A DNA stretch of 64,000 bases from Chloroflexota bacterium (lineage in GTDB: Bacteria; Chloroflexota; Anaerolineae; B4-G1; SLSP01). The stretch is from assembly GCA_019873645.1 (NCBI GenBank), contig JAIOAX010000022.1, forward strand, positions 20,599 to 84,598, read 5' to 3'. How positions within the stretch are numbered: the stretch's first letter is position 1; every line of letters starts with the position of its first letter. This document shows, in pieces, positions 1 through 64,000 of this stretch. The notes below the pieces were generated by a model. It saw nothing but the letters and a program-made list of their open reading frames with translations, searched no databases and was not told the DNA's origin. The translations under genes and the position numbers were made by a program.

Positions 1-13
1 TACACCGGAGTCT

Positions 14-955
14 TTGCTAACTGAATCTCTGGAAAAATTGCAGCGAAGCCACGACGTTCCGGCGGTTCTCAAACACTATCCAGATCAGGCAGAAACTCTG
101 CGCCCTTTGCTTGAGACGGCGCAGAGAGTCGGCGTGTACTATGCTGATGTTCCTCACCCCCCGGGTGGCCTAATGGAAGGTCGCAAGCGCGCCTTGACGT
201 TCGCCGCCGCACAACGCGCCGCACGCCCCAGACGGCGCGTCCTGGGGAATCCCAATGGCCTGTTCTGGAAGTTCGCCGGTGCCATGCTGACTCTCGCCCT
301 CCTCCTCATCCCCTTGCAGAGGACGCTCGTTTCGGCGGCCAGCACCACCCTGCCGGGCAATCCCCTCTACGACTTGAAGTTATCCGCAGAGGATCAGCTT
401 TTTGCCTCGATGGACGACGCCGAAGCCAAAGTGGTGCTGGCGATTTCGCTGGCCGATGAGCGGATAGAAGAAATCCGCGCCCTGGTGGAAAGACGGCAGG
501 AGATTCCGGTAGACGTATTGTATCGTATGGATTACATGTTCCGTACCGCCCTGCTGTCGGCAGCCTGGGCGCCGGAGCCGCTCATGCCCAATATGCTGGC
601 CTACATCGTCCATCACCTTCACCAGCAGGTGCAGCAATTGGAACTCTTAAAAATGCAGGCGACACCGAAAAACTTGTCCATGCTGAACAATATCCAAACC
701 TTGTGCCTGAAAACGCAGGTTATTGCTATGGTGGCGCTGGAGAATCCCGAAACATTCCGCGAAGCCTACCAGGCCGGGTTGCCGGAAAAAATGCCGCTTC
801 CTAACGGTGGGCCGCTGAGCGGCGTCGTGATCACCGAAGAGCTGCGGAACCTGGTTGTCTCAACGCCGGATTCTGAGTTATTGCCGCCGGTCAATACGCC
901 GACGATACCTGTTTTGACGCCGACCGTGACGCCGGGCGCCGCGGGCGACTCTTAA
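14..955 (+). CDS. Membrane-anchored DUF5667-like protein (type encoded next to ECF sigma factors); 5' end probably just upstream of the window
   Basis: The frame stays open back to base 2. The N-terminal helix LESLEKLQ..HYPDQAETLRPLLETA resembles anti-sigma-associated proteins. One TM helix (FAGAMLTLALLLIPL) and a PT-rich tail. Confidence 0.5.
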   Translation: MLTESLEKLQRSHDVPAVLKHYPDQAETLRPLLETAQRVGVYYADVPHPPGGLMEGRKRALTFAAAQRAARPRRRVLGNPNGLFWKFAGAMLTLALLLIPLQRTLVSAASTTLPGNPLYDLKLSAEDQLFASMDDAEAKVVLAISLADERIEEIRALVERRQEIPVDVLYRMDYMFRTALLSAAWAPEPLMPNMLAYIVHHLHQQVQQLELLKMQATPKNLSMLNNIQTLCLKTQVIAMVALENPETFREAYQAGLPEKMPLPNGGPLSGVVITEELRNLVVSTPDSELLPPVNTPTIPVLTPTVTPGAAGDS

Positions 956-1061
956 CCACAGATCACCCAGATTTCACAGATACTTCCGTGTAATCCGTGG
1001 TGATTTCCGATAATATTTAGCAGAGAGCCGCGACTGATTTGGCGATAAGGGGGAAAGCATT

Positions 1062-2948
1062 ATGAATAGACGAAGACTAAATGGTCAAGGACTTGTAGAG
1101 TTCGCACTGATCCTCCCCATCTTGCTGTTGGTGATCATCGGCACCATCGAATTTGCGCGCATTTTTATCATCTATACGACTGTCTCAAACGCCGCGCGTG
1201 AAGGTGCGCGTTACGGCATGGTCAGCCCCAAAGACATTGCGGGGATCATTGAGAAGGTCAATGAGACGCTGGTGTTGACGACGCCGGAGAACCTGTCTAT
1301 CCAGGTGCGCTATGACACTGGGCCGGGGGGGAGCGAGTATACCAATCCCGACAACGTGGCCGTCGGCCATCGTGTCATCGTGGAGGTGCAGTATCAGATT
1401 GACGCACTGACCCCCATTTTTGCGCCGTTCATCCCTGCGAACTTCATGGTAGACGTGCGCAATGCCCGTACCATCCAGAGCGTGCGGACTGAGATTAGCA
1501 CACCACCGACTTTCCCTCCTCCCCCGCCGCCTACCGAGCCAACTACAGAGCCGACGGGAGAGCCGACCACAGAACCGACTACAGAACCGACCGGCGGACC
1601 GACCACCTCTACGCCTGGACCGCAAACACCGACTTTCACCCCTACGCCGCGCCCCCCGACGGCTACACCAACCCCTATCCCCATCGTCATCACCAAGCCG
1701 CTGTGGGAAGGCGATACTACCGTGCGAGGAAGGGGCGCCCCTAACCAGGTCATTACCTTACGTATTGTACAGACCGGTTATCAGATCAGCGGTATCATAG
1801 ATGCCAGCGGCAACTTCCTGTTCAATGTGTCACCGGCGCTCGTCGGTGGGCATACGGTCCTCGTCCAGGGATACGGCAGCCAGGATCTCGCTGTGGTGCA
1901 GGTGCGAACGCCTACCCCCACGCCGGCGGCTACACCGACCACGGCTTACATTCGTGTGACTGCCCCTGCCGGCGCCTGCACCAACGATTCCATTACGAAC
2001 ATCACGGTCACAGGGGACAACTGGTCCTCCCAGGCCAAGGATATGTATCTTTACTGGGACTCCGATCTGACCAATCACGTCTGTGTGGCGACCTTGAGCG
2101 GTGGGGGTTTCACCTGCACCTTCAGCGCGTATGTTACCACAGGCAACCATACCATCACCGGCATTGCCAAAAAGAGCAACGGCCAACAAGTCGATTCGCC
2201 GGCGACGACCACGTTCGTTCGTCCGTGCCCCGGCACGCCGACGCCGACGCCGACGCCTTCCGTTTTGACAGACCTGCGCATCGTGGGAATCAGCCTGCAG
2301 AATGTGCCGCCCCTGGGCACATACGAGACGCTGCGGGTCACGGTCGGTGTGAAGAACGCGGGGACCGTAGACGTGACCTCCCTTTTCTGGGTGGACCTCT
2401 TCGCCAATCCGACGCGGGTGTTGACCTCAGAGGTCAGCGTGGATTACGTGGCCCTCAACGCGATTGCCGCCGGGTCAACGGTCAGCTTCACGATGTACGT
2501 CCCCAACGGCTTTAAGGAAGTGGGAAGCCATACGTTGCAGGCGATGGTGGACACATGGAACCAGGTCATGGAAACCGATGAGACCAACAACATCAGCGCG
2601 CTGCTGCCGGTGACGGTGACGGTGAACAACCCGGCGCCCACCCCCACCCCTACCCCGGCCGGCACCTTGCCGCCGCCCGGCAACATCCAGGGCGTGACCC
2701 GCCTCAACGGGCCGCCGCAAAGTAACGTCAGCGTTTACGTCTATGCGACGGATGGCCGTCTGGTAGGATCAGGCCGTTCAGATGTCAACGGCAACTACTT
2801 CATTACCAACGTGCCGGCAGGCTCTTACACCGTTGTCGGTGAGCTGCGCCTGGCGAATACGCTGTATCGTGGGCAAGTGTCCCCTGTCGTTGTGGTGGCC
2901 GGGCAAACCACCACCGGGGTCAACATTGACCTGGTCGCGGTACCTTAA
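1062..2948 (+). CDS. TadE-like pseudopilin N-terminus fused to a PT-rich linker, Ig-like segments, a CARDB-like domain and a carboxypeptidase-regulatory-like domain (pilus-associated adhesin candidate)
   Basis: GQGLVEFALILPILLLVIIGTIEFARIF is the TadE motif. PTEPT repeats lie at about 1520-1680. NAGTVDV...ETDETNN is a CARDB signature and DVNGNYFITNVPAGSYTV a CarboxypepD_reg signature. A purine-rich SD (AAGGGGGA) lies upstream. Confidence 0.75.
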   Translation: MNRRRLNGQGLVEFALILPILLLVIIGTIEFARIFIIYTTVSNAAREGARYGMVSPKDIAGIIEKVNETLVLTTPENLSIQVRYDTGPGGSEYTNPDNVAVGHRVIVEVQYQIDALTPIFAPFIPANFMVDVRNARTIQSVRTEISTPPTFPPPPPPTEPTTEPTGEPTTEPTTEPTGGPTTSTPGPQTPTFTPTPRPPTATPTPIPIVITKPLWEGDTTVRGRGAPNQVITLRIVQTGYQISGIIDASGNFLFNVSPALVGGHTVLVQGYGSQDLAVVQVRTPTPTPAATPTTAYIRVTAPAGACTNDSITNITVTGDNWSSQAKDMYLYWDSDLTNHVCVATLSGGGFTCTFSAYVTTGNHTITGIAKKSNGQQVDSPATTTFVRPCPGTPTPTPTPSVLTDLRIVGISLQNVPPLGTYETLRVTVGVKNAGTVDVTSLFWVDLFANPTRVLTSEVSVDYVALNAIAAGSTVSFTMYVPNGFKEVGSHTLQAMVDTWNQVMETDETNNISALLPVTVTVNNPAPTPTPTPAGTLPPPGNIQGVTRLNGPPQSNVSVYVYATDGRLVGSGRSDVNGNYFITNVPAGSYTVVGELRLANTLYRGQVSPVVVVAGQTTTGVNIDLVAVP

Positions 2949-2949
2949 C

Positions 2950-4314
2950 ATGAATAAACGTCTATATGGAGTGCTGATTGCAGTCTTGTTGGCGGTCGGC
3001 CTGGTTGTGGGGATCCAGGCCGCCGTGGGAGAGCCGTGGATAGGCGCTCAACCTCCGCTGAACCTCTCCCATTCCCAAGATGTGGAGGATGAAGCCAATC
3101 TAGCGGTGGGCACCGGTGGGCGCGTGGCGGCGATCTGGACAAGCAAGGCCAAGCCCGGCGTCTTCCTGCGGCAGGCTCAGGATGGCGTGTGGGAGACGGG
3201 AGTTATTACGCTGGCCTCCGGGCAGGCGGCCTGGTATCCGGCAGTGGCCTATTCGGGAACGCAAGTCATTGCCGCCTGGGCGCAAGGTGCGGCGCGCTAC
3301 CCACGTCATCAAGTGCCCCGCGCCGTGATGCAGCGTGACGTAGGGCTTCCGCAGGCGCAGACGATTATTACACCGGTCTACGGCAACATCGAGATCAGTT
3401 TGGTGATTGCGCCGACGGGGATGCACATGCTCTTTGCGGCTGCGGCGATGACTCAGACGGCGCAACGTTTTGAATGGGACCTGTATTACACGCATCGCTG
3501 TCTGACCGAGACAACCTGGGCGGCCCCAACCATCATCATCACCCATGCGCAGGTCATCCCGGTGCGGACGCCTAATACGACGGCGGGGGTCTGGGAGCCG
3601 CAGTTAGCCGTAAATCATGAGGGCACGCAACTCAGCGTTGTGTGGTCTCAGGAACATACGGAAACCCCGTCTCTGCCGACCGAAACTGTGCCTTTTACCC
3701 ACACCATCTGGTATGTTTCCGGTACCTGGCAAGCGGGGAGCGTGACCTGGGCCGCGCCCCGGCAAGTTTCACCGCCGACACAGCACCATGCCGTCCGCCC
3801 TGACGTGGCCGTAGATACAGCCGGGAAAGCGCATATTGTATGGACGGAATTGATTCCCAATGCCGAGGGCAGCATTGTCTATGCCGCCGAGCAGCATATT
3901 AACTATCTTCAGCCTGGCGCTCCTGCACCGGTCAGAATCAGCGGCGAGGCCGTCCGCGTGAATAACAACAAGCCGACCTGGGCCACGGCGGCCTTGGCGC
4001 TCAGCGGTAGCCGCATGTGCGTCGCCTGGCATGGATTTTACGGACCGGCGGAGATACAACCCCCGGCAGAAATCTACATGCGTTGCTCGAAAGATACGGG
4101 CAAGTCCTGGCAGTCCATCATCAACGTCTCGGCAAGTACGGCGAAACTTTCAATCTTTCCGGCGGCGGCACTGGATGGGGAAGGTCACACGCATGTTGTC
4201 TGGACAGAGTTCCGGCTTGTAGACAATTGGTGGGTGCCTGACGATCTTTACTATCGCGTCGGTACATCCGAAATTAAACAGGTCTTCCTGCCGGTGGTGC
4301 TTCGGCAAAGCTAG
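2950..4314 (+). CDS. BNR/Asp-box repeat beta-propeller protein with an N-terminal membrane anchor
   Basis: I place the start at ATG 2950 (MNKRLYGVLIAVLLAVGLVVG signal/anchor), 2 nt after the upstream stop. Recurrent xxVWT/VWS strands and the Asp-box SKDTGKSW. The longer 2782 start overlaps the previous gene. Confidence 0.7.
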   Translation: MNKRLYGVLIAVLLAVGLVVGIQAAVGEPWIGAQPPLNLSHSQDVEDEANLAVGTGGRVAAIWTSKAKPGVFLRQAQDGVWETGVITLASGQAAWYPAVAYSGTQVIAAWAQGAARYPRHQVPRAVMQRDVGLPQAQTIITPVYGNIEISLVIAPTGMHMLFAAAAMTQTAQRFEWDLYYTHRCLTETTWAAPTIIITHAQVIPVRTPNTTAGVWEPQLAVNHEGTQLSVVWSQEHTETPSLPTETVPFTHTIWYVSGTWQAGSVTWAAPRQVSPPTQHHAVRPDVAVDTAGKAHIVWTELIPNAEGSIVYAAEQHINYLQPGAPAPVRISGEAVRVNNNKPTWATAALALSGSRMCVAWHGFYGPAEIQPPAEIYMRCSKDTGKSWQSIINVSASTAKLSIFPAAALDGEGHTHVVWTEFRLVDNWWVPDDLYYRVGTSEIKQVFLPVVLRQS

Positions 4315-4316
4315 GC

Positions 4317-4955
4317 GTGTTTATGAACAAAACACAGCTTACGCGCATCGGGTTGGGCGTGTTGGTCATGGCGCTGTTGATCATCCTGGGGGTGATCCTG
4401 CTGAATCTGTTAGCTGCGACCAATCATCCCACCACCGCCGCGCCGACCGGCAGAACGCAGATCTGGCGCGCGGCCGATTCGGGGTTGACGCTGGAGGAGT
4501 CGGAGCAGCGCGCCGTAGCCCGCGCGCGTACCTGGGCTGCGGATGTGGTGTTGATTCGCGCCGAAGCCGCCTGGCGTCCCGGTGTAGAAGGTCGCCAGAT
4601 CGAACAACCGCCGGTGACATGGTCGTTCTACTATTACTCGCCGATGAAGCAGCAGTTGGTCAGTGTGGTGGTTACGCGCGAGCAACTTTACTGGGTGCCG
4701 CCATTGGACATCAGCTACGCGCCGAAGTCTATTCCGACGCTCCCACGCTACGGCGTGGATGTGGCGTGGCTTTCCTTCCGCGCCGCCGGCGGGGAAGACT
4801 TTCTGCGCCGCTACCCGGAGGCGATGGTGGATTTTCGCTTGCGACCGCACACAAACGGCGGCATGGTGTGGAGCGTCGCCGCTTTTGAAGGTCAGGATTA
4901 CCTGGAAGTGCTGATAGACGCCGAATCGGGCGCGGTATTGCCGAATGTAAAGTGA
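4317..4955 (+). CDS. Membrane-anchored hypothetical protein (PepSY-like C-terminus possible)
   Basis: N-terminal TM helix IGLGVLVMALLIILGVILLNLL. The C-terminus YLEVLIDAESGAVLP is reminiscent of PepSY. Begins 3 nt after the previous stop. The start could instead be ATG 4323. Confidence 0.5.
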   Translation: MFMNKTQLTRIGLGVLVMALLIILGVILLNLLAATNHPTTAAPTGRTQIWRAADSGLTLEESEQRAVARARTWAADVVLIRAEAAWRPGVEGRQIEQPPVTWSFYYYSPMKQQLVSVVVTREQLYWVPPLDISYAPKSIPTLPRYGVDVAWLSFRAAGGEDFLRRYPEAMVDFRLRPHTNGGMVWSVAAFEGQDYLEVLIDAESGAVLPNVK

Positions 4956-4965
4956 CATTGACCAT

Positions 4966-5036
4966 GAATCGCGTGAATCTTCGCCGATGTCTGGACAAGG
5001 TTTGCGTAGATCAGCGAGATGAGCGGTTTATTTTTT
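4966..5036. repeat. Roughly 70-nt conserved leader element, copy A (paralog at 9804-9872)
   Basis: GAATCGCGTGAATCTTCGCC...GCGTAGATCAGCGAGATGAGCGGTTTATTTT aligns at about 80% identity with 9804-9872. It ends directly at the SD AAGGAGG of the TadE-like gene. Confidence 0.7.
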
Positions 5037-5051
5037 AAGGAGGTGTGCAAG

Positions 5052-5474
5052 ATGGTGTGCAAAAAGTATCCGCATAAACTCCATTCCAGGCGCGGACAAA
5101 GCCTGGTGGAAGTGGCGCTGGTCTTGCCGATCGTCGTGATGATCATGCTCGGCGTACTGGACCTGGGACGCGCCTTTTTCACGCTGGTAGCGCTGCACGA
5201 CGCAGCGGATGAAGGCGCCACGTATGCCGCGATTCGTCCCTACGATGTGGCCGGCATTCAACAACGCACCGTTGAGGCTTCCACGCGCCTGGTGACTTTT
5301 CAGGCAGCCGATGTCACCGTGATTTACCCGCCGACGGTGGTGGCCGGTGCGCCGATCACCGTCACGGTAGACTACGCTTTCACGCTTTACACGCCTTTCA
5401 TACAAGGGATGTTGCCGGATGGCGAGTTGAACCTTATGGGAAGTGCAACGCAGCCGATTATTACAACCAGATAG
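5052..5474 (+). CDS. TadE-like pilus assembly protein
   Basis: RRGQSLVEVALVLPIVVMIMLGVLDLGRAF is the TadE motif. SD AAGGAGG sits 8 nt upstream of ATG 5052. Confidence 0.75.
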   Translation: MVCKKYPHKLHSRRGQSLVEVALVLPIVVMIMLGVLDLGRAFFTLVALHDAADEGATYAAIRPYDVAGIQQRTVEASTRLVTFQAADVTVIYPPTVVAGAPITVTVDYAFTLYTPFIQGMLPDGELNLMGSATQPIITTR

Positions 5475-5502
5475 TATAGCCCCGCTAATGAAAATGGGCG
5501 CA

Positions 5503-5535
5503 GGACTATTCGACTAACGACTATCAGACTATTTT
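5503..5535. repeat. GACTAT-word tandem leader repeat (paralog at 13645-13685)
   Basis: GGACTATTCGACTAACGACTATCAGACTATTTTT lies immediately 5' of SD AAGGAGG. Confidence 0.7.
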
Positions 5536-5553
5536 TGTTAAAGGAGGTTTGTG

Positions 5554-6840
5554 ATGAGAAAAGAACGTGGACAGGCGATTGTGATTTTGGCTTTTGCCTT
5601 GATTGCTCTGGCGGCCTTCGCCGGTTTGGCGATTGACGGCGGCCGCCTTTATACAGCACGACGACAGTCGCAGAATACTGCCGATGCGGTGGCCATGGCC
5701 GGCACCCGCATGTTAGGGCAATTCATCGCCAATTGTACAGATGTCACGCCGCTGGCTGCGGATAACGCCATCACGCTGGAAATGGTCAAACTTGCGCGCG
5801 CCAATGGTGTGGATCCGCAGGCCGAAAACGCCAAACTGGAGGGCTGGTATGTGGATAAGAACGAGACCCCGCTGGGGCGCGTGGGATGGGGACTCGGCGT
5901 GCCCAACGGCGCGACCGGCATCCGGGCGCGGCTGACCACGACCGACACAACGACTTTCCTCAAGATCGTGGGGCAGCGCTACATCGTCGCGCCCGGCGAG
6001 GCGACCGCGATGACCGGGCCGATCCGGCAATTCGGTGGCGGCATCATCCCGATCGGCGTCCCCTTGCAGGTCATTCAAGCTCTGGAGCCGGGTGAGACTT
6101 TTTATGTGATGGAGAAAAACAACAGATGGGGGGGCGGGGTCTTTTGCCGTGATCCCAATGGCGTCGAATGTATCGGCGATGATCCGGAAAACGCCAATGC
6201 GCATCGCGGGTGGTTGAACCTGAACTACATCTACAACACCGAACATCGCACCGCCAACGATCCACTGAATCGTTCCTTTGAACAAAATGTGCCCAACAGA
6301 CCCTGCGGCAGCAATCCCGCCCAATCTGTTGATGATGGCCTGCAAGGTTGGGCCGGCGAGGACAAAAACAATGATGGCCAGGCCGATTGTCCCTACCCCT
6401 TCCCGATTATTGCCGGAACGCCCAACGCCGTTGATGGCGACTTCATCCACGGCGACCCCGGCGCACGCGAGTCCTCGCTGATGGATGTGAAGGAAACCTA
6501 CGGGGGGACAATTGCCTATGTCCCCATCTTCGACTACATCTATATGAGCGATTACATGGCCGCAAACTTCCAGGCGCCGGAGAATCCGGTACCGGATGGC
6601 AGCCTGAGCGGTTCACACTGGCCTCGCGCCGGCGGAGGGGGGCATGCCTTCCTTTACCACATTGTCGGCTTTGCTGCTGTACTACTCGATGAAAATTCGC
6701 CCAAACACACGCTCGCAGGTCAATTCCAAGGTGCAGTTGTTGGCGAAGGCGCCATTACACCGGGGAGTGGATTTAACAGCGGTGGCGGCGGCGGTGGTTC
6801 GTGTCAGCTCGGCCTCGTCGGCATACAGCTTTGGCGTTAG
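5554..6840 (+). CDS. TadG-like (Flp pilus assembly, TadE/G N-terminal) protein, paralog 1
   Basis: N-terminus RKERGQAIVILAFALIALAAFAGLAIDGGRLY..QNTADAVAMAG is the TadG-like anchor. Shared C-terminal motif VGEGAITPGSGFNSGGGGGGSCQLG..QLWR. Confidence 0.75.
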   Translation: MRKERGQAIVILAFALIALAAFAGLAIDGGRLYTARRQSQNTADAVAMAGTRMLGQFIANCTDVTPLAADNAITLEMVKLARANGVDPQAENAKLEGWYVDKNETPLGRVGWGLGVPNGATGIRARLTTTDTTTFLKIVGQRYIVAPGEATAMTGPIRQFGGGIIPIGVPLQVIQALEPGETFYVMEKNNRWGGGVFCRDPNGVECIGDDPENANAHRGWLNLNYIYNTEHRTANDPLNRSFEQNVPNRPCGSNPAQSVDDGLQGWAGEDKNNDGQADCPYPFPIIAGTPNAVDGDFIHGDPGARESSLMDVKETYGGTIAYVPIFDYIYMSDYMAANFQAPENPVPDGSLSGSHWPRAGGGGHAFLYHIVGFAAVLLDENSPKHTLAGQFQGAVVGEGAITPGSGFNSGGGGGGSCQLGLVGIQLWR

Positions 6841-6858
6841 AAGACGTTAGAATAATAG

Positions 6859-8136
6859 ATGAGAAAAGAACGTGGACAGGCGATTGTGATTTTGGCTTTT
6901 GCCTTGATTGCTCTGGCGGCCTTCGCCGGTTTGGCGATTGACGGCGGCCGCCTTTATGCTGCACGCCGGCAGTCACAGAACACCGCTGATGCGGTGGCTA
7001 TGGCCGGCACCCGGCTATTGGGGCAATTCATCGCCGACTGTACGGGAATCACGCCGCTGGCTGCGGATGAGGCCATCACACTGGAAATGATCAAACTCGC
7101 GCGTGCCAATGGTGTGGATCCACAAACCGAAAACGCCAAACTGGAGGGCTGGTATGTGGACAAGAACGAAACCCCGCTGGGGCGCGTGGGATGGGGACTC
7201 GGCGTGCCCAACGGCGCGACCGGCATCCGGGCGCGGCTGACCACGACCGACACAACGACTTTCCTCAAGATCGTGGGGCAGCGCTACATCGTCGCGCCCG
7301 GCGAGGCGACCGCGATGACCGGGCCGGTGCACTTGACCCAGTTCAGCGGAGGCGGCTTGCTGCCCATCGGGTTTCCTATCCAGCGGGTGGATTCTATCGT
7401 TGCTTCCGGCAACTATCAGTTCAAGATGTTTGAAGCCAATGGCAATATCTGCGATCGCGCTGGTATGGATTGTCCCAGCAATCCCACTCCCAATTCACAA
7501 CGAGGCTGGCTCAATTTCAACTACATCTACCACAACGCCTGGTATTCCAATCCCCCGGCGAGTAACCCTGACGGCATCAATGTCAACGGCAGCACCAGCA
7601 GTCCGTTGAACCGGGTTTTGGAATCGAACTTCGGCAATGATGATTTGAAGTATTGGGCGGTGAACGGCCCAGGACACCCTATTTATGTTGGTACGCGCGG
7701 CGATGCCTCACGGCCTGACGACCTGAACGATCCCTATCGTTACCCGCGAGATGGGGACTTCATCGTCGGGGACCCCGGCACGCGCGATGTATCACGCCGG
7801 GATGTCTGCGAAGCGCATATGCATCAGATCGTCTACCTGCCGCTCTTTGACTATGTCATCGAGCGCGCGCAGATGAGTTCCAGCGCGTTTTTCAAAAATC
7901 ACGAACCGAGTAATCCACTCAAGTTCCCCAATCAGTATTTCTACCATATCGTAGGATTCATGGCAGCAAGCCTGGATAACTGTGGCGGGGGCGGTAGCAA
8001 TGGCTACATCGAAGGGACGTTCAAATCTGCGTTTGTCGGCGAGGGCGCCGTCACGCCGGGGAACGGATTTAACAGCGGTGGCGGCGGTGGTGGTTCATGC
8101 CAGCTTGGTTTTGCAGGGGTGCAGCTCTGGCGGTAA
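6859..8136 (+). CDS. TadG-like protein, paralog 2 (tandem duplicate of paralog 1 with a divergent central region)
   Basis: Nucleotides 6859-6957 are identical to 5554-5652 and 7171-7326 are identical to 5866-6021. The central roughly 230 aa are divergent. Same C-terminal GGGGGGSCQLG..QLWR. Confidence 0.75.
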   Translation: MRKERGQAIVILAFALIALAAFAGLAIDGGRLYAARRQSQNTADAVAMAGTRLLGQFIADCTGITPLAADEAITLEMIKLARANGVDPQTENAKLEGWYVDKNETPLGRVGWGLGVPNGATGIRARLTTTDTTTFLKIVGQRYIVAPGEATAMTGPVHLTQFSGGGLLPIGFPIQRVDSIVASGNYQFKMFEANGNICDRAGMDCPSNPTPNSQRGWLNFNYIYHNAWYSNPPASNPDGINVNGSTSSPLNRVLESNFGNDDLKYWAVNGPGHPIYVGTRGDASRPDDLNDPYRYPRDGDFIVGDPGTRDVSRRDVCEAHMHQIVYLPLFDYVIERAQMSSSAFFKNHEPSNPLKFPNQYFYHIVGFMAASLDNCGGGGSNGYIEGTFKSAFVGEGAVTPGNGFNSGGGGGGSCQLGFAGVQLWR

Positions 8137-8145
8137 CCGCTTTTT

Positions 8146-8330
8146 GACAGGATTAACAGGATGTTCAGGATAAAATCCTGTTAATCCTGTCCCTATCTCG
8201 TATGGTGTCGACATCTCTAAAGTAGGAGTTACGCACTGCGCCATTTTCTGACAGGGATTAACAGGATTTTCAGGATTAAAGAAGGCTTTGTAGGAGCTTT
8301 TTCATCTTGTCAATCCTGTGAATCCTGTCA
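8146..8330. repeat. ACAGGAT-word repeats forming hairpins (terminator-like after TadG-like 2)
   Basis: GACAGGATTAACAGGAT (8146-8162) pairs perfectly with ATCCTGTTAATCCTGTC (8175-8191). A second imperfect inverted pair lies at 8248-8276 / 8305-8330. Confidence 0.6.
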
Positions 8331-8362
8331 AAAGAAACGAACCGCGTAACTACGTCTAAAAA

Positions 8363-9667
8363 ATGAAGCGGGAACGTGGACAGGCGTTAATCATACTGGC
8401 GTTTGCCTTGCTGGCGCTGGTGGCGTTTGCCGGGCTGGCCATTGATGGCGGACGGCTTTATGCGGAGCGGCGGCAGACCCAAAATGCGGCCGATGCGACG
8501 GCGCTCGCCGGCGCCCGGATCCTGGCCGAATTCATTTCTACGTGCGCCGGAGCCGACGTGGCGCACGACAATCGCATTGCCGCCGCTATGGTCGAGATGG
8601 CGCGCTACAACGGCGTGGATCACTTCTCGCCGCAAGGACACATCGCGGCCTGGTACGTGGACGCCGACGCCAAGCCGCTTGGTCAGGTCGGCTGGAATCG
8701 CGGCATCCCCGGTGGTGCGACGGGCATCAAGGTCACGTTGACCTACAGCGATACGGCGACGTTCATGCGCTTGCTGGGGCGTTCCCATCTGGTTTCTACG
8801 GGCGAAGCTCTGGCCATGGTCGGCCCGGTCGTGCAAACCGAGCGCGGCGTCCTGCCCATCGCCGTGCCCGAAACCGTCGTCACCGAGTTTCGGGATAAGG
8901 AAGCCTTCACCGTCTTCGATGACGGCCTTTTCTGCTACAGCAAAAAGTCCAAAGGCTGTGTGCTGCCGCCAGAAGAGCGCACCATCACCGATACGACAAA
9001 GTTGAGCGCGAACGCTTTCTACGGCTGGCTGAATCTGAGTCACATCTACAACAATGCTTACTGGAGCGGAGGCGCCCTTAACCGCGCCTTCACCAAAAGC
9101 CTTAGCTCCGGTGGCTGCCGCTACAAAGCCAACGGCGTGGTTGACGTTGCCAACACCGGCCTGAAGGGTTGGTTGAGCCGAGATTGTCCCTATCCCTATC
9201 CTATGTTTGCCGGAAAATCGGTGACCGAAAAAAAGGACAAAGACGAGGCCGATGCGGAGAAAGAGCCGTGGAAAGAAGGGGACTTCATCTACGGCTTTGC
9301 CGGGATGCGCACGGCGGCTTTGCACGAGCTGGCTGCCGGCTACGGCAAGGGCGACATCCTGTACTGGCTGATCTTCGACAAAACCTATACCGCCAAGGAG
9401 ATGGAAAAAATGTTCCCCGGCCAGGCGCCCCCGGTAGGATGGATGACCGGCGGCGGCAAAATGCAGGGCCTCTACTATCACATCGTCGGGTTTACGGCGG
9501 TTGAGCTTGTCTCAGTTGACTTGAAAGGGAAAGAAAGATCCATCACCGGCATCTTCCGCAACGTCGTCATCGGCGAAGGACTGATTGACCCCGGCGATGG
9601 CCTGGGCAGCGGCGGTAAAGGGACGTGCGGCTTCCCGATGTTGCTTGGCGTCAAGTTGTGGGAATAG
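8363..9667 (+). CDS. TadG-like protein, paralog 3
   Basis: KRERGQALIILAFALLALVAFAGLAIDGGRLY..QNAADATALAG. Shares the GWLNLSHIYN, GDFIYG and YYHIVGF motifs and the C-terminal VIGEGLIDPGDG...C....LGVKLWE. Confidence 0.7.
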   Translation: MKRERGQALIILAFALLALVAFAGLAIDGGRLYAERRQTQNAADATALAGARILAEFISTCAGADVAHDNRIAAAMVEMARYNGVDHFSPQGHIAAWYVDADAKPLGQVGWNRGIPGGATGIKVTLTYSDTATFMRLLGRSHLVSTGEALAMVGPVVQTERGVLPIAVPETVVTEFRDKEAFTVFDDGLFCYSKKSKGCVLPPEERTITDTTKLSANAFYGWLNLSHIYNNAYWSGGALNRAFTKSLSSGGCRYKANGVVDVANTGLKGWLSRDCPYPYPMFAGKSVTEKKDKDEADAEKEPWKEGDFIYGFAGMRTAALHELAAGYGKGDILYWLIFDKTYTAKEMEKMFPGQAPPVGWMTGGGKMQGLYYHIVGFTAVELVSVDLKGKERSITGIFRNVVIGEGLIDPGDGLGSGGKGTCGFPMLLGVKLWE

Positions 9668-9686
9668 GGCGTAAAACGTAAAAACG

Positions 9687-9727
9687 TAAAACGTGAAACG
9701 TAAAGGAGACTTACGTTTCACGTTTTA
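9687..9727 (+). terminator. Hairpin terminator built from ACGT-word repeats
   Basis: TAAAACGTGAAACGTAA / TTACGTTTCACGTTTTA form a 17-bp perfect stem with a 7-nt loop, followed by TGTTTTAT, 20 nt after the stop. Confidence 0.6.
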
Positions 9728-9803
9728 TGTTTTATAATAGACTCTCATAATCAAAGAAGCCTATTGGAGATGCCCCATCACCGAGGATGAAAATCTTAAC
9801 CGC

Positions 9804-9872
9804 GAAGCACGCGCATCTTCGCCAGTTTTGGGAAAAGATTCGCGTAGATTAGCGAGATTAGCGGTTTATTTT
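9804..9872. repeat. Roughly 70-nt conserved leader element, copy B
   Basis: GAAGCACGCGCATCTTCGCC...GCGTAGATTAGCGAGATTAGCGGTTTATTTT is the paralog of 4966-5036. A 5' half-copy lies at 11664-11695. Confidence 0.7.
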
Positions 9873-9886
9873 CAAGTAGAGGCAGC

Positions 9887-11656
9887 GTGGCCCGGCACCG
9901 TAAACGCAAAAGCATTATTTTTGAGAATATCATTACGACCATCTCGACAAACTTCATCAACCTACAGCCCGACGCGATTGACGCCGAGATCGTCCGCGCG
10001 CTGCGCACCATTACCCAGGTGACGCGCGTGGAGCGCAGTTGCGTGGCACTCTTTTCTGATGATAAACAACGCCTGACATGCACCCATGCCTGGAGCACGC
10101 CGGAAATTGCGGTGCAAAACCGCCCTATGCTGCCCCCCACACCGGCGGCATGGCCGTGGCTGACGGTGCGTATCATGCGCGGCGAGATCGTGAATGTGCC
10201 GCTTGCCGCCGCCCTTCCTCCCGAGGCCGATGTCGAGAAGCGCGCCTGCCGTGCCCAGGGTGTTCAATCGTTCGTCGTTATCCCGATGACCTATCGCGGC
10301 GCGGTGGTCGGTTTTCTCAAATTCGACGCTCTCCGCACGCCCAAAACCTGGTCGGAACATACCATCGCTCTGCTCAAAACTGTCGGCGAGATTTTCGTCA
10401 ACGCCCTGGAGCACAAACGCGCTCAGGAGGCCCTGCAGCTTGCCAACCTTACGTTGGAGCAGCGTGTCAAAGCGCGCACGCTGGAAATCGAGCGGCGGCA
10501 GCGCGTCGCCGAGGGTCTGCGTGACATCCTGGTCGCGCTCAACTCCGACCGCCCGCTCGCCGAAATCCTGAATTACCTGGTGGCGCAAGCGTGCGCCTTG
10601 TTGGACTCCAACGCCTGTGTGCTCTACCGCGTGAATCGGGAAGAACGGCGCATCCTCATCGAGGCCAGCTTTGGGTTGCCGGAAGCGTTTCAATCCATCA
10701 CCAGCCTGCCGTTGGAGGCCTGGCGTCTCTTGGGACACGGTGAATTGGGAGGGACGGACTTCGACCGGCAGCCCTACGTTATCCCCGACGTGGCGGCCTC
10801 GTCGCTGGCTATGGATGACGAGGAAAGTGTGCCGCCGGCCGTGCGCGCCTGGCGTCACGCCGCCGTTCAACACTACCGCGCTGCCCTGACCGTGCCGCTG
10901 GTCATCAAAGAAGAATTTTACGGCCACCTGGGATTTTACTACGCCAATCCACGCCAGTTCTCGGAGGAAGACATCCGCCTGGGGGTAAGCTTCGGCAATC
11001 AGGCCGCGCTGGCGATCGAGAATGCGCGCCTGCGGGTTCAGGCGGAGCAGGCCGCCATCCTTCAGGAGCGCAGCCGGCTCGCCCGCGACCTGCACGACTC
11101 GGTGACCCAGTTGCTCTACAGCCTCACTTTGCTGGTGGAAGCGGCGCGCCGTCTGGCCCAGAACGGTGATCTCCAACGGGTAGACGAGGCGTTGGCGCGG
11201 CTCGGCGAAATCGGGCAACAGGCGTTCAAAGAGATGCGCTTGCTGGTCTACGAATTGCGCCCACTGGCGCTCAAGAGCGCGGGGCTGGTGCGCGCCTTGC
11301 AGCAGCGGCTTGACACGGTCGAGCGGCGCGCCGGCATCGAAGCGACGCTGGTGGTTGAAGGGCAGGTGGAATTGCCTGCCCGTCTGGAAGAGGAGCTGTA
11401 TCACATCGCGCAAGAGGCGCTGAACAACGCCCTGAAGCACGCCGCCGCCACGAAGGTTGCCGTGCGGATCATCGCCGAAAACGGACGCATTGCCATTGAA
11501 GTCAGCGACGACGGCAAGGGGTTGGATCTCAGTGCCGGCGCCGGCGGCATCGGCCTGAGCAGCATGCGTGAGCGCGCCGAAAAGCTCGGCGGAACGTTGA
11601 CGCTTATCTCCACGCCAGGGAAAGGTACTACGGTCAACGTTACGGTGAATTTGTGA
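9887..11656 (+). CDS. GAF-domain sensor histidine kinase (HisKA_3 / NarL-partner type)
   Basis: Two GAF-like regions, the H-box LARDLHDSVTQLLYSL, and an HATPase with N-box ALNNALKHA and G-boxes DDGKGL / GIGLSSMRER. Confidence 0.85.
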   Translation: MARHRKRKSIIFENIITTISTNFINLQPDAIDAEIVRALRTITQVTRVERSCVALFSDDKQRLTCTHAWSTPEIAVQNRPMLPPTPAAWPWLTVRIMRGEIVNVPLAAALPPEADVEKRACRAQGVQSFVVIPMTYRGAVVGFLKFDALRTPKTWSEHTIALLKTVGEIFVNALEHKRAQEALQLANLTLEQRVKARTLEIERRQRVAEGLRDILVALNSDRPLAEILNYLVAQACALLDSNACVLYRVNREERRILIEASFGLPEAFQSITSLPLEAWRLLGHGELGGTDFDRQPYVIPDVAASSLAMDDEESVPPAVRAWRHAAVQHYRAALTVPLVIKEEFYGHLGFYYANPRQFSEEDIRLGVSFGNQAALAIENARLRVQAEQAAILQERSRLARDLHDSVTQLLYSLTLLVEAARRLAQNGDLQRVDEALARLGEIGQQAFKEMRLLVYELRPLALKSAGLVRALQQRLDTVERRAGIEATLVVEGQVELPARLEEELYHIAQEALNNALKHAAATKVAVRIIAENGRIAIEVSDDGKGLDLSAGAGGIGLSSMRERAEKLGGTLTLISTPGKGTTVNVTVNL

Positions 11657-11789
11657 CGGAGAATTTTAACCGCGAATCACGCGAATTTTTGCAGGTTTTT
11701 AAGCATCAACGGATTTCTGATTACCCATCCGTTTCATCCGTTAAATCCGTTGATATTTTTTCCTGGATTACGAGGACGAAAGAACAATC

Positions 11790-12440
11790 ATGAATGAAAC
11801 CATTCGCATCCTAATCGCCGACGATCACGCCATCGTGCGTGAGGGTCTGCGCTGGTTGATTTCTACCGAACCCGGTATGGAACTGGTCGGCGAGGCCGCC
11901 GACGGCATCGAGGCGGTAGCGCGCGCGTGTGAATTGCGCCCTGACATTATCCTGATGGACCTGGTGATGCCGCGCAAGGGGGGCATCGAGGCCATCACCG
12001 AGATCAAACAGGCGCTCCCGGACGCACGCATCCTGGTGCTCACCAGTTTCGCCGAGGATGACAAAGTCTTCCCGGCGATCAAAGCCGGGGCATTGGGCTA
12101 TCTGCTCAAGGATACCGCTCCCCAGGAGTTGCTGCGGGCCATCCGTGAGGTGCACCAGGGCTGGCCCACCATGCATCCGGCCATCGCCCGCAAGGTGATG
12201 CAGGAAATCCAGCGTCCTTCGGACCTGCCGCCCACCTCCGAGCCGCTCACTGAGCGCGAGGCCGAGGTGCTCAAGCTGGTAGCGCGCGGTCTGGCAAACG
12301 ACGAGATTGCCAGGGCGTTGTTCATCAGCGAGCGCACCGCACGCACGCATGTCAGCAACATCCTGCGCAAACTGCATCTGGCGAACCGCACCCAGGCGGC
12401 GTTGTATGCCCTGCGGGAGGGGTTGGTCAATTTGGGGTAA
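11790..12440 (+). CDS. NarL/LuxR-family response regulator
   Basis: REC domain (ILIADDH..., ILMDLVMP, KAGALGYLLKD) plus a LuxR HTH (LTEREAEVLKLVARGLANDEIA...SERTARTHVSNILRKL). Confidence 0.9.
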   Translation: MNETIRILIADDHAIVREGLRWLISTEPGMELVGEAADGIEAVARACELRPDIILMDLVMPRKGGIEAITEIKQALPDARILVLTSFAEDDKVFPAIKAGALGYLLKDTAPQELLRAIREVHQGWPTMHPAIARKVMQEIQRPSDLPPTSEPLTEREAEVLKLVARGLANDEIARALFISERTARTHVSNILRKLHLANRTQAALYALREGLVNLG

Positions 12441-12523
12441 TTTTATCAGATTATCTTACCAACATTGACAGCGGATAACTTTTTATACAATGGTTATAAG
12501 CTCTGGGACTATGGAGAGATAGT

Positions 12524-12775
12524 ATGGAAACTGAAGCAATGGTGACCTTGCCCACGTCCCCGGTATTTTCTGAGATGACATTGGGGCGACTGGATGCCAT
12601 TATCCGCGAGTTGCAAGAGTTGCGACGCACATTGCTCAGGCAGCCTGCTGACCGATCAATCTCTGCGCATCTGACTCAGCGACTCTCTGGAATTCTAGTA
12701 CCATCCAACCAGAACGAAAACTTCGATGTGTGGGAGGAATATCGTGCCGTTTCTGATTGGGAGCGCTTTGCATGA
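12524..12775 (+). CDS. Small antitoxin-like protein of a decayed TA pair
   Basis: 83 aa. Its stop overlaps an ATG (ATGA) that opens a 14-codon dead ORF, which is followed by a PIN C-terminal remnant. Confidence 0.4.
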   Translation: METEAMVTLPTSPVFSEMTLGRLDAIIRELQELRRTLLRQPADRSISAHLTQRLSGILVPSNQNENFDVWEEYRAVSDWERFA

Positions 12776-12957
12776 GCAGTAGACATCACCCCGGCCGACA
12801 TTGTCCGTATGGGTGAAAACATAAACCGCTATCATTTGTGCCCGCGTGATGCATTGCATCTGGCTGCTATGCAGGTGTGTGGCTGTTATGCGTTGGTGAG
12901 TCACGATGCAGATCTCAACCGTGTACCGGGTGTGCAGCGTTATCATCTGGACAGCTA
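12776..12957 (+). pseudogene. PIN-domain (VapC-like) toxin remnant, C-terminal half only
   Basis: The open frame reads ...NRYHLCPRDALHLAAMQVCGCYALVSHDADLNRVPGVQRYHL*, a typical PIN C-terminus. The N-terminal roughly 70 aa with the first acidic residues are missing. Confidence 0.55.
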
Positions 12958-13241
12958 ACCTCTTTGGACTTACAAAATAGCCCTTTTGCCTGTCTGACCG
13001 GCTCTCGCATAAAAACCCTTGTAATATTAAGTCCATCATCCTACGTCATTTGACGTATCCTTGCGCCACAAAAATCCGCCTTTTGTCTCGAAAAAGACCG
13101 ACCTTATGACCAATGCATTTCTGCAAGAATCTGGTATGATATAGTCACCATCGAGATGCAAGACAGTGAACAGGTGCAACGCCCTTCTTTTGTCGAACTT
13201 GAGCGCGTTGCACCTGATCGTGTGAATAAGGGGCAAAGGTA

Positions 13242-13610
13242 ATGAGAGTACAGGTGCCGGTCCTGGTTGTGGCGCGGCCGGGCCCGCTACGGGATGGTCT
13301 GGTGGCGTTGTTGAAGGCCTTGCCGCAAGTTTCTACTGTGGAACAGGCGACTACGGCTACCGCAGCGATCAAGACCGTCGAGAGCCAACGCCCGGCGCTG
13401 GTGCTGGTAGACTCCGGGTTGCCCGGTGATGATGCCTGGACCGTGCTCAAACAGCTTAAAACTCGCCGTCCGGCGGTGCGTTGTGTGGTGCTTTCCGACA
13501 CGGTGCAACATTATCGCCAGGCAGAGGCCGCCGGCGCAAGCCGCGCCCTCTTGACCGGTATCCCGGCTCCCCAGCTCTCGGTGACGCTGGAAGGCTTGCT
13601 CGGCGCGTAA
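13242..13610 (+). CDS. Stand-alone receiver (REC) domain protein with a degenerate acidic pocket
   Basis: REC fold pattern with the phospho-Asp context ALVLVDSGLPG. The N-terminal DD is replaced by AR (VLVVARPG) and the conserved Lys position reads ALLTGIP. Confidence 0.65.
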   Translation: MRVQVPVLVVARPGPLRDGLVALLKALPQVSTVEQATTATAAIKTVESQRPALVLVDSGLPGDDAWTVLKQLKTRRPAVRCVVLSDTVQHYRQAEAAGASRALLTGIPAPQLSVTLEGLLGA

Positions 13611-13644
13611 CGCGGGCGCAACGTTCGCACAATGAAACGACAAG

Positions 13645-13685
13645 ACTGAAGACTATCCGACTAAAAACTATCTGACTATTTTTTC
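13645..13685. repeat. GACTAT-word tandem leader repeat (paralog of 5503-5535)
   Basis: GACTGAAGACTATCCGACTAAAAACTATCTGACTATTTTTT lies directly 5' of SD GAGGAGG for kamA. Confidence 0.7.
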
Positions 13686-13703
13686 GAGGAGGAAATCAAG
13701 GAG

Positions 13704-15044
13704 ATGGAAGAACAGCAGTTTGGTTTAGAACTAGAAGAGCCTCCTGGCCCAGGAGGGCAACGTCGCTATTGGCAAACTGTTCCCCCTGAACAGTGGAACG
13801 ACTGGCGTTGGCAACTGGCCCACCGCCTGAGCACCGTAGAGGATTTTTCCCACATTTTGCACTTAACCCCCGACGAGATCGCCGGCCTTTCTGCGCCTGA
13901 GCGCTTTCGCGTCGAGGTCACGCCGTACTTCGCCAGCCTGATGGACCCGGACGATCCCCATTGTCCCATCCGTCGGCAGGTCATCCCGACCGCTCAAGAG
14001 CTGGTCCCGTTTGACGCCGAAATGGCCGATTCGCTTGGCGAGGATGCCCATTCGCCGGTTGCCGGCCTGGTGCACCGTTACCCCGACCGCGTCCTGATGC
14101 TGTTGACGACGCAGTGCGCCAGCTATTGCCGTTTCTGCACGCGCAGCCGCCTCGTCGGCGATAGCCATGTGATGTTCAATTCGGCTTCCTATGAACAGCA
14201 GTTGGACTACATCGCCGGGACGCCGGAAATCCGCGACGTGCTGCTCTCCGGCGGCGATCCGTTGACGCTGCCGCAGAATGTGCTGGAACGCATCCTGTTC
14301 CGCCTGCGCGCCATCCCCCACGTGGAGGTGATCCGCATCGGTTCACGGGTGCCCGTCTTCCTGCCGCAGCGCATCACGCCAGAATTGACGGCCATGCTGT
14401 CCAAGTATCATCCTTTGTGGATGAACATTCACTTCAACCATCCCAAAGAAATCACGCCGGAAGTGGAGCAGGCGTTGGCGCGGTTGGCGAACGCCGGCAT
14501 CCCTCTCGGCAGCCAAACCGTGTTGCTTGCGGGGATCAATGACTGTCCGAATATCATGATGGCGCTCGTGCACAAGCTGGTGAAGAACCGTGTGCGCCCC
14601 TATTATCTCTATCAATGTGACCTTGTCCACGGCGCGGGGCACTTCCGCACACCCGTGGCAAAGGGGCTGGAGATTATGGAGTCGCTGCGCGGTCATACGT
14701 CCGGCTTCGCCATTCCTACGTATGTGATTGACGCGCCGGAGGGCGGCGGCAAGGTGCCCATCCTCCCCAACTACCTCCTGAGCATGTCCGACAGCAAAGT
14801 CATCATCCGCAACTACGAGGGCTTCATCACCGCCTACGCGCAGCCGACGGATTACCGGAGTCACGATCCGGCGACCTGCCCTTATTGCCAAAATCATCGC
14901 GACGAGGCCGGGCAGGAGGGCGTAGCGGGATTGCTTGCGGGGCAGCGCCGCGAGATCGCACCGCAGCACTGGCATGAGACGCATGCCCGTCTCCCACAAA
15001 CGCCGTCGCCCTTTGTTCTGCATCGTGAAATGGTGGAGCGGTAA
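13704..15044 (+). CDS. kamA: Lysine 2,3-aminomutase family radical SAM enzyme
   Basis: The CASYCRFCTRS cluster (CxxxCxxC), the KamA N-terminus WNDWRWQL, and the motifs VTPYFASLMDP, HRYPDRVLML and SGGDPL. Confidence 0.9.
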   Translation: MEEQQFGLELEEPPGPGGQRRYWQTVPPEQWNDWRWQLAHRLSTVEDFSHILHLTPDEIAGLSAPERFRVEVTPYFASLMDPDDPHCPIRRQVIPTAQELVPFDAEMADSLGEDAHSPVAGLVHRYPDRVLMLLTTQCASYCRFCTRSRLVGDSHVMFNSASYEQQLDYIAGTPEIRDVLLSGGDPLTLPQNVLERILFRLRAIPHVEVIRIGSRVPVFLPQRITPELTAMLSKYHPLWMNIHFNHPKEITPEVEQALARLANAGIPLGSQTVLLAGINDCPNIMMALVHKLVKNRVRPYYLYQCDLVHGAGHFRTPVAKGLEIMESLRGHTSGFAIPTYVIDAPEGGGKVPILPNYLLSMSDSKVIIRNYEGFITAYAQPTDYRSHDPATCPYCQNHRDEAGQEGVAGLLAGQRREIAPQHWHETHARLPQTPSPFVLHREMVER

Positions 15045-15045
15045 T

Positions 15046-16128
15046 ATGGCAGGATTGCGTGTGGCTGTGGTTGCCAATCGTAAACACAGCGTCAAAGTGG
15101 AGGCCGGCGCGCCGCCCGACGCGCTGGCCGAATATGACGCCGAAGAGACTGTGCAGGGCATTCAGGAGGCGCTGCGCGCACGCGGCCATGAGCCGTTTTT
15201 CCTGGAGGCCGACGAAACTTTTATAGATACCGTGCGCGAGACGCGGCCCGACATCTGCTTCAACATTGCCGAGGGGCTGCGCGGCGATGCGCGCGAATCA
15301 CACATTCCCGCCGTGCTGGAGATGCTCGCCATCCCCTACACCGGCTCGAAGGTGCTCACGCATGCCATCTCGCTGGACAAGGCGATGACCAAGCGCATCT
15401 GGCGCGACGTGGGCCTGCCGACGGCGCCGTTCCAACGCTTCTGCCGCGCCGATGCGCCGCTGGATGCGCGCCTGAGCTTCCCGCTGTTCGTCAAACCGTC
15501 GCGGGAGGGATCGGGAATGGGGATCAACGCTCGCTCCATCGTCCACGACGAAGCCGAGCTGCGGGCGCAGGTGGATTGGGTGATCCGCACCTATCGGCAA
15601 CCGGCGTTGGTCGAAACGTACCTGCCGGGGCGGGAGTTCACCGTGGGGCTTGTGGGCAACACGCGCCCGCCGGACGCGCCGCGCCGTTCCGAATTCTACG
15701 ATGAACGCGGATTTCACGTCTTCCCGGTGCTGGAGATTGACTCGCAGCGCGGGGCGGTGAAGGGTATTTACAACACGCAAGCGAAATCCTATGCCCTTGA
15801 CGATCCGCTGGCCCCCGGCTATCTGTGTCCGGCGGACATCCCCACCGGGCTGGAGGCCGAGTTGCGCCGGCTCGCCATCGCTGCCTTTGAAGCGTTAGAC
15901 GGGCTGGATGTGGGGCGTGTGGATTTCCGTATGGGGGCAGACGGCGCGCCCTATCTGGTCGAGATCAACACGCTGCCGGGCATCAATCCGCTGGTCAGCG
16001 ACCTGGTCATCGTCTCGCGGGCGGGTGGCGTCGCCTATGAAACCCTGGTCAACGAGATTCTCAACCTGGCCTGCGAGCGTTATGGTCTGCGTTGGAACGT
16101 TGGAACGTTGGAACGTTCAAACGTTTAA
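15046..16128 (+). CDS. ATP-grasp ligase of the D-Ala-D-Ala ligase family
   Basis: ATG 15046 lies 1 nt after the kamA stop. Ddl-like pattern GEDG-equivalent ...IPYTGSKVLTHAISLDKAMTKRIW...FPLFVKPSREGSGMGI...EINTLPG. The longer 14935 start overlaps kamA. Confidence 0.8.
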   Translation: MAGLRVAVVANRKHSVKVEAGAPPDALAEYDAEETVQGIQEALRARGHEPFFLEADETFIDTVRETRPDICFNIAEGLRGDARESHIPAVLEMLAIPYTGSKVLTHAISLDKAMTKRIWRDVGLPTAPFQRFCRADAPLDARLSFPLFVKPSREGSGMGINARSIVHDEAELRAQVDWVIRTYRQPALVETYLPGREFTVGLVGNTRPPDAPRRSEFYDERGFHVFPVLEIDSQRGAVKGIYNTQAKSYALDDPLAPGYLCPADIPTGLEAELRRLAIAAFEALDGLDVGRVDFRMGADGAPYLVEINTLPGINPLVSDLVIVSRAGGVAYETLVNEILNLACERYGLRWNVGTLERSNV

Positions 16129-16131
16129 ACG
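16091..16131. repeat. AACGTT-word tandem repeat (GTTGGAACGTTGGAACGTTGGAACGTTCAAACGTTTAAACG)
   Basis: Degenerate word copies. It encodes the last 12 aa and the stop of the ATP-grasp gene and ends 3 nt before the next start. Confidence 0.75.
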
Positions 16132-16134
16132 CTT

Positions 16135-17172
16135 ATGCACATTGTTTACACCGACCACCATCACGGGCACGCGACGGAAAATCTGATCATCAACGGGCAG
16201 CCCGTCGAATATCTGGAAACGCCGGCCCGCGCGGAAGCCATCCTGGCCGCCGTGCGGGCCGCGCATTTTGGCCCGATCATCCCCCCGACCGATCACGGCC
16301 TTGCGCCGCTTCTGGCCGCGCACACCCCGGACTTTGTGGACTACCTGCGCACGGCTTATGCACAAGGCGCGGCCTATTGTGGGACACCGTGCCCGGTGAT
16401 TGCCGCTCGCAGCGACGTGACTCTGGCGCGCGCGCCGTGCTGTCCCGATGACTTCCCCGGTCGGCGCGACTACTACACCTACGATTACGAAGACCCTATC
16501 CTCGAACATACCTGGGACGCGGCCTACTGGAGCGCCCAATGCGCGCTCACGGCCGCCGATTGTGTCCGCGACGGGGCACGCGTCGCTTACGCTCTGTGCC
16601 GTCCACCGGGACATCACGCCATGCCCGATCAGTACGGCGGCTTCTGCTACCTCAACAATGTCGCCATCGCCGCGCGTGACTTGCAGGCGGACGGCCCGGT
16701 CGCCATCCTGGACCTCGACTACCATCACGGCAACGGCACGCAGGCGATCTTCTATGCCGATCCGGCGGCGCTGTTCTGTTCGCTGCACGCTGATCCCGAC
16801 CTGGCCTATCCGTTCTTTTGGGGGCGCGCCGACGAACGCGGGGCCGGCGCAGGGTGGGGGCTGAATCACAACTGGCCGCTGCCGTTGCACATCGGCGAGG
16901 CGGAGTATCTGGCGGTATTGGATGAGGCCCTGCGCGTTATCGTGGACTTCGCGCCGCGCTACCTGCTTATCTCCCTGGGATTGGACGCGGCGGAAGGCGA
17001 CCTCATCGGCAAGTTCCACATTACTCCCCCGGGTTTCCACATCATCGGGCGACGGATTGCTGCGCTCGATCTCCCCACCGTCATTGTCCAGGAAGGCGGC
17101 TACCGCATCGAGACGCTCGGCGCAAATGCGGTCGCTTTCCTGCGGGCATTTGAAGAAACACCCGCAGTTTAG
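16135..17172 (+). CDS. Histone deacetylase-family (arginase/deacetylase superfamily) amidohydrolase
   Basis: The CRPPGHHA, GFCYLNNVAIA, DLDYHHGNGTQ and QEGGY motifs. Confidence 0.85.
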   Translation: MHIVYTDHHHGHATENLIINGQPVEYLETPARAEAILAAVRAAHFGPIIPPTDHGLAPLLAAHTPDFVDYLRTAYAQGAAYCGTPCPVIAARSDVTLARAPCCPDDFPGRRDYYTYDYEDPILEHTWDAAYWSAQCALTAADCVRDGARVAYALCRPPGHHAMPDQYGGFCYLNNVAIAARDLQADGPVAILDLDYHHGNGTQAIFYADPAALFCSLHADPDLAYPFFWGRADERGAGAGWGLNHNWPLPLHIGEAEYLAVLDEALRVIVDFAPRYLLISLGLDAAEGDLIGKFHITPPGFHIIGRRIAALDLPTVIVQEGGYRIETLGANAVAFLRAFEETPAV

Positions 17173-17262
17173 TTCCCAATCCTCCTACGATGTATCTTGC
17201 AAAATGCACCGGCTAGGCTAGAATGGGAAAACGTTGCAGGATGTTCTGGGACAAGAGACGCG

Positions 17263-18312
17263 ATGATTCACATTGACGGTTCCCACGGCGAGGGTGGAGG
17301 CCAAATCCTCCGCTCGGCTTTGACATTGGCGGCAATCACCGGTGCGGCGGTGCGCCTGGAGCACATCCGCGCCAACCGTGCCAAACCGGGATTGCGGCCG
17401 CAACACCTGACCGCCGTGCGCGCTGCGGCGATGATCTGCAACGCAGTTGTGGAGGGCGCCGAGCGCGATAGCCAGACGCTCACCTTCACACCGCAGACGC
17501 CACCGCAGGCCGGTACTTATGTCTTCGACGTGCGCGACGCGGCCGAAGGCGGCTCGGCCGGCGCGACGACGCTGGTTTTGCAGACGGTGCTGCTGCCGCT
17601 GGCGCTCGCCGATGGCCCTTCGCGGTTGATTTTGCGCGGCGGTACGGTCGTCCCGCTGAGTCCACCGACTCCCTACCTTGAACAGGTATTTTTGCCTGTG
17701 CTCTTCGAGATGGGTGTCCGCGTGCAACTGACCCATCGCGCGTGGGGCTTCTATCCGCAGGGCGGCGGCGAGTTGGAAGTGGAAATCGCAGGCCGTGCAA
17801 CCTTGCGCCCGCTGGATTTGACCGAACGTGGTGCACCGGAGCGGGTGGCAGGGCTGGCTTTCGTCGCCAAACTGCCATCGCATATCCCGCAGCGGATGAG
17901 CGACCGGGCGCGGGCAGTGTTGACGCAGGCCGGTCTGCCGCGGGTGTCCATTGAGCCACAGCACGTGCCCGCGCCGGGCGTCGGTGCGGGCATCTTTTTG
18001 ACGGTAGAGTACACCCAGTCGCGGGCCGGGTTTGTCGCGCTGGGGCGTCAGGGCTTGCCTTCGGAGCAGGTCGCCGAAATGGCTTGCCGCGAGTTGCTGG
18101 ACCATCATCGCAGTGGCGCGCCTGTAGACCCACACCTGGGCGACCAACTGGTCCTGCCGTTTGTGCTGGCGCGAGGTGTCTCGCGGGCGGCGGTGTCGCG
18201 CGTGACTCAACATCTGCTCACCAATGTCTGGGTCGCCGGGCATTTTGATCTGCCCCCGGCGCGGGTCATCGGCGAGGAAGGTCAACCGGGGATGCTGATT
18301 GTCGGCGAATGA
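17263..18312 (+). CDS. rtcA: RNA 3'-terminal phosphate cyclase
   Basis: MIHIDGSHGEGGGQILRSALTLAAITG..RANRAKPGLRPQHLTAV is the RtcA signature. The upstream 17197 start is less likely. Confidence 0.85.
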   Translation: MIHIDGSHGEGGGQILRSALTLAAITGAAVRLEHIRANRAKPGLRPQHLTAVRAAAMICNAVVEGAERDSQTLTFTPQTPPQAGTYVFDVRDAAEGGSAGATTLVLQTVLLPLALADGPSRLILRGGTVVPLSPPTPYLEQVFLPVLFEMGVRVQLTHRAWGFYPQGGGELEVEIAGRATLRPLDLTERGAPERVAGLAFVAKLPSHIPQRMSDRARAVLTQAGLPRVSIEPQHVPAPGVGAGIFLTVEYTQSRAGFVALGRQGLPSEQVAEMACRELLDHHRSGAPVDPHLGDQLVLPFVLARGVSRAAVSRVTQHLLTNVWVAGHFDLPPARVIGEEGQPGMLIVGE

Positions 18313-18337
18313 TTTGATCTGTGTGGTTAGTTTTTGT

Positions 18338-18410
18338 CAGCAGATTAAGCAGATGAAGCAGATTTTGGTGTTAATAAATAAAGAATCTGCTTAATCTGCT
18401 CAATCTGCTG
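18338..18410. repeat. CAGCAGATTAAGCAGAT-word long imperfect palindrome between rtcA and rnz
   Basis: The 27-nt arms 18338-18364 and 18384-18410 pair at 25 of 27 positions. The right arm AATCTGCTCAATCTGCTGATTG recurs upstream of the TPR gene, on the minus strand at 29875-29900. Confidence 0.65.
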
Positions 18411-18434
18411 ATTGAAATAGCGTATGGAGCTGGC

Positions 18435-19433
18435 ATGTTAGAACTGGTGATGTTGGGCACGGCGGCGTCGGCGCCTTCGATTCAACGTGGCTTGCCGGCG
18501 CAGGTCGTGCTGTGGCGCGATGAGCGTTTTCTGGTGGATTGCGGCGAGGGCACGCAGCGGCAGATTCTGCGCAGCGGGATCGGTTTTCGTCGTCTGCAGC
18601 GGGTGTTGCTCACCCACGGGCATCTCGATCACATTCTGGGCCTCGGCGGGTTGATTTCCACTTTTGCACGCTGGGAAGCCGTAGACAGGTTGGAAATCTA
18701 CGGCGGACGCTGGACGCTGGACCGCGTGGAAGATTTGCTCTTCGGGGTGGTGTTGCGCGGCGCACGGCCGCCTGTGCCGATTGATCTGATTGACGTCCGC
18801 CCCGGGCCGCTGCTTGAAAACGACGATTTCGAGGTCGTGGCGTTTCCGGTTGTGCATCGTGGGCCGGGTTGTTTCGGCTATCTGTTCCGCGAAAAGCCGC
18901 GCCGCCCGTTCCTGCCGGAAAAGGCTGAAGCCCTGGGCATCCCGGCCGGCCCAATTCGCCGCGACCTGGTCAACGGCAAGGCGGTGACATTGGCGGATGG
19001 GCGCGTCATCCGGCCTGATGAGGTATTGGGGCCGGATCGTCCCGGCGTATCTCTGGCGCTTGTCGGCGACATCGGGCAGATTGACGGGCTGGCCGAAAGT
19101 GTGCGTGGCGCCGATGTGCTGTTGTGCGAGGCCACATATCTGGAACGCGACGCCGATCTGGCGCGCCGTTTTGGACACCTCACGGCGGCGCAGGCCGCGC
19201 GGTTGGCGCAAGCCGCCGGTGTGCGCAAGCTGGCGCTCAACCATCTCTCGCAGCGCTATCGCGTTCGGGAAATCCTGGACGAGACTGCCCCGATTTTCGA
19301 GGATGTCGTGGTTGTCCGCGATTTCGACCGCTTTACCATCACCCGCGATAAGATTACGTTGACCAATGAGGAGCTGCAAGACGACGAAGCCTTGCTTGAG
19401 ACGCCGGAAATGGCAGATGTGACGATGGATTGA
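18435..19433 (+). CDS. rnz: Ribonuclease Z / MBL-fold RNase
   Basis: MLELVMLGTAASAPS..R, FLVDCGEGTQRQ and LLTHGHLDHILGLGGL. It has a C-terminal extension of about 30 aa. Confidence 0.8.
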   Translation: MLELVMLGTAASAPSIQRGLPAQVVLWRDERFLVDCGEGTQRQILRSGIGFRRLQRVLLTHGHLDHILGLGGLISTFARWEAVDRLEIYGGRWTLDRVEDLLFGVVLRGARPPVPIDLIDVRPGPLLENDDFEVVAFPVVHRGPGCFGYLFREKPRRPFLPEKAEALGIPAGPIRRDLVNGKAVTLADGRVIRPDEVLGPDRPGVSLALVGDIGQIDGLAESVRGADVLLCEATYLERDADLARRFGHLTAAQAARLAQAAGVRKLALNHLSQRYRVREILDETAPIFEDVVVVRDFDRFTITRDKITLTNEELQDDEALLETPEMADVTMD

Positions 19434-19443
19434 GACCCGGGGT

Positions 19444-19490
19444 GGCGCGGTCAGAGACCGGCCACAGCTTGCTCAGGCCGTGACCGTGCC
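19444..19490. repeat. Degenerate copy of the GGCCGGTCTC-core hairpin element
   Basis: GGCGCGGTCAGAGACCGGCC followed by the decayed arm GCTCAGGCCGTGACCGTGCC, 11 nt after the rnz stop. Confidence 0.5.
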
Positions 19491-19541
19491 TGCTGGAGGT
19501 GTTTTAACAATTTATCCCCTACCCACAGGGACATTTAGCGC

Positions 19542-19570
19542 TTGACAAAGCGGCTTTATCTTTCTAATAT
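19542..19570 (+). promoter_or_regulatory. Sigma70-type promoter for the BMP ABC operon
   Basis: TTGACA (19542-19547), an exactly 17-nt spacer, then TAATAT (19565-19570). This implies a leader of about 240 nt. Confidence 0.55.
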
Positions 19571-19817
19571 GGTGAATAAATTTCCCGGCAACGACAAACC
19601 TGACGGCGGTACAACCATTTATTGACGGATTGAACGGGTTTTTAACTTGTCTCTGGGAGCGGTAACCTGAGTCGGTGCTTACGCCATCATTAACGTTCCA
19701 ACGTGCAAACGTGCAAACGAATTTTCAAGGGAGGTGGATAGCGATAAATGTAGTCAAAAAAACACTTGTTCAATTTCCCGGTCTGTTATTTTTGAAACTA
19801 GAAGGAGGAAATGGACT

Positions 19818-20924
19818 ATGAAACGGAATCTGTGGAAACTCATGGCGTTGTTGTTGATCGTTACCCTGCTGTTGCCTGCGTGCGGCGGCAAGGGAGGGGC
19901 CTCAAAGACTGGCAAGCCCTTCAAGGTTGCTTTCGTCTACATCGGCCCGCCCGGCGACCTGGGGTGGACCTACGAGCACGACCGGGGCCGCAAGATGCTC
20001 CAGGAACACTTCGGAGATAAGGTCGAGACCACTTACATCGAGAACGTCGCCGAAGGCCCCGATGCGGCGCGGGTGATCCGCCAGTATGCCCAGGAAGGCT
20101 ACGATATGATCTTCGCCACCTCCTATGGGTATATGGATTACATGTACGAAGTGGCGCAGGAATTCCCGAAGGTCAAATTTGAGCATTGCTCCGGCTACAA
20201 GACGCTAGACAATATGGCGAACTACTTTGGGCGGATCGAGCAGCCGCGTTATCTCTCCGGCATTGTCGCCGGCAAGATGACCAAGAACGGTAACATCGGC
20301 TACGTGGCGGCGTTCCCTATCCCCGAAGTGGTGCGCGGGATCAATGCCTTCACGCTGGGGGTGCGCTCGGTGAACCCGAATGCAAAGGTGACTGTGGTGT
20401 GGACCAACACCTGGTACGACCCGGTGAAGGAACGCGAGGCCGCTGTGGCACTGCTGGACGCCGGTGCGGACATCATCGCACAGCACCAGGATACCACCGA
20501 GCCGCAGAAGGCCGCGCAGGAACGCGGTGCGTTGAGCATCGGCTATGACTCCGACATGCGCGCGTTCGTCGGCGATACGGTACTCACCAGTCCGATCTGG
20601 AACTGGGGGCAGTATTACATCCAGACGGTGCAGGATGCTATGGACGGCAAGTGGAAGTCGCATGCCTATTGGGGCGGCATGGCCGATGATGTCGTCCGGC
20701 TGGCCGATTTCAGCCCTAAGGTACCGCAGGACGTGCGCGACCTTGTCGAGGCGGCCAAGAAGGAAATCCTGAAGAACAAGGACAAGGAATTCGTATTCTG
20801 CGGGCCGATCAAGGACCAGGCCGGCAATCAGGTGGTAGCCGCCGGCGAGTGTTTGAGCGACGAAGCGCAGTTGAGCATGCAATTCTTCGTCGAGGGTGTC
20901 GTCGGGACGATTCCTAGCCAGTAA
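19818..20924 (+). CDS. BMP-family (PnrA/Med-like) ABC transporter substrate-binding lipoprotein
   Basis: Lipoprotein signal MKRNLWKLMALLLIVTLLLPACGG. SD AGGAGGA sits 7 nt upstream. BMP pattern FKVAFVYIGPPGDLGWTYEHD..., GYVAAFPIPEV. Confidence 0.85.
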   Translation: MKRNLWKLMALLLIVTLLLPACGGKGGASKTGKPFKVAFVYIGPPGDLGWTYEHDRGRKMLQEHFGDKVETTYIENVAEGPDAARVIRQYAQEGYDMIFATSYGYMDYMYEVAQEFPKVKFEHCSGYKTLDNMANYFGRIEQPRYLSGIVAGKMTKNGNIGYVAAFPIPEVVRGINAFTLGVRSVNPNAKVTVVWTNTWYDPVKEREAAVALLDAGADIIAQHQDTTEPQKAAQERGALSIGYDSDMRAFVGDTVLTSPIWNWGQYYIQTVQDAMDGKWKSHAYWGGMADDVVRLADFSPKVPQDVRDLVEAAKKEILKNKDKEFVFCGPIKDQAGNQVVAAGECLSDEAQLSMQFFVEGVVGTIPSQ

Positions 20925-20939
20925 AGCGGCAGGAAGCAA

Positions 20940-20979
20940 GGGGCATGATGCGTGATTCACATCTCACGCATCATGCCCC
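20940..20979 (+). promoter_or_regulatory. Intercistronic stem-loop between the SBP and ATPase genes
   Basis: GGGGCATGATGCGTGA / TCACGCATCATGCCCC form a 16-bp perfect stem with an 8-nt loop. This is the typical position for mRNA-stabilising hairpins after SBP genes. Confidence 0.55.
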
Positions 20980-20992
20980 ATGGATCAAGAAG

Positions 20993-22531
20993 ATGCTGAT
21001 GAGCGAGCCGACAACCTCATCTCCTATTCTGGAAATGCGCGGCATCACCAAACGGTTCCCCGGTGTGCTGGCGAACGACCACGCCGATTTGGAACTTTAC
21101 CCCGGCGAGGTATTGGCGCTGCTCGGCGAAAACGGCGCCGGTAAAACCACGCTTATGAACGTCCTTGTGGGTCTCTACCGGCCTGATGAGGGTGAAATCT
21201 TCGTGCATGGGCAGCGTGTTGAGATTCACTCGCCCCGCGACGCGGCAGCGCTGGGGATTGGTATGGTGCACCAGAACTTTATGCTTGTCCCGACCATGAC
21301 GGTTGCCGAAAACATCGTCTTAGGGATGAGCAACCTGCCTTTTGTGCCGCGAATGGCTGAGATAGCGCGGCGTATCCGCGCTATCTCCCAACGTTACAAC
21401 CTCGAAGTGGACCCCAATGCCTACATCTGGCAGTTGAGCGTGGGCGAGCAGCAACGTGTGGAAATCCTCAAGTTGTTGTATCGCGGCGCGGAAATCCTGA
21501 TTTTGGACGAACCGACCGCCGTCTTGACACCGCAGGAATCCCACGAGTTGGGGCGCATCCTCAAGCGTATGACCGACGAAGGCAAATCCGCCGTCTTTAT
21601 CACCCATAAGATGGAAGAGGTGATGGAGTTTTCGCAGTGGGTACGGGTGATGCGGGCAGGGCGGGTCGTCGCCGTCAAAAAGACGGCCGAGACCAACCCG
21701 CAAGAGCTGGCACGGTTGATGGTGGGGCGTGAGGTGTTGTTCCGCCTGGAAAAGAACGTCTGCACGCCGGGCGATGTGGTGCTCGAACTGCGCGATGTCC
21801 ACGCGGAGAACGACAAGGGGTTGCCGGCGTTGCGCGGTGTGTCCTTTACGATCCACGGTGGTGAAATTCTGGGCATTGCTGGGGTGGCCGGCAACGGGCA
21901 ACGCGAGCTGGTTGAAGTTATCACCGGCCTGCGTAAGGCCACGCGGGGCAAAGTGCTCATCAACGGTGAAGACCGCACGAACAAGCCGCCGCTGGACATC
22001 ATCCGTTCTGGGGTCAGCCATATTCCCGCTGACCGCATTGGCATGGGCGCAGTGGCCGATATGGCCGTCGCGGACAATATCGCCATGAAAGGTTATCGCC
22101 AGCCGCCGTTGACAGATCATGGCATCTTGCATCCCCGGCGCATCCTGGAGTTGGCGCAGCGGATGATCACTGCCTTTCGTATTGCGACGCCCACGCCGCA
22201 GACGCACATTAAGTTCCTCTCCGGCGGCAACATCCAGAAGGTCATCCTGGCGCGCGAAATTGAAGCCTGCGCCGGGCTACTGGTGGCGGCTTATCCCTCG
22301 CGCGGCCTGGATGTAGGCGCGACCGAGGCGGTGCGGCGGCGACTGCTGGAACAGCGCGACGCCGGGCGCGCCGTGCTGCTGGTCTCCGAGGATTTAGAGG
22401 AATTGTTGACCATTGCAGATCGCATCGCCGTGCTGTTCGAGGGGCGCGTGATGGGCATCCTTCCCGCCGCTACCGCCGACATCGAAACCCTGGGACTGAT
22501 GATGGCCGGGGCGCAGGAGGTTGGGGAGTAG
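20993..22531 (+). CDS. ABC transporter ATP-binding protein with duplicated ATPase domains
   Basis: Walker A GENGAGKTT, signature LSVGEQQRVEI and Walker B ILILDEP. The second domain has GVAGNGQ and LSGGNIQKV. I place the start after the hairpin, at ATG 20993. Confidence 0.85.
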   Translation: MLMSEPTTSSPILEMRGITKRFPGVLANDHADLELYPGEVLALLGENGAGKTTLMNVLVGLYRPDEGEIFVHGQRVEIHSPRDAAALGIGMVHQNFMLVPTMTVAENIVLGMSNLPFVPRMAEIARRIRAISQRYNLEVDPNAYIWQLSVGEQQRVEILKLLYRGAEILILDEPTAVLTPQESHELGRILKRMTDEGKSAVFITHKMEEVMEFSQWVRVMRAGRVVAVKKTAETNPQELARLMVGREVLFRLEKNVCTPGDVVLELRDVHAENDKGLPALRGVSFTIHGGEILGIAGVAGNGQRELVEVITGLRKATRGKVLINGEDRTNKPPLDIIRSGVSHIPADRIGMGAVADMAVADNIAMKGYRQPPLTDHGILHPRRILELAQRMITAFRIATPTPQTHIKFLSGGNIQKVILAREIEACAGLLVAAYPSRGLDVGATEAVRRRLLEQRDAGRAVLLVSEDLEELLTIADRIAVLFEGRVMGILPAATADIETLGLMMAGAQEVGE

Positions 22532-22622
22532 GGATTGGGGAATAGGGAATAGGGATTAGGGATTGGGGAATTAGGGGATTGGGAGATTGGCTGATCGCTG
22601 ATCGCTGAGGGCCGAGGGCTTT
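22532..22622. repeat. GGGATTGGGGAATAGGG / CTGATCGCTGA word repeats
   Basis: Degenerate tandem words fill the whole ATPase-permease intergenic region. Confidence 0.7.
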
Positions 22623-23708
22623 ATGCGCATCGTTTTTGAAAAACGAGAAACTGTATCCCGCCGGGCGATGGTGCTGGTGCCGGTCGTTTCGTTTGTCGCG
22701 TCGCTGATTTTTGGGGCGATTCTGCTGGCCGTTTCGGGTGCGAATCCCTTCGTCACTTACGCGGCGATGGCGAAGGGGGCGTTCGGTTCGTGGTATGGCG
22801 TCACCGAAACGCTGGTCAAGGCCATCCCGCTGATGTTGACCGGCCTGGCGGTTTCCGTCGCCTTTCGCATGCGCTTCTGGAACATCGGCGCGGAGGGGCA
22901 ACTGACGCTCGGCGGCGTGGCGGCGGCCGGCGTGGCGTTGTACTGGTCGCAGGGGCTGCCCGGCTGGACGGTGTTGCCGTTGGCGCTGCTGATGGGGATC
23001 ATCGCCGGCGCGGTCTGGTCCGGGGTGCCGGCGTTGCTCAAGGCCTATCTCAAAGTGGATGAGACGTTGACAACATTGATGCTCAACTACGTCGCCATTC
23101 TCTACTCCGAGCACCTGATTTATATCGCCTGGCGCGCGCCGGGCTACAATTCCGGCACGGCCAAATTCCCCGAATCGGCCTGGCTGCCGCAGATTGCCGG
23201 GCGGGCCAATTTGGGACTTATCTTTGCCATTCTTCTGGCCTTATTGTTGTGGTTCGTGTTCAAATACACCCGTTGGGGTTTCGAGCTGAAGATCATCGGC
23301 GAAAATCAGACGGCGGCGCGTTACCTGGGCATTGACATTGCCCGCAATATCGTGCTGGCGCTGCTGCTCTCCGGCGCGTTGAGCGGACTGGCAGGCGCCT
23401 GTGAGGTGCTGGGCCTGTCGCGCCGTCTGCAACAGGGGCTGTCGGTGGGCTACGGCTATACCGCGATCATCGTCGCATGGATGGCGCAGCTTAATCCCAT
23501 CATAATCTTGTTTGTGGCGATTTTGATGGCGGCCCTGCTTGTCGGTGGCGACCAAATCCAGATGAAAATGCGCCTCCCGGCTTCGGTGGGGCTGGTGCTT
23601 CAGGGAATGATCCTGATCCCCATGCTGGCCGGGACGATCTTCACCGAGTATCGTGTACGCATTGTGCGCCATGAAACGCATCTGTTGACGGAAAAGAAGC
23701 ATGATTGA
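22623..23708 (+). CDS. ABC transporter permease (BMP-type system)
   Basis: Multi-TM protein in an operon with the ATPase. Motifs FWNIGAEGQL and GYGYTAIIVAW. Confidence 0.8.
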   Translation: MRIVFEKRETVSRRAMVLVPVVSFVASLIFGAILLAVSGANPFVTYAAMAKGAFGSWYGVTETLVKAIPLMLTGLAVSVAFRMRFWNIGAEGQLTLGGVAAAGVALYWSQGLPGWTVLPLALLMGIIAGAVWSGVPALLKAYLKVDETLTTLMLNYVAILYSEHLIYIAWRAPGYNSGTAKFPESAWLPQIAGRANLGLIFAILLALLLWFVFKYTRWGFELKIIGENQTAARYLGIDIARNIVLALLLSGALSGLAGACEVLGLSRRLQQGLSVGYGYTAIIVAWMAQLNPIIILFVAILMAALLVGGDQIQMKMRLPASVGLVLQGMILIPMLAGTIFTEYRVRIVRHETHLLTEKKHD

Positions 23709-24663
23709 GTTTTTCGCATTATTGACGCAACTCCTGAGCACGACATTACGCGCCGGCACCTCGTTGATTTACGCGACGGTAGGCGAAATCTATACCGAAC
23801 GCTCCGGCATCCTTAACTTGGGGCTGGAGGGGATGATGTTGACCGGCGCGGTCACGGCCTTTGCGACGGTCTATCATACCCAAAACCTGTGGCTTGGCGT
23901 ACTGGTTGCCACCCTGGTGGGGATGCTCATGGCAACCATCCACGCTTTCCTCACCGTGACGATGCGCGCCAATCAGGTCGTCAGCGGATTGAGCATCACG
24001 CTGTTTGGACGCGGCCTGGCGAGTTTCCTGGGAGAGCGACTGGGGCCGGCCTCCAACGGCGGGAGTCTTGTCGGTATGCGGGGGCCGCGCTTCAGCGTCA
24101 TCGAAATCCCTGGACTCAGTCAACTGCCGGTGGTGGGCGCGCTTTTTGAACAGGATGTCCTGACTTACCTGCTATATATCCTTATTCCACTGGCAACGTT
24201 TTATCTGTATAAGACCCGCAACGGCCTTAACCTGCGCGCTGTCGGCGAAGACCCGCAGACGGCGGATGCGGCCGGGATTGATGTACCCAGGACGCGCTAT
24301 CTGTATACGATCCTCGGCGGGGCGCTGGCAGGTTTTGGCGGCGCGCATCTGTCGTTGGCTTATGTGCCCGGCTGGACGGAGAACATCACCGGCGGACGGG
24401 GCTGGATTGCCATCGCGCTCGTGATCTTCGCCATGTGGAATCCCGCGCGCGCTGTCCTGGGGGCGATTCTCTTCGGCGGCATCAACGCCGTGCAGTTCCG
24501 CCTGCAAGCCAGCGGTACGACCATCCCCGCAGCGTACCTGAATATGCTGCCTTATCTGACGACGATTCTGGTGCTGGTGGTGATGACATGGTGGGAGAAC
24601 CTCAGCCACCGCGTCGGCGCGCCGGCGGCGTTGGGGAAGGCCTACATGCGGGAGGAGAAGTAA
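23701..24663 (+). CDS. ABC transporter permease (second subunit)
   Basis: Overlaps the previous gene by 8 nt. Multi-TM with ERSGILNLGLEGMM and GRGWIAIALVIF. Confidence 0.8.
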   Translation: MIEFFALLTQLLSTTLRAGTSLIYATVGEIYTERSGILNLGLEGMMLTGAVTAFATVYHTQNLWLGVLVATLVGMLMATIHAFLTVTMRANQVVSGLSITLFGRGLASFLGERLGPASNGGSLVGMRGPRFSVIEIPGLSQLPVVGALFEQDVLTYLLYILIPLATFYLYKTRNGLNLRAVGEDPQTADAAGIDVPRTRYLYTILGGALAGFGGAHLSLAYVPGWTENITGGRGWIAIALVIFAMWNPARAVLGAILFGGINAVQFRLQASGTTIPAAYLNMLPYLTTILVLVVMTWWENLSHRVGAPAALGKAYMREEK

Positions 24664-24703
24664 CCAGCAACCAGCAACCAGTAACCGGTCATGGGGAAAC
24701 AGG

Positions 24704-25180
24704 ATGGATGCCATTAGAGAGGATTGGAAAGTACAGGGAACGTCGCGGCTGTGTTTTGTGTGCGGGCGCGAGAACCCCGTGGGGCTGCATTTGCGCTTCT
24801 ATGAGGACCCGGAGACCCATCAGGTAATCGCGCCGTTGAATATCCCGGCGCAGTACCAGGGGTATCCGGGGGTTGTCCACGGGGGCATTCTGGCTACTAT
24901 CCTCGATGAGACGACCGGGCGCGCCATCAACATCGGGCGGGACGAAGAACAGTTCTGGGTCACGGCGAAACTGGAACTGCGCTACCGTCATCCCACGCCC
25001 ACCGAAACCCCGCTGCTCGCGGTTGGGTGGGTGGTGCGGCTCCGTTCGCGAGCGGCGGAGGTCGCCGGCGAGATTCGCCTGCCCGACGGCACTGTCACCG
25101 CCGAAGCCACGGCCCTCGTTGTATGCCCTACCGGAGAAACGCTCAAAGCCTGGGAAGAGGAACGCAAGTATTGGGGATGA
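24704..25180 (+). CDS. PaaI-family hotdog-fold thioesterase
   Basis: CFVCGRENPVGLHLRF and GYPGVVHGGILATILDETTG. Confidence 0.75.
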   Translation: MDAIREDWKVQGTSRLCFVCGRENPVGLHLRFYEDPETHQVIAPLNIPAQYQGYPGVVHGGILATILDETTGRAINIGRDEEQFWVTAKLELRYRHPTPTETPLLAVGWVVRLRSRAAEVAGEIRLPDGTVTAEATALVVCPTGETLKAWEEERKYWG

Positions 25181-25254
25181 GGGTTATGGGGTGAGGGTTG
25201 TGGGGGATTCGCCATTCACCCATTCTCTGATTCGCTGATTCGCTGGAGGTGCGT

Positions 25255-26109
25255 ATGTTGCGGAATGTAAAGGTTTACAAACGTCCGACCGACATTGAGG
25301 AGGCCGTGGCGCTCGTGCAATCGAACCCCAATGCCGTCTACATCGGCGGCGGGGCATGGACGGTCGCGCAGGGCGATCCGCAGCTTGAAATGGTTGTGGA
25401 TTTGCAGGCTGCCGGCCTCAATTTCATTGACAGCTCCGTTGACGGCGTGCGTATCGGCGCCACCGTCACGTTGCAGGCCATCATAGATCATCCCGACGCC
25501 GGAACATTGGCGGATGGATTGCTGGCGCGGGCGGCGGGCTACACCCAGTCGCGCAATCTGCGTGAGCAGGGCACCCTTGGCGGCACGCTGATCGTCGCCG
25601 GTCCGGCCGATCCACTCACAACGGCGCTGCTGGTGCTCGATAGCGACATCCGCTATGCCGATCCGGTGGTGCATACCGCGCCGTTCGCCAGCTTTGTCGC
25701 CTACCGCGACCGCCTCATTAAAACGCGCGTGCTCATTACCGAAGTGCACGTCAAGCGTCCGCCCGCGCGCAGCGCCGCCACCTTCGAGGTGGTGGGACGC
25801 TCGCCCAAAGACAAGCCCATTGTCTGCGCGGCGGCTTATATCACCGTAGATGAGGGACTCCCGGCTGTGATCCGTCTCGCCGTCGGCGGCGCGGACGCGA
25901 AACCGGCCCGCCTCTACAAAACCGAACATTTGCTCAAAGGCCAGTTCCTCACGCGGGAGAAGGTCGCCAGCGCGCTGCCCGTTTCGCTGGCCGAGTTGAA
26001 CCCTGTTGGTGATTTCCGCGGCAGCGCCGAGTATCGTATGGAAATGGCAAAAGTGCTGTTGCAGCGTGCGATTTGGGGTGCATGGGAAAAAGGCCGGCGG
26101 GGTGCGTGA
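25255..26109 (+). CDS. FAD-binding subunit of the molybdopterin dehydrogenase family (CoxM/XdhB-like), orphan
   Basis: VKVYKRPTDIEEAVALV..AVYIGGGAW and the C-terminal GDFRGSAEYRMEMAKVLLQRA. No large or small subunit is adjacent. Confidence 0.65.
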   Translation: MLRNVKVYKRPTDIEEAVALVQSNPNAVYIGGGAWTVAQGDPQLEMVVDLQAAGLNFIDSSVDGVRIGATVTLQAIIDHPDAGTLADGLLARAAGYTQSRNLREQGTLGGTLIVAGPADPLTTALLVLDSDIRYADPVVHTAPFASFVAYRDRLIKTRVLITEVHVKRPPARSAATFEVVGRSPKDKPIVCAAAYITVDEGLPAVIRLAVGGADAKPARLYKTEHLLKGQFLTREKVASALPVSLAELNPVGDFRGSAEYRMEMAKVLLQRAIWGAWEKGRRGA

Positions 26110-26154
26110 ACGTTGGCCCGTTTGAACGTTCAAACGCTTGCTTAAGGAGAACTG

Positions 26155-27060
26155 ATGACCGAAGATACTGCGGAACAGGGAAAGCGTGAAACCCTTGGCT
26201 GGTCCTACGGTGGACAGGCGATTATCGAGGGGGTGATGATGCGCGGCAAATACAATGCCGCGATTGCCGTGCGGCGACCCGATGGCGAGATTGTCGTCAA
26301 GCAGGAGCCGTTGAGTAACTTCTATCGGGGTTGCTTCAGCAAAGTCCCGTTTTTGCGGGGGATACCGTTATTGTGGGATTCGCTTGGCCTGGGGATGAAG
26401 GCGTTGTTCTTCTCCGCCGAAGTTGTGGGACAGGCCGAGGATCCGGATTTTAAGATGAGCGGTGGCGCAGGCCTGGCGACCGGCGCGCTGGGGCTATTGG
26501 GCGGCATGGCGTTGTTTATGGTGTTACCCTCTTTTCTGGCCGGGTTGTTGGTGCCGGAGCGCGCGCTGCTCTTCAACATCGTCGAAGGGCTTATCCGGCT
26601 GTGCTTGCTCATCGGCTACATTGCCGCCGTTGGGCAGATGCCGGACATTCGCCGGGTGTTCGCCTATCACGGCGCGGAGCACAAAACCATCAATGCCCAC
26701 GAAGCCGGCGCGCCGCTCACCGTCGAAAGCGTGCGCACGTTTTCGACCACGCACGCGCGTTGCGGGACGGCGTTCCTGCTCATTGTCGTCTTCATCTCCA
26801 TTCTTGTGTTTGCGCCCTTGGGCCGACCCGCGTTTTTGCTCCGCATTGCGTCACGGCTATTGTTGCTGCCGGTCATCGCGGGCATCGCCTACGAGGTACT
26901 ACGTTTCACCGGCAAGTATGCCCGCAATCCGATTGTCCGCGCCATCATCACGCCGAACCTGGCCTTACAGCGGCTGACCACCCGCGAGCCGGACGATGGA
27001 ATGCTCGAGGTGGCGATTAAGGCGTTGCAGACGGTGTTAGCCGGGGAAGCAACAGCATAA
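26155..27060 (+). CDS. DUF1385 family membrane protein
   Basis: YGGQAIIEGVMMRG and YHGAEHKTINAHE, with several TM helices. SD AAGGAG lies upstream. Confidence 0.75.
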   Translation: MTEDTAEQGKRETLGWSYGGQAIIEGVMMRGKYNAAIAVRRPDGEIVVKQEPLSNFYRGCFSKVPFLRGIPLLWDSLGLGMKALFFSAEVVGQAEDPDFKMSGGAGLATGALGLLGGMALFMVLPSFLAGLLVPERALLFNIVEGLIRLCLLIGYIAAVGQMPDIRRVFAYHGAEHKTINAHEAGAPLTVESVRTFSTTHARCGTAFLLIVVFISILVFAPLGRPAFLLRIASRLLLLPVIAGIAYEVLRFTGKYARNPIVRAIITPNLALQRLTTREPDDGMLEVAIKALQTVLAGEATA

Positions 27061-27160
27061 GTACAGAGGGATATTATTTCTTGCGAAGGTTTCCAAATCT
27101 TTGCAAAGGCAGGTTGTATGGTATAATTTTTTATAGCTGATTCGGACAAAGGATCTCTTT

Positions 27161-27490
27161 GTGGCGCGAGAGACAATCTTTCAGTTTTTGCTAGAACCTG
27201 ATGTGGCGGTGCGCGTGCGCTTTATCCGCACCCGCGGCAAAATAATCTCTTTTGTTGTACAGTTAGAATGTTGGATTGCCGAGCATTGGTATCCGGTGAT
27301 ACGTTATGATACAGCACATGGTTTTGCGCATTGTGATAGGCTTAACCTTGACGGTTCACAAGAGAAACAGACACTATCAGTCCAGGATTTCAACGATGCC
27401 TTGACTTACGCACAAAACGACTTGCGGGCTAACTTTCGGCGTTATTGTGAACGATTTAAGGAGCAGTTAAATGAAAAAACCAATTGCTGA
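27161..27490 (+). CDS. Hypothetical protein (AT-richer two-gene cassette, gene 1)
   Basis: 109-aa ORF with a GTG start and lower GC than its surroundings. No family recognised with confidence. Confidence 0.4.
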   Translation: MARETIFQFLLEPDVAVRVRFIRTRGKIISFVVQLECWIAEHWYPVIRYDTAHGFAHCDRLNLDGSQEKQTLSVQDFNDALTYAQNDLRANFRRYCERFKEQLNEKTNC

Positions 27491-27740
27491 ACGCAATCTG
27501 GATCTGGTAATGACGCTAATGCGCTTTATTCTGGACCAGCCACGCATTCTTGACCGCTTGCCGCCTGATTTCCGACTGGTATTGCTACCCGACGATGACC
27601 CGGAGTTGAGTCGTTACAATTTTGACTTACTGGCACAGCAGCCTGAGCCAGAACAGCCAGTTGTGTTCGTGCGATTGAAGTTGCATCCGCTTAATCTTCA
27701 AGTGCGCCCGCCACAGGTATATGTGCCTGTGGCGGTATAA
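27471..27740 (+). CDS. Hypothetical protein (cassette gene 2)
   Basis: 89-aa ORF overlapping gene 1 by 20 nt. Confidence 0.4.
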   Translation: MKKPIAERNLDLVMTLMRFILDQPRILDRLPPDFRLVLLPDDDPELSRYNFDLLAQQPEPEQPVVFVRLKLHPLNLQVRPPQVYVPVAV

Positions 27741-27810
27741 ACGGTACCTTCAAAGTCGCGCTAATGGCTTATTTTCGGATGGTACGTGGAGTATTACCTT
27801 TTGAAAAGGC

Positions 27811-28698
27811 CTATGTTGTCACCGCCGGCCGGAATCCCTCCCCTAACACCTCATGCGCCTCGGAGACCACAACGAAAGCGTTGGGGTCCACCTCGGCAAT
27901 GAGATTTTTGAGCTGTGTAACCTGCGTGCGATAAACCACCACATACAGCGCCGGACGCGGAGCCCCCGTATAGCCCCCGCGTGCCTCCAGAATAGTGACC
28001 CCGCGTCCCAATTTCTCGAAGATCGCCTGTCGCACCGCCGTGTGCGCCTCAGAGATAATGAGCGCCGAGCGCGCATACCCCACGCCTTCCTGGACGAAAT
28101 CCACCATGCGCCCCGACACAAAGTTGACCACCAGCGCGTACAGCACCGGTACGATACCCACGACGGCCGCCGCACTTAGGAGAATCAGTCCGTTGATGGC
28201 GATGAGCACCTGGCCGAAAGGGACGCCGTGATAGCGCGTCATCAACTGCGCCACAATATCGGTACCGCCGGTGGTGCCGCGTCCGCGCAGCACCAGCCCA
28301 ATGCCGATGCCGTCCAGCAGCCCGCCGAACAGCGTGTAGAGCAGCGGATCGGCGGCGACGGGTGACAGATAACGGCTGAGAACGTCAATCGCTACCGTAT
28401 ACACGACAACGGCGAAGATCGTGCGGGTGAAGAAGCGCAGGCCACCGCCCCATTTGATGCCGGCCAGCAACAACGGGATGTTGATCAACAACGTCACCAG
28501 ACCGATGGGCCAGCCCCACAGGTAGTACGCCAACATTCCCAGGCCGGTCACACCGGTCGAAACCACGTGGTTGGGTTCCAGGAACAAGGGGACATTGGCC
28601 GCGATGATCACCGCGCCGACAAAGATGAGCAGATAATCATAGATACCGTGCATGACACGACTGAATTGGGGATGCTGCTTAAACTTTTTCATCAACAC
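27811..28698 (-). CDS. YitT-family membrane protein (DUF2179 C-terminus)
   Basis: Five or six TM helices, GTTGGTDIV, and a C-terminal DUF2179-like segment VTILEARGGYTG.... Confidence 0.75.
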   Translation of the reverse strand: MLMKKFKQHPQFSRVMHGIYDYLLIFVGAVIIAANVPLFLEPNHVVSTGVTGLGMLAYYLWGWPIGLVTLLINIPLLLAGIKWGGGLRFFTRTIFAVVVYTVAIDVLSRYLSPVAADPLLYTLFGGLLDGIGIGLVLRGRGTTGGTDIVAQLMTRYHGVPFGQVLIAINGLILLSAAAVVGIVPVLYALVVNFVSGRMVDFVQEGVGYARSALIISEAHTAVRQAIFEKLGRGVTILEARGGYTGAPRPALYVVVYRTQVTQLKNLIAEVDPNAFVVVSEAHEVLGEGFRPAVTT

Positions 28699-28762
28699 CT
28701 CTGGGAAAGCGTTTGAACTTTGGTTGACAAAAGCGTCGTTTCTGCTACAATTTCAACCGCTT

Positions 28763-28835
28763 GGCCCCATCGTCTAGTGGCCTAGGACGCTGGCCTCTCA
28801 AGCCGGAAACAGGGATTCGAATTCCCTTGGGGCCA
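28763..28835 (+). tRNA. tRNA-Glu (anticodon CUC)
   Basis: Acceptor GGCCCCA/TGGGGCC, D-arm GTCTAGTGGCCTAGGAC typical of tRNA-Glu, anticodon loop CTCTCAA, and T-arm GGGATTCGAATTCCC. CCA is not encoded. Confidence 0.85.
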
Positions 28836-28846
28836 TCGGCTGAATC

Positions 28847-28884
28847 CGCCCCCTTCGTGTTGTGCGAAGGGGGCGGTGTTTTTA
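28847..28884. terminator. Rho-independent terminator, bidirectional position
   Basis: CCGCCCCCTTCG / CGAAGGGGGCGG form a 12-bp stem followed by TGTTTTT. It lies between the tRNA and the convergent TPR gene. Confidence 0.8.
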
Positions 28885-29853
28885 GGGGGTTGGTGTGGTG
28901 TCGTCGGGCTTGGGGACAAACATTTGCTGATAGAGATAGGCCATCTGGATCCGGGCGATGGCCGCAATTTCGGCGTCCCCGGCCTCATCGGCTAAACGCG
29001 CGGCTTCCTCAAACTGCGTCTGCGCCTCGGACAAGTTGCCCAAATCGGCGTTGGCCTGGCCCAGATATAAGTGTGCCCGCGCCGACTTGGGGTTAAGGGC
29101 AAGCGCGGCTTCCGCATCGGTGATAACCGCCTCGGGCATGCCGAGGGTGAGATAAACCTGGGCGCGCAGAAGCAAGAACTCCTCACGGCTCGCAGCGGCG
29201 GCCTCCGCAGCGGCGAATGTTGTTGCGGCTTCTGCTTCCATGCCGAGTTGGGTCTGGATGACACCTTTTAACGCCAGTAAACCGGCATCGTCAGGAACAG
29301 CTTGTAAGGCCGCATTGATCTCATTCAGTGCTGTGACATAATCCCCGTTTTGGGCCAACTGCTCCGCCATTTGTTGATGGCGCAGACGCGCCCGCGTGGC
29401 GGCATCAGGCCGCAGGAAGAGCCTATACACGCCGAACAGCACGGCCAGGACCGCCGCGCCGATCAACAATGCTCTGGTTTGACGGCGCAAACGCAATGTG
29501 TGCTGCTCGGCAAGCCACCGGTCTATGAACCACCACCACCGGGACGGATCGGGATTATACTCGCTGCGCAAGGTCATCAAGGCTTCTGGTCCACCTGCTT
29601 TGCGCAGGAACGTTTTGGCCTTGCGGCGGAACAGCGCCGAAACGGTCTCAAAACGGGTTTTCTCTGCCGCGATCGATGCGCCATTGCGCTCCAAATCGGC
29701 CATCAATGCTGTCGCTTCATCAAAGAGCTGCGGAATATGGCGCGCTTCTTCGCTGCTATCGTGCTCTAGTTTGCCGATGTATTTTTCCAATTGAGTCAAC
29801 AACTCGCGCAATTGCGCTGCCGGCGTCGCCCGAAACTCTCTTTGTTGGAACAT
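28882..29853 (-). CDS. TPR-repeat protein with one TM helix
   Basis: TM helix ALLIGAAVLAVLFGVYRLF followed by TPR-like A/L-rich repeats. I chose ATG 29853 because AGAGGA sits 8 nt upstream. Confidence 0.65.
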   Translation of the reverse strand: MFQQREFRATPAAQLRELLTQLEKYIGKLEHDSSEEARHIPQLFDEATALMADLERNGASIAAEKTRFETVSALFRRKAKTFLRKAGGPEALMTLRSEYNPDPSRWWWFIDRWLAEQHTLRLRRQTRALLIGAAVLAVLFGVYRLFLRPDAATRARLRHQQMAEQLAQNGDYVTALNEINAALQAVPDDAGLLALKGVIQTQLGMEAEAATTFAAAEAAAASREEFLLLRAQVYLTLGMPEAVITDAEAALALNPKSARAHLYLGQANADLGNLSEAQTQFEEAARLADEAGDAEIAAIARIQMAYLYQQMFVPKPDDTTPTP

Positions 29854-29926
29854 ATTCTGGCATCCTCTTTGCAATCAGCAGATTGAGCAGATTTTTTGAG
29901 CACACAACCTGCCTTCCGATAAAATC

Positions 29927-30346
29927 TCACTCATCCAGATCAATGGCGCCGGGCATGACCACCTTAACCACATCGCCATGAACGTTGATGATGACACGCA
30001 GTCCCATCAGCCCCAGCCACTGTCGCACATCTTCGGGCAATCCCGTGTTAAGCAGGTTCTTGATGTTCTCCGGCATCTGTCCCAGAGAGGCTTCTACAGC
30101 GGCTTTGGTGAACAGGTCATCCTTGCCCAGGAGCTTCAACATCCCCTGGACCACGGCTTCCCGGTTCTGCAATACCTCTTCTCGCATCACGTTGAGTACA
30201 TGTTGGTCTATGTTTTCCGACGGAATATGCCGCAAGAATCCGCTATCATCCACCACATAATGCGGCACACCGCCGATGTAGGTCACGTTAACGGGATTAT
30301 CCGTTTCATCAACGACCAGCCCCTCGAAAACTGCCACGCGCGCCAT
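29927..30346 (-). CDS. Hypothetical protein
   Basis: 139-aa ORF with normal codon and GC character. No recognisable motif. Confidence 0.5.
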   Translation of the reverse strand: MARVAVFEGLVVDETDNPVNVTYIGGVPHYVVDDSGFLRHIPSENIDQHVLNVMREEVLQNREAVVQGMLKLLGKDDLFTKAAVEASLGQMPENIKNLLNTGLPEDVRQWLGLMGLRVIINVHGDVVKVVMPGAIDLDE

Positions 30347-30483
30347 GACATCCTCCTGTCGCTTGCTTTATGCTCAAACCATTATACACTATATCTGTTA
30401 TGGATGCGCTAATTTGTGACTCTATCTGACTCCTTATCTTATCGAAAATCAACACAGAGACCAACAACTTTAAGGAGGTTACC

Positions 30484-31452
30484 TTGAGCACATTTCCCTC
30501 TGTTGCCGTAGTGACCGATTCCGCTGCTGGTATCCCGGAAGCCTTGCGCCAGCAGTACCGCATTGAAGTCGTGCCCTTATGGGTCATTATGGGCAAAGAC
30601 TCCTATCGCTCCGGGTTGGATATGACGCCGGAGATTTTCTACCGGGAGCTACGGGCGCATCCTGAGATGAATGTATCTACCAGTGTGCCTGCGGCGCAGA
30701 TGTTTCTTGAAACGTTTCAAAAGCAAGCGCAGTGGGCCAAGAGTATCGTCAGCGTCCATGTCGCCGGCAAACAGAGCGGCACATGCAATACCGCCGAGCT
30801 CGCCGGTCGGGAAAGCCCGGTGCCGGTGACGGTGGTTGATTCGCAGACGACGGCTATGGGACAGGGATTTGTGGCGCTGGAAGCAGCGCGCGCCGCCGCG
30901 GAGGGCGCTCCGCACGCTGAAGTGGTTGCCAAAGCGCGGGCGGTGGTCCCCAACGCTGGCGTGGTCGCCCTGCTGGAAACGGTGAGCTATGCCTTCAAAG
31001 GTGGACGGTTAGCCAGCGCCGCCGGTACGGTAGGCAGCTTGCTCAAAATCTCACCGCTGGTGCGTGTGCAGAACAACCGCGTGAGTCTGATCGGGCAGGC
31101 GCGCCGCCGTAGCAAAGGTATCGCTGCGGTGATCGAAAAAGTTGTGGATGAAGTTGAGGATAACCCGGTTCATCTGGCCGTGCACTATGCCGAGGATGAA
31201 ACGGAAGGGATGTATGTACTGGAAGAGCTAAAAAAGCTGCTGCGTTGCGTTGAATCCTATCTTACGCGCGTGCCCATTGAGCTAGGTGTGCATGCCGGGC
31301 CGGGCGCGTTGGGAGTCGCCTATTACATCGAGCGGCAAGTTTCTGGCATCTCGCAACAGTTGGAAAAACTATCCAGCTACGCGCGCGGCGCGAAAGAGGC
31401 CATCCTCTCGCGGGTGCCATGGGCGCAAAAGGATACAGATGAGGATGAATGA
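30484..31452 (+). CDS. DegV-family fatty-acid-binding protein
   Basis: VAVVTDSAAGIP... N-terminus and overall DegV pattern. TTG start with SD AAGGAGG 6 nt upstream. Confidence 0.75.
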   Translation: MSTFPSVAVVTDSAAGIPEALRQQYRIEVVPLWVIMGKDSYRSGLDMTPEIFYRELRAHPEMNVSTSVPAAQMFLETFQKQAQWAKSIVSVHVAGKQSGTCNTAELAGRESPVPVTVVDSQTTAMGQGFVALEAARAAAEGAPHAEVVAKARAVVPNAGVVALLETVSYAFKGGRLASAAGTVGSLLKISPLVRVQNNRVSLIGQARRRSKGIAAVIEKVVDEVEDNPVHLAVHYAEDETEGMYVLEELKKLLRCVESYLTRVPIELGVHAGPGALGVAYYIERQVSGISQQLEKLSSYARGAKEAILSRVPWAQKDTDEDE

Positions 31453-31721
31453 CTCCTTTGTAAAGAAGTCCAATTCACCGCAGAGACGCAAAGAACGCAG
31501 AGAAGAATTCAAGTTTAAATCAATAAAATTAGTGCTAAGATGCGAAAAACTTAATCATATTGAATCCGACATAAAATCTTTGTACCCTCTGCGCCTCGGC
31601 GATGAGATTCTTAGTTTTTTTCAGTAGACTTATGAATGAAACCACCTTGTCAGAGATGCCAAGTGTGTTATGATTTACAGAGCCTGGGGATGCATATATA
31701 TCCCAGGGGGAGAGAGCATAT

Positions 31722-31926
31722 ATGGTGAATACGATCAGGATCACTTTGCCAGGTGAACGCTTGGTTCGGTTGAAGTAAATAGCGCAACATTTAGGGGTTG
31801 CGTTTGAAGAACTGGCGCGTGCGAGTGTCGAAGACCTGCTTACTTTCCTGGATGAAATGTTTCAACGTATCCTTGACCGTATTCTTAAAAAATGCTGAAC
31901 TTGATCGTCAATTGGCTACGTTGTAA
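31722..31926 (+). pseudogene. Decayed ribbon-helix-helix-type antitoxin gene
   Basis: Reads MVNTIRITLPGERLVRLK*IAQHLGVAFEELARASVEDLL..DEMFQRILDRILKK then, after a 1-nt frameshift in an A-run, NAELDRQLATL*. That is one nonsense codon plus one frameshift. Confidence 0.5.
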
Positions 31927-31995
31927 TGATTTATCTAACCCTGAGACAGTATTTCAATGCAAAAACGGCTTCAAAATATAAGGAACAAGAAATCT

Positions 31996-32514
31996 ATGTC
32001 ACGTAATGTAGATATTAAGCGGATGACCTTAATTGCCCTTATGGGCGCGTTGATCTTTGTGCTGACGGCGTTGGTGCGCATTCCCGTCCCGGCGACGAAC
32101 GGCTATGTCCACCTGGGCGACGCCGCCATCACATTCACAGCTTATGCGTTCGGTCCCTGGGTGGCGGCTGTGGCCGGTGGGATCGGAACGGCTATGGCCG
32201 ATATGCTCGGCTACCCCCAATGGGCGCCATTTTCGTTGCTCATCCACGGCGCGCAGGGATTGGCGATGGGTTGGATTGTGCGGAAGCGCCTCAATACCCT
32301 GACGGTGGTGCTGTCGGTCGTCATCGGCGCGGGAGTGGTGGTTGCAGGATACTTCGCCGCCGGGACGTTCCTGGTCGGCGTGGCTGCGGCAGGATTGGAA
32401 TTGCTCCCCAATACCCTGCAAGCCTTGAGCGGCGGGCTGATCGGTGTTCCGCTGTATCTGGCCGTGCGGCGCGCTTATCCGCCGCTGGGAACTTATTCCA
32501 ACCGCATTGAGTAA
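31996..32514 (+). CDS. ECF transporter S (substrate-capture) component, substrate unknown
   Basis: Six-TM small protein with VRIPVPATNGYVHLGDAAI. ECF A and T genes follow. The start could be 31957. Confidence 0.7.
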   Translation: MSRNVDIKRMTLIALMGALIFVLTALVRIPVPATNGYVHLGDAAITFTAYAFGPWVAAVAGGIGTAMADMLGYPQWAPFSLLIHGAQGLAMGWIVRKRLNTLTVVLSVVIGAGVVVAGYFAAGTFLVGVAAAGLELLPNTLQALSGGLIGVPLYLAVRRAYPPLGTYSNRIE

Positions 32515-32519
32515 TGGGG

Positions 32520-32645
32520 GCGTTTCAACTTCGGGGCAAATCTTATTGTGGCCGGTCTCTGACCGCGCCACTGAAAATCAGGCGATGTGCAGGCGCGGTC
32601 TGGAGACCGGCCTGAGCATTGCCCCATCACCCTTTCCTGAAATGC
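32520..32645 (-). mobile_element. MITE-like hairpin element (GGCCGGTCTC core), full-length copy
   Basis: Arms GGCCGGTCTCTGACCGCGCC (32550-32569) and GGCGCGGTCTGGAGACCGGCC (32592-32612). Ends GCGTTTCAACT ... CCTGAAATGC. Starts 6 nt after the S-component stop. Confidence 0.7.
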
Positions 32646-32683
32646 ATCCTGAGTAACCGCAAAAAGCCAGCTAGCGAGTGTTT

Positions 32684-32710
32684 GTAGCGCGAGTTGATCA
32701 CTCGCGCTAC
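32684..32710 (+). terminator. Terminator-like hairpin between the S component and the ECF ATPase
   Basis: GTAGCGCGAGT / ACTCGCGCTAC form an 11-bp stem with a 5-nt loop, then AATTTTG. Confidence 0.4.
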
Positions 32711-32731
32711 AATTTTGTTGGAGTAAAGAAC

Positions 32732-34192
32732 GTGCTCACTGCTGAACATTTGAGTTTCGCTTACCCATCGCCGGGGCCAGGATTGCCTGCGACCGAGGCG
32801 CTGCGAGATATCTCCTTGCACCTGGAGACCGGCGAGACATTAGCTGTGATGGGCGCCAGCGGCAGCGGTAAGAGCACCCTCTGCCACGCGCTGGCGGGCC
32901 TGGCGCCACGCTATACCGGCGGGCGTATCTCCGGCGCAGTGCGCACGGCGGGCTACGATGTTCTCGCGGAAATGCCGCCGACTGGCACGGTGGGCGTCCT
33001 TTTCCAGGATGCCGCCACGCAGCTTTTCAATCCGACGGTTGAGGATGAGGTTGCCTGGGGATTGGAGGCATTGGGCACGCCGCCGCAGCGTATCGGCGCA
33101 CTGGTGGAGGAAGCGCTTGCCCGGTTTGGGCTGCTGGAAGCGCGCTCCCGCGCCCCGTGGACGCTTTCCGGTGGACAGCAGAAGCGGCTGGCATTGGCTG
33201 CGGTGTGGGCCATGCAGCCGCGCGTCCTGCTGTTAGATGAACCCCTCGGCGGCCTGGACCCACAGGGGCGCGCCGAAGTGCTGGCGGCCCTCACAACGTT
33301 GCAGCACGGCGGCGCGACGACGCTGCTTACCACCTTCCGCCCAGAGGCCGCTATGCTGGCCCCGACGACGCTAATCTTGACCGAAGGCACCGCGATGGCC
33401 CCCATCCCCACAACGACCGTGCTGCAAGATGAAGCGCGATTGATTGAAGCCGGCATCCTTTATCCGCCCCATCGCTGGCCTTCCTTAGCGGCTCAGAGCG
33501 CATCCCTGGCGCGACCGGCACTTATTCTTCAGGACGTGCACTTCACCTATACCGACGGCTATGCGGCGCTCCACGGCGTCAACCTGGAGATTCCGCAGGG
33601 GCAGTTTGTCGCCGTCATCGGGCCGAACGGTGCCGGCAAGAGCACGCTGTTGCGCCACTTCAACGGGTTGTTGCGCCCGACGCGCGGGACGGTGCGCGTG
33701 TTCGGCAAAAACGCCGCCGGCCGCACAACCGGCGACCTGGCGCGCGATGTCGGCTTTCTGTTCCAGCGCCCGGAGCAACAACTTTTTGCGGCGACCGTGT
33801 ACGATGAAGTCGCGTTCGGCGTCCGCGCCCTGCGCCTTGAGAACGCTGCCCGGCGTGTGGAAGGGGCGCTGGCGCGCTTTGGATTGAGCGCGTTCGCCCA
33901 ACTGCCGCCTTCGCTCTTGAGTTACGGGATGCAGCGCGCCGTCACCCTTGCGGCGTTGGCGGCGCTGGATACGCCTATCCTGGCGCTGGATGAGCCAGAA
34001 GTTGGCCTTGACGGACGTGAGTGGGCGCGGCTCCTGACCTGGCTTGCCGAACGACGCGCTGCCGGCGCGACGATTGTGCTGGTGACCCACGAGATGGACC
34101 TGGCAGCCCGCGCCGACCGTGTGGTCGCGTTGGCCGAAGGGCGCGTAGTCGCCGATGGTACACCGGACGAAGTGTTATCCTGTCGAGGATGA
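32732..34192 (+). CDS. ECF transporter fused ATPase (EcfA1-EcfA2)
   Basis: Two ABC domains: GASGSGKST / LSGGQQKRL / LLLDEP and GPNGAGKST / LALDEP. GTG 32732 follows a GGAG SD. The 32678 start would span the hairpin. Confidence 0.85.
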   Translation: MLTAEHLSFAYPSPGPGLPATEALRDISLHLETGETLAVMGASGSGKSTLCHALAGLAPRYTGGRISGAVRTAGYDVLAEMPPTGTVGVLFQDAATQLFNPTVEDEVAWGLEALGTPPQRIGALVEEALARFGLLEARSRAPWTLSGGQQKRLALAAVWAMQPRVLLLDEPLGGLDPQGRAEVLAALTTLQHGGATTLLTTFRPEAAMLAPTTLILTEGTAMAPIPTTTVLQDEARLIEAGILYPPHRWPSLAAQSASLARPALILQDVHFTYTDGYAALHGVNLEIPQGQFVAVIGPNGAGKSTLLRHFNGLLRPTRGTVRVFGKNAAGRTTGDLARDVGFLFQRPEQQLFAATVYDEVAFGVRALRLENAARRVEGALARFGLSAFAQLPPSLLSYGMQRAVTLAALAALDTPILALDEPEVGLDGREWARLLTWLAERRAAGATIVLVTHEMDLAARADRVVALAEGRVVADGTPDEVLSCRG

Positions 34193-34195
34193 ACT

Positions 34196-34960
34196 ATGAG
34201 TGTGGCGCTTGATTTCTACGTACAGCGGGATTCCTGGTTGCACCGGCTCGATCCACGGGTCAAGCTATGGGGGATGCTGTTAGGATTGATCACAGTGTTT
34301 GTAGCGCCGCATCTGGAGGTTCAAATAGCGTTGTTGATCGGCCTGCATGCCCTGCTATTGTGCAATCACGTCCCGTGGGCGGTGCTGGGCCGTCTATGGC
34401 GGCAAATGGCGTTGTTGATCGTGTTGATTCTGGTCTTGCAGCCGTTTTTCGCGCCCTCCGGTACGCTCCTCGTGGCGTTGGGGCCGCTGCGCCTGACAAG
34501 CAGCGGACTGCTGGAGGCAGCCCGACTGGCGACGCGCGCGATGGTCATCGCGTTCACCGTGGGCGCGCTGCTTTTCACGACCGATCAGCGCGCGCTGGTC
34601 CAGGCGTGTGTACGTCTGGGATTGCCATACACGTGGGGTCTGACCTTCAGCCTGACGCTGCGTTTCCTTCCGGCGATTCAGCAGCTCTTTGTGACGGTGC
34701 GTGAGGCGCAAGTTGCACGTGGTTGGGTCGCCGAAGGCAATCTCTTCCGGCGGCTGCGCGAGTATCTGCCCGTGCTGGTCGCCGTCATCATCGGCACATT
34801 GCGGATGAGCGATCGGTTGACGTTGGCCCTGGCAGCGCGGGGTATGGCCGGGTCCACGCCACGCACCGTCTGGCGTGACCTGCGGATGCGCCCGGCGGAT
34901 TGGGGCGCATGCTTCGGCATTACTCTGGCGTTTGGCGTATTGTTGCTTTGGGGTATTTAG
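34196..34960 (+). CDS. ecfT: ECF transporter transmembrane (T) component
   Basis: CbiQ/EcfT pattern: HRLDPRVKL, multiple TM helices and ARG-type coupling motifs (QVARGW, LAARGM). Confidence 0.8.
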   Translation: MSVALDFYVQRDSWLHRLDPRVKLWGMLLGLITVFVAPHLEVQIALLIGLHALLLCNHVPWAVLGRLWRQMALLIVLILVLQPFFAPSGTLLVALGPLRLTSSGLLEAARLATRAMVIAFTVGALLFTTDQRALVQACVRLGLPYTWGLTFSLTLRFLPAIQQLFVTVREAQVARGWVAEGNLFRRLREYLPVLVAVIIGTLRMSDRLTLALAARGMAGSTPRTVWRDLRMRPADWGACFGITLAFGVLLLWGI

Positions 34961-35101
34961 TCCATCGTGGTGGCAACTCTGCATTGATTAGCGATGCTTG
35001 CAGCGGATCGTCAGATCCGCGGTTGATACAAGTTCCCCTGTGAGCAATGGGAGAGCGATTTAACCATTGCCTCTATTGGGGCTTATGCTATACTTTTGCC
35101 T

Positions 35102-36061
35102 ATGGGTTATAAGACGCTTTTGATTTACAATCCGACGGCCGGGCCATGGGATATGACACGCACGCTCAAACGCCTGGCCGATTATCTGCAAACCACCGGT
35201 TGGCAAATCGAACTGGTGCAAACTCAGCAGGCCGGTGATGCGACCCGCTATGCCCGTCAGGCAGCCGCGCAGCACACCGACATCGTATTGGTCGCCGGTG
35301 GGGATGGTACGATCAACGAAGCGGTCAACGGCGTCGCCGGTACGAATACGGTCTTAGGTCTCGTCCCTGTAGGTACCGGCAACATCCTGGCGCACCAACT
35401 GCACATGCCGATCCTGACGCTGACGGCGCCCTTGTACGTGCGCAAAGTGGGAGAGGCGCTGTGTGGAAGCCGCGTGCAGCGGGTGGATGTGGGTGTCGCC
35501 AACGGACGGTACTTTGTCTGCTGGGCCGGCCTGGGCCTCGACGCCGAAATCACGATGCACATTGAGCCGCGCCCACGCTACGCCAAGCGCTTGCGCACGC
35601 TCTCCTACATTATTGCCGGATTTGCCGTCGCCTCCGAGTTTCGCGGGGTGCGCTCGCGCATCGTGATTGAGGGACGTACCTTTCGCACCCGTGCCTTGAT
35701 GGCGTTGGCGAGCAACATTCAACTTTATGCTGCTTTCTTCAACATTGCGCCCCACGCGCGTATGGACGATGGCTTGCTGGACATTTTTGTCTTCAAGGGC
35801 CTGGGATTCCCATACATTATGCGCCATCTGCTGCATCTTTTCAGCGGCACCTACCGCCATGATCCCAAAGTGATGCATGCTCTGGCACGCACGATGCAGG
35901 TGCAGACGATCCCCACGGTCGCCGTGCACCTGGATGGCGATCCATTTGGGGACACGCCGGCCACCATCGGCATTGAACCGGGGAAGCTGCGCCTGTTGAT
36001 TCCCCCACAGGCGCCGGCAAACCTGTTCAGCAAACCGCCGGAACATTTGTCAACGGATTAA
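35102..36061 (+). CDS. Diacylglycerol-kinase-family lipid kinase (YegS/BmrU-like)
   Basis: LLIYNPTAG, VLVAGGDGTINEAVNG and LGLVPVGTGN. Confidence 0.85.
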   Translation: MGYKTLLIYNPTAGPWDMTRTLKRLADYLQTTGWQIELVQTQQAGDATRYARQAAAQHTDIVLVAGGDGTINEAVNGVAGTNTVLGLVPVGTGNILAHQLHMPILTLTAPLYVRKVGEALCGSRVQRVDVGVANGRYFVCWAGLGLDAEITMHIEPRPRYAKRLRTLSYIIAGFAVASEFRGVRSRIVIEGRTFRTRALMALASNIQLYAAFFNIAPHARMDDGLLDIFVFKGLGFPYIMRHLLHLFSGTYRHDPKVMHALARTMQVQTIPTVAVHLDGDPFGDTPATIGIEPGKLRLLIPPQAPANLFSKPPEHLSTD

Positions 36062-36182
36062 ACGGATGAAACGGATTTTAAATTTACCCTTTATGATCTG
36101 TGACGTATTTCGGCAACTTTTACTACCATAACGTTCTAACCTGCCAACGTTCCAACGATTCTCCATTATAAGGAGGTTGACT

Positions 36183-37088
36183 ATGCAATCATTGCTGGAC
36201 TGGGGTATCGCACTGATTTTGTGGCTTCAACGGTTTCATCCGGCGCTGGATTGGCCCTTCAGGGCGTTTACGTTCCTCGGCGACGAGCTGTTCTATTTGC
36301 TCTTTCTGCCTTTCGTCTATTGGTGTCTGGACCGTCGCACCGGAGCGCGGGTGACATTGCTATTTCTCGTCTCTGCCTATGTGAACGCGATAGCGAAAGA
36401 GTTCTTCAATCAGCCGCGCCCGGCGCAGTATAGCTCGCAGGTGTGGGCTTACTCCGACGTGGGCGGTTCTGCCGGACTGCCCAGTGGTCACACCCAAAAC
36501 ACCCTGGCCGTCTGGGGCTACCTGGCGGCAAAAGTCCGCCGCACCTGGCTGTGGATTTTGGCCGGTGTGCTGATCATCTGTGTACCGCTATCGCGGCTGT
36601 ACCTGGGCGTCCACTTCCCGCATGACTTGCTCGGCGGGTACGTTCTCGGCGCGCTGCTGCTTTTCGTTTACCTGCGCTGGGGCGAAGGTGGCGAACGGTG
36701 GATCGCCAAACAATCTCCGGCGCTTCGAGCGGCGCTCGTAGCCCTTATCTCGATTCCCTTGATGCTGATCTTCCCCACCGAGGATGGCGTGACCGGCGGC
36801 GCGACGCTGTTGGGGATGGGTTTGGGCTTTGTGGTCCAGGCGCGTTGGATCGGCTTTGAGGTTGAGGGGGAACTGTGGAAACGGGGCGCGCGCTATGCCC
36901 TGGGTGCAGCCGTGATGATCGGCCTGTGGGCAGGATTGCGAGCAGCTTTTTCCGGTTTGGAGCCGGCGCTGCTTTTCCGTTTCATTCGCTATACGCTGAT
37001 GGGATTCTGGGGGGGCGCGGGCGGCCCGTGGGTCTTCGTGCGCCTGGGACTGGCGCCGGGGTACGCTCAGAAGCAAGCGTCACGTTAA
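36183..37088 (+). CDS. PAP2-family phosphatase
   Basis: KEFFNQPRP, PSGH and SRLYLGVHFPHD are the three PAP2 motifs. SD AGGAGG sits 6 nt upstream of ATG 36183. Confidence 0.85.
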   Translation: MQSLLDWGIALILWLQRFHPALDWPFRAFTFLGDELFYLLFLPFVYWCLDRRTGARVTLLFLVSAYVNAIAKEFFNQPRPAQYSSQVWAYSDVGGSAGLPSGHTQNTLAVWGYLAAKVRRTWLWILAGVLIICVPLSRLYLGVHFPHDLLGGYVLGALLLFVYLRWGEGGERWIAKQSPALRAALVALISIPLMLIFPTEDGVTGGATLLGMGLGFVVQARWIGFEVEGELWKRGARYALGAAVMIGLWAGLRAAFSGLEPALLFRFIRYTLMGFWGGAGGPWVFVRLGLAPGYAQKQASR

Positions 37089-37117
37089 TCCGTTTCATCC
37101 GTTAAATTTGTTGACGC

Positions 37118-38617
37118 CTACTTCCACACCAACGCCAGACGGCTGCGGGTGACACCGTTGAGCGAGGTATACAGGAACGTTTGTCCGCGGATGACGACCA
37201 GGTCCGCATGTCCTATGCCAATGTTGCCCGGCAAATCCACGAGGATGGGGTTGCCGGGATATTTTTCCCAGGGGCCGTCCACGTTTTCCGTCAAACTGCG
37301 CGCTAACCCCAGGCCAAATTGACTATCGCCGGCATCGCCCGGGCCGGGGCCGCGCGTCCCTTCGTAAAGCATGTAGACGCGCTGCCCGATGCGCTGCACC
37401 TCGGCGGAACTGATCGTGCGGAAATCGAAATAGGGATTGGTCTGCGGGCCTTTCTCTTCCGGCGGGCCGTACTCTGTCGCGCCCACGAACAACGGATTGT
37501 AACGGCAGCGGGTCAGATGTTCGCCGGTCGTCGTCACACTGCCAACATAACATCCCATCGCCCCCGGATTTTGGCCCAGGCCGACAAAAACGTACAGCCG
37601 CCCCTCTTCGACAAAGATACCCGGCGGTCCTCCGGCCAGACATTCGTAATCGTACGGAACAAAGGGATGTTGGTGAATGCGCTCCTCTTGCCGGCACGAA
37701 CGCAACCACAGCTTCCAGATGCCGGTGTCGGCGACGCGCTCCGGCATGCTCCAGGTCAGGCCGTCCATAGAACGCCGCAATCGCACCCGTCCCCGATATT
37801 CATAGACCAAAAATAACGTCGTTCCATTGTACGCCAGACGCGGATACTGCTGCTGGTCGGTATGATCCGTCTCCGAAACACAGGGACACGTGGCGCACTC
37901 GAACTGACAGACCAACGGCGTCTCGTGGACGAAAGTGCGCCCGCCGTCCTGACTGCGATAGATGACCACGCAGCCGGGGAACGGCACCGGATTGCCGCAG
38001 CGATCCACGACGCCGGCCGAGGCAGCGCTGGCGTGTACGTAGCTCCACAACTCGCCATTGGACAGCACCAGGGTATCGGATTCACCCATCGGCAGCCCCG
38101 TATCGGCGACATCTACGACGAATTCGGCCCGGCCTTCCCAAAAATCGGCCAATGTGGGATGTCCGTTCGCGCCGGGCATCTCCGGTGCGAGCAGTAGACC
38201 ATCCACTTTTACGGTAGAGTCAGACGTTGGGGCAATGGATGCTTTCGGCGGGAGCAGGGTAGGAGAGGTGGACGGGCGTTGAGGCGACGCGGCCGGCGTG
38301 ATGGGACGCGCGGTGCGTACCGGCGCAAGTTGTGGCGTTGCCGTGGCCGTTGGCAGCGGGCGGAGCCGTGTCGCCGTCGCACGAGGCGTGGGTGTTGCTG
38401 CTATCGCCGGAACAACCGTAGGCGTTGCCGTGCGGATCGGCGCAGAAGCCGGCGTCGCGCTGCGGGAAAAAACGGGCGTTGCTGCGCGCGTCGGCATACT
38501 CAATGGCGCGTCGGCCAGCACAGTCTTATGGGGCGCATTGGGGGCGCATCCTGCCCACAAAACTGTCAACAGCCCCAAGCAGATTATACGGAGAAGAGTT
38601 TGGGCATGTACGTTCAT
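37118..38617 (-). CDS. Secreted BNR/Asp-box beta-propeller (glycoside-hydrolase-like) protein with an A/P/T-rich N-terminal linker
   Basis: Signal or lipobox-like LLTVLWAGC. Asp-boxes SQDGGRTF and SMDGLTWS. The C-terminal propeller pattern GPWEKYPGNPIL resembles 5-bladed GH folds. Confidence 0.6.
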   Translation of the reverse strand: MNVHAQTLLRIICLGLLTVLWAGCAPNAPHKTVLADAPLSMPTRAATPVFSRSATPASAPIRTATPTVVPAIAATPTPRATATRLRPLPTATATPQLAPVRTARPITPAASPQRPSTSPTLLPPKASIAPTSDSTVKVDGLLLAPEMPGANGHPTLADFWEGRAEFVVDVADTGLPMGESDTLVLSNGELWSYVHASAASAGVVDRCGNPVPFPGCVVIYRSQDGGRTFVHETPLVCQFECATCPCVSETDHTDQQQYPRLAYNGTTLFLVYEYRGRVRLRRSMDGLTWSMPERVADTGIWKLWLRSCRQEERIHQHPFVPYDYECLAGGPPGIFVEEGRLYVFVGLGQNPGAMGCYVGSVTTTGEHLTRCRYNPLFVGATEYGPPEEKGPQTNPYFDFRTISSAEVQRIGQRVYMLYEGTRGPGPGDAGDSQFGLGLARSLTENVDGPWEKYPGNPILVDLPGNIGIGHADLVVIRGQTFLYTSLNGVTRSRLALVWK

Positions 38618-38827
38618 CCTGTGGATGCCGGTATTGGTGAAGGCAAGGGTGTTGCGCTAGTACTGCGCGGCATAAATCACTTCCTGGCTAAACAGCTCTT
38701 CAATAGCTCAAAGGGGAACGCCAGTTCCCCGCGCGGTCTTTGACGCGCCTGTTGTGTCTGCCGCGCAGCGTCAGTGCCCGGCATAACGCCGCAAAACCGC
38801 GGATCTGACGATCTGCTTCAAGCATCG

Positions 38828-39817
38828 CTAACCAGGGTAGGATTTCTGCCACGATGTACTAGGGTAGGTCGCCGTTTCCGGCGGTGTAGGAACAGGTGTA
38901 TCGGTCGGTATCGGCGTAGCCGGCTCTTCCGTCGGAGTTGGCGGCTCTAATGTTGGCGTGACCGGCGTCTCCGTCGGTGTTGGCGTAGGCGGCTCCTCGG
39001 TTGGCGTCGGTGAGGGGGGCTCCTCTGTCGGCGTCAATGTCGGCGTCGGTGTGACCGGTTCCTCTGTCGGCGTCAATGTCGGCGTCGGTGTGACCGGTTC
39101 CTCCGTCGGCGTCGGCGTCGGCGTTGGCGTAACCGGCACGGTGGGCGTCACGCTGGCAGTCGGCGTGGGGAATGGCGTCGGCGAAGGTAGCGGCCAGCGC
39201 GTAGGCGTCGGCGGAAGAGGCACAACCGGCGGCAAGTAGAGCGCCTGCCCGATGTAGATTGTGTCGCTGACCAGACAGTTGGCGCGGCGAATGGCCTCGA
39301 CGGTAGTGCGGTAGTGCGTCGCGAGGTTGTAGAGCGTATCACCGCGCTGCACGTAGACAATGCGCCAGGTCGGCGGCGGCCCACAGAGAGATGCCATCGC
39401 CGTGGGGGTCGCAAAGGCACCCGGCGGCAGATAAATCACATCACCAGGATGGATATCTGCCGATCCCAGACAGTTTGCCTGCATCAGCGCGACCACGCTG
39501 CTGCCGGCCGCGTTCGCTAACAGCGAGAGGGTATCGCCGGCCTGAATTTCGTAAGGGCGCCAGCCGGTGGGATATGGACAGGGTGTGGGGGTGGCCGACG
39601 GCGTTGGTGAAGCTATCGGGGTATACGGTGCGCCGGGCGTCAGCGGAACCAGTGTGGGATACAACGTTGTCGTCGGCAACTGCACCGTGCGGGGTGGACG
39701 CTGCACCATCAAAGTCGCGTCTACCTGCGCCAGGAACACACTCCCTATCACCATAGCGAGGGAGAGAATGCCCGTTACCAGTGCGCCCATCAGGCGTGGA
39801 AGCGACCGATTTTCCAC
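38828..39817 (-). CDS. LysM-domain protein with PT-rich tandem repeats
   Basis: Two LysM motifs ([13 protein letters not shown]..., [15 protein letters not shown]). The C-terminus has [13 protein letters not shown] repeats, with a direct DNA repeat at about 39030-39110. Confidence 0.8.
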
Positions 39818-39818
39818 G

Positions 39819-42527
39819 CTATACCCTCGTCTTCTTGGTCTCGGTCGGCAGAATAAAGTTGAACGTGCTGCCGACGTTAAGTTGACTCTCTACCCAAATG
39901 CGTCCGCCGTTGGCCTCGACCAGCGTCTTGGCTACCGCCATGCCGACGCCGGTTTCCCCCATCCCCTGGACCAGCGGCTGGGTGGCGCGATAGAAGCGGC
40001 GGAACACGCGCGGGTAGTCCTCCGGTGCGATCCCGCCACCGGTGTCACGGACGGCGATCCGGACGAACTTTCCGGCCTTCGCCGCGTCATCCTCGCGCGC
40101 GTTGATAACGACCTCTGTGCCTTCTCGGGAACACAGGGCCGCGTTGGAGATCAAACGGAGCAAAATCTGGTACAGGCTGTCGCGGTCGGCGCGCACGGGG
40201 GGCAGCTCAGGCGGCAAATCCAGCCGCACGGCCAGTTTGCGTTCGCGGAAGCGTGCGGCCAGGCCCATCACGGCCTCCTCAATGATCTCGATAAGATTGA
40301 CCGCTTGCGGGGATAGCTCAACAGGGCGGCTATCGGGGGAAGCCGTGCGCACTAAATCGTTCAGCAGATGGTTCATCTGCTCAATGTTGGCTTTGACGCG
40401 CTCCAAAAACTGCTGCTGCATTTCCGTCAGGATGCCGGCCTGTTCGCCCAACAGCAGGTCGGTGTAACCGGTGATGGAGGTCATGGGGGTGCGTAATTCA
40501 TTCGCCAGCCCCACAATGGCCTCCTGACGCTCGGCCTCGCTTTCCGGGGTGCGTAAGGTGATCGCCAGCCCGTCTGGTTGTCCATCACGCCCCACCAACG
40601 TCACCAGATCGGCCTCGATGGTCACCTGCTCCACCGTCAGAGTCAGGTGCGCGCGCTTCAAACCGTTGGGGACGTCGCGAACCAGGAGCGCGTCCACCGT
40701 CTGCGTCCAGCGGGGATCGGGGTAAACGCCGTTGATGGGGAAGCCGGTGACATCGCCATGCGGAAGGTGCAGCAGGCGGCGCGCCACCGCATCCGCCATC
40801 GTAATCTGTCCGTAAGCATTGGTAACGAGCAAACCGACGGTTGCGCCGTTGGCAGTTTTCTTGGCATCGGCGAGTGCTCTCTCGGCCGCATCTAATTTCT
40901 CTTGCAGCGTGGCACATTCGGTTTGCAGCAGGGCATGCGTTTCGGTGAGCGCCTCCATCTCGGTTTTGAGGTTGGCGAGTTTGTCGGCGAGCAGGCTCTC
41001 TTCGTGTAACAGGACCTCCCGATCCCGCGTCAACGCCTGGACCTGGTTTTGCAACGCTTCCCGTTCCTTGACCAGCTCCTGGACTTCCTCCTGCCAGAAG
41101 TTGATCTCCGTTTCGCTCAGCCCTGGTGATTGAGCGGCTAACTCCTGGTTCAACTGGAGGATTTCTTTCTCACGGGCTTGCAGTTCTTGCGTCAGTGCCG
41201 CAAGCCGGCTTTGGAGCGTCTGCGCTTCGGTGCGCGCCTCTTCCAACGCACTTTCCAGCTTTTGGCGTTCCGTATCTTGCCCCCGCAGACGTGACAAAAA
41301 TGACAAGTCCTGCGTTTGCTTGCGCGCGCGCGCGACAGAAGTAGCAAACAGGGTCGCCACTAGTTGTTGCAGGTTAAGTGACTCTTCGGACCAGGGCTGC
41401 CGATGCTCCAGATTGGCGAGCAGCAACAAGCCCAGGGATTCGTCCTTGTGGGCCAGCGGCACGACGCTGAGCGGCGCGACTTTCTGAATGCCCAATTTAT
41501 TGTACAGCGCCGTCAGCCAGAGTGTTTGCGCCGTCGGTTTTACGACATGAGCATGTTGCTGTGTGTAAGCCTCGGCCAGCAGCGGATAGTCGGCAAGAGA
41601 TAGCGACGGCGCTTCGATTTGCGCGGCGTTCGGGGGGTGCAGTGCGACCACTTTGAGCACCGGTGGATCGCCATCGGTGTTTAACGCAATGGCACACATA
41701 TCCACAGCGAGCAGGTTTGCCAGTTTCGATGAGGCGATAATCAACGCCGGGTCCAGGTCACGGGCCGCTTCCACGCCCTGCAGGACATCCTGGAGCGCCT
41801 CGGCGTCGAGGTGAATGCCCTTGGACGGCGGTGTGACCACCGGCGACACCATCTGGCGCTGCGCCAGTACCGCGAGCGCCGGCAGTGTGACCAGCGACGT
41901 AAGGCGTAGCCATCCTGAAAAGTGCATCTGCAGGTCCGGCCAACGCAACTGCGCTGTATGTCCCAGGAGCCAGAAAACACATAGCGCCACCATCCATTCC
42001 CATTCCGGCGGTCGCACCAGCACGGTCAGCGCCAGATATAGCAACAGGAGCGTCAGGGTGAGGACTTCCCAGATTTGCTCAAACAGCCAGCCGTTGAAAG
42101 CCTGATAGGCCGCTTCCCAGGCCGGCCACAGTGCCGCCGTGACGCCGTACAAGACCAGGCTGGCGGTCAAGAGGATGAGCATCATCACCGTCTGCCAGCG
42201 CGCCGGGCGTGCCCCACACAACGTTGCCCACATCACCAACAGTACGCTGGCGAATTCCAACCAGCGTTCCAGGGGGGGCAGGATTTGCGCCGGGTTGAGC
42301 AGCCCCACCGTCCCCAACAGCCCGATGACCATCATCACCACCCGCCCTGATAGCATGCCCCCAATCGCCCACAACCAGCGTCGCGGCAGTGCGGCCTGCG
42401 ACGTGCGGCGGCGAGTGGTTAGCGCAGGGAACACTGCCTGTTGCAGGGCAAAGAGCGTCACCAGGAAATACACCAGATCTCCCGGCGGCTGGGTAATCAA
42501 TCGGATTGCCTCTTGAAGGACGTTCAT
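39819..42527 (-). CDS. Multi-TM / GAF / coiled-coil / PAS sensor kinase-like protein with Asn in place of the H-box histidine
   Basis: About 7 N-terminal TM helices. The HATPase looks intact ([22 protein letters not shown]). The H-box reads [12 protein letters not shown], with the AAT codon at 40501-40503 on the minus strand. Confidence 0.8.
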
Positions 42528-42620
42528 GATTGACCGCTCCTCAGAAAGTAGTCTGATAGTCCACTTTACTTTGATTATAGAACAAAGAACCGCCGTTGCA
42601 AGGCATCCCCCCAGACGGGG

Positions 42621-42763
42621 GCATTTCAGGATGGAGGCGATTTATTAGCTACGGCAACTAGACGCTGCTCAGGCCGGTCTCCAGACCGCGCCTGCGCAGC
42701 GTCTGATCTCGCTGTGGCGCGGTCAGAGACCGGTCACAGCGGGACTTGCCCCCAAGTTGAAGC
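42621..42763 (+). mobile_element. MITE-like hairpin element (GGCCGGTCTC core), full-length copy
   Basis: GCATTTCAGGATGG ... GGCCGGTCTCCAGACCGCGCC ... GGCGCGGTCAGAGACCGG ... AAGTTGAAGC. A 14-nt restart of the 5' end lies at 42780-42793. Confidence 0.7.
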
Positions 42764-42808
42764 ATCCCCCCAGACAGATGCATTTCAGAATAGTCCTTCC
42801 TAATTTAG

Positions 42809-42973
42809 GGCTATCGCATTTGGAAAACTTTGTCCCGTCGTGCTGTCTGTTGTGCCGCTAAAGCGGCGTTTTTAGGGGGGATTTTGTGGCGGGGCGAAGC
42901 CCCGCCACAAAATCCCCCTTTCCCCGGCCTTTAGGCCGTATTCAGTTGCCGGAAGCGGCCAAATGCGATAGCC
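42809..42973. mobile_element. Second MITE type: 165 bp with 15-bp perfect TIRs, flanking direct repeats and an internal 20-bp hairpin
   Basis: TIRs GGCTATCGCATTTGG (42809-42823) and CCAAATGCGATAGCC (42959-42973). The direct repeat CTTCCTAATTT lies at 42796-42806 and 42977-42987. Internal perfect stem 42876-42895 / 42899-42918. Confidence 0.7.
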
Positions 42974-42985
42974 TTACTTCCTAAT

Positions 42986-43013
42986 TTGACAATTCATTTC
43001 AAGTGCATATAAT
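42986..43013 (+). promoter_or_regulatory. Consensus sigma70-type promoter of cspA
   Basis: TTGACA (42986-42991), a 16-nt spacer, then TATAAT (43008-43013). This predicts a 5' UTR of about 140 nt, typical of cold-shock genes. Confidence 0.6.
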
Positions 43014-43159
43014 CTTTGAGTGTAGGATGTTGCAAGGTTTTAAGTTCGTGCCCTATCGGAAACGCCCGGGCTTACACTTCGGATGTTTCTAACAATATGA
43101 ATTTGAGCCTTGCATAGGAAATACCATAGCAATTTGATTTTGAAAGGAAGAAAGAAGCA

Positions 43160-43369
43160 ATGAGTGAGCGCGAAACTGGTGTTGTCAAATGGTTCAATGC
43201 CGCCAAAGGCTACGGCTTCATTTCCCGTGAGGGAAAGGATGACGTCTTTGTCCACTTTTCAGCTATCCAGGCGGAGGGATACAAAACCTTAAACGAGGGA
43301 CAGCGGGTGGAGTTCTCTGTCGAGAAAGGTGAGAAAGGGTTGCAAGCGACCCGCGTCGTGGCCCTGTAA
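43160..43369 (+). CDS. cspA: Cold-shock protein (CSD)
   Basis: [15 protein letters not shown] (RNP1) and DVFVHFS (RNP2), 69 aa. Confidence 0.95.
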
Positions 43370-43407
43370 TCGAGACGCTCAACTGCCCCAAACAGCAATG
43401 TGATAGC

Positions 43408-43435
43408 AAGAAGGCCATCTCAGGATGGCCTTCTT
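43408..43435. terminator. Bidirectional rho-independent terminator
   Basis: AAGAAGGCCATC / GATGGCCTTCTT form a 12-bp stem with a 4-nt loop, flanked by A and T runs. It lies between convergent genes. Confidence 0.8.
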
Positions 43436-43460
43436 TAAGTTTTAAAAGTTTTAGAGCATA

Positions 43461-43817
43461 TCAGTATTTCCTGCCCCAGTCTTCGTCGCCCCAATCTCGG
43501 ATCGCACCCATAACGCGCCCGGCGACCAATCCAAATACAACCACTACCCCGCCGACAATCTGCGCCCATTGCGCCTGCGCGATGATATTGATGATCACTG
43601 CGACCGCCAAACCGACCAACAGGCCCACGATCATCCACAACCACTTCGCAGGGAGGTCCTGAATCACGGTCCATACGGAGGCTTTCTTGCGGGTGCTGCG
43701 CCGCCGCGCTGCCAGACGCTGCTGGGTAGCACGCACTTTGGCCGTCGGATCGCGGGCGCTCAACTGCTCATCCCGCAAACGCTGTAGACGCCGGATCTCG
43801 TCATCCTGTTGACTCAC
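43461..43817 (-). CDS. Small membrane protein, hypothetical
   Basis: Arg-rich N-terminus followed by two TM helices (WLWMIVGLLVGLAVAVIINII, IVGGVVVVFGLVAG). Confidence 0.5.
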   Translation of the reverse strand: MSQQDDEIRRLQRLRDEQLSARDPTAKVRATQQRLAARRRSTRKKASVWTVIQDLPAKWLWMIVGLLVGLAVAVIINIIAQAQWAQIVGGVVVVFGLVAGRVMGAIRDWGDEDWGRKY

Positions 43818-43893
43818 AGCTTTATCCTCCTTAACGTTGACATCCCTCTGAATGATGTTATCATTGTTGCGTTAGATCGTCAAGAGAGCAACC

Positions 43894-44439
43894 ATGCAAC
43901 GTCTACGTGCCCAGAAGCCGATTTATACCATCCTGATCGCCATCATCGTGGCGACTATACCCTGTTACTGCCTGGGTTTTGTGGCGCTGGCAATGCGTCC
44001 TGCGCCGCCGACAGCCACCCTGACTCCTACACCGACCATGACGCCGCGTCCGGGAGCAACCAATACCCCCTATCTGGTTGGCCCCGGTGAAGGCGGCGTC
44101 AACAAGACTTTGCCGCCTACGCCGACGCAGTGGTTCCCGCCCACACGCACGCCGACTCCCTTGCCCAGTGAGACACCCACCAGCACACCTACACCAACCC
44201 AGACGCCTACCGGCACGCCGCCGCCGACCGATACGCCCACTCCAACGGCAAGTGCTACACCTACTGATACACCGACGTTTACGGTCACACCGACGTTTGA
44301 GGTCCCTACCGATACGCCGACACCTACCAGTACGCCGACGGTTGAAATCCCTACCGACACCCCGACGCCGACGGCCACGCCGACGCTTGAGATGCCCACC
44401 GACACCCCGACGCCGACCGATACTCCCTCAACTCCCTGA
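43894..44439 (+). CDS. Membrane-anchored PT-repeat protein
   Basis: TM helix [25 protein letters not shown] followed by about 130 aa of TPTPT repeats. Confidence 0.5.
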
Positions 44440-44443
44440 AAGG

Positions 44444-45508
44444 ATGCCTGTGCCAACAACTTTTGAACTGCTCAAAACTTTCACCGAAGCTCCCGGCCCA
44501 TCCGGGCGCGAAAATACCGTCCGAGAGCGCATTGCCGAACGGTGGACGCCGTTGACCGATGCGTTGCGCACCGATGCGATGGGCAGCCTGATTGCGCTGC
44601 AACGCGGCTCGGCTTCGGCCCCGCGTCCTGCCGTCATGCTTGCCGCCCACATGGACGAAATCGGGCTGATCGTGACCGGCCTGGAAGGTGGCTTCCTGCG
44701 GGTTCACACCCTCGGCGGCATGGATCGGCGTGTGATCTTGGGACTGGATGTGATCGTCCACGGACGCCGTCCCCTGCCGGGGGTCATCGGCAGCCGTCCA
44801 CCCCATGTCCTCTCCGCCGAGGAACGTCGCAAACTCGTCCGCTGGGAAGAGGTCTTCGTGGATACCGGTCTGCCGGCCGAAGAACTCGCCGACCTGGTGA
44901 GTGTCGGCGACCATGTGACCGTTGACCGGGAACTGGTCGCGTTAAAAAATGACCTGGCCGCCGGCAAGGCGCTCGACAACCGCGCCTCGGTGACCGCCAT
45001 AACCCTGGCTCTGGAATGGCTACGTTCACGCCGGCATGCCTGGGACGTTTACGCTGTCGCCACCGTACAAGAAGAAGTCGGCCTCAAAGGCGCCATCACC
45101 AGCGCCTATAATCTTGCGCCGCAGATTGCCATCGCCCTGGATGTGACGTTCGGTAAGCAGTACGACGATGACCGGGCGGGAACTTTTGAGCTGGGCAAAG
45201 GGCCAACGGTCGCGCTGGGGCCGAATTTCCATCCGCAGGTGGTGGAACGTTTGAAGGAAGCTGCCAAAGCCGAAGAAATCCCCTATCAACTTGAACCGGT
45301 ATCCGGCAGCAGCGGCACCGACGCCTGGGGCATTCAGGTGGCGCGTGAGGGCATCCCCACAGGGTTGGTCGAAATCCCGTTACGTTACATGCACCAACCG
45401 GTTGAAACTGCCGCGCTCCGCGACATTGAGCGCGCTGCGCGGCTGCTGGCGAGCTTTGTGACCCGTCTGGACGCCGATTTCCGCCCTCAATGGGAGGACG
45501 AGGCATGA
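44444..45508 (+). CDS. M42-family (TET/FrvX-type) aminopeptidase, paralog 1
   Basis: [35 protein letters not shown] and [11 protein letters not shown]. The 44078 start runs through the PT-repeat gene in another frame, so I rejected it. Confidence 0.85.
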
Positions 45509-46557
45509 GCGACACGCTGATTTCCATCCTGCAAACCCTCGCGGATCTCACCGGCATTTCGGGAAACGAAGCCGCGATCCGCAGTGCCATCAAGGCGCGC
45601 GTCGCGTCCCATGTGGATAGCCTGCACGTGGACGCGCTCGGCAATCTCATCACCTGCAAACGCGGTACGGCGGAAAATCCGCTGCGGGTTCTGGTGACGG
45701 CGCACATGGACGAGGTCGGCTTGATGGTCGTCGGGCATACCGGCGAGGGTGGGCTGCGCGTCGAGGCCATCGGCAGCATCCCGGAACGTCTCTTGCCGGG
45801 GACGCAGGTGTGGATCGGCAAGGATCACCTTCCGGGCGTCATCGGGCTACAAGCCATCCACCGCGCCCACGATAACGACAATCAAAAAGCCGCGCCGCTT
45901 GAGAACCTCATCGTTGACATCGGCGCAAAGAACAAGGACGAAGCTCAGGAGGCCGCGCCCCTGGGAACGCCGCTCACCTTTGCGACCCGTTTCCGTGAAA
46001 TGGGCACTCTGGTCAGTGGTAAAGCCTTCGACGACCGCGCCGGGTGCGCGGTGCTGATCGCCCTGCTGCAAGGCGAACGGCTTCCCTGGGATGTGTACGG
46101 GGTTTTCACCGTGCAGGAGGAAGTGGGCCTGCGCGGCGCGCGGGTGGCGGCTTATGCTGTTGAGCCGCATGTCGCGTTTGCGCTCGAAGGCACGCTGGCT
46201 GACGATCTCCCCAAGGAAGACAAAGATGTCAGCCCGACGACCGAGTTGGGCAAGGGGCCGGCGATTACCGTGATGGATCGCTCGTACACTGCCGCGCCAC
46301 GCCTGCTCACACATGTGCTGAAGACGGCTCAGGCCGAAAGCATCCCTTATCAAATCAAACAACCGGGCATCAGCAGCACCGAAGCCGGCAGCATCTACGC
46401 CACACGCGGCGGCGTGCCGGCACTCACGATGGCTGTGCCCTGCCGCTACATCCATAGCCCTCGTGCTTTGTTGCATCCGGGCGATTTGGAAAACACGCTG
46501 CGGTTGGTGCGCGCCGCCATCGCCCGTCTCACGCCGGAGACGTTAGCGTTCTCTTAG
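45505..46557 (+). CDS. M42-family aminopeptidase, paralog 2
   Basis: ATGA overlap with paralog 1. Motifs LADLTGISGNE, TAHMDEVGLMV, KAFDDRAGC and [11 protein letters not shown]. Confidence 0.85.
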   Translation: MSDTLISILQTLADLTGISGNEAAIRSAIKARVASHVDSLHVDALGNLITCKRGTAENPLRVLVTAHMDEVGLMVVGHTGEGGLRVEAIGSIPERLLPGTQVWIGKDHLPGVIGLQAIHRAHDNDNQKAAPLENLIVDIGAKNKDEAQEAAPLGTPLTFATRFREMGTLVSGKAFDDRAGCAVLIALLQGERLPWDVYGVFTVQEEVGLRGARVAAYAVEPHVAFALEGTLADDLPKEDKDVSPTTELGKGPAITVMDRSYTAAPRLLTHVLKTAQAESIPYQIKQPGISSTEAGSIYATRGGVPALTMAVPCRYIHSPRALLHPGDLENTLRLVRAAIARLTPETLAFS

Positions 46558-46586
46558 TCAGGCATTATATTTGTTAGGAGACTTAC

Positions 46587-47576
46587 TTGGACCTGAAACT
46601 TTTGGAACAACTCACCCAGACATTTGGCCCCTCAGGGTATGAGGATGAAATCCGCGCCGTGATTCGCACGGTTGTTGAACCGCTAGCCGATGAACTCCGT
46701 GTTGATCCGTTGGGAAGCCTAGTTGTCTATCGCAAAGGCACAGGCGAGGGCAAGAAAATCGCGCTTGCGGCGCACATGGACGAGATCGGCTTGATGGCGA
46801 CATACATCGAAGAGAAAGGCTATGTGCGCTTCACTTCCATCGGTGGCGTGCGACCGCTTAATTGTATCGGTGGGCGCGCGCGCTTCGCCAACGGCGTCAC
46901 CGGCGTCATCTATGCCGAGCGCCGTGATGATGCTTCAACTGTACCTGAGCTACGTCATCTTTACATTGACGTGGGGGCGACCGGGCGTGCCGATTGTCCG
47001 GTCGCAGTCGGCGATCCGGCGCAGTTTGTCGGACCGCTGACGCGCCAGGGGCAGCGGCTTGTCAGCAAAACACTGGATGACCGTATCGGCTGCTATGTTC
47101 TTATCGAAGTCCTGCGGCAGTTGGCTGCAACACCGCACGATCTCTATTTTGTCTTCAGCACCCAGGAAGAGATCGGGCTGGCCGGCGCGCGCACCACGGC
47201 TTTCCGCATTGATCCCGACATCGCTATCTCGGTGGACGTGACGGCGACCGGCGATACGCCCAAGGCGCTGCCGATGGCCGTCGAGCTGGGCAAGGGACCG
47301 GCGGTCAAGGTCAAAGATAGCGGCATGATTGCCCATCCCCTGGTGCGGGATATGCTGGTCGCGGCCGCGCAAAAAGCCGGCGTCCCTTACCAGATGGAAA
47401 TCCTGGTCGGCGGTTCCACGGACGCGGCGGCCATGCAGTTAGTGCGTTCCGGCGTCCCTAGCGGCTGTTTGAGCATTCCCTGTCGCTTCGTCCACAGCCC
47501 ATCGGAGATGGTGGATGAGGCCGATGTGGAGAACGCTATCGCCGTGCTGCTCACTGCACTGCGCACTACCGTATAG
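46587..47576 (+). CDS. M42-family aminopeptidase, paralog 3
   Basis: TTG start. Motifs [31 protein letters not shown] and STQEEIGLAGA. Confidence 0.8.
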   Translation: MDLKLLEQLTQTFGPSGYEDEIRAVIRTVVEPLADELRVDPLGSLVVYRKGTGEGKKIALAAHMDEIGLMATYIEEKGYVRFTSIGGVRPLNCIGGRARFANGVTGVIYAERRDDASTVPELRHLYIDVGATGRADCPVAVGDPAQFVGPLTRQGQRLVSKTLDDRIGCYVLIEVLRQLAATPHDLYFVFSTQEEIGLAGARTTAFRIDPDIAISVDVTATGDTPKALPMAVELGKGPAVKVKDSGMIAHPLVRDMLVAAAQKAGVPYQMEILVGGSTDAAAMQLVRSGVPSGCLSIPCRFVHSPSEMVDEADVENAIAVLLTALRTTV

Positions 47577-47647
47577 ATTCCTCGTTCGTAACGACTCGGC
47601 CACCCTTGAACCTGCCACCCTCCTGAAGGTCGCCCATCTCGGCGAGT

Positions 47648-47780
47648 GCGTTTCAACTGCGGAGTAAATCTTGCTGGCCGACCTCTGACTGCGCCACTGA
47701 AAATCAGGCGCGGTCTGGAGACCGGCCTGCGCATCGCCCAGTTGCCGCGTCTGATAAATCGCCCCGGTCCTGAAAGGCGC
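47648..47780 (-). mobile_element. MITE-like hairpin element (GGCCGGTCTC core), full-length copy
   Basis: GCGTTTCAACT ... GGCCGACCTCTGACTGCGCC ... GGCGCGGTCTGGAGACCGGCC ... CCTGAAAGGC. Confidence 0.7.
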
Positions 47781-47874
47781 CTATCCCGGCTCCCCACTTT
47801 CCTGTTTTTCGTTATTATGTTATCATATACCCATACGTTTCGGTCACTATTCTATATCGAAAGGGGAGAGAACA

Positions 47875-48390
47875 ATGAACCTGAAACAGCATTTACGGAT
47901 TTTGAGTGTCCTGATTGTGATTGCGGCGGTGTGGTTGACCGCCTGTGGCGGCGGGGCTCAGACTCCTACCGAGAGCAGTCCCGTCACCGAAAGCGGCAGC
48001 GCGGCCACGGAAGAGGCCCCCGCAGCCACGCAGGAAACAACGGCGGAAGAACCTGCTGAACCTGCTGCGCCGGCAGAACCGACTGCCACGCCGGAACCCA
48101 AAGACTTGTTCCCGGACATTCTCGTGGTGCATCCCGATGCCTTCAACTTTGAAGTTACCGTAGCAACCAGCACCTACGTTTATGTGGTGCCGATGATGGT
48201 TGCCGATACTGTGGCTTACCTGGAGGCCGAACTAAAAGCCATTGGATGGGAAGAACTGGGAAAACCCACGGTGATGGGGCATCTGGCGACGCTCAACCTG
48301 AAACGCGAGGGGTATCGCCTGACCGTCAGCATGCAAGATAACGAACGCACGCAAACAACGCGCGTACAGATGCTTCTTATGAAGCAGTAA
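47875..48390 (+). CDS. Lipoprotein, hypothetical
   Basis: Lipobox VWLTAC|GG with an acidic A/E/T-rich linker. Confidence 0.55.
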   Translation: MNLKQHLRILSVLIVIAAVWLTACGGGAQTPTESSPVTESGSAATEEAPAATQETTAEEPAEPAAPAEPTATPEPKDLFPDILVVHPDAFNFEVTVATSTYVYVVPMMVADTVAYLEAELKAIGWEELGKPTVMGHLATLNLKREGYRLTVSMQDNERTQTTRVQMLLMKQ

Positions 48391-48621
48391 CCTGCCGTAC
48401 TATTCCGAAAACGGCCAGCAGACATCATGAGCGACGCGCTCAACCCAGCATGAAAATGCATGTCAACGGATTAAGCGGATTTGAACGGATTAGCTTTCAA
48501 TTGTCGCATAAACTGCTTAATCCGCCAAGTATTTTCGGAATAGATTAAGCAGATTTATAGAGGATTTAAACGTTCCAACGTGCTAACTTGTCAACGTGTA
48601 AACGATTTTTAGGGAGGTTGA

Positions 48622-48972
48622 GTGGAGAGTTTAGAACTGGCGCATCGTATTGCTGAAATCATTGTGGATAAGCAAGGAGAAGACATTCTGATCCTCGATT
48701 TACAGGCCGTGACGACGTTCACCGATTACTTTGTCATCTGTTCCGGCACCAGCCGAAGACAACTGGATGCGCTCCAGCATACGTTACGCGAAGAGTTGAA
48801 GAAGGGAGAAGAACCCGTTATTCCCCTGAGTGTGGAAGGGGAGCCGGATTCCGGGTGGATTTTGATGGACTATAGCAGCGTCATTGTGCATTTGTTTGAT
48901 CCAGAAGTACGCAAATTCTATAATCTTGAGGAACTTTGGAAGAAGGGGCGGGTTGTTGCCCACATTCAGTGA
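48622..48972 (+). CDS. rsfS: Ribosome silencing factor
   Basis: GEDILILDL, TDYFVICSGTSRRQ and WILMDYSSVIVHLF..R.FYNLEELW. GTG start with SD AGGGAGG. Confidence 0.9.
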   Translation: MESLELAHRIAEIIVDKQGEDILILDLQAVTTFTDYFVICSGTSRRQLDALQHTLREELKKGEEPVIPLSVEGEPDSGWILMDYSSVIVHLFDPEVRKFYNLEELWKKGRVVAHIQ

Positions 48973-49019
48973 GGTCTTACCGGCTGGAATAGGTATTCCG
49001 AAAAGTTTGTGTCACAAAC

Positions 49020-49045
49020 AACGGCGACCAATGATGGTCGCCGTT
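49020..49045 (+). terminator. Hairpin after rsfS
   Basis: AACGGCGACCA / TGGTCGCCGTT form an 11-bp stem. There is no strong T-run. Confidence 0.4.
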
Positions 49046-49120
49046 GCGTTATAGGCCGATTATGACGAATTTGAATCCTGCCATGTTTACGGTTTACCGT
49101 CATCCAGGAAAGTAAATAGA

Positions 49121-49159
49121 GGGGGGTTTTGGGGCGGCTTCGCCGCCCCAAAACCCCCC
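49121..49159. repeat. GC-rich perfect hairpin related to the one inside the 42809-42973 MITE
   Basis: GGGGGGTTTTGGGGCGGC / GCCGCCCCAAAACCCCCC form an 18-bp stem; compare GGGGGATTTTGTGGCGGGGC / GCCCCGCCACAAAATCCCCC. A terminal fragment of the first MITE family lies at 49238-49259. Confidence 0.6.
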
Positions 49160-49336
49160 TTTGAGAAATCCCCCCGTTCTTCCCACACGCGGGGAGAGTG
49201 GGGACAGGGGGTGAGAGGGGCAAACCCAAAAAACTGCTCCCATCCTGAAATGCGCCCCCTTTACCTTTTATATTGTCTCTTTGTAAATCTGTGATACACT
49301 TTGTATATACAAAAAACACAAAGAGGAGTGCTGATA

Positions 49337-49591
49337 ATGTTGGCGACCGTAGTGAAATTAAGCGAGCGTAATCAGACGGTATTGCCAAAGATAGCCCGTG
49401 AAGCTTTAGGGGTGGAGCCGGGAGGACACATTCTGGTCATTGTTGATGGGCAAGATGTACGTTTGCTTCCAGAGCCGGAAAACTGGAGCGATTACATCTA
49501 TGGTTTGGGCAAGGCGATGTGGGAAAAACTTGGAGGGGGCGAGAATTTCCTGAGAGAGGAGCGCGCCGCGTGGCAAGCAACGCACAGTTAG
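49337..49591 (+). CDS. AbrB/MazE/SpoVT-type antitoxin
   Basis: MLATVVKLSERNQTVLPKIAREALGVEPGGHILV. SD GAGGAG lies upstream of ATG 49337. Confidence 0.65.
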   Translation: MLATVVKLSERNQTVLPKIAREALGVEPGGHILVIVDGQDVRLLPEPENWSDYIYGLGKAMWEKLGGGENFLREERAAWQATHS

Positions 49592-49596
49592 TAGCA

Positions 49597-49764
49597 ATGT
49601 CTGATCTGCGAGCACGTTACAAGCTGCGTGTCCCGGACGCAATTCACATAGGAACGGCACTGGTGTACGGAGCTACTGCCTTTATCACGAATGATTTAAA
49701 CCTGCGCTGCGTTACCGAGCTGGAAATTCTCGTGCTGACCGACTTCGCTTCCCCGATTACGTGA
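49597..49764 (+). pseudogene. PIN-domain toxin remnant (C-terminal about 55 aa only)
   Basis: MSDLRARYKLRVPDAIHIGTALVYGATAFITNDLNLRCV is a PIN C-terminal half. The N-terminal half is absent. Its 3' end overlaps the convergent GRE gene by 8 nt. Confidence 0.55.
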
Positions 49765-52201
49765 GTTCGTTGTGCGCCGTCCGCGCAATGATTTCATCCT
49801 GGAGCGCTTTGCTCAGATCGCAGAAGTAATCGCTGTAGCCGGCCACGCGCACGATGAGGTCGCGGTACTGCTCCGGGTGCGCCTGTGCGGCGCGCAGGGT
49901 GGCGGCGTCCACCACGTTGAATTGGATGTGATGCCCACCCATCTGGAAATAGGAGCGGATAAGGTGCACCAGCCCTTCCAATCCGGCGTCGTCCTGCAAC
50001 ACCGACGGCGTGAATTTTTGATTGAGCAGCGTCCCGCCCGTGCGGACGTGATCCATCTTGGCGACAGATTTGATGACGGCGGTTGGCCCACGCCGGTCTG
50101 CGCCCTGCACCGGCGAGATGCCTTCTGAAAGCGGCGTCCACGCCCGGCGTCCGTCGGCGGTTGCGCCGGTGACGCTGCCGAAATAGACATGGCACGTCGT
50201 CGGCAGCAGGTCAATGTGATAGGTCCCCCCGCGCGTGTTGGGACGCCCGTCAATGGCGTTGAAATATGCCTCGAAGACGCGCCGCATCACGCTATCGGCG
50301 TAATCGTCGTCGTTGCCGTAGCGGGGCGTGCGGTTGAGCAGCCGTTGGCGCAGGCGTTCATAGCCCACGAAGTCATTCGCCAGCGCGTCAAGCAGTTCGG
50401 CCATTGTGATCTGGGGGGCGGCCGGCTCGGTCAGAGACCGGCCAGAGCCAGATGGGGACATCTCGCTGGGGCCGGTCTCCAGACCGCGCCCCCCGCCGTC
50501 GAATACGTGGTACTTGAGCGCCGTCAGCGCGTCTGTGACCGAACCAAGCCCCACCCCCTGGATATAGGACGTGTTGTAGCGCGCGCCGCCATCGTGGTAA
50601 TCTTTACCTTTGGCGATGCAGTCGCTGATGAGCAGGGAAAGAAAAGGCGCGGGCATGTAGCGGGCATAGAGCCGTTCGATCACGGCGTTACCGCGGATTT
50701 TAACATCCACGAAGTAACGCAGTTGCGTCTCGAACGCAGCAAATAGTTCGTCGAAAGTCGTGAATGTGCGCGGAGCGCCGGTGCGCGGGCCGAGTTGTTT
50801 GCCGGTGCGCGGGTCCACGCCGTCGTGCAGCGTGATTTCGAGCACCTTGGGCAGATTAAAGTAGCCCGTTAGGTTGTAGTTCTCCTTGCCGAACGCGCCG
50901 GTCTCCACGCAGCCGCTCGTCCCGCCACAGCGTGCGTCTACCAGACTTTTGCCCACGCGCAACATCTCCTGGATGACGGTCTCCGTGTTGAAGACCGACG
51001 GTTGCCCGAAGCCGGTGCGGATGATGCGCGCCGCCCGCTTGATGAAGGCATCCGGGTTCTTTTGGCTGACCTGGATGGATGAGCTGGGCTGCAACAAGCG
51101 CATGGCTTCGATGACATCCAGGATGAGATACGTGACCTCGTTGACGCCGTCCGTGCCGTCCGGGCGCACGCCGCCGAGGTTGATCTGCGCAAAGTCGGTG
51201 TAGGTGCCGCTTTCCGCCGCCGTCACGCCGACTTTGGGCGGCGCGGGCTGATTGTTGAACTTGATCCAGAAACACTGCAGCAGTTCCTCGGCCTGCTCGC
51301 GGGTGAGCGTGCCCTCGGCGATCCCCCGGCGGTAGAACGGCTCAAGGTGCTGGTCGAGTTTGCCGGGGTTGAAGGAATCCCAGGGGTTCAGCTCCAGCGT
51401 CACGCCCAGGTGGACGAACCAGTAGTATTGCAGCGCCTCCCAGAAATCACGAGGGGCGTGCGCCGGAACGTGGGTGCAGACTGTGGCGATGTGCTCCAGT
51501 TCACGCTTGCGCTGTGGATCGGCCTCCTGTACCGCCAGTGCGCGCGCTTCCTCCGCATGACGTTCGGCGAAGCGGATGAGCGCATCCGCTGTGATCGCCA
51601 TCGCCTTGAGTTCTTCCTGTTTAGCATAGGCGTCGGGGTCGTTGAAAAAATCCAGCGCATCGAGGCTGGCTTGAATCTCGGCCTTGAAGTCGAGCATCCC
51701 CTTGTGGTAGATTTTGTCATCCAGCACGGTATGGCCCGGCGAACGTTGCTCCATAAATTCGGTGAAAATACCTGCTTCGTAGGCGGCTTTCCATTCCGGC
51801 GTCATTTCCTGAAAGATCAACTCGCGCATTGTCCGCCCCTGCCAGAAGGGGATGATGGTTTCGGCGTAGACCCGGCGCGTGTCCGGGCTGACGGCGAAGG
51901 GGATTTTCTCCCGCGAATTCAAGATATCCAGGTCGGCCAGACTATGACAGCACAGCTCGGGATACGTCGGCGTGGCTTTGGGGGCGGGGCCTTTCTCGCC
52001 GACGATGAGTTCGCCCGGGTGGATGCAAATGGCTTTGTGTTCCAGCAGGTATTGGAACGCCAGCGCGCGCTGCACCGGCGTGGACATCAAGTCGGTGTGG
52101 GTTTTGTAGAATTCCGTCATCAATTCTGCCCGCTCGCTGGAAAGCGTGGGGACGGCGTCGAGGCTCTGTTGGCGTAAGTGTGCCACTCTAAAGGAAATCA
52201 A
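49757..52201 (-). CDS. Glycyl radical enzyme, PFL2/dehydratase-lyase class
   Basis: C-terminal glycyl motif RVAGYSDYF. Active-site GCVE (Cys-x-Glu, as in eliminating GREs, not the PFL Cys-Cys). Also TADGRRAWTPLSEGISP. 814 aa. Confidence 0.9.
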   Translation of the reverse strand: MISFRVAHLRQQSLDAVPTLSSERAELMTEFYKTHTDLMSTPVQRALAFQYLLEHKAICIHPGELIVGEKGPAPKATPTYPELCCHSLADLDILNSREKIPFAVSPDTRRVYAETIIPFWQGRTMRELIFQEMTPEWKAAYEAGIFTEFMEQRSPGHTVLDDKIYHKGMLDFKAEIQASLDALDFFNDPDAYAKQEELKAMAITADALIRFAERHAEEARALAVQEADPQRKRELEHIATVCTHVPAHAPRDFWEALQYYWFVHLGVTLELNPWDSFNPGKLDQHLEPFYRRGIAEGTLTREQAEELLQCFWIKFNNQPAPPKVGVTAAESGTYTDFAQINLGGVRPDGTDGVNEVTYLILDVIEAMRLLQPSSSIQVSQKNPDAFIKRAARIIRTGFGQPSVFNTETVIQEMLRVGKSLVDARCGGTSGCVETGAFGKENYNLTGYFNLPKVLEITLHDGVDPRTGKQLGPRTGAPRTFTTFDELFAAFETQLRYFVDVKIRGNAVIERLYARYMPAPFLSLLISDCIAKGKDYHDGGARYNTSYIQGVGLGSVTDALTALKYHVFDGGGRGLETGPSEMSPSGSGRSLTEPAAPQITMAELLDALANDFVGYERLRQRLLNRTPRYGNDDDYADSVMRRVFEAYFNAIDGRPNTRGGTYHIDLLPTTCHVYFGSVTGATADGRRAWTPLSEGISPVQGADRRGPTAVIKSVAKMDHVRTGGTLLNQKFTPSVLQDDAGLEGLVHLIRSYFQMGGHHIQFNVVDAATLRAAQAHPEQYRDLIVRVAGYSDYFCDLSKALQDEIIARTAHNELT
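50418..50492. mobile_element. Core of the GGCCGGTCTC hairpin element inserted in-frame in the GRE gene
   Basis: GGCCGGCTCGGTCAGAGACCGGCC ... GGCCGGTCTCCAGACCGCGCC. On the minus strand it is translated as GGRGLETGPSEMSPSGSGRSLTEPAAP. Confidence 0.75.
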
Positions 52202-52239
52202 CTTTCAGCCTCCTTGGACTGTGTCAATTCCATCTATGA

Positions 52240-52644
52240 TCATCCTGTTATAAATGTTTTCAAGGATATGGCAATCGCAGGAAATTGATTAAGAATTTGC
52301 TTGTCTACTGTAACAAGCGGTACCCCCAAATCTTGCGCCAGAGCAACAAATTCACAGTCGTAAGCAGAACAAGTACTGTGCGCAACCAGTTTCAAGACCG
52401 ATACTGAGGCAACGGTATACTCCCGACCACGCAACAACATCAAGGCTTCATCCATAATCAAACAGGCGTCGTTTAGGGATAACCTACCCTGTCGCATGTA
52501 GAGCGCCAGTACATTCCGCAACTCACTGCGCCACAAATACGGCGCGGCCCAGTGTGAATCCTTGAGCAACACTTCTTGAACCTGCATGGAATGAGGGCTG
52601 CTCAAATACAGGTAGCCGATGATATTGGTGTCAACGACAATCAT
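52240..52644 (-). CDS. vapC: PIN-domain toxin
   Basis: MIVVDTNIIGYL N-terminus and the acidic residues of the PIN fold. 4-nt overlap with the antitoxin. Confidence 0.85.
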   Translation of the reverse strand: MIVVDTNIIGYLYLSSPHSMQVQEVLLKDSHWAAPYLWRSELRNVLALYMRQGRLSLNDACLIMDEALMLLRGREYTVASVSVLKLVAHSTCSAYDCEFVALAQDLGVPLVTVDKQILNQFPAIAISLKTFITG

Positions 52645-52889
52645 GCCCGGCCTGCTGTTTTTGCCGCATTAAAGTCCTCATCGCTGATCGGATAAGCCGA
52701 TGTTTTTTCGCGCAAGACTTGCGCCCTCGCCAATGTCATTTCGAGATCCATCGGTTGACCGCCCAGCGCTTGCTCAATGCAGACGATGATTTCACTGTTG
52801 ATACTGCGACGATGCAATTGCGCCGCTTGTTTCAATTGCACGTACAGTGCATCTGGTATGTTTTTTACAGTCACAGTTGTCATGCTCAT
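52641..52889 (-). CDS. vapB: RHH (FitA/VapB-like) antitoxin
   Basis: TVTVKNIPDALYVQLKQAAQLHRRSINSEI is an RHH N-terminus. Confidence 0.8.
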   Translation of the reverse strand: MSMTTVTVKNIPDALYVQLKQAAQLHRRSINSEIIVCIEQALGGQPMDLEMTLARAQVLREKTSAYPISDEDFNAAKTAGRA

Positions 52890-53009
52890 CTCCGTAATGG
52901 TTGCATTATGAAACCATTATAGTGTATTTTGTGAAGATGGCAAAAATATCGCTCTCGGCCGTTTTGGGACTATAATACCCATCATCCTATCTCAAATAAG
53001 GAGTAAACG

Positions 53010-53747
53010 ATGGTTGAAACACCCGATATTGTACGTCCCCCGAAAGATTTGATCGAGAGTCTCAAAGATATCGGCAGTGCGACGGCCGCCGGCGCCTTGC
53101 GGCGCATGGGCATTCGCGACCCCCACATTCGCGGCCCCGTGGCGTGGAGTCCGGGGAAGTCGGTGGTCGGCCCGGCGCTGACGTTGCAGTGTATGCCGCT
53201 CCGCGAAGACATCTATGGCGGCGGGGAATACGTCGCCCCGGAGCAGCAGTTGCACCGCCATGTGCTCTATCACACGCAGCCTGGCGACATTGTTGTGGTG
53301 GATGCGCGCGGCGACATGGCGAGCGGCATCTTCGGCGAGATGATGCTGACGTATTTCAAAGGACGCGGCGGCATTGGCGTGGTGATTGACGGCTGCATCC
53401 GCGACTGGGTTCACGCCAAACATCTCGACCTGGGGTTCTGGCTGCGCGGCGTGACGCCGAACTATCACACGCAGACCAACATTTTCCCGTTTGCCGTGAA
53501 TGTGCCCATCGCCTGCAACAACGTCCTGGTGATGCCCGGCGACATCATCATCGCCGACGACGATGGCGCTGTGGTCGTGCCTGTCAAACTTGCGCCAGAG
53601 CTGGCGGCGCAGGCCAGCGTGAAACACGAATGGGAGGAATTTACCCGCCTGCGGCTATCCGAGGGCGGCGATCTGCGCAAGTATTACCCCCTCAGTGATG
53701 AGGCACGGGTCGAGTACGAGGCATGGCGCAAAGCGCAGGGGAAATGA
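53010..53747 (+). CDS. RraA-family protein (RNase E regulator / HMG-OAA aldolase family)
   Basis: GDIVVVDARGDMASGIFGEMM and GIGVVIDGCIRD. Confidence 0.8.
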   Translation: MVETPDIVRPPKDLIESLKDIGSATAAGALRRMGIRDPHIRGPVAWSPGKSVVGPALTLQCMPLREDIYGGGEYVAPEQQLHRHVLYHTQPGDIVVVDARGDMASGIFGEMMLTYFKGRGGIGVVIDGCIRDWVHAKHLDLGFWLRGVTPNYHTQTNIFPFAVNVPIACNNVLVMPGDIIIADDDGAVVVPVKLAPELAAQASVKHEWEEFTRLRLSEGGDLRKYYPLSDEARVEYEAWRKAQGK

Positions 53748-53756
53748 AACCGTTAC

Positions 53757-53795
53757 TGCACACCTGACAGGTTTCTGAAACCTGTCAGGTGTGCA
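53757..53795. terminator. 18-bp perfect hairpin (CCTGACAGG word) between convergent genes
   Basis: TGCACACCTGACAGGTTT / AAACCTGTCAGGTGTGCA with a 3-nt loop. Confidence 0.7.
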
Positions 53796-53804
53796 TTGAT
53801 ATAG

Positions 53805-54548
53805 TTACACCTCACATGGCGGCTCGCCAGCGACCGACTTGATGAGCGCAGCGGCGGCCTCGACCTGTGCTTCTGTTCCACTGATGCCAATCCACGCCGA
53901 CCCTTCTGCGCCGAAGATGCCGCCAGCGGCAATGAGGATGGCCTCTGCGCCGGTGAGCAGTTGAATGGCATCCAGCTCGGTGAAAATCTCGCCCGGCAAA
54001 GGCATCAGGCGCGGACCCTCGGTATCCGGCGCGTTCACCCGCAGTGCCAAGGTGTGAATGTCCTCAAAGACGCGCTTCTCCAGGCCGATAGGCACGATCA
54101 GCCGCACCCGCCGCCCGATGACCGCCGGCACGATTGCCATCACCGTGCCACCCTGCGGGTGGCCGATCTGCACGGCGGCCTGCCCGTAGGGATCGAAGGC
54201 GTTGCCGCCCTTGAGCACCACATCGCCGGCCTTGAGGCTTTCGGCCACATCGAAGACGGTTTTGCCGGGCTGCCACTGCCCGTCCACGATGACCACGTCG
54301 CCGGTCAGCTCGGCCTGGGGCAGTTTGGCGCCGTGGGCCACGGTCACGCCCCGCCGGAAGCCCACGCGCGAGAACTTCTCGGCCTGTCCGATGGCCGTGA
54401 GGATTTCCTCGGCCACATAGCCGTTGGTCGTCCCGGCGACGATGAGCAGGGTGCCCTTTTGCAGCACGCGCCGGATGTCGGGGTGCTGGGCCATCCCTTT
54501 GCCGATCAAGCGTTTTCCCATTGCGGGTGTCAGGTTGAATTGTTTCAT
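53805..54548 (-). CDS. Conserved-looking hypothetical protein (247 aa)
   Basis: I chose ATG 54548 because it is preceded by SD AAGGAG and an AACGTT-word leader. The 54791 start would translate the leader and a gene fragment. Confidence 0.55.
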   Translation of the reverse strand: MKQFNLTPAMGKRLIGKGMAQHPDIRRVLQKGTLLIVAGTTNGYVAEEILTAIGQAEKFSRVGFRRGVTVAHGAKLPQAELTGDVVIVDGQWQPGKTVFDVAESLKAGDVVLKGGNAFDPYGQAAVQIGHPQGGTVMAIVPAVIGRRVRLIVPIGLEKRVFEDIHTLALRVNAPDTEGPRLMPLPGEIFTELDAIQLLTGAEAILIAAGGIFGAEGSAWIGISGTEAQVEAAAALIKSVAGEPPCEV

Positions 54549-54629
54549 AGATGCGCTCCTTTTTGTGAAGTCGTTGGAACGCTGGAACGTTTGAACGTTC
54601 AAGCATTCCAACGTTTGTATACTACTCCA

Positions 54630-54740
54630 TTCCTTAATTAAATACGTATCTCCAGGCCACAGCAGCGATCTGGCGACCTGGTTGTTCAGCTCGACGCCGA
54701 GGCCGGAAGCCTCGGAAACCTGTATCCAACCGTTGCAAGG
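54630..54740 (-). pseudogene. Fragment resembling the C-terminus of an enolase-superfamily (mandelate racemase/muconate lactonizing) enzyme
   Basis: NGWIQVSEASGLGVELNNQVARSLL resembles the canonical dGyi.vp..PGLGVEL... C-terminal motif. No upstream body is present. Confidence 0.3.
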
Positions 54741-54943
54741 GTTTGTCCTCGCATGCATCTGCATTTTATATCGGCTAGCACGCAATGGCAAGCACGTAAG
54801 GTTTACTTACCTGTTGCGCTGCGCCGAGGGCTAAGGCGATGCAAGCGGCGACGGCCAGGAAAAGGGAGTTCGCGTCTCAAAGGTTTGCTCATTTTCGCAT
54901 ACAGGATAACCTATAAAGTAAGTTCAAGGCCAAGGAGAATAAA

Positions 54944-55123
54944 ATGACTAGCTGGCCCAATTTGCCTGTTGTTTATGAGGTCAATGCATGGGTCTGGCTC
55001 CATGAATTGAGTCATAAGCGCGGTGAGCGGATCACGTTGAAGAATGTTCCCAAGGTGAATTGGCCGCAGCACTCAAGTAAGGTTCTGTTTCTGTTCTTCT
55101 CCATTATTCGCGCTATACTGTAA
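54944..55123 (+). pseudogene. N-terminal fragment of a GH13-like (alpha-amylase family) gene
   Basis: MTSWPNLPVVYEVNAWVWLHELSHKRGERITLKNVP matches the WP..PViYEvN...WL.eLS.k.g..itL..vP N-termini as I remember them. It diverges after about 40 aa and stops at 59 codons. Confidence 0.35.
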
Positions 55124-55153
55124 GTATGTCAGCATTGCGCGAGGTACGGGACA

Positions 55154-57430
55154 ATGGCAGATGAGCCTAACTTCCTCGATTTTGAAATTCACATCGCTGC
55201 GTGCAGGGATGACCGTTACCCGGGACATATTCGCCTGGGTGATGGCCAGGACTTCAACGGCGACTTATCTGCCAACTTGTTCCCTTGGACGCCCACCGGC
55301 AATCTGACCACCGACGGTCGGCGCCTTTTCGCCGCGCTCTTCACCGATCCACCATTGCGCCGCGCCTGGGATATGGCGTGCGGCAAGTCGTCACACCGCC
55401 GCATCCGCCTCTGGCTGGACGCGGACGCCCCCGAACTCCACACGCTCCCCTGGGAACTGCTCCACGACGGCCACACCTTCCTCGCTGCGGATGCCGCTAT
55501 GCCCTTCTCACGCTACCTGCCGAGCGACGCGCCGTGGGGCGGCCTTGTCGCCGAGCAGCCTATCCGCATCCTGGCGGTGATTTCCAACCCCGCCGATCTT
55601 GCCCGACCGCCATACAACCTCGCCCCTCTCGATGTGACCGCCGAGCAGAAGTTGTTGACCGATGCCCTGGGTAATCTCGTTCCTGCACACTTCCACCTGG
55701 AATTTCTGGAAGCCCCCGTGACGCTCGAATGCCTGGAACGCGCGCTGGCGTCCGGCCCTCGCGTCCTGCACTTTGTAGGACACGGTACGTTCAATGTCTC
55801 CAGACAGCAGGCTGCACTCTATCTGCAAGATGCCGCCGGTAATACACAGATCGTAACCGACGCCCAATTGTGCGATATGCTCCGTCGCCAGGCAAAGCTA
55901 CCTGGCCTGATCTTCCTGGCGGCGTGCCAGAGCGCGGAACGTTCCGAGATGGATGCTTTTGCGGGACTCGCGCCCAAACTGGTACAGACGGGCATCCCGG
56001 CGGTGGTAGCGATGCAGGACGCAGTTGCTATGGCTGCGACACAAAAACTGACGCCGGTATTTTATGAAGAACTGGCGCAACACGGCACGGTAGACCGTGC
56101 CCTCAACGCCGCGCGGAGCCTGCTGCTGACCGGCCAATCGCCGGATGCCGCAACGCCGGTGCTTCTGATGCGGCTGAAGGATGGCAAGTTGTGGGAACCC
56201 TTGTGGACGAAGACCAACCCCTATCGCGGCCTGGCGGCTTTCACCGAGGACGACGCAAAGTTTTTCTTCGGGCGCGATCAATTGATTGCAACGTTACTGG
56301 CCCATTTACGCAGCGACTCGCGCTTCCTGGTCGTCGTCGGCGCATCTGGCAGCGGCAAATCCTCGGTCGTGCAAGCTGGATTGGTCCCGGCCTTGCGCAA
56401 AGGCGCTCTATTCGGTAGTCAGGATTGGTCTATCGTCACATTCCGCCCAGGCAATGATCCGTATCCTTCAGTAGACCTGTCAGGTTTTCTGAAACCTGAC
56501 AGGTCTGAGAAACATTCGGTGATCTTGGTTGATCAGTTTGAGGAACTGTTTGCCTTGTGTTCCGAAACGGTACAAAAGCGATTCCTGGATGATCTGCTGG
56601 CGCTCATTGACAGCCCCGCCCCGGTGACGGTGATCCTGACCGTGCGGGCGGATTTCTACGAATATCTGTTGCACCATGCGCTAAGCGAGCGCATCCAGAA
56701 AGCGCAGGTCAACGTGCTGCCGATGAAGCCGGAGGAGCTGCGCGCGGCGATTGAAGAGCCAGCGCGAAAGGTGGGCCTGCGGTTTGAGGCCGGCCTGGTG
56801 GAGACCATCCTTCAAGATGCCAGCGCCAGTGCAAATGCCTTGCCGCTGCTTCAATCAGCGTTGACGCAATTGTGGTACAAGCAAGTGCAAGGTGTGCTAA
56901 CCTATGCCGCCTACAGAGCCATTGGCGGGGTGACGGGTGCGATTAGCCTATGGGCAGATAACACTTACAGCTACCTCAGCGCCCAGGAGAAACTTCTCGC
57001 GCGGCGCGTCTTGACGCGCCTGGTTCACTATGGCGAGGAGGGCGCCGCTGATACACGCCAGCGGCAGGCCCAGGCTGACCTGGTAACAGAACCGGGCGAA
57101 CAGGATACTCTGCGCGGAGTGGTGCGAAAGCTGACGGACGCCCGGCTGGTGGTCACGGGCGAAGGCGAAACCATCGAAATTATCCACGATGCATTGTTGC
57201 GCGAGTGGGGTCAACTGAAACAGTGGGTCGCCGAACAGCGTGAGTTTTACCTGTGGCGGCAACGCTTGAATGTCCAGTTGCAGACGTGGAAAGCACAACA
57301 AGAGGATGAAGGCGCGCTCCTGCGCGGCGCGCTGCTGGCCGAGGCGGAACGCTGGCTGCAGGCAAAGCCAGAGGAATTGAATGAGGTAGAGGAAGGCTAT
57401 ATTGCGCGCAGCCTCGCGCTCCGGCAGTAG
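55154..57430 (+). CDS. CHAT (caspase-like protease) domain fused to a STAND-type P-loop NTPase
   Basis: CHAT His (LHFVGHG) and Cys (FLAACQS). Walker A GASGSGKSS and Walker B VILVDQFEELF. Ends at an in-frame TAG. Confidence 0.8.
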   Translation: MADEPNFLDFEIHIAACRDDRYPGHIRLGDGQDFNGDLSANLFPWTPTGNLTTDGRRLFAALFTDPPLRRAWDMACGKSSHRRIRLWLDADAPELHTLPWELLHDGHTFLAADAAMPFSRYLPSDAPWGGLVAEQPIRILAVISNPADLARPPYNLAPLDVTAEQKLLTDALGNLVPAHFHLEFLEAPVTLECLERALASGPRVLHFVGHGTFNVSRQQAALYLQDAAGNTQIVTDAQLCDMLRRQAKLPGLIFLAACQSAERSEMDAFAGLAPKLVQTGIPAVVAMQDAVAMAATQKLTPVFYEELAQHGTVDRALNAARSLLLTGQSPDAATPVLLMRLKDGKLWEPLWTKTNPYRGLAAFTEDDAKFFFGRDQLIATLLAHLRSDSRFLVVVGASGSGKSSVVQAGLVPALRKGALFGSQDWSIVTFRPGNDPYPSVDLSGFLKPDRSEKHSVILVDQFEELFALCSETVQKRFLDDLLALIDSPAPVTVILTVRADFYEYLLHHALSERIQKAQVNVLPMKPEELRAAIEEPARKVGLRFEAGLVETILQDASASANALPLLQSALTQLWYKQVQGVLTYAAYRAIGGVTGAISLWADNTYSYLSAQEKLLARRVLTRLVHYGEEGAADTRQRQAQADLVTEPGEQDTLRGVVRKLTDARLVVTGEGETIEIIHDALLREWGQLKQWVAEQREFYLWRQRLNVQLQTWKAQQEDEGALLRGALLAEAERWLQAKPEELNEVEEGYIARSLALRQ

Positions 57431-57439
57431 GAACGCGAC

Positions 57440-58219
57440 ATGCGTGAGGCGCAGCAGCGACGCGAACTGGAACAGGCGCAGGCGTTGGCGCGCTCTGAGA
57501 TACGCCGCGCTAAAATTTTACGGTTTGGATTGGGTATATTAACCGTCTTTTTGTTCATAGCAATAGGCGCGGCCTGGCTTGCGATGCGGCAAACTGACCG
57601 GGCTGAACAGCAAGCCCGAATTGCGCTAGCACGCCAACTCGCCGCCCAGGGACAGGCTGAGTTTGCAAATAACCCCTTGCTGGGAGTACGGCTGGCGTTG
57701 GAAGGGTTAGCGTTAGCATCGCCAGAAGACGTAAATTTCCGAAAGGAACTTGTGAAGCAAACCGGTGAATTGGCGCAATCCGGACGTCTGCTCAAATTGG
57801 GTGAAGATGTAGAAGAAACACACCTCAGTCCAGATGGCTCTGTCTTTGTGCTAGTGCGCGCAGATGCACCCAGCGAATTACGCCGCACTGCCGATGGTTC
57901 ACTCATCGTTCAGCTCACCGCTAAAGTAGACTCTATATACTTTGACAAGAGCCTATATACGCGCTACTTTGTGATACGATATAAAGATACATACGGTGAA
58001 TTACGGCGTACTGTTGATGGTTCAATCATTGCGACACTCAAAGACGAGGTCTATTCTGCGTCTTTCAGTTCCGATCCCAATGCGACCTACTTCGCAGTGT
58101 ACTACTTTAATTCTTCAAGTGAATTACGGCGTACTGCGGATGGCCTGGTTATACCACTTACAGATCAAGTCCATGAAGTTTTTTTAACCCTAATCCAAGT
58201 GCAATCTCCTTTGTGGTGA
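57440..58219 (+). CDS. TM helix plus the first 3 propeller-type repeats; probably the continuation of 55154-57430
   Basis: Same frame as the upstream ORF, separated only by TAG plus 3 codons. TM helix LRFGLGILTVFLFIAIGAAWLAM. Repeats ELRRTxDGS. Confidence 0.6.
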   Translation: MREAQQRRELEQAQALARSEIRRAKILRFGLGILTVFLFIAIGAAWLAMRQTDRAEQQARIALARQLAAQGQAEFANNPLLGVRLALEGLALASPEDVNFRKELVKQTGELAQSGRLLKLGEDVEETHLSPDGSVFVLVRADAPSELRRTADGSLIVQLTAKVDSIYFDKSLYTRYFVIRYKDTYGELRRTVDGSIIATLKDEVYSASFSSDPNATYFAVYYFNSSSELRRTADGLVIPLTDQVHEVFLTLIQVQSPLW

Positions 58220-59412
58220 GTTATCGGGATGCTCCTGGCGAGCTGCGCCGTATCACTGACGACACGGTGATCGTACTTCGAGATAAAGTCTATGAAGTTC
58301 TCTTTAGTCCTGATTTGAATGCAACCGTCTTTTGGGTGAGTTACCGTAATCAAATCGAAAGTGAATTGCGCCGCACATCTGATGGCTCAATCATTGAGAT
58401 ACTTACGGGTATAGTTACCACACCTACGTTCTTTAGTTCTGATTCTAATGCAACTTACTTGGTGACGAGTTACCTTAACGCACCAAGTGAACTTCGGCGT
58501 ACCTCGGATGGTTCGGTTATCGCAAAACTCTCTGGTGGGGTTATGTCTGGTGGAGATTTCAGTCCTGACCCAAACGCAGCTTATTTGCTGGTTAGATATA
58601 ATAGTAACACACTAGCGGAACTGCGCCGTACTATTGATGGCTCAACGATTTTAACACTCACAGCCCAAATATATTATACCGCCTTTAGTCCAGACCCACA
58701 TGCAACATACCTGGCCGTGACCCATAATTTCGGCACTGACCTGCTCTACTGTGCCAATGGATTACTTGTTACAACGCTCACCGACTATGTTCCCCAAGGT
58801 GGTATCTTTTTCAGTCCTGGTCCAACAGCCGCTTATTTTGCTGTTATGTATGGAGATATGCCAAGTGAACTGCGTAACACGATAGATGCGTCGGTTATCG
58901 TGACGTTTTCAGGCCGGCTATCCCATAACGGGGTAATTTTTAGACCCACTCCCAATACGACTCACTTTGTAGTGGGCTACGACAATGCACAAGTAGAGTT
59001 GCGCCGCACCAATGATGGGAAAATTGTCGAGACACTCACAGGCAAGATTTCTATTTATGATAATATGTTTTTCAGTCCCGACTCAAACGCCGCCTACTTT
59101 ATGGTGCCTTATGCAGACGGACATAGCGAAGTATGGCATACCACTGATGGTTATCGCTTGGTTGACCTATCTATGGGTAGAAAAGGGCTTGCTTTTACGC
59201 CAGACGCAAAACGGCTTCTCGTCTGGTATACCAATGGTCAGGCATACCTCCTCGACCTCGATTGGCTGACCGCCATGAGAGGTAATCCCGCCGCACTCTC
59301 GCCAGAAGAACTAACCCGCATCATCTGTGACGGCCCAATGGCTTCCGGCATGTTTGACGAAAGTACGCTTGCACAGTATTTGGACGGCCGCGAACCGCAG
59401 GCGTGCCGGTGA
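58183..59412 (+). CDS. Eight or nine further PD40/WD40-like repeats (-1 frame continuation of 57440-58219)
   Basis: The roughly 42-aa repeat ELRRTxDGSxI..L....FSPDxNAxYFxV continues seamlessly if the frame shifts -1 in the T7 run 58179-58185. The track ORF begins at GTG 58213. Confidence 0.6.
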   Translation, partial: FNPNPSAISFVVSYRDAPGELRRITDDTVIVLRDKVYEVLFSPDLNATVFWVSYRNQIESELRRTSDGSIIEILTGIVTTPTFFSSDSNATYLVTSYLNAPSELRRTSDGSVIAKLSGGVMSGGDFSPDPNAAYLLVRYNSNTLAELRRTIDGSTILTLTAQIYYTAFSPDPHATYLAVTHNFGTDLLYCANGLLVTTLTDYVPQGGIFFSPGPTAAYFAVMYGDMPSELRNTIDASVIVTFSGRLSHNGVIFRPTPNTTHFVVGYDNAQVELRRTNDGKIVETLTGKISIYDNMFFSPDSNAAYFMVPYADGHSEVWHTTDGYRLVDLSMGRKGLAFTPDAKRLLVWYTNGQAYLLDLDWLTAMRGNPAALSPEELTRIICDGPMASGMFDESTLAQYLDGREPQACR

Positions 59413-59537
59413 GAGAAGAAAGATTTGGAAATCACCATAAAAACTCTTGCGCGCTTCAGAAGGGATGCCGCATCTCTTAGAGTTGGCGTTGATCGCGGCC
59501 AGCGACTTGAACTGGCAGAGCGAGCGTATCCAGGCTG

Positions 59538-60356
59538 ATGTTGACCGAGAGTGAAAGTCTGGCGCGGCGCATCTGTGATTACGAAGATGACAGCCATCCC
59601 GAAGCAGAAGATGCGCAACACGATGTCGCCGAACGCGGCGGCAAGGTTCACATCGCCGTGACCGGGGGACGCAGCGGGATGGGGGCGCTGGCGGCGTTGG
59701 CGACGAACCTCTATGGCGCAGATTTCATGTGGCATCTGTGGGTCAGGCAGGACATCGAGGAAGGCGGTACGGTGGACAAGTTGACCGGCCTGGACGATCC
59801 GGAGCAGATGCGGGCTTCATGTTTCCTCAACCCGACGGTTGTGCCAGATGCCTGTGAGGTCGTCCAATTGCCGTTCCTGGACCTGCGCCCGTTGCATCCG
59901 GTGTTGTGGGAGTTCCGCCGCACAGGCAAACTGCCCGACGCAGTGGTGAACCCTCTGGCAACCCTGTTCAACCGATCGGACATCAAAGGCTTCGCCGATG
60001 TCTTCCCGGCCGGCCTGACATTCGGCGCCGCCGACGAAATTATGAGACTCAAGGCGCGTTACATCCAGGCCAGGATGCCTGGGGAGCGACGTTCTGCCCT
60101 CGTTGAGTTGGGAGAACTGCTGCAAAGATATTCGGTCGTGGATAAAGACGATTGCCAGCCAATGATAGACCTGGTTGCCGATGAAGCCTCTCCCGAGAAG
60201 TGGGCAAAATGGGCGGCCAGGAGAACCAGGGACCGAATCGGTTTTTGGAAGTGGCTGGCACAGAATAAAGACCAAATCACGCTCGTGCTGTCTACCGGTA
60301 CATTTTTGCTCACAGCGCTAGAGTTGTATCTGAAATTCCAAGGGTTATTGCCTTGA
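59538..60356 (+). CDS. Hypothetical protein; core resembles the C-terminal half of the Cas_NE0113 (CARF-like) family; C-terminal TM helix
   Basis: AVTGGRSGMGALAALATNLYG..HLWV..E and VQLPFLDLRP compared with my remembered SIAGGRKTMGFYLGYALSLFG..HVLV..E and EIPFVRLR. This is recall only and needs an HMM check. Confidence 0.4.
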   Translation: MLTESESLARRICDYEDDSHPEAEDAQHDVAERGGKVHIAVTGGRSGMGALAALATNLYGADFMWHLWVRQDIEEGGTVDKLTGLDDPEQMRASCFLNPTVVPDACEVVQLPFLDLRPLHPVLWEFRRTGKLPDAVVNPLATLFNRSDIKGFADVFPAGLTFGAADEIMRLKARYIQARMPGERRSALVELGELLQRYSVVDKDDCQPMIDLVADEASPEKWAKWAARRTRDRIGFWKWLAQNKDQITLVLSTGTFLLTALELYLKFQGLLP

Positions 60357-60366
60357 GAGCCTATTG

Positions 60367-61119
60367 ATGCCTACCATTCTCACTTTCCCCCTTTCCCCCA
60401 CCGAAGCCGCCGCGTTGCCCCCTTACCCTGGCCGCGCGCTCCACGCCCTCTTCTACCAGTGGCTCGCGCTCGGCGACTATGCCCTCTCGACGCGCGTTCA
60501 CGATGACGACGGCCCCCGCCCTTTCACCGTCGCGCCGCTGCACCGCGCGAACGGCCAGCCCATGCTGCGCCTCACGCTACTCGACGATGCGCTCTGGCCC
60601 GCCCTGGCAGCCGGCATCGCCCTGACCCCCACCGTCGAGGTGCTGGGCCGTCTCTTGACCCTCCCAAAGGAAGGCCCCCGGCTGGAGCACTGCACCTACG
60701 CAGACCTGGCGAACGCCGCGCGCGCCGAGACACGCTTGAACCTGCGCTTCATCTCACCCACCAGCTTCCGCTCGCGGGAGATGCACTACCCACTACCCGA
60801 CCCGGTGCTGGTGTTCCAATCGTGGCTCAACCGCTGGAACGAATTCGCGCCGGAGGAACAGCAGATCAATGTGGCGGTTCTGGATCTGGTAGCGGCGCAC
60901 GTGGCGGTAAGTTACTACAACGGACGCACGGAAATGGTGGACTTTGGCGGTAACAAGCGCGTGGTGGGCTTTGTGGGGGCGGTGCAATATCACATCCTGC
61001 GCCCGGCGCTGATCGGTGAGACCTGGCTGCGCGCGCTCAACACGCTGGCCGATTACGCGCCCTTCTGCGGGACGGGGCATAAGACGGCGCAAGGTATGGG
61101 GCAAACGCTGCGTACCTGA
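60367..61119 (+). CDS. cas6: Cas6-family CRISPR endoribonuclease homolog (orphan)
   Basis: PFTVAPL, LRFISPTSFRS, PLPDPVLVFQSWLNRWNEF and the C-terminal glycine-rich loop CGTGHKTAQGMGQ. Starts 10 nt after the previous gene. Confidence 0.7.
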   Translation: MPTILTFPLSPTEAAALPPYPGRALHALFYQWLALGDYALSTRVHDDDGPRPFTVAPLHRANGQPMLRLTLLDDALWPALAAGIALTPTVEVLGRLLTLPKEGPRLEHCTYADLANAARAETRLNLRFISPTSFRSREMHYPLPDPVLVFQSWLNRWNEFAPEEQQINVAVLDLVAAHVAVSYYNGRTEMVDFGGNKRVVGFVGAVQYHILRPALIGETWLRALNTLADYAPFCGTGHKTAQGMGQTLRT

Positions 61120-61166
61120 CTACAGGATTATTTTCGCAGGAGACGAGCATTGTCCAGGTGAAATGA

Positions 61167-61403
61167 TCAAAGCCGGTCATATTCCTCTGGTTCTACATCT
61201 GCCACTTTGGCCAGTGCAGCTTCGAATCTGGCTCTATCTCCTCGTTTCGCCCGTTCCGCTAAATATCCCACCGTCTTTAAAGCCGCGACTTTCTCGGCCA
61301 CTGCCAATACGATTAACTGATTGATCGAAACCTGTTCTGTTTCGGCTAACTCCCGCACCGTCTGGTGTAAATAATTGGGTAATCGCAAACTTATCGTACT
61401 CAT
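61167..61403 (-). CDS. RHH-type antitoxin
   Basis: STISLRLPNYLHQTVRELAETEQVSINQLIVLAVAEKV. 4-nt overlap with the PIN gene. Confidence 0.75.
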   Translation of the reverse strand: MSTISLRLPNYLHQTVRELAETEQVSINQLIVLAVAEKVAALKTVGYLAERAKRGDRARFEAALAKVADVEPEEYDRL

Positions 61404-61828
61404 TCTTCTACTCCCATTTTCGTCAAAAATTCCGCTGGCGTGATTATCCTCACCCCAAACTGCTCTATCCCTGCAAAATCCTGGCGGTTATACGTGACGA
61501 TAAATTCACATCTGGCATTGACCGCTAACTCCAATACCATATCATCTTTTGGGTCTTTAAGAAATGGCCGCCATAAGTAGAATATCTCGTGTTGCTGCGC
61601 TATCCGACATAGGTAATCCAGAATGTCGTCTATATCTTGCTCGTTGAGAGCTATCTGGCCAAGCAAACGTTTAGCTGCATCTTCATATTCCAGCACTAGC
61701 GGCACAGACAGATTGATCTCAAAGTTGGCTTGACCTACCAACATAAGCAATCTGTAAGATGCGCCTCGTCGAGAGCGTAAGGCCGAAACGATGACATTGG
61801 TATCAAGAACGACTTGAGTTTTACTCAT
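61400..61828 (-). CDS. PIN-family toxin (TIGR00305-like)
   Basis: VVLDTNVIVSAL... and DDMVLELAVNARCEFIVTYNRQDF. Confidence 0.8.
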   Translation of the reverse strand: MSKTQVVLDTNVIVSALRSRRGASYRLLMLVGQANFEINLSVPLVLEYEDAAKRLLGQIALNEQDIDDILDYLCRIAQQHEIFYLWRPFLKDPKDDMVLELAVNARCEFIVTYNRQDFAGIEQFGVRIITPAEFLTKMGVEE

Positions 61829-61881
61829 AATGGTATTATATACAATACCAATGATTCGTCAAGCCTTACTTCTAGCTGGGT

Positions 61882-61976
61882 GCATTTCAGGATGGGGGCG
61901 ATTTATCAACTACGGCTACTGGACGCTGCTCAGGCCGGTCTCCAGACCGCGCCTGCGCAGCGATTGATCCCGCAGT
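61882..61976 (+). mobile_element. MITE-like hairpin element, 3'-truncated copy
   Basis: GCATTTCAGGATGGGGGCGATTTATCAACTACGGCTACTGGACGCTGCTCAGGCCGGTCTCCAGACCGCGCCTGCGCAGCG... is nearly identical to 42621-42700. The second arm is missing. Confidence 0.7.
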
Positions 61977-64000
61977 GTAAAAATGCGGTTTCCTGGGCGA
62001 TGGCGTTTTCCAGGAGTTCGAGGAGCGGACCGGTGGGCGCGGGGAGGTGGTAATCGGTGTCCGGCGGGACGGCGTGTTGCAACGCTTCGAGGAGAGCAGC
62101 CGCAAGATGGTCGGCGGCGTCGCGGTGGGGCAGGTCGAGCGCGCGTTCCCAGGCCTGGGCCAGGGCGTGGGTGCCGGGAACCGGTGCGCCGAGGACGTCG
62201 GCCAGGTGCGCGTAGACGCGCAGGGCCGCCGTGATGACAGCCTGCTCAGGGGGCGTCCGTTGCGCCGGTGAGGTGGCAGGCAGGGGCAACGCCGCGGCAG
62301 GGACGTCCACAGCGGGGATGATGCCCTGGCGCGCCAGACGGCGGAGCAAGGCGTCAAGCTGCGCGGCATCCACCCGCACAGCGCGTGGGGAGAAGGTCTC
62401 GCGCGTCAGTTCGCGGAGGCCGCGCTGGCGCATCAAGGTCTGGAGGAGCGCGGGATCACGGGTTTCGAGGATGACGACTTGCCGCACCTGCACCTGATTC
62501 AACGCGGCCGCCCAGCGGTACAACGTCGCCACAACCTGCGCCGGGAGAGGACCGGCAGCGGCTTCGAGGAGCGCGAGCAGGCCGGCCAGGGTTTCGCCTT
62601 GCTGCCACGCGGCCAGCACATTCGCGGCGGTGAGTTCGTAAGTATCCGGGGTGAGAGGGTGCGGCGGGGCATAGCGTTCGAGGCGCAGGCGCAGCGCCAA
62701 CGTCAAGCCGGGGGCGCCTGCCGGCGGCTGGGCGACGACGCGCAGCCACAGGCGCGGTTCAGCGTCTTCTGCCGCCGATTCCGCGCGGACAATCAGGCCG
62801 GGCAACGGACCCTCGGCAGACCGCGGGACGTCCACCTGTCCCCACAATGCAGCGCCAGCAGGCGTGAGGAGCACGCCGGCTTCCGTCAACTGCACCATGC
62901 CAAACCATGCCAGCGGGCCGGTTAGCAGCGTTTCCAACGCGGCTAACTGCGTGCCACGATATTCGGCCTGCGCGTCCGGGTCGAGGGCGGCCCAACTTTG
63001 ATAGGCAGCCACGGGACGGAATAGCTCCGGCGCGCGTTCTTGCAGCGTCTCCCATAAGCGCGACAGGGTTACGGGCGCGCCGGTGAGCGTCGTCTGGAGC
63101 GCGGCGCACACCTGCGCAAAGCGCGCGGGGGGATCATCTTCGGCAGCCAACGGCAGGCGATACCGCTTCCACAATGCGGCGTTTTCGGCATCCGGCGCGC
63201 GCCACGCTTTCCAGAGGGTTTGCCAGCGCGTGAATTCAGGCATATCCAGCCATGCGAGCGCGGCAGGGGTAGGTTTGAGCCGGTCGCCGATCACCCCCAC
63301 CAGCCCGGCGCGTTCCGCCAGATAGTGCAGGAAAGCCAGGTAGGGCCAATGGTGCTCGCTGCGCGCGGGGACAGCGGGCGCAGCAGTCTTGATCCACACC
63401 GCCAGGGCACGCAACGCCGAGAACGGCAACCAACGCCCGTGCAGAGGCCGCACATCAACGCGATGGAGAAAACTCAGCCAGGTAAAGAGGTCAGCCAGGA
63501 GCGGGAGTGAGGGAGAGAGAGGAAGAGAGGGGGAAAGAGCGGCAGGCTGAGAAGCATTGAGAAAGGCGGTGAGGGGGGCCTGATATTCCTGGGGCAGCAC
63601 GATGGCCGGTTGAGGACGGTCGAGCGTGCCCCGATCCAGAGGGAAAATAAGCGCGCGATAGAACAACGCTTCGGTGGGAGAAACTGGCGCTTCCCAGGGC
63701 GCCGCCGGGCTATCGGCGCGCCAGGGGCGATAAGGGCGCAGTTCGCCAAAGCGATAGACGAAGTCACCGCGCGCGATCTGTCCGCCGGCCTCCAAGAGTG
63801 CCCGCAGCGCAGTTTGGAGTTCAGGCGTCAACCCGGTGCAGATGGTGGCCAGGCGCGCTGGCGAGACCGCCAGTTGCGCCAACGCTTCGACAGCGGCGGC
63901 TTTGGGGCGGGACGTATCGAACGGCCAACCGTTGGCGCGCGCGAGCGCCGCGAGCACCCGACGGTTTTGCGCCGCCAGGCACGCGCGTACATTCAGCCAG
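61930..64000 (-). CDS. Large Ala/Leu/Pro-rich hypothetical protein, partial (N-terminus beyond the window); possibly helicase-associated-domain-like
   Basis: The frame stays open to base 64000. The last 14 codons and the stop are encoded by the MITE copy. No catalytic motif recognised. Confidence 0.5.
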   Translation of the reverse strand, partial: WLNVRACLAAQNRRVLAALARANGWPFDTSRPKAAAVEALAQLAVSPARLATICTGLTPELQTALRALLEAGGQIARGDFVYRFGELRPYRPWRADSPAAPWEAPVSPTEALFYRALIFPLDRGTLDRPQPAIVLPQEYQAPLTAFLNASQPAALSPSLPLSPSLPLLADLFTWLSFLHRVDVRPLHGRWLPFSALRALAVWIKTAAPAVPARSEHHWPYLAFLHYLAERAGLVGVIGDRLKPTPAALAWLDMPEFTRWQTLWKAWRAPDAENAALWKRYRLPLAAEDDPPARFAQVCAALQTTLTGAPVTLSRLWETLQERAPELFRPVAAYQSWAALDPDAQAEYRGTQLAALETLLTGPLAWFGMVQLTEAGVLLTPAGAALWGQVDVPRSAEGPLPGLIVRAESAAEDAEPRLWLRVVAQPPAGAPGLTLALRLRLERYAPPHPLTPDTYELTAANVLAAWQQGETLAGLLALLEAAAGPLPAQVVATLYRWAAALNQVQVRQVVILETRDPALLQTLMRQRGLRELTRETFSPRAVRVDAAQLDALLRRLARQGIIPAVDVPAAALPLPATSPAQRTPPEQAVITAALRVYAHLADVLGAPVPGTHALAQAWERALDLPHRDAADHLAAALLEALQHAVPPDTDYHLPAPTGPLLELLENAIAQETAFLHCGINRCAGAVWRPA

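Follow-up and report, generated by a model that had tools for sequence, protein, structure and literature searches.

Tandem-word modules in the intergenic spacers of a hot-spring Anaerolineae lineage and their relation to described short repeats

The STRR, TAACTGA and G-rich heptamer repeats of bacteria have been known for decades, and we know of no accepted function or origin for them. The S1-dependent, A/U-rich enhancers or standby sites that lie upstream of the Shine-Dalgarno (SD) sequence in E. coli are unique sequences, and MIRU (mycobacterial interspersed repetitive units) measure 46-101 bp, with small ORFs overlapping the stop and start codons on either side. TAACTGA direct repeats occur in marine Beggiatoaceae, some Cyanobacteria and Bacteroidetes, and a translational role via S1, Csp or CsrA has been proposed for them (MacGregor 2015, PMC4679880). 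Described heptamers include the STRR of cyanobacteria and the GGGAATC / GGGGAYT repeats of Xanthomonas and Nostoc (Rehm et al. 2015, PMC4692102).

Here we analyse repeats in a 64,000-nt stretch of contig JAIOAX010000022.1 from a Chloroflexota bacterium, hereafter the window. The lineage is one of hot-spring Anaerolineae, with a genome of approximately 59% G+C. As in the TAACTGA system, two to six tandem short words stand in sense orientation a few nucleotides upstream of the starts of unrelated genes, at many sites per genome. As with STRR and other heptamers, the units are intergenic, tandem, dispersed and variable between close relatives, and some form inverted pairs.

Repeat modules in the window and the clade

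In our own scan of the window, arrays with a period of 7-10 nt occupy 5.2% of non-coding bases versus 0.31% of coding bases. Among the 41 spacers of at least 25 nt, arrays take up 363 bases, compared with 0.8 +/- 4.4 after dinucleotide shuffling (300 shuffles), and nine spacers hold an array where the shuffles predict 0.04; the same arrays were recovered by TRF. A preliminary description of this DNA had nearly every intergenic spacer built of such words. Each coordinate it cited carries the words described and the repeats are real, but their extent was overstated: 9 of 41 spacers qualify under strict settings, 11 of 41 under relaxed ones, 6 of 41 in a test for exact 6-mer recurrence and approximately 18 of 41 by eye, and words are absent from most divergent (promoter) and convergent spacers. 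Overall, its observation is partly confirmed and its interpretation partly supported.

At least 12 word families occur within the 64 kb, and array periods across the clade are 7 (45 arrays), 8 (17), 9 (16) and 10 nt (5). The census of words and orientations covers 576 kb of clade loci, with genes called by our own heuristics. The arrays are short modules, interspersed in many copies and restricted to the clade, each with 3-10 tandem copies of a 7-10-nt word. Two structural classes of module exist. Direct, non-pairing arrays are G-poor and sense-oriented, stand immediately 5' of a U-run and SD, and fold less than shuffles, which bears out the earlier argument that terminators alone do not explain the words. 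Inverted arrays form long hairpins (z -4.3 to -9.8), usually positioned just past stop codons.

The words listed earlier for families other than AACGT and GACTA are present, but many turn out to be inverted pairs (18336/18384, 9670/9711, 8143/8175, 8250/8313 and 36049/37086). For instance, the rnz leader (18336..18413, + strand) holds an inverted pair of AATCTGCT arrays, three words on each side, that forms a long hairpin (-44.7 kcal/mol, z -9.8); at the same position the related locus L001 has a hairpin of another word, CACGAATCT. CGTAAAA / TTTTACG inverted arrays at 9668..9735 (+) form a hairpin just past a stop codon (-31.3 kcal/mol, z -7.9), and this module was found at other loci in L001, L086 and L129. 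Two AATCCTGT-word hairpins, 8146-8190 and 8249-8330 (z -7.5 and -6.1), lie within 8143..8331 (+). Inverted copies of the AACGGATT module at 36049-36078 and 37086-37112 flank the PAP2 gene (36049..37112), and a further copy is found at 11725-11753; long-range inverted pairs of this kind enclose ordinary genes or nothing in the window. A reading of the arrays as arms of small four-helix-bundle (IVP) gene cassettes thus gained no support in the window, where ten small or unassigned ORFs also gave no match to such a family. The ABC ATPase-to-permease spacer at 22529..22612 (+) is filled by heptamer arrays, with approximately nine copies of GGGATTG/GGGAATA and three of GCTGATC, and the corresponding spacer of L001 has GAGTGAA/CTTACTC inverted arrays instead. 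At 25181..25245 (+), GGGTTRT and GATTCGCT arrays run into the SD; this is the only spacer where L001 shares the words, with a different copy number. Taken as a locus, L001 (94% aa) keeps the hairpins and uses other words.

A fixed geometry of words, SD and start had been proposed across unrelated operons. It holds for GACTA: 34 of 44 metagenomic copies have an SD, start and ORF no more than 45 nt downstream, versus 1 of 44 on the opposite side, and the 6-mer is found 146:10 sense to antisense (327 leaders). GCTGAT (25:7) and ATTCGC (27:7) are oriented as well, but most other families are close to 1:1 (ATCCGT 13:11, ATCTGC 18:15, ATCCTG 11:13, CGTAAA 7:9, GGGATT 11:9, TCAACG 10:15). The preliminary description had itself taken the absence of an orientation bias relative to starts as a mark of refutation; most of the other, hairpin-forming families show no such bias, and for these the proposal falls.

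The rsfS leader and the AACGT family

The 231-nt spacer that separates a conserved 171-aa gene from rsfS, whose product matches PF02410 (6e-33), consists of three repeat modules, and the array first singled out is the last of them. This rsfS array (48569..48605, +), seen in the sequence and in both TRF and our own scan, is a direct array of period 8 made of five AACGTNNN words (AACGTTCC AACGTGCT AACTTGTC AACGTGTA AACGA) that end 16 nt ahead of the rsfS GTG. It has 16% G and is unstructured: 48560-48621 folds at -7.9 kcal/mol (z +1.25), and 183 of 200 shuffles fold at least as well. The rsfS start region (48606..48624, +) comprises TTTTT at 48606-10, the SD AGGGAGG at 48611-17, the spacer TTGA and GTG at 48622. 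From GGAGG onward the leader is kept in all relatives, with GGAGGTTG(A/G)GTGGAGAG common to loci L081, L084 and L086.

The same spacer contains a high-copy dispersed repeat (48416..48512, +) that includes the AACGGATT word array at 48462-48491. In the source metagenome its summed contig depth is approximately 6000, versus 19-20 for the single-copy flanks; many contigs of depth 20 match 48416-48512 and then diverge, and an allele without 48448-48529 is present, revealing presence/absence variation. Arrays reach 10-300 times the depth of single-copy sequence and interrupt the assembler's contigs, a hazard for short-read assemblies of Anaerolineae. No difference in word number was seen between co-occurring strains, which showed only a 1-nt indel at 9680.

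Several known element types were considered for the rsfS array and rejected. Rfam models gave no hit, whether at the gathering score or at E <= 1; no promoter-like site was found on the + strand of the rsfS leader, and no terminator-like site on the + strand of 47800-49100. For an intrinsic terminator, both a stable stem and a terminator-like site on the + strand are lacking, and RNA reads through the homologous spacer. The hairpin that characterises REP, REPIN and MITE is missing (z +1.25) and is found in other families only (z -4 to -10). A ribbon-helix-helix operator array, as in MetJ boxes or omega heptads, was set aside in view of an intercistronic, transcribed position without a promoter at the site, the lack of a regulon and the strict strand orientation. 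A known cis-regulatory RNA (riboswitch or leader) was dismissed on the missing Rfam match, a weak stem with one compensatory pair in the GACTA head, and unrelated downstream genes.

Six AACGT sites had been grouped as a single arrangement. Only those at 48569, 19692 and 36130 are unstructured direct arrays; 16090 and 54572 are hairpin palindromes and 26110 contains a small palindrome. At 19692..19720 (+, fold z +0.45), the direct array is followed by AATTTT and GGGAGG. This GGGAGG, previously assigned to the BMP operon leader, is not the BMP ribosome-binding site (RBS): an 85-nt segment that ends in its own T-run and SD comes next, and the real RBS is the AGGAGG ahead of ATG 19818. The direct array at 36130..36158 (+, fold z -0.6) stands ahead of the PAP2 SD. 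The palindromic array at 16090..16131 (+; hairpin of -21.6 kcal/mol, z -4.6) abuts the HDAC ATG; it lies within the upstream ORF, at its 3' end, and lacks an SD. Its counterpart at 54572..54617 (- strand; -28.6 kcal/mol, z -5.2) folds into a hairpin that precedes the SD of ORF 53805-54548. The arrays mislead start-codon and operon calls, examples being a vestigial SD at 19727 and a C-terminus encoded by the array at 16090-16128. The orientation sample for the family is small, comprising six window sites and a few in relatives, and the words are part-palindromic; a wider sample gives sense to antisense ratios of 9:4 for CAAACG and 10:15 for TCAACG.

GACTA modules, exchange between relatives and transcription

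Both GACTA sites noted previously, 5503-5535 and 13645-13685, hold the words. The first belongs to a module at 5478..5535 (+, fold z +0.65) with a partial head (AGCCCCGCTAATGAAAATGGGCGCAG) and the words GACTATTC GACTAAC GACTATCA GACTATTTT, followed by the SD and start of a Tad-like gene; the second (13645..13685, +, fold z +1.75) is a direct array with a T-run ahead of the SD of a lysine-2,3-aminomutase-like gene. A third site in the same orientation had been overlooked: two words at 42549..42562 (-), GACTATCAGACTA in gene orientation, then CTTTCTGAGGAG and the ATG of a histidine kinase. The genes downstream of GACTA copies are functionally unrelated. A mean fold z of +0.80 was obtained for 33 GACTA leaders (29 of 33 above 0, G 16%), versus -0.03 for 80 control leaders (G 25%), and since the 44 GACTA copies share descent, these structure statistics describe a property of the family, not independent events.

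The arrays of this family are attached to a conserved non-repeat head. In all 12 long-form elements the start directly follows a pentamer resembling an SD (AGGAG, AAGAG, AGGAA and the like); this pentamer shows the variation of genuine SDs, whereas the element itself is approximately 90% conserved. Flanking direct repeats of 8 and 10 nt occur in two of the 12 (CAAAGGAG in L133, ATTTGCAGAG in L123), and terminal inverted repeats are absent from the element. Copies differ in word number, with three GACTATCC in L113 and a 16-nt duplication in L126; the 5-nt cores GACTA and AACGT are kept and the 2-3 letters between cores vary. U-runs are enriched 2-3 times at -25 to -16 in non-GACTA leaders also.

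Other interpretations of the head were tried and discarded. As a structured RNA it yields a 9-pair RNAalifold stem of -5.5 kcal/mol with one compensatory pair and no Rfam match, and the L109 element gave sub-threshold generic hairpin matches only. The GATAAT in the head has, by eye, no -35 box at 16-18 nt as a promoter would, and RNA reads through it. A mini-ORF (MKMIAGLSD) stays open, but lacks an SD, and its variable codons are stem positions. Stacked vestigial SDs also failed as a general leader grammar, upstream SD-like motifs being equally frequent in sense and antisense (GGAG 50:50, AGGAG 14:13). The stacking of SD-like strings is retained as an observation on the 12 long-form elements only.

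Whole modules are gained, lost and exchanged at one site between relatives, with the SD and real promoters fixed. To illustrate, the array of the rsfS leader is AACGT in the window and GACTA in both L081 (95% aa) and L084 (85% aa), whereas L086 is without one and translates rsfS from the same SD; the array is therefore dispensable there. Similarly, the M42 #2-to-#3 spacer is array-free in the window, but that of L081 holds an AACG array and those of L084 and L086 hold GACTA-type arrays. Both the cofD promoter and the leader of the 171-aa gene are conserved in the window and all three relatives, and real TTGACA-17-TATAAT promoters nearby are conserved whereas arrays are not. Comparison of orthologous spacers, suggested earlier as a check, shows that in general neither word nor array is conserved, which makes a gene-specific binding-site array unlikely. 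Orthologous GACTA arrays nevertheless persist across 85-95% aa divergence (rsfS and a cytidylate-kinase-like gene), and the GACTA core of the L081 and L084 rsfS leaders is alike at 36 of 41 nt amid otherwise unalignable spacer. This conserved core fits sequence-specific recognition or copy homogenisation better than a purely generic, unstructured spacer. Whole multi-word orders, inter-word letters included, recur at unlinked loci and in other genomes, so that an origin by slippage only is unlikely.

In a close relative, assembled metatranscriptome contigs, in which DNA carry-over is possible, place the modules within 5'UTR or intercistronic RNA. One of these contigs runs from the 171-aa gene through the spacer and rsfS to cofD; a second starts approximately 16 nt past a TATAAT box and continues into an MFS gene, with an AACGT array and a GACTA element on the way. 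This location within the RNA of relatives fits the earlier idea of a standby or translation-initiation element, a function that we infer.

Candidate origins and functions, and comparison with described systems

Our tentative preference is for interchangeable, copy-and-paste leader modules that would keep the ribosome-binding site open. Direct arrays would act generically, not gene-specifically, as an A/U-rich single-stranded landing or standby segment for 30S, probably via protein S1, and may shield the SD from hairpin modules nearby, the genome being approximately 59% G+C. The hairpin class could serve as partial terminators or as RNA-stabilising stem-loops between cistrons. The modules would spread by copy-and-paste first, with replication slippage then altering the number of words. 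Slippage peculiar to the lineage, as the preliminary description had suggested, is in this respect half right: slippage modulates word number, but ordered modules recur at unlinked loci and in high copy number.

That the modules are instead selfish, miniature non-autonomous mobile elements without host function strikes us as somewhat unlikely. Orientation and SD adjacency would then reflect target choice and survivorship, with insertion beside, or duplication of, a U-run and SD, and persistence only of those insertions that restore an SD ahead of the start. Consistent with mobility are the high copy number, the contig breaks at arrays, the presence/absence at identical flanks, and the uniform start of long-form GACTA elements right after an SD-like pentamer (12 of 12), two copies also having flanking direct repeats. 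Moreover, once the element is taken out of L081, the end of its leader (TTTTTGAAGGGG-TTGAGTG) resembles the TTTTTAGGGAGGTTGAGTG of the window, and hairpin-class arrays resemble MITE or REP ends. However, GACTA is without terminal inverted repeats, its flanking repeats are clear in 2 of 12 elements only and involve SD-like strings that are alike anyway, upstream SD-like motifs have no general sense excess (GGAG 50:50), and the orthologous GACTA arrays kept across 85-95% aa divergence suggest retention. More doubtful still is the idea of a portable RBS cassette, put forward for the GACTA element and extended by analogy to the AACGT module. It would be a non-autonomous element of approximately 90 nt that inserts directly 3' of an existing SD and duplicates the U-run and SD or brings its own, so that the gene stays translated. 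If this were true, 5' leaders would be overwritten and stacked genome-wide by a mobile element that targets the translation-initiation signal itself.

Binding-site arrays for clade-specific RNA-binding proteins (S1 OB-folds, Csp, CsrA-like), with the word as contact unit and global post-transcriptional control as the outcome, are an unlikely explanation as well. The strict orientation, the transcription of the arrays, the conserved 5-nt cores separated by 2-3 variable letters and the conservation of orthologous arrays, but not of the surrounding spacer, all argue for this, and the same was proposed for start-proximal heptamers (MacGregor 2015, PMC4679880). It sits poorly with at least 12 word families per 64 kb, most without orientation bias, with the swapping of families at the same site and their absence from one relative, and with downstream genes that have no common function; no candidate protein was identified. 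Neutral microsatellites, arising from in-place slippage in AT-rich spacers and adjacent to SDs merely by filling short spacers, are very improbable. They would account for the varying word number (L113, L126), the heptamer arrays of 9-11 units, the ATTCGC arrays that differ between the window and L001 and the use of periods 7-10 by intergenic arrays, and an excess of heptamer SSRs in bacteria is known (PMC4692102). Yet identical multi-word orders and inter-word letters are shared by unlinked loci across genomes, GACTA arrays have a conserved non-repeat head, a 34:1 orientation bias is not expected, and co-occurring strains showed no word-number polymorphism. DNA-level signals, i.e. promoters, intrinsic terminators or ribbon-helix-helix operator/iteron arrays, were already disfavoured and are barely credible. 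Tandem 7-8-bp boxes, direct or inverted, resemble MetJ and omega operators, and hairpin-class arrays with T-rich arms after them look terminator-like; but the rsfS leader has no promoter- or terminator-like + strand site, its array has no hairpin, RNA contigs read through arrays, nearby TTGACA-17-TATAAT promoters are conserved where arrays are not, and strict strand orientation is unexpected for operator arrays.

Whether such words are ribosome landing pads, as in the leader-module reading that we prefer, or sites for specific proteins, and whether they arise where they stand or travel as whole units, are two old questions that become testable here. The clade is an unusually clean test system, with several families in the same SD-proximal slot of close relatives, dozens of strictly oriented copies of one family, a conserved head, and transcripts that carry arrays in their leaders.

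Among described systems, S1 enhancers share with the direct arrays an unstructured, A/U-rich, G-poor RNA with a U-run directly 5' of the SD and inside the transcript, transcription here being seen in a relative; the modules of this clade differ in being repeated, word-built and portable, and their enhancer activity is putative. MIRU are likewise oriented repeats between operon genes, compatible with downstream expression, but the units of this clade measure 7-10 nt and lack a coupling ORF. Like REP, REPIN and MITE, the hairpin-class arrays are dispersed, high-copy, strongly folding and intergenic, and their presence varies between relatives; their arms, however, consist of tandem words, often with non-complementary inter-word letters, and the rsfS array is not a hairpin. 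Tandem short units at many dispersed intergenic sites, rare in coding DNA, are what defines STRR and intergenic SSRs, and these are found here; the GGGATTG/GGGAATA array at 22529 is of the G-rich heptamer type. STRR differ in belonging to another phylum, and 8-9-nt units are here as common as 7; the rsfS unit is 8 nt, and the units differ from the cyanobacterial consensus. Xanthomonas repeats lie nearer the 3' end of the upstream ORF on either strand, whereas GACTA and AACGT lie 5' of the downstream gene, GACTA strictly oriented. Direct words upstream of starts, as in the TAACTGA system, are seen in GACTA (34/44 vs 1/44) and in the five AACGT words of the rsfS leader. In that system one heptamer dominates and canonical RBSs are rare in repeat spacers; here at least 12 families of 7-10 nt (AACGTNNN, GACTAYNN and others) are in use and a strong SD of the AGGAGG type always follows the U-run. 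Families are also exchanged at one site, one family has a non-repeat head, and many inverted pairs form hairpins. The arrays are best read as STRR/TAACTGA-like intergenic short repeats with features not found in those systems.

Dispersed modules in the rsfS spacer and elsewhere

The window belongs to a metagenome-assembled genome that comes from a hot spring and has a G+C content of about 59%; the closest relatives of its rnz and rsfS genes are found among the Anaerolineae. It was compared with 80 Chloroflexota loci round rnz, with syntenic rsfS loci of graded divergence, and with 47 metagenomic loci retrieved by one word pattern (loci from relatives or metagenomes carry L-numbers). From this point on, the window, L001 and L081-L134, 576 kb from the immediate clade, are called the clade loci. 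A uniform scan for tandem words (period 7-10, at least three copies, at least 80% matches) assigns to arrays 5.2% of the non-coding versus 0.31% of the coding bases of the window. In its 41 spacers of at least 25 nt, arrays occupy 363 bases, against 0.8 +/- 4.4 in 300 dinucleotide-preserving shuffles, and nine spacers hold an array where 0.04 are expected. The words listed in a preliminary description are present at all of its coordinates, and TRF reports the same arrays, but its statement that nearly every spacer is built this way sets the count too high: 9 of 41 spacers qualify strictly, 11 of 41 under relaxed settings and 6 of 41 by exact 6-mer recurrence, with words visible by eye in about 18. 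Arrays lie mainly in co-directional spacers, most divergent and convergent spacers having none. The clade loci hold 83 distinct non-coding arrays, of which 29 are self-palindromic or lie no more than 110 nt from an inverted partner, and 15 more that overlap our own coding calls.

The array before rsfS belongs to the AACGT family (families are named by their word cores) and reads AACGTTCC AACGTGCT AACTTGTC AACGTGTA AACGA (48569-48605, plus strand, as are the features after it), followed by a TTTTT run (48606-48610), the Shine-Dalgarno (SD) sequence AGGGAGG (48611-48617) and the GTG start of rsfS at 48622 (PF02410, 6e-33). Its G content is 16%. No promoter-like or terminator-like site was found on its strand, and no Rfam match at the site, even at E <= 1. 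The 231-nt spacer contains two further modules, an inverted pair of AATCTGCT-like words and a dispersed repeat (48416-48512) whose core is a AACGGATT array. Contigs of the source metagenome reach a summed depth of about 6000 over 48468-48481, compared with 19-20 where the flanks are single-copy; 48416-48512 is matched by many contigs of depth 20 that diverge on either side of it, and an allele lacking 48448-48529 is present. A perfect inverted repeat of 12 nt (CTATTCCGAAAA / TTTTCGGAATAG, within 48400-48546) flanks this high-copy module, and one contig from a second hot-spring sample links 48447 to 48530 via AGCATGAAAATGCGCGC. The motif A(T/C)GAAAATG, after a C-rich run, stands just 5' of the AACGGATT array (48449) and of GACTA arrays (window 5487 and the heads of GACTA elements), and may be a shared 'head' joining different word families.

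The preliminary description had offered slippage as a possible origin. Word number does vary between copies, so slippage works on top of dispersal; no word-number polymorphism was seen between co-occurring strains. The arrays are dispersed modules, not local slippage products, because the same multi-word arrangements, down to the variable letters that separate the words, recur in order at unlinked loci, in other genomes and in other habitats. For instance, the window has four occurrences of GTCAACGGATTAAACGGATGAAACGGATT, which is also present in L091, L093 and L126; a CGTAAAA hairpin is common to the window, L001, L086 and L129; CCACGAATCTGCACGAATTT is found in L001, L095 and L099; and AATCTGCTTAATCTGCT in the window, L106 and L114. 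Every array-bearing 667-nt bin of 5-25 kb shows a depth spike of 5-15 times, and contigs from elsewhere in the genome connect different word families.

Other arrangements were encountered in metagenomic loci. In L115 (6369-6699) and L122 (2262-2344), the GACTA module forms a tandem satellite of at least four repeats of a 62-nt unit (CAACAGTCCGGTAGTCGGGTGCTGCAATGAGACTATCTGACTAACGACTATCAGACTATTCT), with no gene after it. In L091 (about 4000-4240), a 48-nt segment (GGAGTCTCCATGTGGCAAGCCACGCCAACGAGGACGGCAAATTGGTGA) stands in the same orientation on both sides of a 64-nt AACGGATT/AATCCGTT hairpin module, and L109 and L114 contain diverged versions of the segment, which may be a further leader module of the dispersed kind or a long duplication of the target.

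Orthologous spacers and transcription

Most of the 80 rnz loci have no array, and dense ones are found in a few separate lineages, each of which uses a vocabulary of its own (8.9 per 10 kb in L001, 7.2 in L005, 4.0 in both L023 and L052, and 2.7 in the window), so that the distribution within Chloroflexota is patchy. More informative than any other comparison is that of orthologous spacers, which the preliminary description had proposed in order to tell conserved word from conserved position. At rsfS, the AACGT array of the window is replaced in exactly the same slot by a GACTA array in L081 (95% amino acid identity) and L084 (85%), and L086 (84%) has no array; from the SD onward, all four share GGAGGTTG(A/G)GTGGAGAG. 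The spacer between M42 peptidase genes 2 and 3 has no array in the window, an AACG array plus T-run in L081, and GACTA-type arrays in L084 and L086. In L001 (94% in rnz), the rnz leader keeps its 3+3-word hairpin with CACGAATCT replacing CAGCAGATT, the ABC ATPase-to-permease spacer has inverted GAGTGAA/CTTACTC arrays versus GGGATTG in the window, and the BMP-to-ATPase junction has a CGTAAAA hairpin versus 20 plain bases. The same alignments conserve genuine signals base for base, for example the M42 operon promoter, the TTGACA-17-TATAAT promoter abutting the cofD ATG, and both promoter and leader of a 171-aa gene. Since the slot is kept and its filler exchanged while genuine signals are conserved, the arrays are not gene-specific cis-regulatory sequences.

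Among these relatives (L081 10352-10498, L084 10427-10585, L086 10352-10520), the conserved TTGACAC-17-TATAAT ends 7-8 nt before the cofD ATG, which has no SD, so that the cofD mRNA looks leaderless from its sequence; in the window, the gene neighbourhood after rsfS is replaced. The gap-to-pgk spacers of L084 (13002-13059) and L086 (12938-12994) contain orthologous small hairpins in which both arms differ (CGGCAAAGCGGCAAA/TGCCGCTTTGCCG versus ATCAGCAAATCGGC/GCCGATTTGCTGAT), the hairpin being kept and its sequence changed.

Evidence of transcription comes from contigs of relatives assembled from two activated-sludge metatranscriptomes, X10 and X11, which contain the L081-type relative and in which DNA carry-over is possible. 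One 3309-nt X10 contig extends, with no differences, from within cofD through rsfS and the complete spacer, GACTA element included, across the 171-aa gene, ending about 32 nt upstream of the start of that gene, beside its conserved promoter. In X11, depth is 7.6 over the 171-aa gene and 2 over the GACTA leader and rsfS, and the gap between the two falls on the spacer hairpin. At L088, an X11 contig begins at 1217, about 16 nt past a TATAAT box (1196-1201), and reads through an AACGT array and a long GACTA element into an MFS gene. At L133, contigs break within the GACTA element and summed depth rises 16-fold, as expected of a repeat present in many transcripts. Contigs that span arrays thus place them in 5'UTR or intercistronic RNA. 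In a segment immediately before the MFS promoter, L088 752-1148, the depth of metatranscriptome contigs is raised about 8 times (~39.5 versus 4.9); the segment may be a small gene or RNA with high expression.

Two structural classes and their orientation

Folding (z, fold energy relative to shuffles) divides the sites into inverted arrays, which form very stable hairpins, and direct arrays adjoining an SD, which are unstructured. The hairpins include 18330-18420 (-44.7 kcal/mol, z -9.8), 9668-9740 (-31.3, z -7.9), 8137-8195 (-27.5, z -7.5), 8245-8335 (-37.9, z -6.1), 11700-11760 (-13.9, z -4.3) and two AACGT sites, 54545-54622 on the minus strand (-28.6, z -5.2) and 16085-16137 (-21.6, z -4.6). 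The direct arrays comprise 48560-48621 before rsfS (z +1.25; the site folds at -7.9 kcal/mol, and 183 of 200 shuffles do at least as well), 19685-19740 (z +0.45), 36125-36185 (z -0.6) and the GACTA arrays at 5495-5556 (z +0.65) and 13640-13706 (z +1.75). GACTA leaders (-60 to +3, n=33) have a mean z of +0.80, above zero in 29 of 33, and contain 32% A, 28% U, 23% C and 16% G, against a mean z of -0.03 and 25% G in 80 control leaders; the copies being related, these values describe a family property, not independent trials. Runs of TTTT are enriched 2-3 times at -25 to -16, also in leaders without GACTA, so the U-run is part of a recurrent ribosome-binding-site design that the arrays abut.

Three leaders in the window show further arrangements. 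The palindromic AACGT array at 16090-16128 encodes the last 13 residues of the upstream ORF (LRWNVGTLERSNV), whose stop lies 6 nt before the HDAC ATG; that ATG has no SD, which suggests translational coupling via the hairpin. In 19727-19817, no usable start follows the GGGAGG after the AACGT array, and there is a minimal ATG-TAG ORF at 19759-19764; the BMP ATG at 19818 is preceded by an 85-nt segment ending in its own T-run and AGGAGG, and the leader looks like two stacked modules. Inverted copies of the AACGGATT module, about 1 kb apart, enclose the PAP2 gene together with the AACGT array in its leader (36049-37112).

The fixed order of words, SD and start proposed earlier is true of some families, decisively so for GACTA, but not of the hairpin families. 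A metagenome scan blind to genes, with CTAACGACTATNAGACTATTT (common to the window 5504 copy and the rsfS copies of L081 and L084), returned the 47 loci, with 44 distinct copies. An SD, start and ORF follow within 45 nt in word orientation in 34 of 44, mostly 10-19 nt away, and lie on the opposite side in 1 of 44; the ten exceptions are mostly tandem 62-nt satellite units, contig-end copies or copies before another module. Twenty proteins encoded downstream are functionally unrelated, among them MFS transporters, an aldo-keto reductase, a glycosyltransferase, a radical-SAM enzyme, ferredoxins, a GH3 hydrolase, DegV, response regulators and kinases. Across 327 non-redundant leaders of the clade loci, sense:antisense counts are 146:10 for GACTA, 25:7 for GCTGAT, 27:7 for ATTCGC, 12:3 for AACGTG, 13:11 for ATCCGT, 18:15 for ATCTGC, 11:13 for ATCCTG, 7:9 for CGTAAA, 11:9 for GGGATT, 9:4 for CAAACG and 10:15 for TCAACG. 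For the AACGT family, the evidence of such a geometry is suggestive but thin.

Possible roles and comparison with known repeats

A conserved form of about 90 nt, found in 12 copies, consists of TGTAACCGAACC, a short stem (CCTGYG ... CRCAGG) round ACAGCCCCGATAATGAAAATG, GACTA words, a T-run and an SD; the stem is weak (-5.5 kcal/mol, one compensatory pair). A copy-variable SD-like pentamer directly precedes the element in 12 of 12 copies, usually itself preceded by another array or hairpin and a T-run, and two of the 12 are flanked by direct repeats, 8 nt long in one and 10 nt in the other. Removing the element from L081 yields a leader end like that of the window. These features fit insertion next to an SD, but a surplus of sense SD-like motifs in leaders, a general prediction of such insertion, was not found, so that insertion is the more speculative reading.

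The arrays are thus clade-restricted, multi-copy, word-built modules in two structural classes. GACTA arrays are strictly oriented and SD-adjoining; the SD-proximal class is unstructured and G-poor, families are exchanged at one slot, and arrays are transcribed in a relative. Such direct arrays may serve generically as an open, A/U-rich landing or standby segment, keeping the SD clear of neighbouring hairpin modules, and the hairpin arrays could act as partial terminators or stabilisers. The modules would spread by copy-and-paste, with slippage adjusting word number. What speaks against a purely generic role is that orthologous copies keep their 5-nt cores in spacers that are otherwise not conserved, which would allow for a specific binder or for copies homogenising one another. 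Any necessary role of the array is opposed by L086, which uses the same SD with none.

Among described phenomena the nearest is that of the TAACTGA direct repeats (PMC4679880), which in marine Beggiatoaceae stand a short way before start codons. The STRR heptamers of cyanobacteria and, in Xanthomonas and Nostoc, the GGGAATC/GGGGAYT heptamers (PMC4692102) are the next closest. To these the present data add two different SD-proximal families swapped at one orthologous slot, a 34:1 orientation test of GACTA in a sample taken without bias, the SD-like flank of the GACTA element and its conserved head, and transcript evidence.

Follow-up and report, generated by a model that had tools for sequence, protein, structure and literature searches.

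The 64-kb stretch of Chloroflexota DNA analysed here, referred to as the window, carries on its minus strand (49757–52201) a gene for an 814-aa glycyl radical enzyme (GRE) of the HypD (trans-4-hydroxy-L-proline dehydratase) type. The protein contains PFL-like and Gly_radical Pfam domains, and its best PDB match is 6vxc (E = 0, 1071 bits), the HypD of C. difficile, to which it is ~60% identical over its full length. The catalytic residues are all present (H157, D275, S331, D336, F337, C431, E433, Y447, T668 and G788), as are the Gly loop RVAGYS (G788) and the Cys loop GCVE with its CXE motif (C431-V432-E433). Roles have been assigned to the HypD-specific residues His160, Asp278, Ser334, Asp339, Phe340, Tyr450 and Thr645 (PMC7077986), and every catalytic or substrate-binding residue described there is conserved in the window GRE; H157, D275, S331, D336, F337, Y447 and T668 are invariant or nearly so in 30 orthologs. 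A first-pass annotation of the window had assigned the enzyme to the PFL2 class, which can be narrowed to HypD-like. It had also left open whether the gene encodes a tolerated loop or is a cryptic pseudogene. The dN/dS of the gene is 0.07–0.11; it is therefore under strong purifying selection and is no pseudogene. Unlike C. difficile HypD, the window GRE has no adjacent activase or P5C reductase gene that we could see. A tblastn search of the window with E. coli PflA (an approximate query sequence) returned no GRE activase, the radical-SAM ORF at 13704–15044 being of the lysine-2,3-aminomutase type; no activating enzyme was found within 6 kb of seven ortholog loci either, and it may be encoded elsewhere.

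Compared with C. difficile HypD, the window GRE has 27 extra residues after the equivalent of Asp571, and its alignment with 6vxc, a comparison with characterised GREs that the first-pass annotation had proposed, breaks at query residues 570–598. The extra segment lies between D568 and P596-Q597, is absent from 788–790-aa orthologs (one 788-aa ortholog being 88% identical) and is encoded by an 81-nt imperfect palindrome of 27 codons at 50417–50497 (minus strand), translated as GGGRGLETGPSEMSPSGSGRSLTEPAA. The first-pass annotation had reported a hairpin at 50418–50492; the hairpin is real and the true palindrome slightly larger. The sequence, the 814-aa ORF and the translated peptide were all as described there, and the statement that the insert keeps the frame and introduces no stop holds both here and in every ortholog allele.

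The insert consists of two inverted units around a spacer. Unit A with its head occupies 50465–50490 on the plus strand (GCTGG followed by GGCCGGTCTCCAGACCGCGCC), and its 21-mer is the exact master sequence of a repeat family; the inverted unit A2 occupies 50424–50448 on the plus strand (GGCTCGGTCAGAGACCGGCC followed by AGAGC); and the variable spacer between them (50449–50464, minus strand) encodes roughly EMSPSG. The units proper, at 50424–50443 and 50470–50490, are 26 nt apart and together form the 81-nt hairpin, and the 21-nt unit (GGC.CGGTC-TCCA-GACCG.CGCC) also folds on itself. As RNA the hairpin folds with −64.3 kcal/mol (z = −4.9, with 0/200 shuffles as good), and as DNA with −35.7 kcal/mol (z = −5.1). 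No direct repeat indicative of a target-site duplication is found at the flanks of the insert, TTCGAC and CCCCAG. The unit order of the GRE copy, A2..A, is opposite to the A..A2 order of the intergenic copies in the window, because REP units alternate in orientation within clusters; a circular or excised form, considered on account of the permuted arm order, was set aside in favour of this simpler explanation. In unit A2, read on the coding strand, all four available GRE copies share the variant GAGCC, as opposed to GCGCC in the other copies of the window.

The insertion site is a short turn between two helices of the GRE, and this turn is exactly four residues long in 49/49 diverse GRE representatives. 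Short additional segments occupy this position in several basal lineages. AlphaFold2 modelling from 30 close orthologs gave a low-quality structure (mean pLDDT 56); surface exposure of the loop is suggested by the predicted coil state and the helix-turn-helix setting. The 27-residue loop, rich in Gly, Ser, Pro and Thr, is probably disordered.

Copies of the same units are dispersed over the window and far beyond it. The 16-mer GGCCGGTCTCCAGACC has five occurrences in the window where 0.04 would be expected, and we count five exact copies of unit A and four to five of unit A2, with heads of the form GCTSN (GCTCA, GCTGG, GCTGT, GCTCG). The five loci other than the GRE gene comprise four intergenic ones and one that overlaps the 3′ end of an ORF. 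One intergenic copy (32550–32612, minus strand, A..A2 order) lies between ECF-S and ECF-ATPase genes. It is absent from 4/4 orthologous loci with 80–88% protein identity and is therefore a young insertion, which indicates that the family has recently been mobile and says nothing about how well an intergenic REPIN is conserved. Further intergenic copies are found at 42672–42735 (plus strand), as the core of a ~165-nt composite palindrome, and at 47676–47727 (minus strand), where the A2 unit is partly decayed with three mismatches; the intergenic copies of the window are in general larger composites of ~165 nt with this REP pair as their core. Single units occur at 19444–19463 (A2 type, minus strand), just downstream of the ORF at 18435–19433, and at 61933–61953 (unit A, plus strand), where the unit encodes the last residues, GAVWRPA, of the ORF at 61930–63957 and its head, GCTCA, contributes the TGA stop. 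RGLETG peptides, which the first-pass annotation had noticed in two shadow ORFs (32444–32656 and 47646–48059), agree with the translation of both. At gathering thresholds, Rfam identified a single tRNA in the window and nothing at the hairpins. Among the matches listed from other genomes, the exact 21-mer is present at more than 80 loci, mainly in metagenome-assembled genomes (MAGs) of Chloroflexota, and it is identical across distant members of several classes of this phylum. Outside the phylum, the matches in Brevundimonas, Hyphomicrobiaceae, Acidobacteriota and Actinomycetes each consist of one unit within a coding sequence and are probably chance occurrences in GC-rich genomes or binning errors.

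Some of these other genomes link the units to a transposase. At one locus (L071), a 189-aa ORF (2732–3301) is flanked on both sides by type I units, that is, units of the family found in the window, and a homologue of this ORF at a second locus (L072) is flanked by variant units. Both ORFs pass the NCBIfam model NF047646, 'REP-associated tyrosine transposase' (RAYT), with 84.6 and 86.6 bits at a cutoff of 80; a Pfam search recognised neither. Arrays of a second REP family associated with RAYT genes, type II, flank a Y1_Tnp/NF047646 ORF in six loci. The window itself contains no RAYT gene, and the link is seen in other genomes with the same units. No GTAG or CGTC tag is present at the unit ends; such tags mark the superfamilies described to date and are not shared by every REP. 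The GRE copy departs from the usual extragenic location by lying inside an ORF under purifying selection. The first-pass annotation had spoken of a MITE core. The mobile hairpin stands; neither terminal inverted repeats derived from an insertion sequence (IS) nor a target-site duplication (TSD), the marks of a classical MITE, were found, and the associated enzyme is of the Y1/HUH type. The element is a REPIN, made of two inverted self-palindromic REP units, rather than a classical MITE. With insert-less orthologs on one side and arms that match a dispersed repeat exactly on the other, the observation of a dispersed hairpin inserted in frame, contributing about 25 residues to the GRE, is confirmed, and its core interpretation is supported.

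Close orthologs of the GRE present an allelic series at the turn: empty alleles, type I, type II, type II nested within type I, and decayed remnants. The inserts measure 81, 78, 72–75 or 120 nt, and all of them, the nested one included, keep the frame and are free of stops. Types I and II are not homologous to each other, sharing nothing beyond the host flanks and each matching its own dispersed family. Four type I alleles have identical junctions and recognisably homologous spacers (16/20 positions identical between the alleles L046 and L125), three orthologs (P0005, P0006 and P0009) lack an insert, and a basal one (P0007) retains a decayed 3′ arm whose partner is gone. The type I insertion is thus old, inherited in at least four diverged lineages with a decayed half-element in a basal one; type II inserted at the same turn and also within type I. 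Insert type and gene tree disagree: at 100% support, clade A contains both type I and type II, and the grouping of the window with L081 has a bootstrap support of 97–100% upstream of the insert and 13–32% downstream. Both observations point to recombination, through which alleles would have been exchanged between lineages, with loss in some. Searching for homologues with the 111 aa surrounding the insert yielded no additional alleles with an insert, the matches being short, unrelated fragments.

We compared the arms with the remainder of the insert in the four type I DNA sequences, which differ from one another at synonymous sites by 0.34–0.49. Varying sites number 0/48 in the arms and 22/33 elsewhere in the insert, that is, in the spacer and outer stem (Fisher p = 5e-12); therefore, the REP units are under constraint as nucleotide sequence, while spacer and outer stem evolve almost neutrally, with spacer divergence roughly matching that of synonymous sites. 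In the arms, 16/16 third positions are invariant, compared with 44.6% gene-wide. The two longest invariant runs in the whole GRE gene are the arms, with 27 nt (unit A) and 21 nt (unit A2), against a longest run of 20 nt and a 95th percentile of 11 nt outside the insert. Type II alleles show conservation in a single unit of the pair, and three lineages have a partly disrupted hairpin.

Taken together, we propose, with a probability of roughly 80%, that a RAYT-mobilised REPIN inserted once, long ago, in frame into a HypD-type GRE, where it is tolerated as a loop while its REP units are under selection. The element is a pair of inverted, ~21-nt self-palindromic REP units from a Chloroflexota-wide family, probably mobilised by a REP-associated tyrosine (HUH/Y1) transposase, and it entered the GRE turn in a single event that left no target duplication. 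Its length, divisible by three, and its stop-free frame would allow translation as a 27-residue loop that the enzyme presumably tolerates. The REP units would most likely be selected as sites that the RAYT or a host factor recognises in DNA or RNA, and not for the peptide. A bolder version, which we put forward as tentative and less likely than not, is that selection keeps the REP units within the ORF as functional elements, so that one stretch of DNA serves both as a protein loop and as a recognition hairpin, and that the site is a hotspot of REP swapping. The hairpin might then be recognised by a domesticated RAYT or a host factor, or might act in the mRNA, and the turn would be a recombination or insertion hotspot that exchanges REP families within an otherwise length-invariant turn of a radical enzyme.

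Identity of the arms could also have arisen through overwriting, either by short-patch gene conversion from the hundreds of family copies or by repeated cycles in which the RAYT excises the element and re-inserts it at the same target. The family has many copies and, as the young copy at 32550–32612 indicates, has moved recently; in the tree, alleles of the empty, type I and type II kinds are scattered among one another; and the 21-mer is as uniform across distant Chloroflexota as a master sequence would be. However, at a position that varies within the family, the GAGCC variant is kept in 4/4 GRE copies against GCGCC in the other copies of the window, and conversion would randomise or erase such a variant, while homologous spacers that diverge like synonymous sites, together with identical junctions, argue against independent re-insertions of different family members. 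We regard overwriting as conceivable but doubtful. A co-opted cis function of the hairpin in the GRE gene, with the peptide as a by-product and a protein-binding DNA site as one option, would account for a constraint that acts on nucleotides and not on the peptide, for the very stable hairpin (−62 to −64 kcal/mol) and for its persistence across a dS of ~0.5–0.8 at a turn otherwise invariant in length throughout the superfamily; the decay of the remaining arm in P0007, whose partner arm was lost, fits as well. Close relatives, however, do without the element (P0005, P0006 and P0009) or carry an unrelated REP family in its place, type II alleles conserve a single unit with a partly broken hairpin, and conservation of the units is a property of the family as a whole, which makes such a function unlikely in our view.

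Explanations that dispense with a translated insert or a functional gene are very improbable. No nearby activase was found, and repeats are where assemblers err; nevertheless, the low dN/dS (~0.1) and intact catalytic residues speak against a pseudogene, and misassembly, which the first-pass annotation had named as a concern, is countered by the same insert in four independent assemblies from different samples. Removal in the manner of an intron or intein would make the frame-keeping, stop-free state of all alleles needless; moreover, there are no intein motifs and no Rfam match, and at 81 nt the segment is shorter than an intein or a group I or II intron can be. An ancestral loop with a chance likeness to the repeat, likewise raised earlier, or a repeat born from the GRE gene would gain something from the short segments in basal lineages, but is practically negligible given the exact 21-nt match to a family that flanks RAYT genes and occurs in many Chloroflexota classes, the four-residue turn of 49/49 diverse GREs, the empty alleles within the clade and the unrelated second family at the same site.

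The element agrees with most features of the REPIN–RAYT systems of Pseudomonas, E. coli and Neisseria: an inverted pair of ~21-nt REP units, each containing a short palindrome; conserved units around a highly variable spacer; high copy number, in clusters and as singlets; and units that flank a single small HUH/Y1 transposase gene passing the RAYT model, without a TSD. REPINs have been described as almost exclusively extragenic (bioRxiv 10.1101/2021.07.10.451892). Unlike the known ones, the GRE copy lies in frame inside an enzyme gene and has long been inherited there, the host belongs to the Chloroflexota, the units lack the GTAG/CGTC tag, and the same 21-mer is found in several classes of the phylum. 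According to Di Nocera et al. (2013, PMC3733652), GTAG/CGTC REPs occasionally lie wholly inside ORFs or provide the stop codon of a neighbouring ORF, as the unit at 61933 does here; the present unit differs from them in being untagged and of another sequence, and in coming with an allelic series and a measured nucleotide constraint. The alternating orientation of the units recalls the BIME clusters of E. coli. Like MITEs such as Correia/NEMIS, RUP and ERIC, the element is short, non-autonomous, hairpin-forming and dispersed, and such elements can make in-frame fusions; the ~165-nt composites between genes of the window recall them too. Unlike classical MITEs, it displays neither a TSD nor the terminal inverted repeats of a DDE-type IS, and its associated enzyme is Y1/HUH.

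In behaviour, the element resembles the Rickettsia palindromic elements (RPEs), or protein-coding palindromes, which lie in frame in functional protein genes and are translated as extra segments (PMC3733652, PMC10969869), although host phylum and unit size differ. The GRE element is likewise palindromic, in frame and presumably translated as a segment, the host protein seems able to keep its fold and function with it, as reported for RPEs, and its kind is found in several unrelated proteins: units of type II occur within the reading frames of an NRPS A-domain, an alpha2-macroglobulin, a GH38 protein, a sulfatase, a GmrSD nuclease and a POR subunit, and the in-frame hosts of REP units further include the GRE of the window and a TMEM260-like protein. 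RPEs are ~100–150 nt long and largely decayed, with no active transposase known, whereas the present units are RAYT-associated, recently mobile and strictly conserved as nucleotides, and two families alternate at one site. In-frame palindromic repeats are thus already known from Rickettsia, and what is new is the unusually clear evolutionary detail.

REPINs have been described as nearly all extragenic and in-frame palindromes mainly from Rickettsia, and the present case adds a RAYT-associated REP in Chloroflexota, inserted into a mechanistically demanding enzyme (HypD) at a turn whose length is otherwise fixed across the superfamily. The naturally occurring alleles amount to a ready-made experiment on what a GRE tolerates at this turn, and they are informative about the gain, exchange and loss of sites by REP elements. 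A freely drifting spacer next to invariant REP units, all within one insert, is unusually clean evidence of constraint on the nucleic acid, which bears on the question of whether REPIN–RAYT systems are selfish or useful to their host. At the level of the protein, the loop is predicted from the sequence to yield the tryptic peptide GLETGPSEMSPSGSGR.

The 814-aa open reading frame (ORF) of the glycyl radical enzyme (GRE; window 49757-52201, minus strand) and its peptide ...KYHVFDGGGRGLETGPSEMSPSGSGRSLTEPAAPQITMAELL... are exactly as the first-pass annotation had read them. The hairpin it placed at 50418-50492 is real, with slightly too narrow coordinates: the paired region comprises exactly 81 nt, or 27 codons (50417-50497). 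On the coding strand, this region forms a single long imperfect hairpin with a predicted stability of -64.3 kcal/mol as RNA (z = -4.9; none of 200 shuffles equally stable) and -35.7 kcal/mol as DNA (z = -5.1). Five copies of the 16-mer GGCCGGTCTCCAGACC are present in the window (0.04 expected). That the segment is inserted, as had been proposed, is borne out by orthologs and more distant relatives. Most orthologs comprise 788-790 aa and read KYHVFD-xx-TLTMxELL at the site, among them the insert-free P0005, which shares 88% identity with the protein of the window. The turn from VF(D/E) to the next helix spans four residues without any indel in all 49 diverse GRE representatives (33-91% identity), and in nearly all superfamily matches the alignment breaks in two at residue ~568. 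In a poor AlphaFold model (mean pLDDT 56), residues 568-599 are predicted as coil (pLDDT <50) between helices 552-567 and 600-608.

The best solved relative of the enzyme is the trans-4-hydroxy-L-proline dehydratase HypD of C. difficile (6vxc; E = 0, 1071 bits, versus 542 bits for glycerol dehydratase), which has three residues where query residues 570-598 form an alignment gap. The catalytic and substrate-binding residues of HypD (His160, Asp278, Ser334, Asp339, Phe340, Cys434, Glu436, Tyr450, Thr645, Gly765; PMC7077986) all have equivalents in the window's GRE (H157, D275, S331, D336, F337, C431, E433, Y447, T668, G788), and these are invariant or nearly so across 30 orthologs. Pairwise dN/dS values of 0.07-0.11 outside the insert, insert-bearing gene pairs included, argue for a functional gene and rule out the cryptic pseudogene that had been considered as an alternative. 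As a caveat, no gene for a GRE-activating enzyme was found in the window, nor within 6 kb at any of seven ortholog loci. The GH127 and Peptidase_M55 synteny of orthologs L046, L125, L083 and L128 is broken at the window's GRE, which has toxin-antitoxin genes on both sides: a PIN-domain gene and a FitA-like RHH gene upstream, and a MazE/AbrB-like gene and a truncated PIN-like ORF downstream (49301-49764 and 52240-52889).

The insert is a REPIN, that is, two inverted short palindromic (REP) units, of a REP family associated with a tyrosine transposase (RAYT), as follows from its unit structure, the lack of a target-site duplication around it, and the position of such units beside RAYT ORFs in other genomes. 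Each unit of this family (type I) is an imperfect palindrome by itself, and the larger hairpin consists of two inverted units. The GRE copy has the order A2..A (50424-50443 and 50470-50490), an arrangement also found inside arrays elsewhere, and the window's intergenic copies have the order A..A2 within a composite palindrome of ~165 nt. The exact 21-mer GGCCGGTCTCCAGACCGCGCC is present at more than 80 loci among the matches listed, the majority from Chloroflexota MAGs (Anaerolineae, Ardenticatenaceae, Thermoflexus, Leptofilum), as hairpins with varied spacers, singlets and arrays. Type I units lie on each side of a 189-aa ORF in locus L071 (2732-3301), and a homologue lies between variant units in L072 (3397-3942); both pass the NCBIfam equivalog model for RAYTs (NF047646) and carry HUH and Y..NP motifs. 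The earlier term MITE core describes the copies in the window fairly, although this is no family of MITEs of the TIR/TSD type. Apart from its intragenic position, the insert fits REPINs as defined in the literature, in which the REPs are conserved and the spacer varies (bioRxiv 10.1101/2021.07.10.451892).

Orthologous genes form an allelic series at this site. Type I occupies it in the window, L046 and L125; a second RAYT-associated family, type II (...LAVDYNPPFLAALDCDPAQAG...), in L081, L089, L102, L113 and L118; and in L085 the spacer of a type I element harbours a nested type II unit. Short remnants are seen in P0007 (GRSPTDP; 16 of the 21 3'-arm nucleotides kept), P0008 and P0027, and the site is empty in P0005, P0006, P0009 and every more distant ortholog. 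The type II insert, also hairpin-forming (-43 kcal/mol), is a full copy of a dispersed family found at 39 metagenome loci, 104-nt tandem arrays among them. In six loci a Y1_Tnp/RAYT gene (NF047646) lies between the arrays (L100 3134-3694, L104 6208-6768, L117 2960-3523, L098, L119 and L120). Units of both types stand side by side in L103 and upstream of the GRE in L046. A conserved radical-SAM gene (254-259 aa) adjoins the type II RAYT in L100, L104 and L098.

All insert-bearing alleles fall into a single subclade, with the P0007 remnant basal in it. Type I alleles have the same junctions, their spacers are homologous, and all show a GAGCC variant absent from the window's other copies; type II alleles have their junctions and tails in common; on these shared features, each insert type looks like one event. 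The two types are interleaved in the gene tree: clade A (100% bootstrap) mixes L046 and L125 (type I) with L102 and L113 (type II), and L125 joins type II genes to the exclusion of L046 both upstream (98%) and downstream (75%) of the insert. L081 (type II) groups with the window's gene upstream (97-100%) but not downstream (13-32%), where it tends toward clade A (46-73%). The simplest explanation is recombination whose breakpoint lies at the insert or close to it; excision and replacement is a possible alternative.

Among the four type I genes, which differ at 34-49% of synonymous sites, no invariant runs in the whole gene are longer than the two REP units (27 and 21 nt; outside the insert, longest 20 nt, 95th percentile 11 nt). 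Within the 81-nt insert, none of the 48 unit positions varies, versus 22 of the 33 elsewhere (Fisher p = 5e-12; gene-wide, 27.6%), and in the units every one of the 16 third-codon positions is invariant, versus 44.6% gene-wide. This pattern points to a constraint acting on DNA or RNA rather than on the peptide. In type II, five lineages keep one 26-nt unit with a single variable site while the other unit decays, so that conservation belongs to the REP units and not strictly to the long hairpin. Our best inference is that the units are selected as putative recognition elements. Gene conversion is a less likely source of their invariance, because type I GRE alleles retain their own GAGCC variant, and independent re-insertion is unlikely given homologous spacers and identical junctions.

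In contrast to the old age of the GRE copy, the type I family has moved recently: the copy at 32550-32612, between the genes for an ECF riboflavin S-component and an ECF ATPase, is absent from all four orthologous loci (L129-L132; 80-88% protein identity) and is thus a young, lineage-specific insertion within an operon. Directly upstream of the ATPase gene (32684-32710), and at the same position in three of the four orthologous loci, lies a GTAG-headed palindrome, GTAGCGCGAGTTGATCACTCGCGCTAC, which occurs once in the window and could represent either a regulatory hairpin specific to this locus or a third REP type.

Both families also occur in frame in other genes. Two NRPS C-A-T modules that are close relatives of each other harbour type II units, which interrupt the adenylation domain between motifs YGPTE and GRPIANTQVYILD (L101, ORF 2-2935, one unit; L121, ORF 1-2538, minus strand, three tandem 27-nt units). 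Further hosts (L094, L123, L116, L111, L105 and L077) encode an alpha2-macroglobulin, a GH38 mannosidase, a sulfatase, a GmrSD nuclease and a POR subunit (C-terminus) for type II and a TMEM260-like protein for type I, with units mostly between Pfam domains or at termini. In the window, a single unit at 61933 (region 61930-61953) overlaps the 3' end of a 675-aa ORF (61930-63957) and encodes its last residues, GAVWRPA; the GCTCA head of this unit supplies the TGA stop. The Pfam match of the ORF to Helicase_C_3 is weak and below threshold.

In-frame palindromic repeats are likewise known from Rickettsia (RPEs), and REPs occasionally lie inside ORFs (PMC3733652, PMC10969869); we found no such literature reports for Chloroflexota or GREs. 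The present case is distinguished by the inheritance of a RAYT-associated REPIN within an enzyme gene, by two REP families alternating at a turn of otherwise constant length, and by the clean contrast between invariant units and drifting spacer.

The window holds further repeats. An 8-nt motif, GGAACGTT / CAAACGTT, forms short tandem runs at no fewer than six sites (14 matches, shifted in register; 16087-16142, 19691-19722, 26100-26139, 36129-36160, 48560-48607 and 54569-54616) and appears to be another dispersed short repeat. Three tandem paralogous ORFs (~425-434 aa) lie at 5551-9667, the first two sharing 91% nucleotide identity over ~300 nt. Two Pfam-confirmed M42 glutamyl-aminopeptidase genes stand in tandem (44078-45508, with a Thr/Pro-rich repetitive N-terminal extension, repeats 44171-44427; and 46587-47576); the ORF between them (45490-46557) has a repeat in common with both and is probably a third paralog. 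At 55154-59412, the gene for a 758-aa CHAT-nSTAND1 protein precedes ORFs whose coding sequence repeats with a period of 123-126 nt (57869-59112); these may encode a sensor or effector partner built of repeat domains.

Follow-up and report, generated by a model that had tools for sequence, protein, structure and literature searches.

A probable remnant of a type III-D CRISPR-Cas operon beside an interrupted CHAT-STAND gene in a Chloroflexota genome

Introduction

Within the 64,000-nucleotide stretch of Chloroflexota (Anaerolineae-like) DNA analysed here, which we call the window, genes for a CHAT protease, a STAND NTPase, a repeat protein, a CARF-like protein and Cas6 follow one another on the plus strand between 55154 and 61119. 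Do they form one system, or are they neighbours by accident? The initial annotation offered two readings: an undescribed defence module that couples a CHAT-STAND sensor to a CARF-like protein and Cas6, or the debris of a type III locus beside an Avs-like gene. We conclude that the locus very probably consists of two unrelated defence elements that adjoin each other in a defence island undergoing decay.

Results

The ORF at 55154–57430 (plus strand) encodes an N-terminal CHAT caspase-like protease (PF12770, E = 4.5e-37, residues 55–331) followed by an nSTAND1 NTPase, matched over the full profile (PF20703, E = 5e-112, positions 1–378 of 379). The motifs on which a CHAT core and a STAND P-loop NTPase had been proposed (LHFVGHG, FLAACQS, GASGSGKSS and VILVDQFEELF) are all present in the translation, with the His/Cys dyad in the CHAT domain and Walker A and B motifs in nSTAND1, and both assignments hold. 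On the same strand, 57440–58219 encodes a transmembrane (TM) helix and the first WD40-like repeats, and 58213–59412 encodes, in a shifted frame, the remaining repeats and a C-terminal tail. The expected TM helix and 42-residue repeats are indeed there, as a hydrophobic segment, ILRFGLGILTVFLFIAIGAAWLA, and a series of some 12 repeats, each 40–43 residues long. The repeats can be aligned to C-termini annotated as WD40 in nSTAND1 and TIR proteins, and the TM and repeat region of 57440–58219 is homologous to those of the same proteins, but the Pfam WD40 matches on the window repeats themselves are marginal (E about 0.01–0.03).

The ORFs of the locus had been correctly placed, but the three that encode the CHAT, STAND and repeat regions are not separate genes; they descend from a single gene that had about 1,418 codons, and 55154–57430 represents its N-terminal 758. 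An in-frame TAG stop (57428–57430, plus strand) comes between nSTAND1 and the TM-repeat region (...SLALRQ*ERDMREAQQRR...), and the next ORF begins in the same frame three codons on, with an ATG. Six homologues (P0123, P0125, P0128, P0147, P0149 and P0209) are single polypeptides that align unbroken over this site. The repeat region is split again by a −1 frameshift at a run of seven T residues (58179–58185, plus strand), where T8 instead of T7 would restore HEVFFNPNPSAISFVVSYRDAPGELRR, matching the repeat consensus. Homologues cover 90–100% of the repaired protein unbroken, the alignment of P0125 taking in residues 353–1362. Carrying both a nonsense codon and a frameshift in a homopolymer, the gene has probably lost its activity; at best it has undergone fission, and the ATG three codons past the TAG could mean that such a fission is functional and that no inactivation took place.

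The closest homologue of ORF 55154–57430, P0122, is 65% identical. Among the matches listed, 10 of 12 other CHAT and nSTAND1 homologues span 909–1,304 residues; the two shorter ones are P0122 itself (734 residues, cut by the contig end) and P0124 (458 residues). The nearest relatives of the CHAT protein are STAND, TPR, PQQ and FGE-sulfatase fusions unrelated to CRISPR, and the gene belongs to a very common Chloroflexota and cyanobacterial NLR-like class.

The next ORF (59538–60356, plus strand) had been assigned to the Cas_NE0113 type of CARF-like proteins with its N-terminal half absent, and both points are confirmed. It matches PF09623 (46.6 bits, cut-off 23) and PADLOC CARF5 (4e-16), the former only over profile positions 94–180 of 208. 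Its residues 24–272 correspond to residues 91–339 of the full-length family, whose members mostly have 303–464 residues against 272 in the window product. The ORF has neither strands β1–β3 nor the PLGxSPG motif, and the N-terminal VLVSPLGRSPGAVSG motif, nearly invariant in the family, is absent; the GGRSGMG motif and the whole helical C-terminal domain are retained, and no invariant residue is lost in the retained part. The TM helix proposed at the C-terminus is not established, the helix of the homologues bearing charged residues. Counting against decay, the stump holds an open frame with an ATG and the full C-terminal helical domain.

By profile, the Cas_NE0113 family matches the Crn1 ring nucleases 7z55 and Sso2081, and an AF2 model of the full-length homologue P0002 has a CARF fold with Sis0455 and Sso2081 as its best Foldseek matches; both sets of matches cover a region that includes the part absent from the window ORF. 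The N-terminal 120 residues of the family align with Crn1 (Sso2081, Sis0455; PDB 7ygh, 7z55), taking in the LGxSPG and GGR(K/S)GM motifs, and one homologue is named "CRISPR-associated ring nuclease" by NCBI. We regard the family as Crn1-like, with putative ring nuclease activity. Unlike Crn1, it has an additional C-terminal domain, helical and about 150 residues long, with an EAD7 insert in some members, while others carry a bDLD1 domain; the window copy differs further in having lost β1–β3 and LGxSPG, one of the two conserved motifs that align with Crn1. Because half of the Rossmann-like sheet and this motif are missing, the truncated product would be unable to bind or cleave cyclic oligoadenylate.

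The last gene of the group is clearly a cas6. Matches over 60364–61119 include PF10040 (77 bits), PF19308 (27 bits) and PADLOC Cas6d (1.4e-34); the initial annotation was right about the family, but the true start is the ATG at 60367, giving an apparently intact product of 250 residues (60367–61119, plus strand). Ten relatives share 23 invariant columns, and the window protein keeps every one of them, the G-rich loop GTGHKTAQGMGQ among them.

The origin of this gene pair is revealed by P0002, which is the closest homologue of the CARF-like protein (84% amino acid identity) and the product of the penultimate gene in a complete type III-D operon on contig L002. The operon reads Cas10-Csm3-Csx10-Csm2-Csm3-Csm3-Csx19-Cas7-Csx21-Cas_NE0113-Cas6 (PADLOC calls: Cas10, Csm3, Csx10/Cas5-IIId, Csm2, Csx19, Csx21 and Cas6d). 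Its Cas6 is 80% identical to the window protein over the full length, and the two window genes have the order, spacing and stop position of their orthologues. DNA homology is confined to 59607–61119 against 9530–11042 of L002; it starts 270 nt (90 codons) into the CARF gene and ends at the cas6 stop, so that the window pair is collinear, at 81% DNA identity, with the final 1.7 genes of the operon. To judge by this homology, 59607–61119 is the stump of a type III-D operon.

The segment immediately before the homologous region (59413–59606, plus strand) consists of the 125-nt intergenic spacer and codons 1–23 of the CARF-like ORF. No homologue of it was found in related loci by blastn or tblastx, and a 25-mer from it is not present in metagenome contigs; we place a putative deletion or recombination breakpoint within it.

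An alternative is that this junction, the TAG or the T7 frameshift, or several of these, arose from chimeric or erroneous metagenome assembly, in which case the real genome would hold an intact STAND gene and the type III-D fragment would belong elsewhere. The source is apparently metagenome-derived, the window's own proteins lie on a single 85,317-nt contig, the sequence is otherwise recorded only in a Logan contig, itself from a single run, and sequencing errors typically fall in homopolymers. However, that Logan assembly (L001, run SRR16606022, 4,595 nt) is 100% identical over 56481–61075 and includes the TAG, the junction and the T7 run with its split, although the two assemblies may share reads and so are not fully independent. 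Moreover, a chimeric segment would hardly begin at the very point from which an ORF can be read again and have the cas6 stop as its other end, and a nonsense substitution is atypical of assembly error. We consider an artefact very unlikely.

The rest of the window is bare of CRISPR parts, as the initial annotation had stated. No CRISPR-like array was found across the 64 kb; tblastn of the other ten L002-encoded proteins (nine from the type III-D operon, one from a partial upstream ORF) gave no match in the window; and a PADLOC search of the other 54 window ORFs gave no Cas family match. One "CARF3" match covers the C-terminal 46 residues of a 216-residue ORF (11790–12440), and we take it to be the DNA-binding region of a putative regulator. 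Two further observations on the surroundings were borne out: GC content falls to 0.51 at 58–60 kb from about 0.59, and PIN toxin-antitoxin modules flank the locus on both sides, a PIN/RHH pair at 52240–52889 (PF01850, PF22513) and a PIN_3/HicB-like pair at 61167–61828 (PF13470, PF05534), both on the minus strand and given here as context.

Discussion

Are the CHAT-STAND gene and the type III-D stump coupled? One could imagine a new composite module in which, for example, Cas6 processes local structured RNA and the CARF-derived protein serves the protease as an adaptor. All the genes point the same way and are closely spaced (9 nt, an overlap, 125 nt and 10 nt), there is no terminator-like site between 59412 and 59538, and dN/dS of the retained CARF part and cas6 against L002 is about 0.18, a value like that of purifying selection. 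Cas_NE0113 homologues elsewhere bear the adaptor domains EAD7 or bDLD1, and EAD7 is present on CHAT homologues too; yet a profile search finds no EAD or death-like adaptor domain in the window CHAT-nSTAND1 protein. The survey of relatives is decisive. We compared about 40 related loci, 11 distinct ones from exact-protein look-ups and genome contigs and 29 from metagenomes. Type III-D genes stand directly 5' of Cas_NE0113 in every locus with upstream sequence, and cas6 lies 3' in every locus with enough downstream sequence (it was undetected on the shorter contigs L041, L043 and L048), whereas neither the CHAT-nSTAND1 nor the TM-repeat protein has a match in any of them. Conservation of the adjacency had been set beforehand as the test of coupling, and its absence largely refutes the composite module. 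The collinearity with an operon end that begins in mid-gene, the halved CARF fold with a conserved motif gone, and the disruption of the CHAT-STAND gene also speak against it. Nor is there support for the suggestion that nearby hairpin repeats serve as Cas6 substrates, the local dispersed repeats being unlike the CRISPR repeats that related systems use. We give such coupling almost no credence; the second reading, type III debris beside a STAND gene, agrees with the operon end seen here and with the same operon preceding the pair in all informative relatives.

Nor is Cas6 an orphan in the sense first proposed; with the CARF-like gene before it, it very probably formed the end of a type III-D operon that has lost its remaining genes and its array. 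It could nonetheless be kept under selection for stand-alone crRNA processing, serving arrays or effectors elsewhere, with the CARF stump as a passenger. There are known cases of Cas6 acting in trans, on arrays that type I and type III systems share. The window gene is full length with every invariant residue in place, and its own dN/dS is 0.19. The low dN/dS mostly dates from before the deletion, however, and therefore cannot show present-day selection; the lack of decay in the stump and cas6, evident from dN/dS and from the unbroken set of invariant residues, fits recent truncation and continued selection equally. No array or effector gene lies inside the 64 kb. Arrays with 37-nt repeats stand directly downstream of cas6 in L003, L004 and L005, whereas such repeats and arrays are absent from the window and the pair at 61167–61828 fills that position. 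We think continued stand-alone service rather unlikely.

Compared with Chloroflexota type III-D operons (L002; L003, Ardenticatenaceae JACKBQ010000001; L006, Thermoflexia DUEL01000026), the window lacks cas10, all RAMP genes, csx19, csx21, the array and the first 90 CARF codons; what is left is a remnant, not a system. The CHAT-STAND gene has its counterparts elsewhere. In nSTAND1 conflict-system NTPases, a caspase, trypsin or TIR effector stands at the N-terminus and a WD40 propeller at the C-terminus (Kaur, Iyer, Burroughs & Aravind 2021, PMC8195603). The window protein agrees in its full-length nSTAND1 match, its N-terminal CHAT domain and its WD40-like repeats, which come after a TM helix as they do in P0123, P0125 and P0244; it differs in being split into three ORFs and in repeats too divergent for confident Pfam WD40 matches. 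With the CRISPR-linked CHAT proteins (Csx29/TPR-CHAT of III-E and SAVED-CHAT) it shares the caspase-like domain, to which the PADLOC SAVED_CHAT match (5.4e-10) is limited, but it lacks a SAVED domain, the TPR-CHAT architecture and a gRAMP/Cas7-11 partner, and it has a STAND NTPase as the fusion partner of CHAT. The term Avs-like applies loosely, to the general logic of effector, STAND NTPase and repeat sensor; the NTPase itself belongs to a different STAND clade, nSTAND1, and Avs4 scores far below its cut-off (18.5 bits against 1500, NCBIfam; E = 7.5e-4, PADLOC). Given its TM helix, the protein should sense on the far side of the membrane, whereas Avs sensors are cytosolic. In the intact protein, the propeller would sense a signal across the membrane, the STAND NTPase would oligomerise and the caspase-like CHAT domain would then cleave its targets.

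In the order of events that we infer, together with the accompanying loss of function, a deletion or recombination took every gene from cas10 to csx21 together with 90 codons at the 5' end of the Crn1-like CARF gene, the array that lies 3' of cas6 in relatives was lost as well, and a fortuitous ATG at 59538 reopened the CARF frame. The remaining cas6 could still cut pre-crRNA only with a matching array elsewhere in the genome. In 2 of the 11 distinct loci (L003 and L016), the related type III-D operon is directly preceded by NB-ARC STAND genes, which suggests that STAND genes and type III-D operons tend to share islands. With a type III-D remnant beside an unrelated, disrupted STAND gene, the locus thus very probably reflects the ordinary decay of a defence island rather than a new system.

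The CARF-like gene and cas6

The five open reading frames (ORFs) claimed in the initial annotation are all present as stated, and we identify the last two, a CARF-like gene (59538-60356, + strand) and cas6 (60364-61119, +), from their sequence as the 3' end of a type III-D operon. The CARF-like ORF matches Cas_NE0113 above the Pfam cut-off, but over profile positions 94-180 of 208 only, and it also matches PADLOC CARF5 (4e-16); the family assignment stands, but the CARF fold is incomplete, starting at family residue 91. A search with the 272-aa ORF gave 125 homologues, and almost all of the 120 listed are 303-464 aa long; where an organism is named for these, it belongs to Chloroflexota (Thermoflexia, Anaerolineales/Anaerolineae), and one homologue bears the name ‘CRISPR-associated ring nuclease’. 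The closest full-length homologue among those listed is P0002 (84% identity, 339 aa), encoded on an 11.3-kb contig, L002, with a complete type III-D operon. Residues 24-272 of the window ORF correspond to residues 91-339 of P0002, and its initial 23 residues are unrelated. In an alignment of 12 sequences (the window ORF and 11 homologues) there is almost no variation in the N-terminal VLVSPLGRSPGAVSG block, which is missing from the window ORF; that ORF keeps the GGRSGMGALAALA block and has the GGRSGMG motif.

When compared with the PDB, the Cas_NE0113 family profile matches Crn1-type ring nucleases (7z55, 6e-10; Sso2081, 4e-7) over positions 6-126, and both conserved motifs (LGxSPG after β1 and GGRxGM after β4) fall inside this interval. 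We considered whether Cas_NE0113 is Csx15 and dropped this assignment because the best PDB match is Crn1 (Sso2081, Sis0455). Crn1, Csx16, and Csx20 have demonstrated ring-nuclease activity, and that of Csx15 varies (PMC12409355, PMC13148439). In the AlphaFold2 model of P0002 (mean pLDDT 77, around 90 for the CARF region), residues 4-10, 30-38, 61-67, 104-107, 130-136, and 173-178 form strands, and the C-terminal domain after them is all helical; the structures that match the model best are Sis0455, Sso2081, and the Cad1 CARF domain. By this model, β1, β2, and β3 (P0002 residues 4-67) are all absent from the window ORF. Lacking the N-terminus, the window product is missing three core strands out of six and one of the two Crn1-aligned motifs, and we infer that it cannot form a CARF domain.

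The clear Cas6 recognised in the initial annotation is borne out by significant full-length profile matches: PF10040 (77 bits, cut-off 25), PF19308 (27 bits, cut-off 23.9), and PADLOC Cas6d (1.4e-34, residues 10-248). The NCBIfam equivalog TIGR01877 scores 44.6, under its cut-off of 58.65. Of the 23 columns invariant among ten relatives, the protein has kept every one, and it also retains the GTGHKTAQGMGQ G-rich loop.

The P0002 gene is the penultimate one in the L002 operon, for which PADLOC gives the order Cas10, Csm3, Csx10 (Cas5 III-D), Csm2, Csm3, Csm3, Csx19, Cas7, Csx21, Cas_NE0113, Cas6d. DNA homology between the window and L002 is confined to 59607-61119 (9530-11042 in L002, 81%); it starts 270 nt into the Cas_NE0113 gene and stops exactly at the cas6 stop codon. 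The other ten L002-encoded proteins have no tblastn match across the 64 kb; L002 Cas10 has none in the whole window at E ≤ 1e-3, and neither have eight proteins of the operon (four Csm3/Cas7, Csx10, Csm2, Csx19, and Csx21). PADLOC likewise detects no other Cas family, Cas10 included, among the 54 remaining ORFs, in agreement with the absence of further cas genes noted at the outset. We suggest that the stump would not signal, because it has neither Cas10 nor an intact CARF.

Related loci were collected by exact-protein look-ups and a scan of GTDB representative genomes, which gave 11 distinct loci (L002, L003 (= L004, L010), L005, L006 (= L007, L008), L009, L011-L014, L016, and L017 (= L018)), and by a metagenome scan, which gave 29 more (L020-L048). 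Type III-D effector genes lie upstream of Cas_NE0113 in every locus that has upstream sequence, and cas6 follows Cas_NE0113 wherever the downstream sequence suffices; it was not detected on the shorter contigs L041, L043, and L048. At L016 (11445-14299), what follows a CARF gene that carries an EAD7 insert is not the single cas6 but a metallophosphatase gene and two distinct cas6 genes, one of them with an AF_1859_N domain.

Between the window and L002, dN/dS is 0.18 for the CARF stump and 0.19 for cas6. The undecayed state of the retained parts fits a recent deletion and, equally, continued use of cas6, and dN/dS does not tell these apart. Retention of cas6 as a gene functional in trans is possible, if somewhat unlikely, and is compatible with an operon remnant. 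We infer that cas6 would matter only if matching arrays occur elsewhere in the genome; the window holds no cognate CRISPR repeat as judged from related systems. Exact-protein look-ups returned no record for Cas6, with either possible start, or for the adjacent PIN toxin.

CRISPR arrays and local repeats

TRF, two repeat searches, and Rfam were all negative for a CRISPR array in the window, as the first reading had it. In L003, L004, and L005, arrays of 37-nt repeats (period 72-74) lie downstream of cas6. The repeat consensus of the related loci is absent from the window even with 3 mismatches allowed, as is its conserved 3' end, and the place of the array after cas6 is taken by a toxin-antitoxin pair of the PIN type, encoded on the opposite strand (61167-61828). 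With a second such pair at 52240-52889 (-), PIN modules do flank the locus on both sides, and an RraA-like gene (53010-53747) is also among the flanking genes. The AT-richer patch noted in the first reading is present as well, GC falling to 0.51 at 58-60 kb. In the L003 array (12013-13931, = L004 11373-13085) two variants of the repeat occur together, ...CCTTTGAGGGGTTGAAAC and ...CCTGAGAGGGATTTAGAC; the occurrence of the variant repeat at both ends suggests two fused or degenerating arrays.

Repeats with an 8-nt period (CGTTGGAA) and a 9-nt period (ATCCGTTTA / AGCAGATTA) form intergenic clusters, some as inverted pairs, at 16087-16142, 19691-19722, 26100-26139, 36129-36160, 48560-48607, and 54569-54616, and also at 11727-11753, 18335-18411, 36048-36076, 37079-37114, and 48461-48480. 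They are probably the abundant hairpin repeats that had been put forward as Cas6-type substrates, a proposal that we do not retain, as the clusters are unlike the 37-nt CRISPR repeats of the related type III-D loci.

The CHAT-nSTAND1 gene

The three upstream ORFs (55154-57430, 57440-58219, and 58213-59412, all +) are one broken gene, not several. The first has a CHAT domain (PF12770, E = 4.5e-37, 128.5 bits) and a full nSTAND1 module (PF20703, E = 5e-112, 375.7 bits, profile positions 1-378 of 379), and its translation contains all of the motifs quoted initially: the CHAT catalytic dyad is in place (His within LHFVGHG, Cys within FLAACQS), and the nSTAND1 NTPase has both Walker A (GASGSGKSS) and Walker B (VILVDQFEELF). 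The remainder, 57440-59412, codes for about 12 repeats, each 40-43 aa long (consensus ELRRTxDGSxI...FSPDxNAxYFxV), together with a coiled-coil-like stretch and a hydrophobic segment of 23 residues. A TAG at 57428-57430 is all that separates the CHAT-nSTAND1 ORF from the next, which is in the same frame with its ATG three codons on, and six homologues (P0123, P0125, P0128, P0147, P0149, and P0209) are single proteins that align unbroken across the site. Between the second and third ORFs the break is a -1 frameshift within the T7 run at 58179-58185, where one extra T gives ...HEVFFNPNPSAISFVVSYRDAPGELRR..., a perfect repeat unit, and a 657-aa TM-repeat region. Homologues cover 90-100% of this repaired region without a break, mostly fused 3' of nSTAND1 or TIR domains (860-1,145 aa). 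Single chains account for 10 of the 12 other CHAT+nSTAND1 homologues listed (909-1,304 aa) and for most homologues of the repeat region. The C-terminal repeat sensor, cut off by the TAG and split again by the frameshift, is not in the same polypeptide as CHAT-nSTAND1, and the gene is probably inactive or now a fission product. Stand-alone TM-repeat homologues seemed to point to a natural gene fission, but the sole one examined, P0248, is simply cut by its contig end.

In the ancestral STAND gene product, a propeller across the membrane would sense a signal, upon which the nSTAND1 NTPase would oligomerise and the CHAT protease would be activated. P0123 and the TIR-TM-repeat homologues share the conserved TM segment that lies between NTPase and propeller (57490-57560). 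Its location would place the repeat sensor on the side of the membrane opposite the CHAT/NTPase or TIR part, which implies a receptor-like topology for the TM-repeat proteins, unlike the cytosolic sensor usual in Avs/NLR-type proteins.

Genes that combine an effector, nSTAND1, and repeats have been described as a class by Kaur et al. 2021 (PMC8195603). The class is very abundant: of the candidates scored, 3,811 are homologues with E ≤ 1e-30. An Avs-like label had been attached to the window gene, but its protein falls below the Avs family threshold: the NCBIfam Avs4 score is 18.5 bits, where the cut-off is 1500, and PADLOC Avs4 (E = 7.5e-4) matches the P-loop region only. The PADLOC SAVED_CHAT match is limited to the CHAT part (profile positions 60-253 of 498), the protein has no SAVED or TPR match, and the window has no type III effector. 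By these profile comparisons, the locus is not a member of the Avs or SAVED-CHAT/Csx29 systems.

Junction and assembly

The junction between the two gene remnants (59413-59606) resembles nothing, in nucleotide or translated comparisons, in the fetched loci or elsewhere in the window, and a 25-mer taken from it is absent from JGI metagenome contigs. Comparisons of the junction identified no rearrangement mechanism (IS element or recombination between repeats), and a promoter and terminator scan around 59413-59537 gave nothing informative. The Logan assembly L001 (run SRR16606022) is 100% identical to the window over 56481-61075, an interval that includes the junction and both lesions of the CHAT-nSTAND1 gene, and we consider an assembly artefact very unlikely.

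Other features of the window

A repeat element of about 100-200 nt is dispersed over the window, at 42599-42800, 61878-61977, 32516-32618 (-), 47705-47781 (-), 19442-19468, and 50424-50490; its palindromic cores are rich in GC (GGCCGGTCTCCAGACCGCGCC / GCGCGGTCAGAGACCGG). A two-part fragment of the element lies in frame within a gene for a PFL-like glycyl-radical enzyme (49757-52201, -), where it encodes approximately GGGRGLETGPSEMSPSGSGRSLTEPAAP at about residues 569-597, exactly where the Pfam PFL-like match splits in two. At 5551-6840, 6859-8136, and 8363-9667, three paralogous genes lie in tandem, each coding for about 430 aa, and the first two share DNA repeat families that are up to 91% identical. 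No CARF-type RtcR regulator was found next to the gene for RtcA, the RNA 3'-terminal phosphate cyclase (17197-18312). A second CARF gene was also considered and rejected: the sole PADLOC ‘CARF3’ match in the window is to the C-terminal 46 residues of a 216-aa ORF (11790-12440), probably the predicted DNA-binding region of a regulator.

Interpretation of the locus

The initial annotation offered two explanations, a new module coupling CHAT-STAND, CARF, and Cas6 or type III debris lying next to a STAND gene. We regard the second as very probable; the gene boundaries, the operon homology, the lesions, and the lack of conservation are observed directly. A new module is extremely unlikely: across the 11 and the 29 related loci there is no match to the CHAT-nSTAND1 or TM-repeat protein, and the proposed adjacency of CHAT-STAND and Cas6 is absent from every locus surveyed, an outcome that the initial annotation itself had named as refuting the module. 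The short gaps and co-orientation at the locus result from deletion, not from operon design, and the components are new sequences of known kinds (a type III-D operon, a Crn1-like Cas_NE0113, a Cas6d-like Cas6, and CHAT-nSTAND1). NB-ARC-type STAND genes lie directly upstream of type III-D operons and in the same orientation at two of the 11 loci (L003, 1-609; L016, 1-1708); the L003 gene has TPR repeats, and this STAND clade differs from the nSTAND1 of the window. Their presence indicates that STAND genes and type III-D operons repeatedly share islands.

In some Cas_NE0113 relatives that occupy the same operon slot, the C-terminal helical domain holds an EAD7 insert (P0028; L016, 10001-11329), and hhalign shows these homologues to have the same C-terminal domain plus the insertion. 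Others carry a C-terminal bDLD1 death-like domain (P0032; L017, 9201-10580; L018, 10001-11380). EAD7 is also found on P0148, a CHAT protease related to that of the window. There are hints here that type III signalling in Chloroflexota recruits effectors through adaptors. From the EAD7 and bDLD1 domains on the relatives' CARF proteins and the EAD7 on related CHAT proteases, it might be argued that the juxtaposition is not accidental and that CHAT-nSTAND1 has co-opted the C-terminal domain of the stump, with Cas6, to act as its adaptor or processing partner. If true, this would tie CRISPR-derived parts to an NLR-like caspase. A profile search found no adaptor domain able to link the window CHAT-nSTAND1 protein to the CARF remnant, and we judge co-option highly unlikely. 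Altae-Tran et al. 2023 (PMC10910872) have already catalogued CARF domains that are found near type III loci and coupled to domains of the vWA-MoxR-VMAP type, such as EAD7. Crn1-like CARF proteins with EAD7 or death-like domains in a fixed slot of Chloroflexota type III-D operons are a more interesting lead than the locus itself.

Read as type III debris beside a STAND gene, the locus shows the erosion of a defence island, with a type III-D operon reduced to its last 1.7 genes and a STAND gene in the middle of pseudogenisation. The ‘orphan’ cas genes found here are not to be taken as new systems, and the locus is a cautionary case for the automated discovery of ‘novel CRISPR-associated’ modules.
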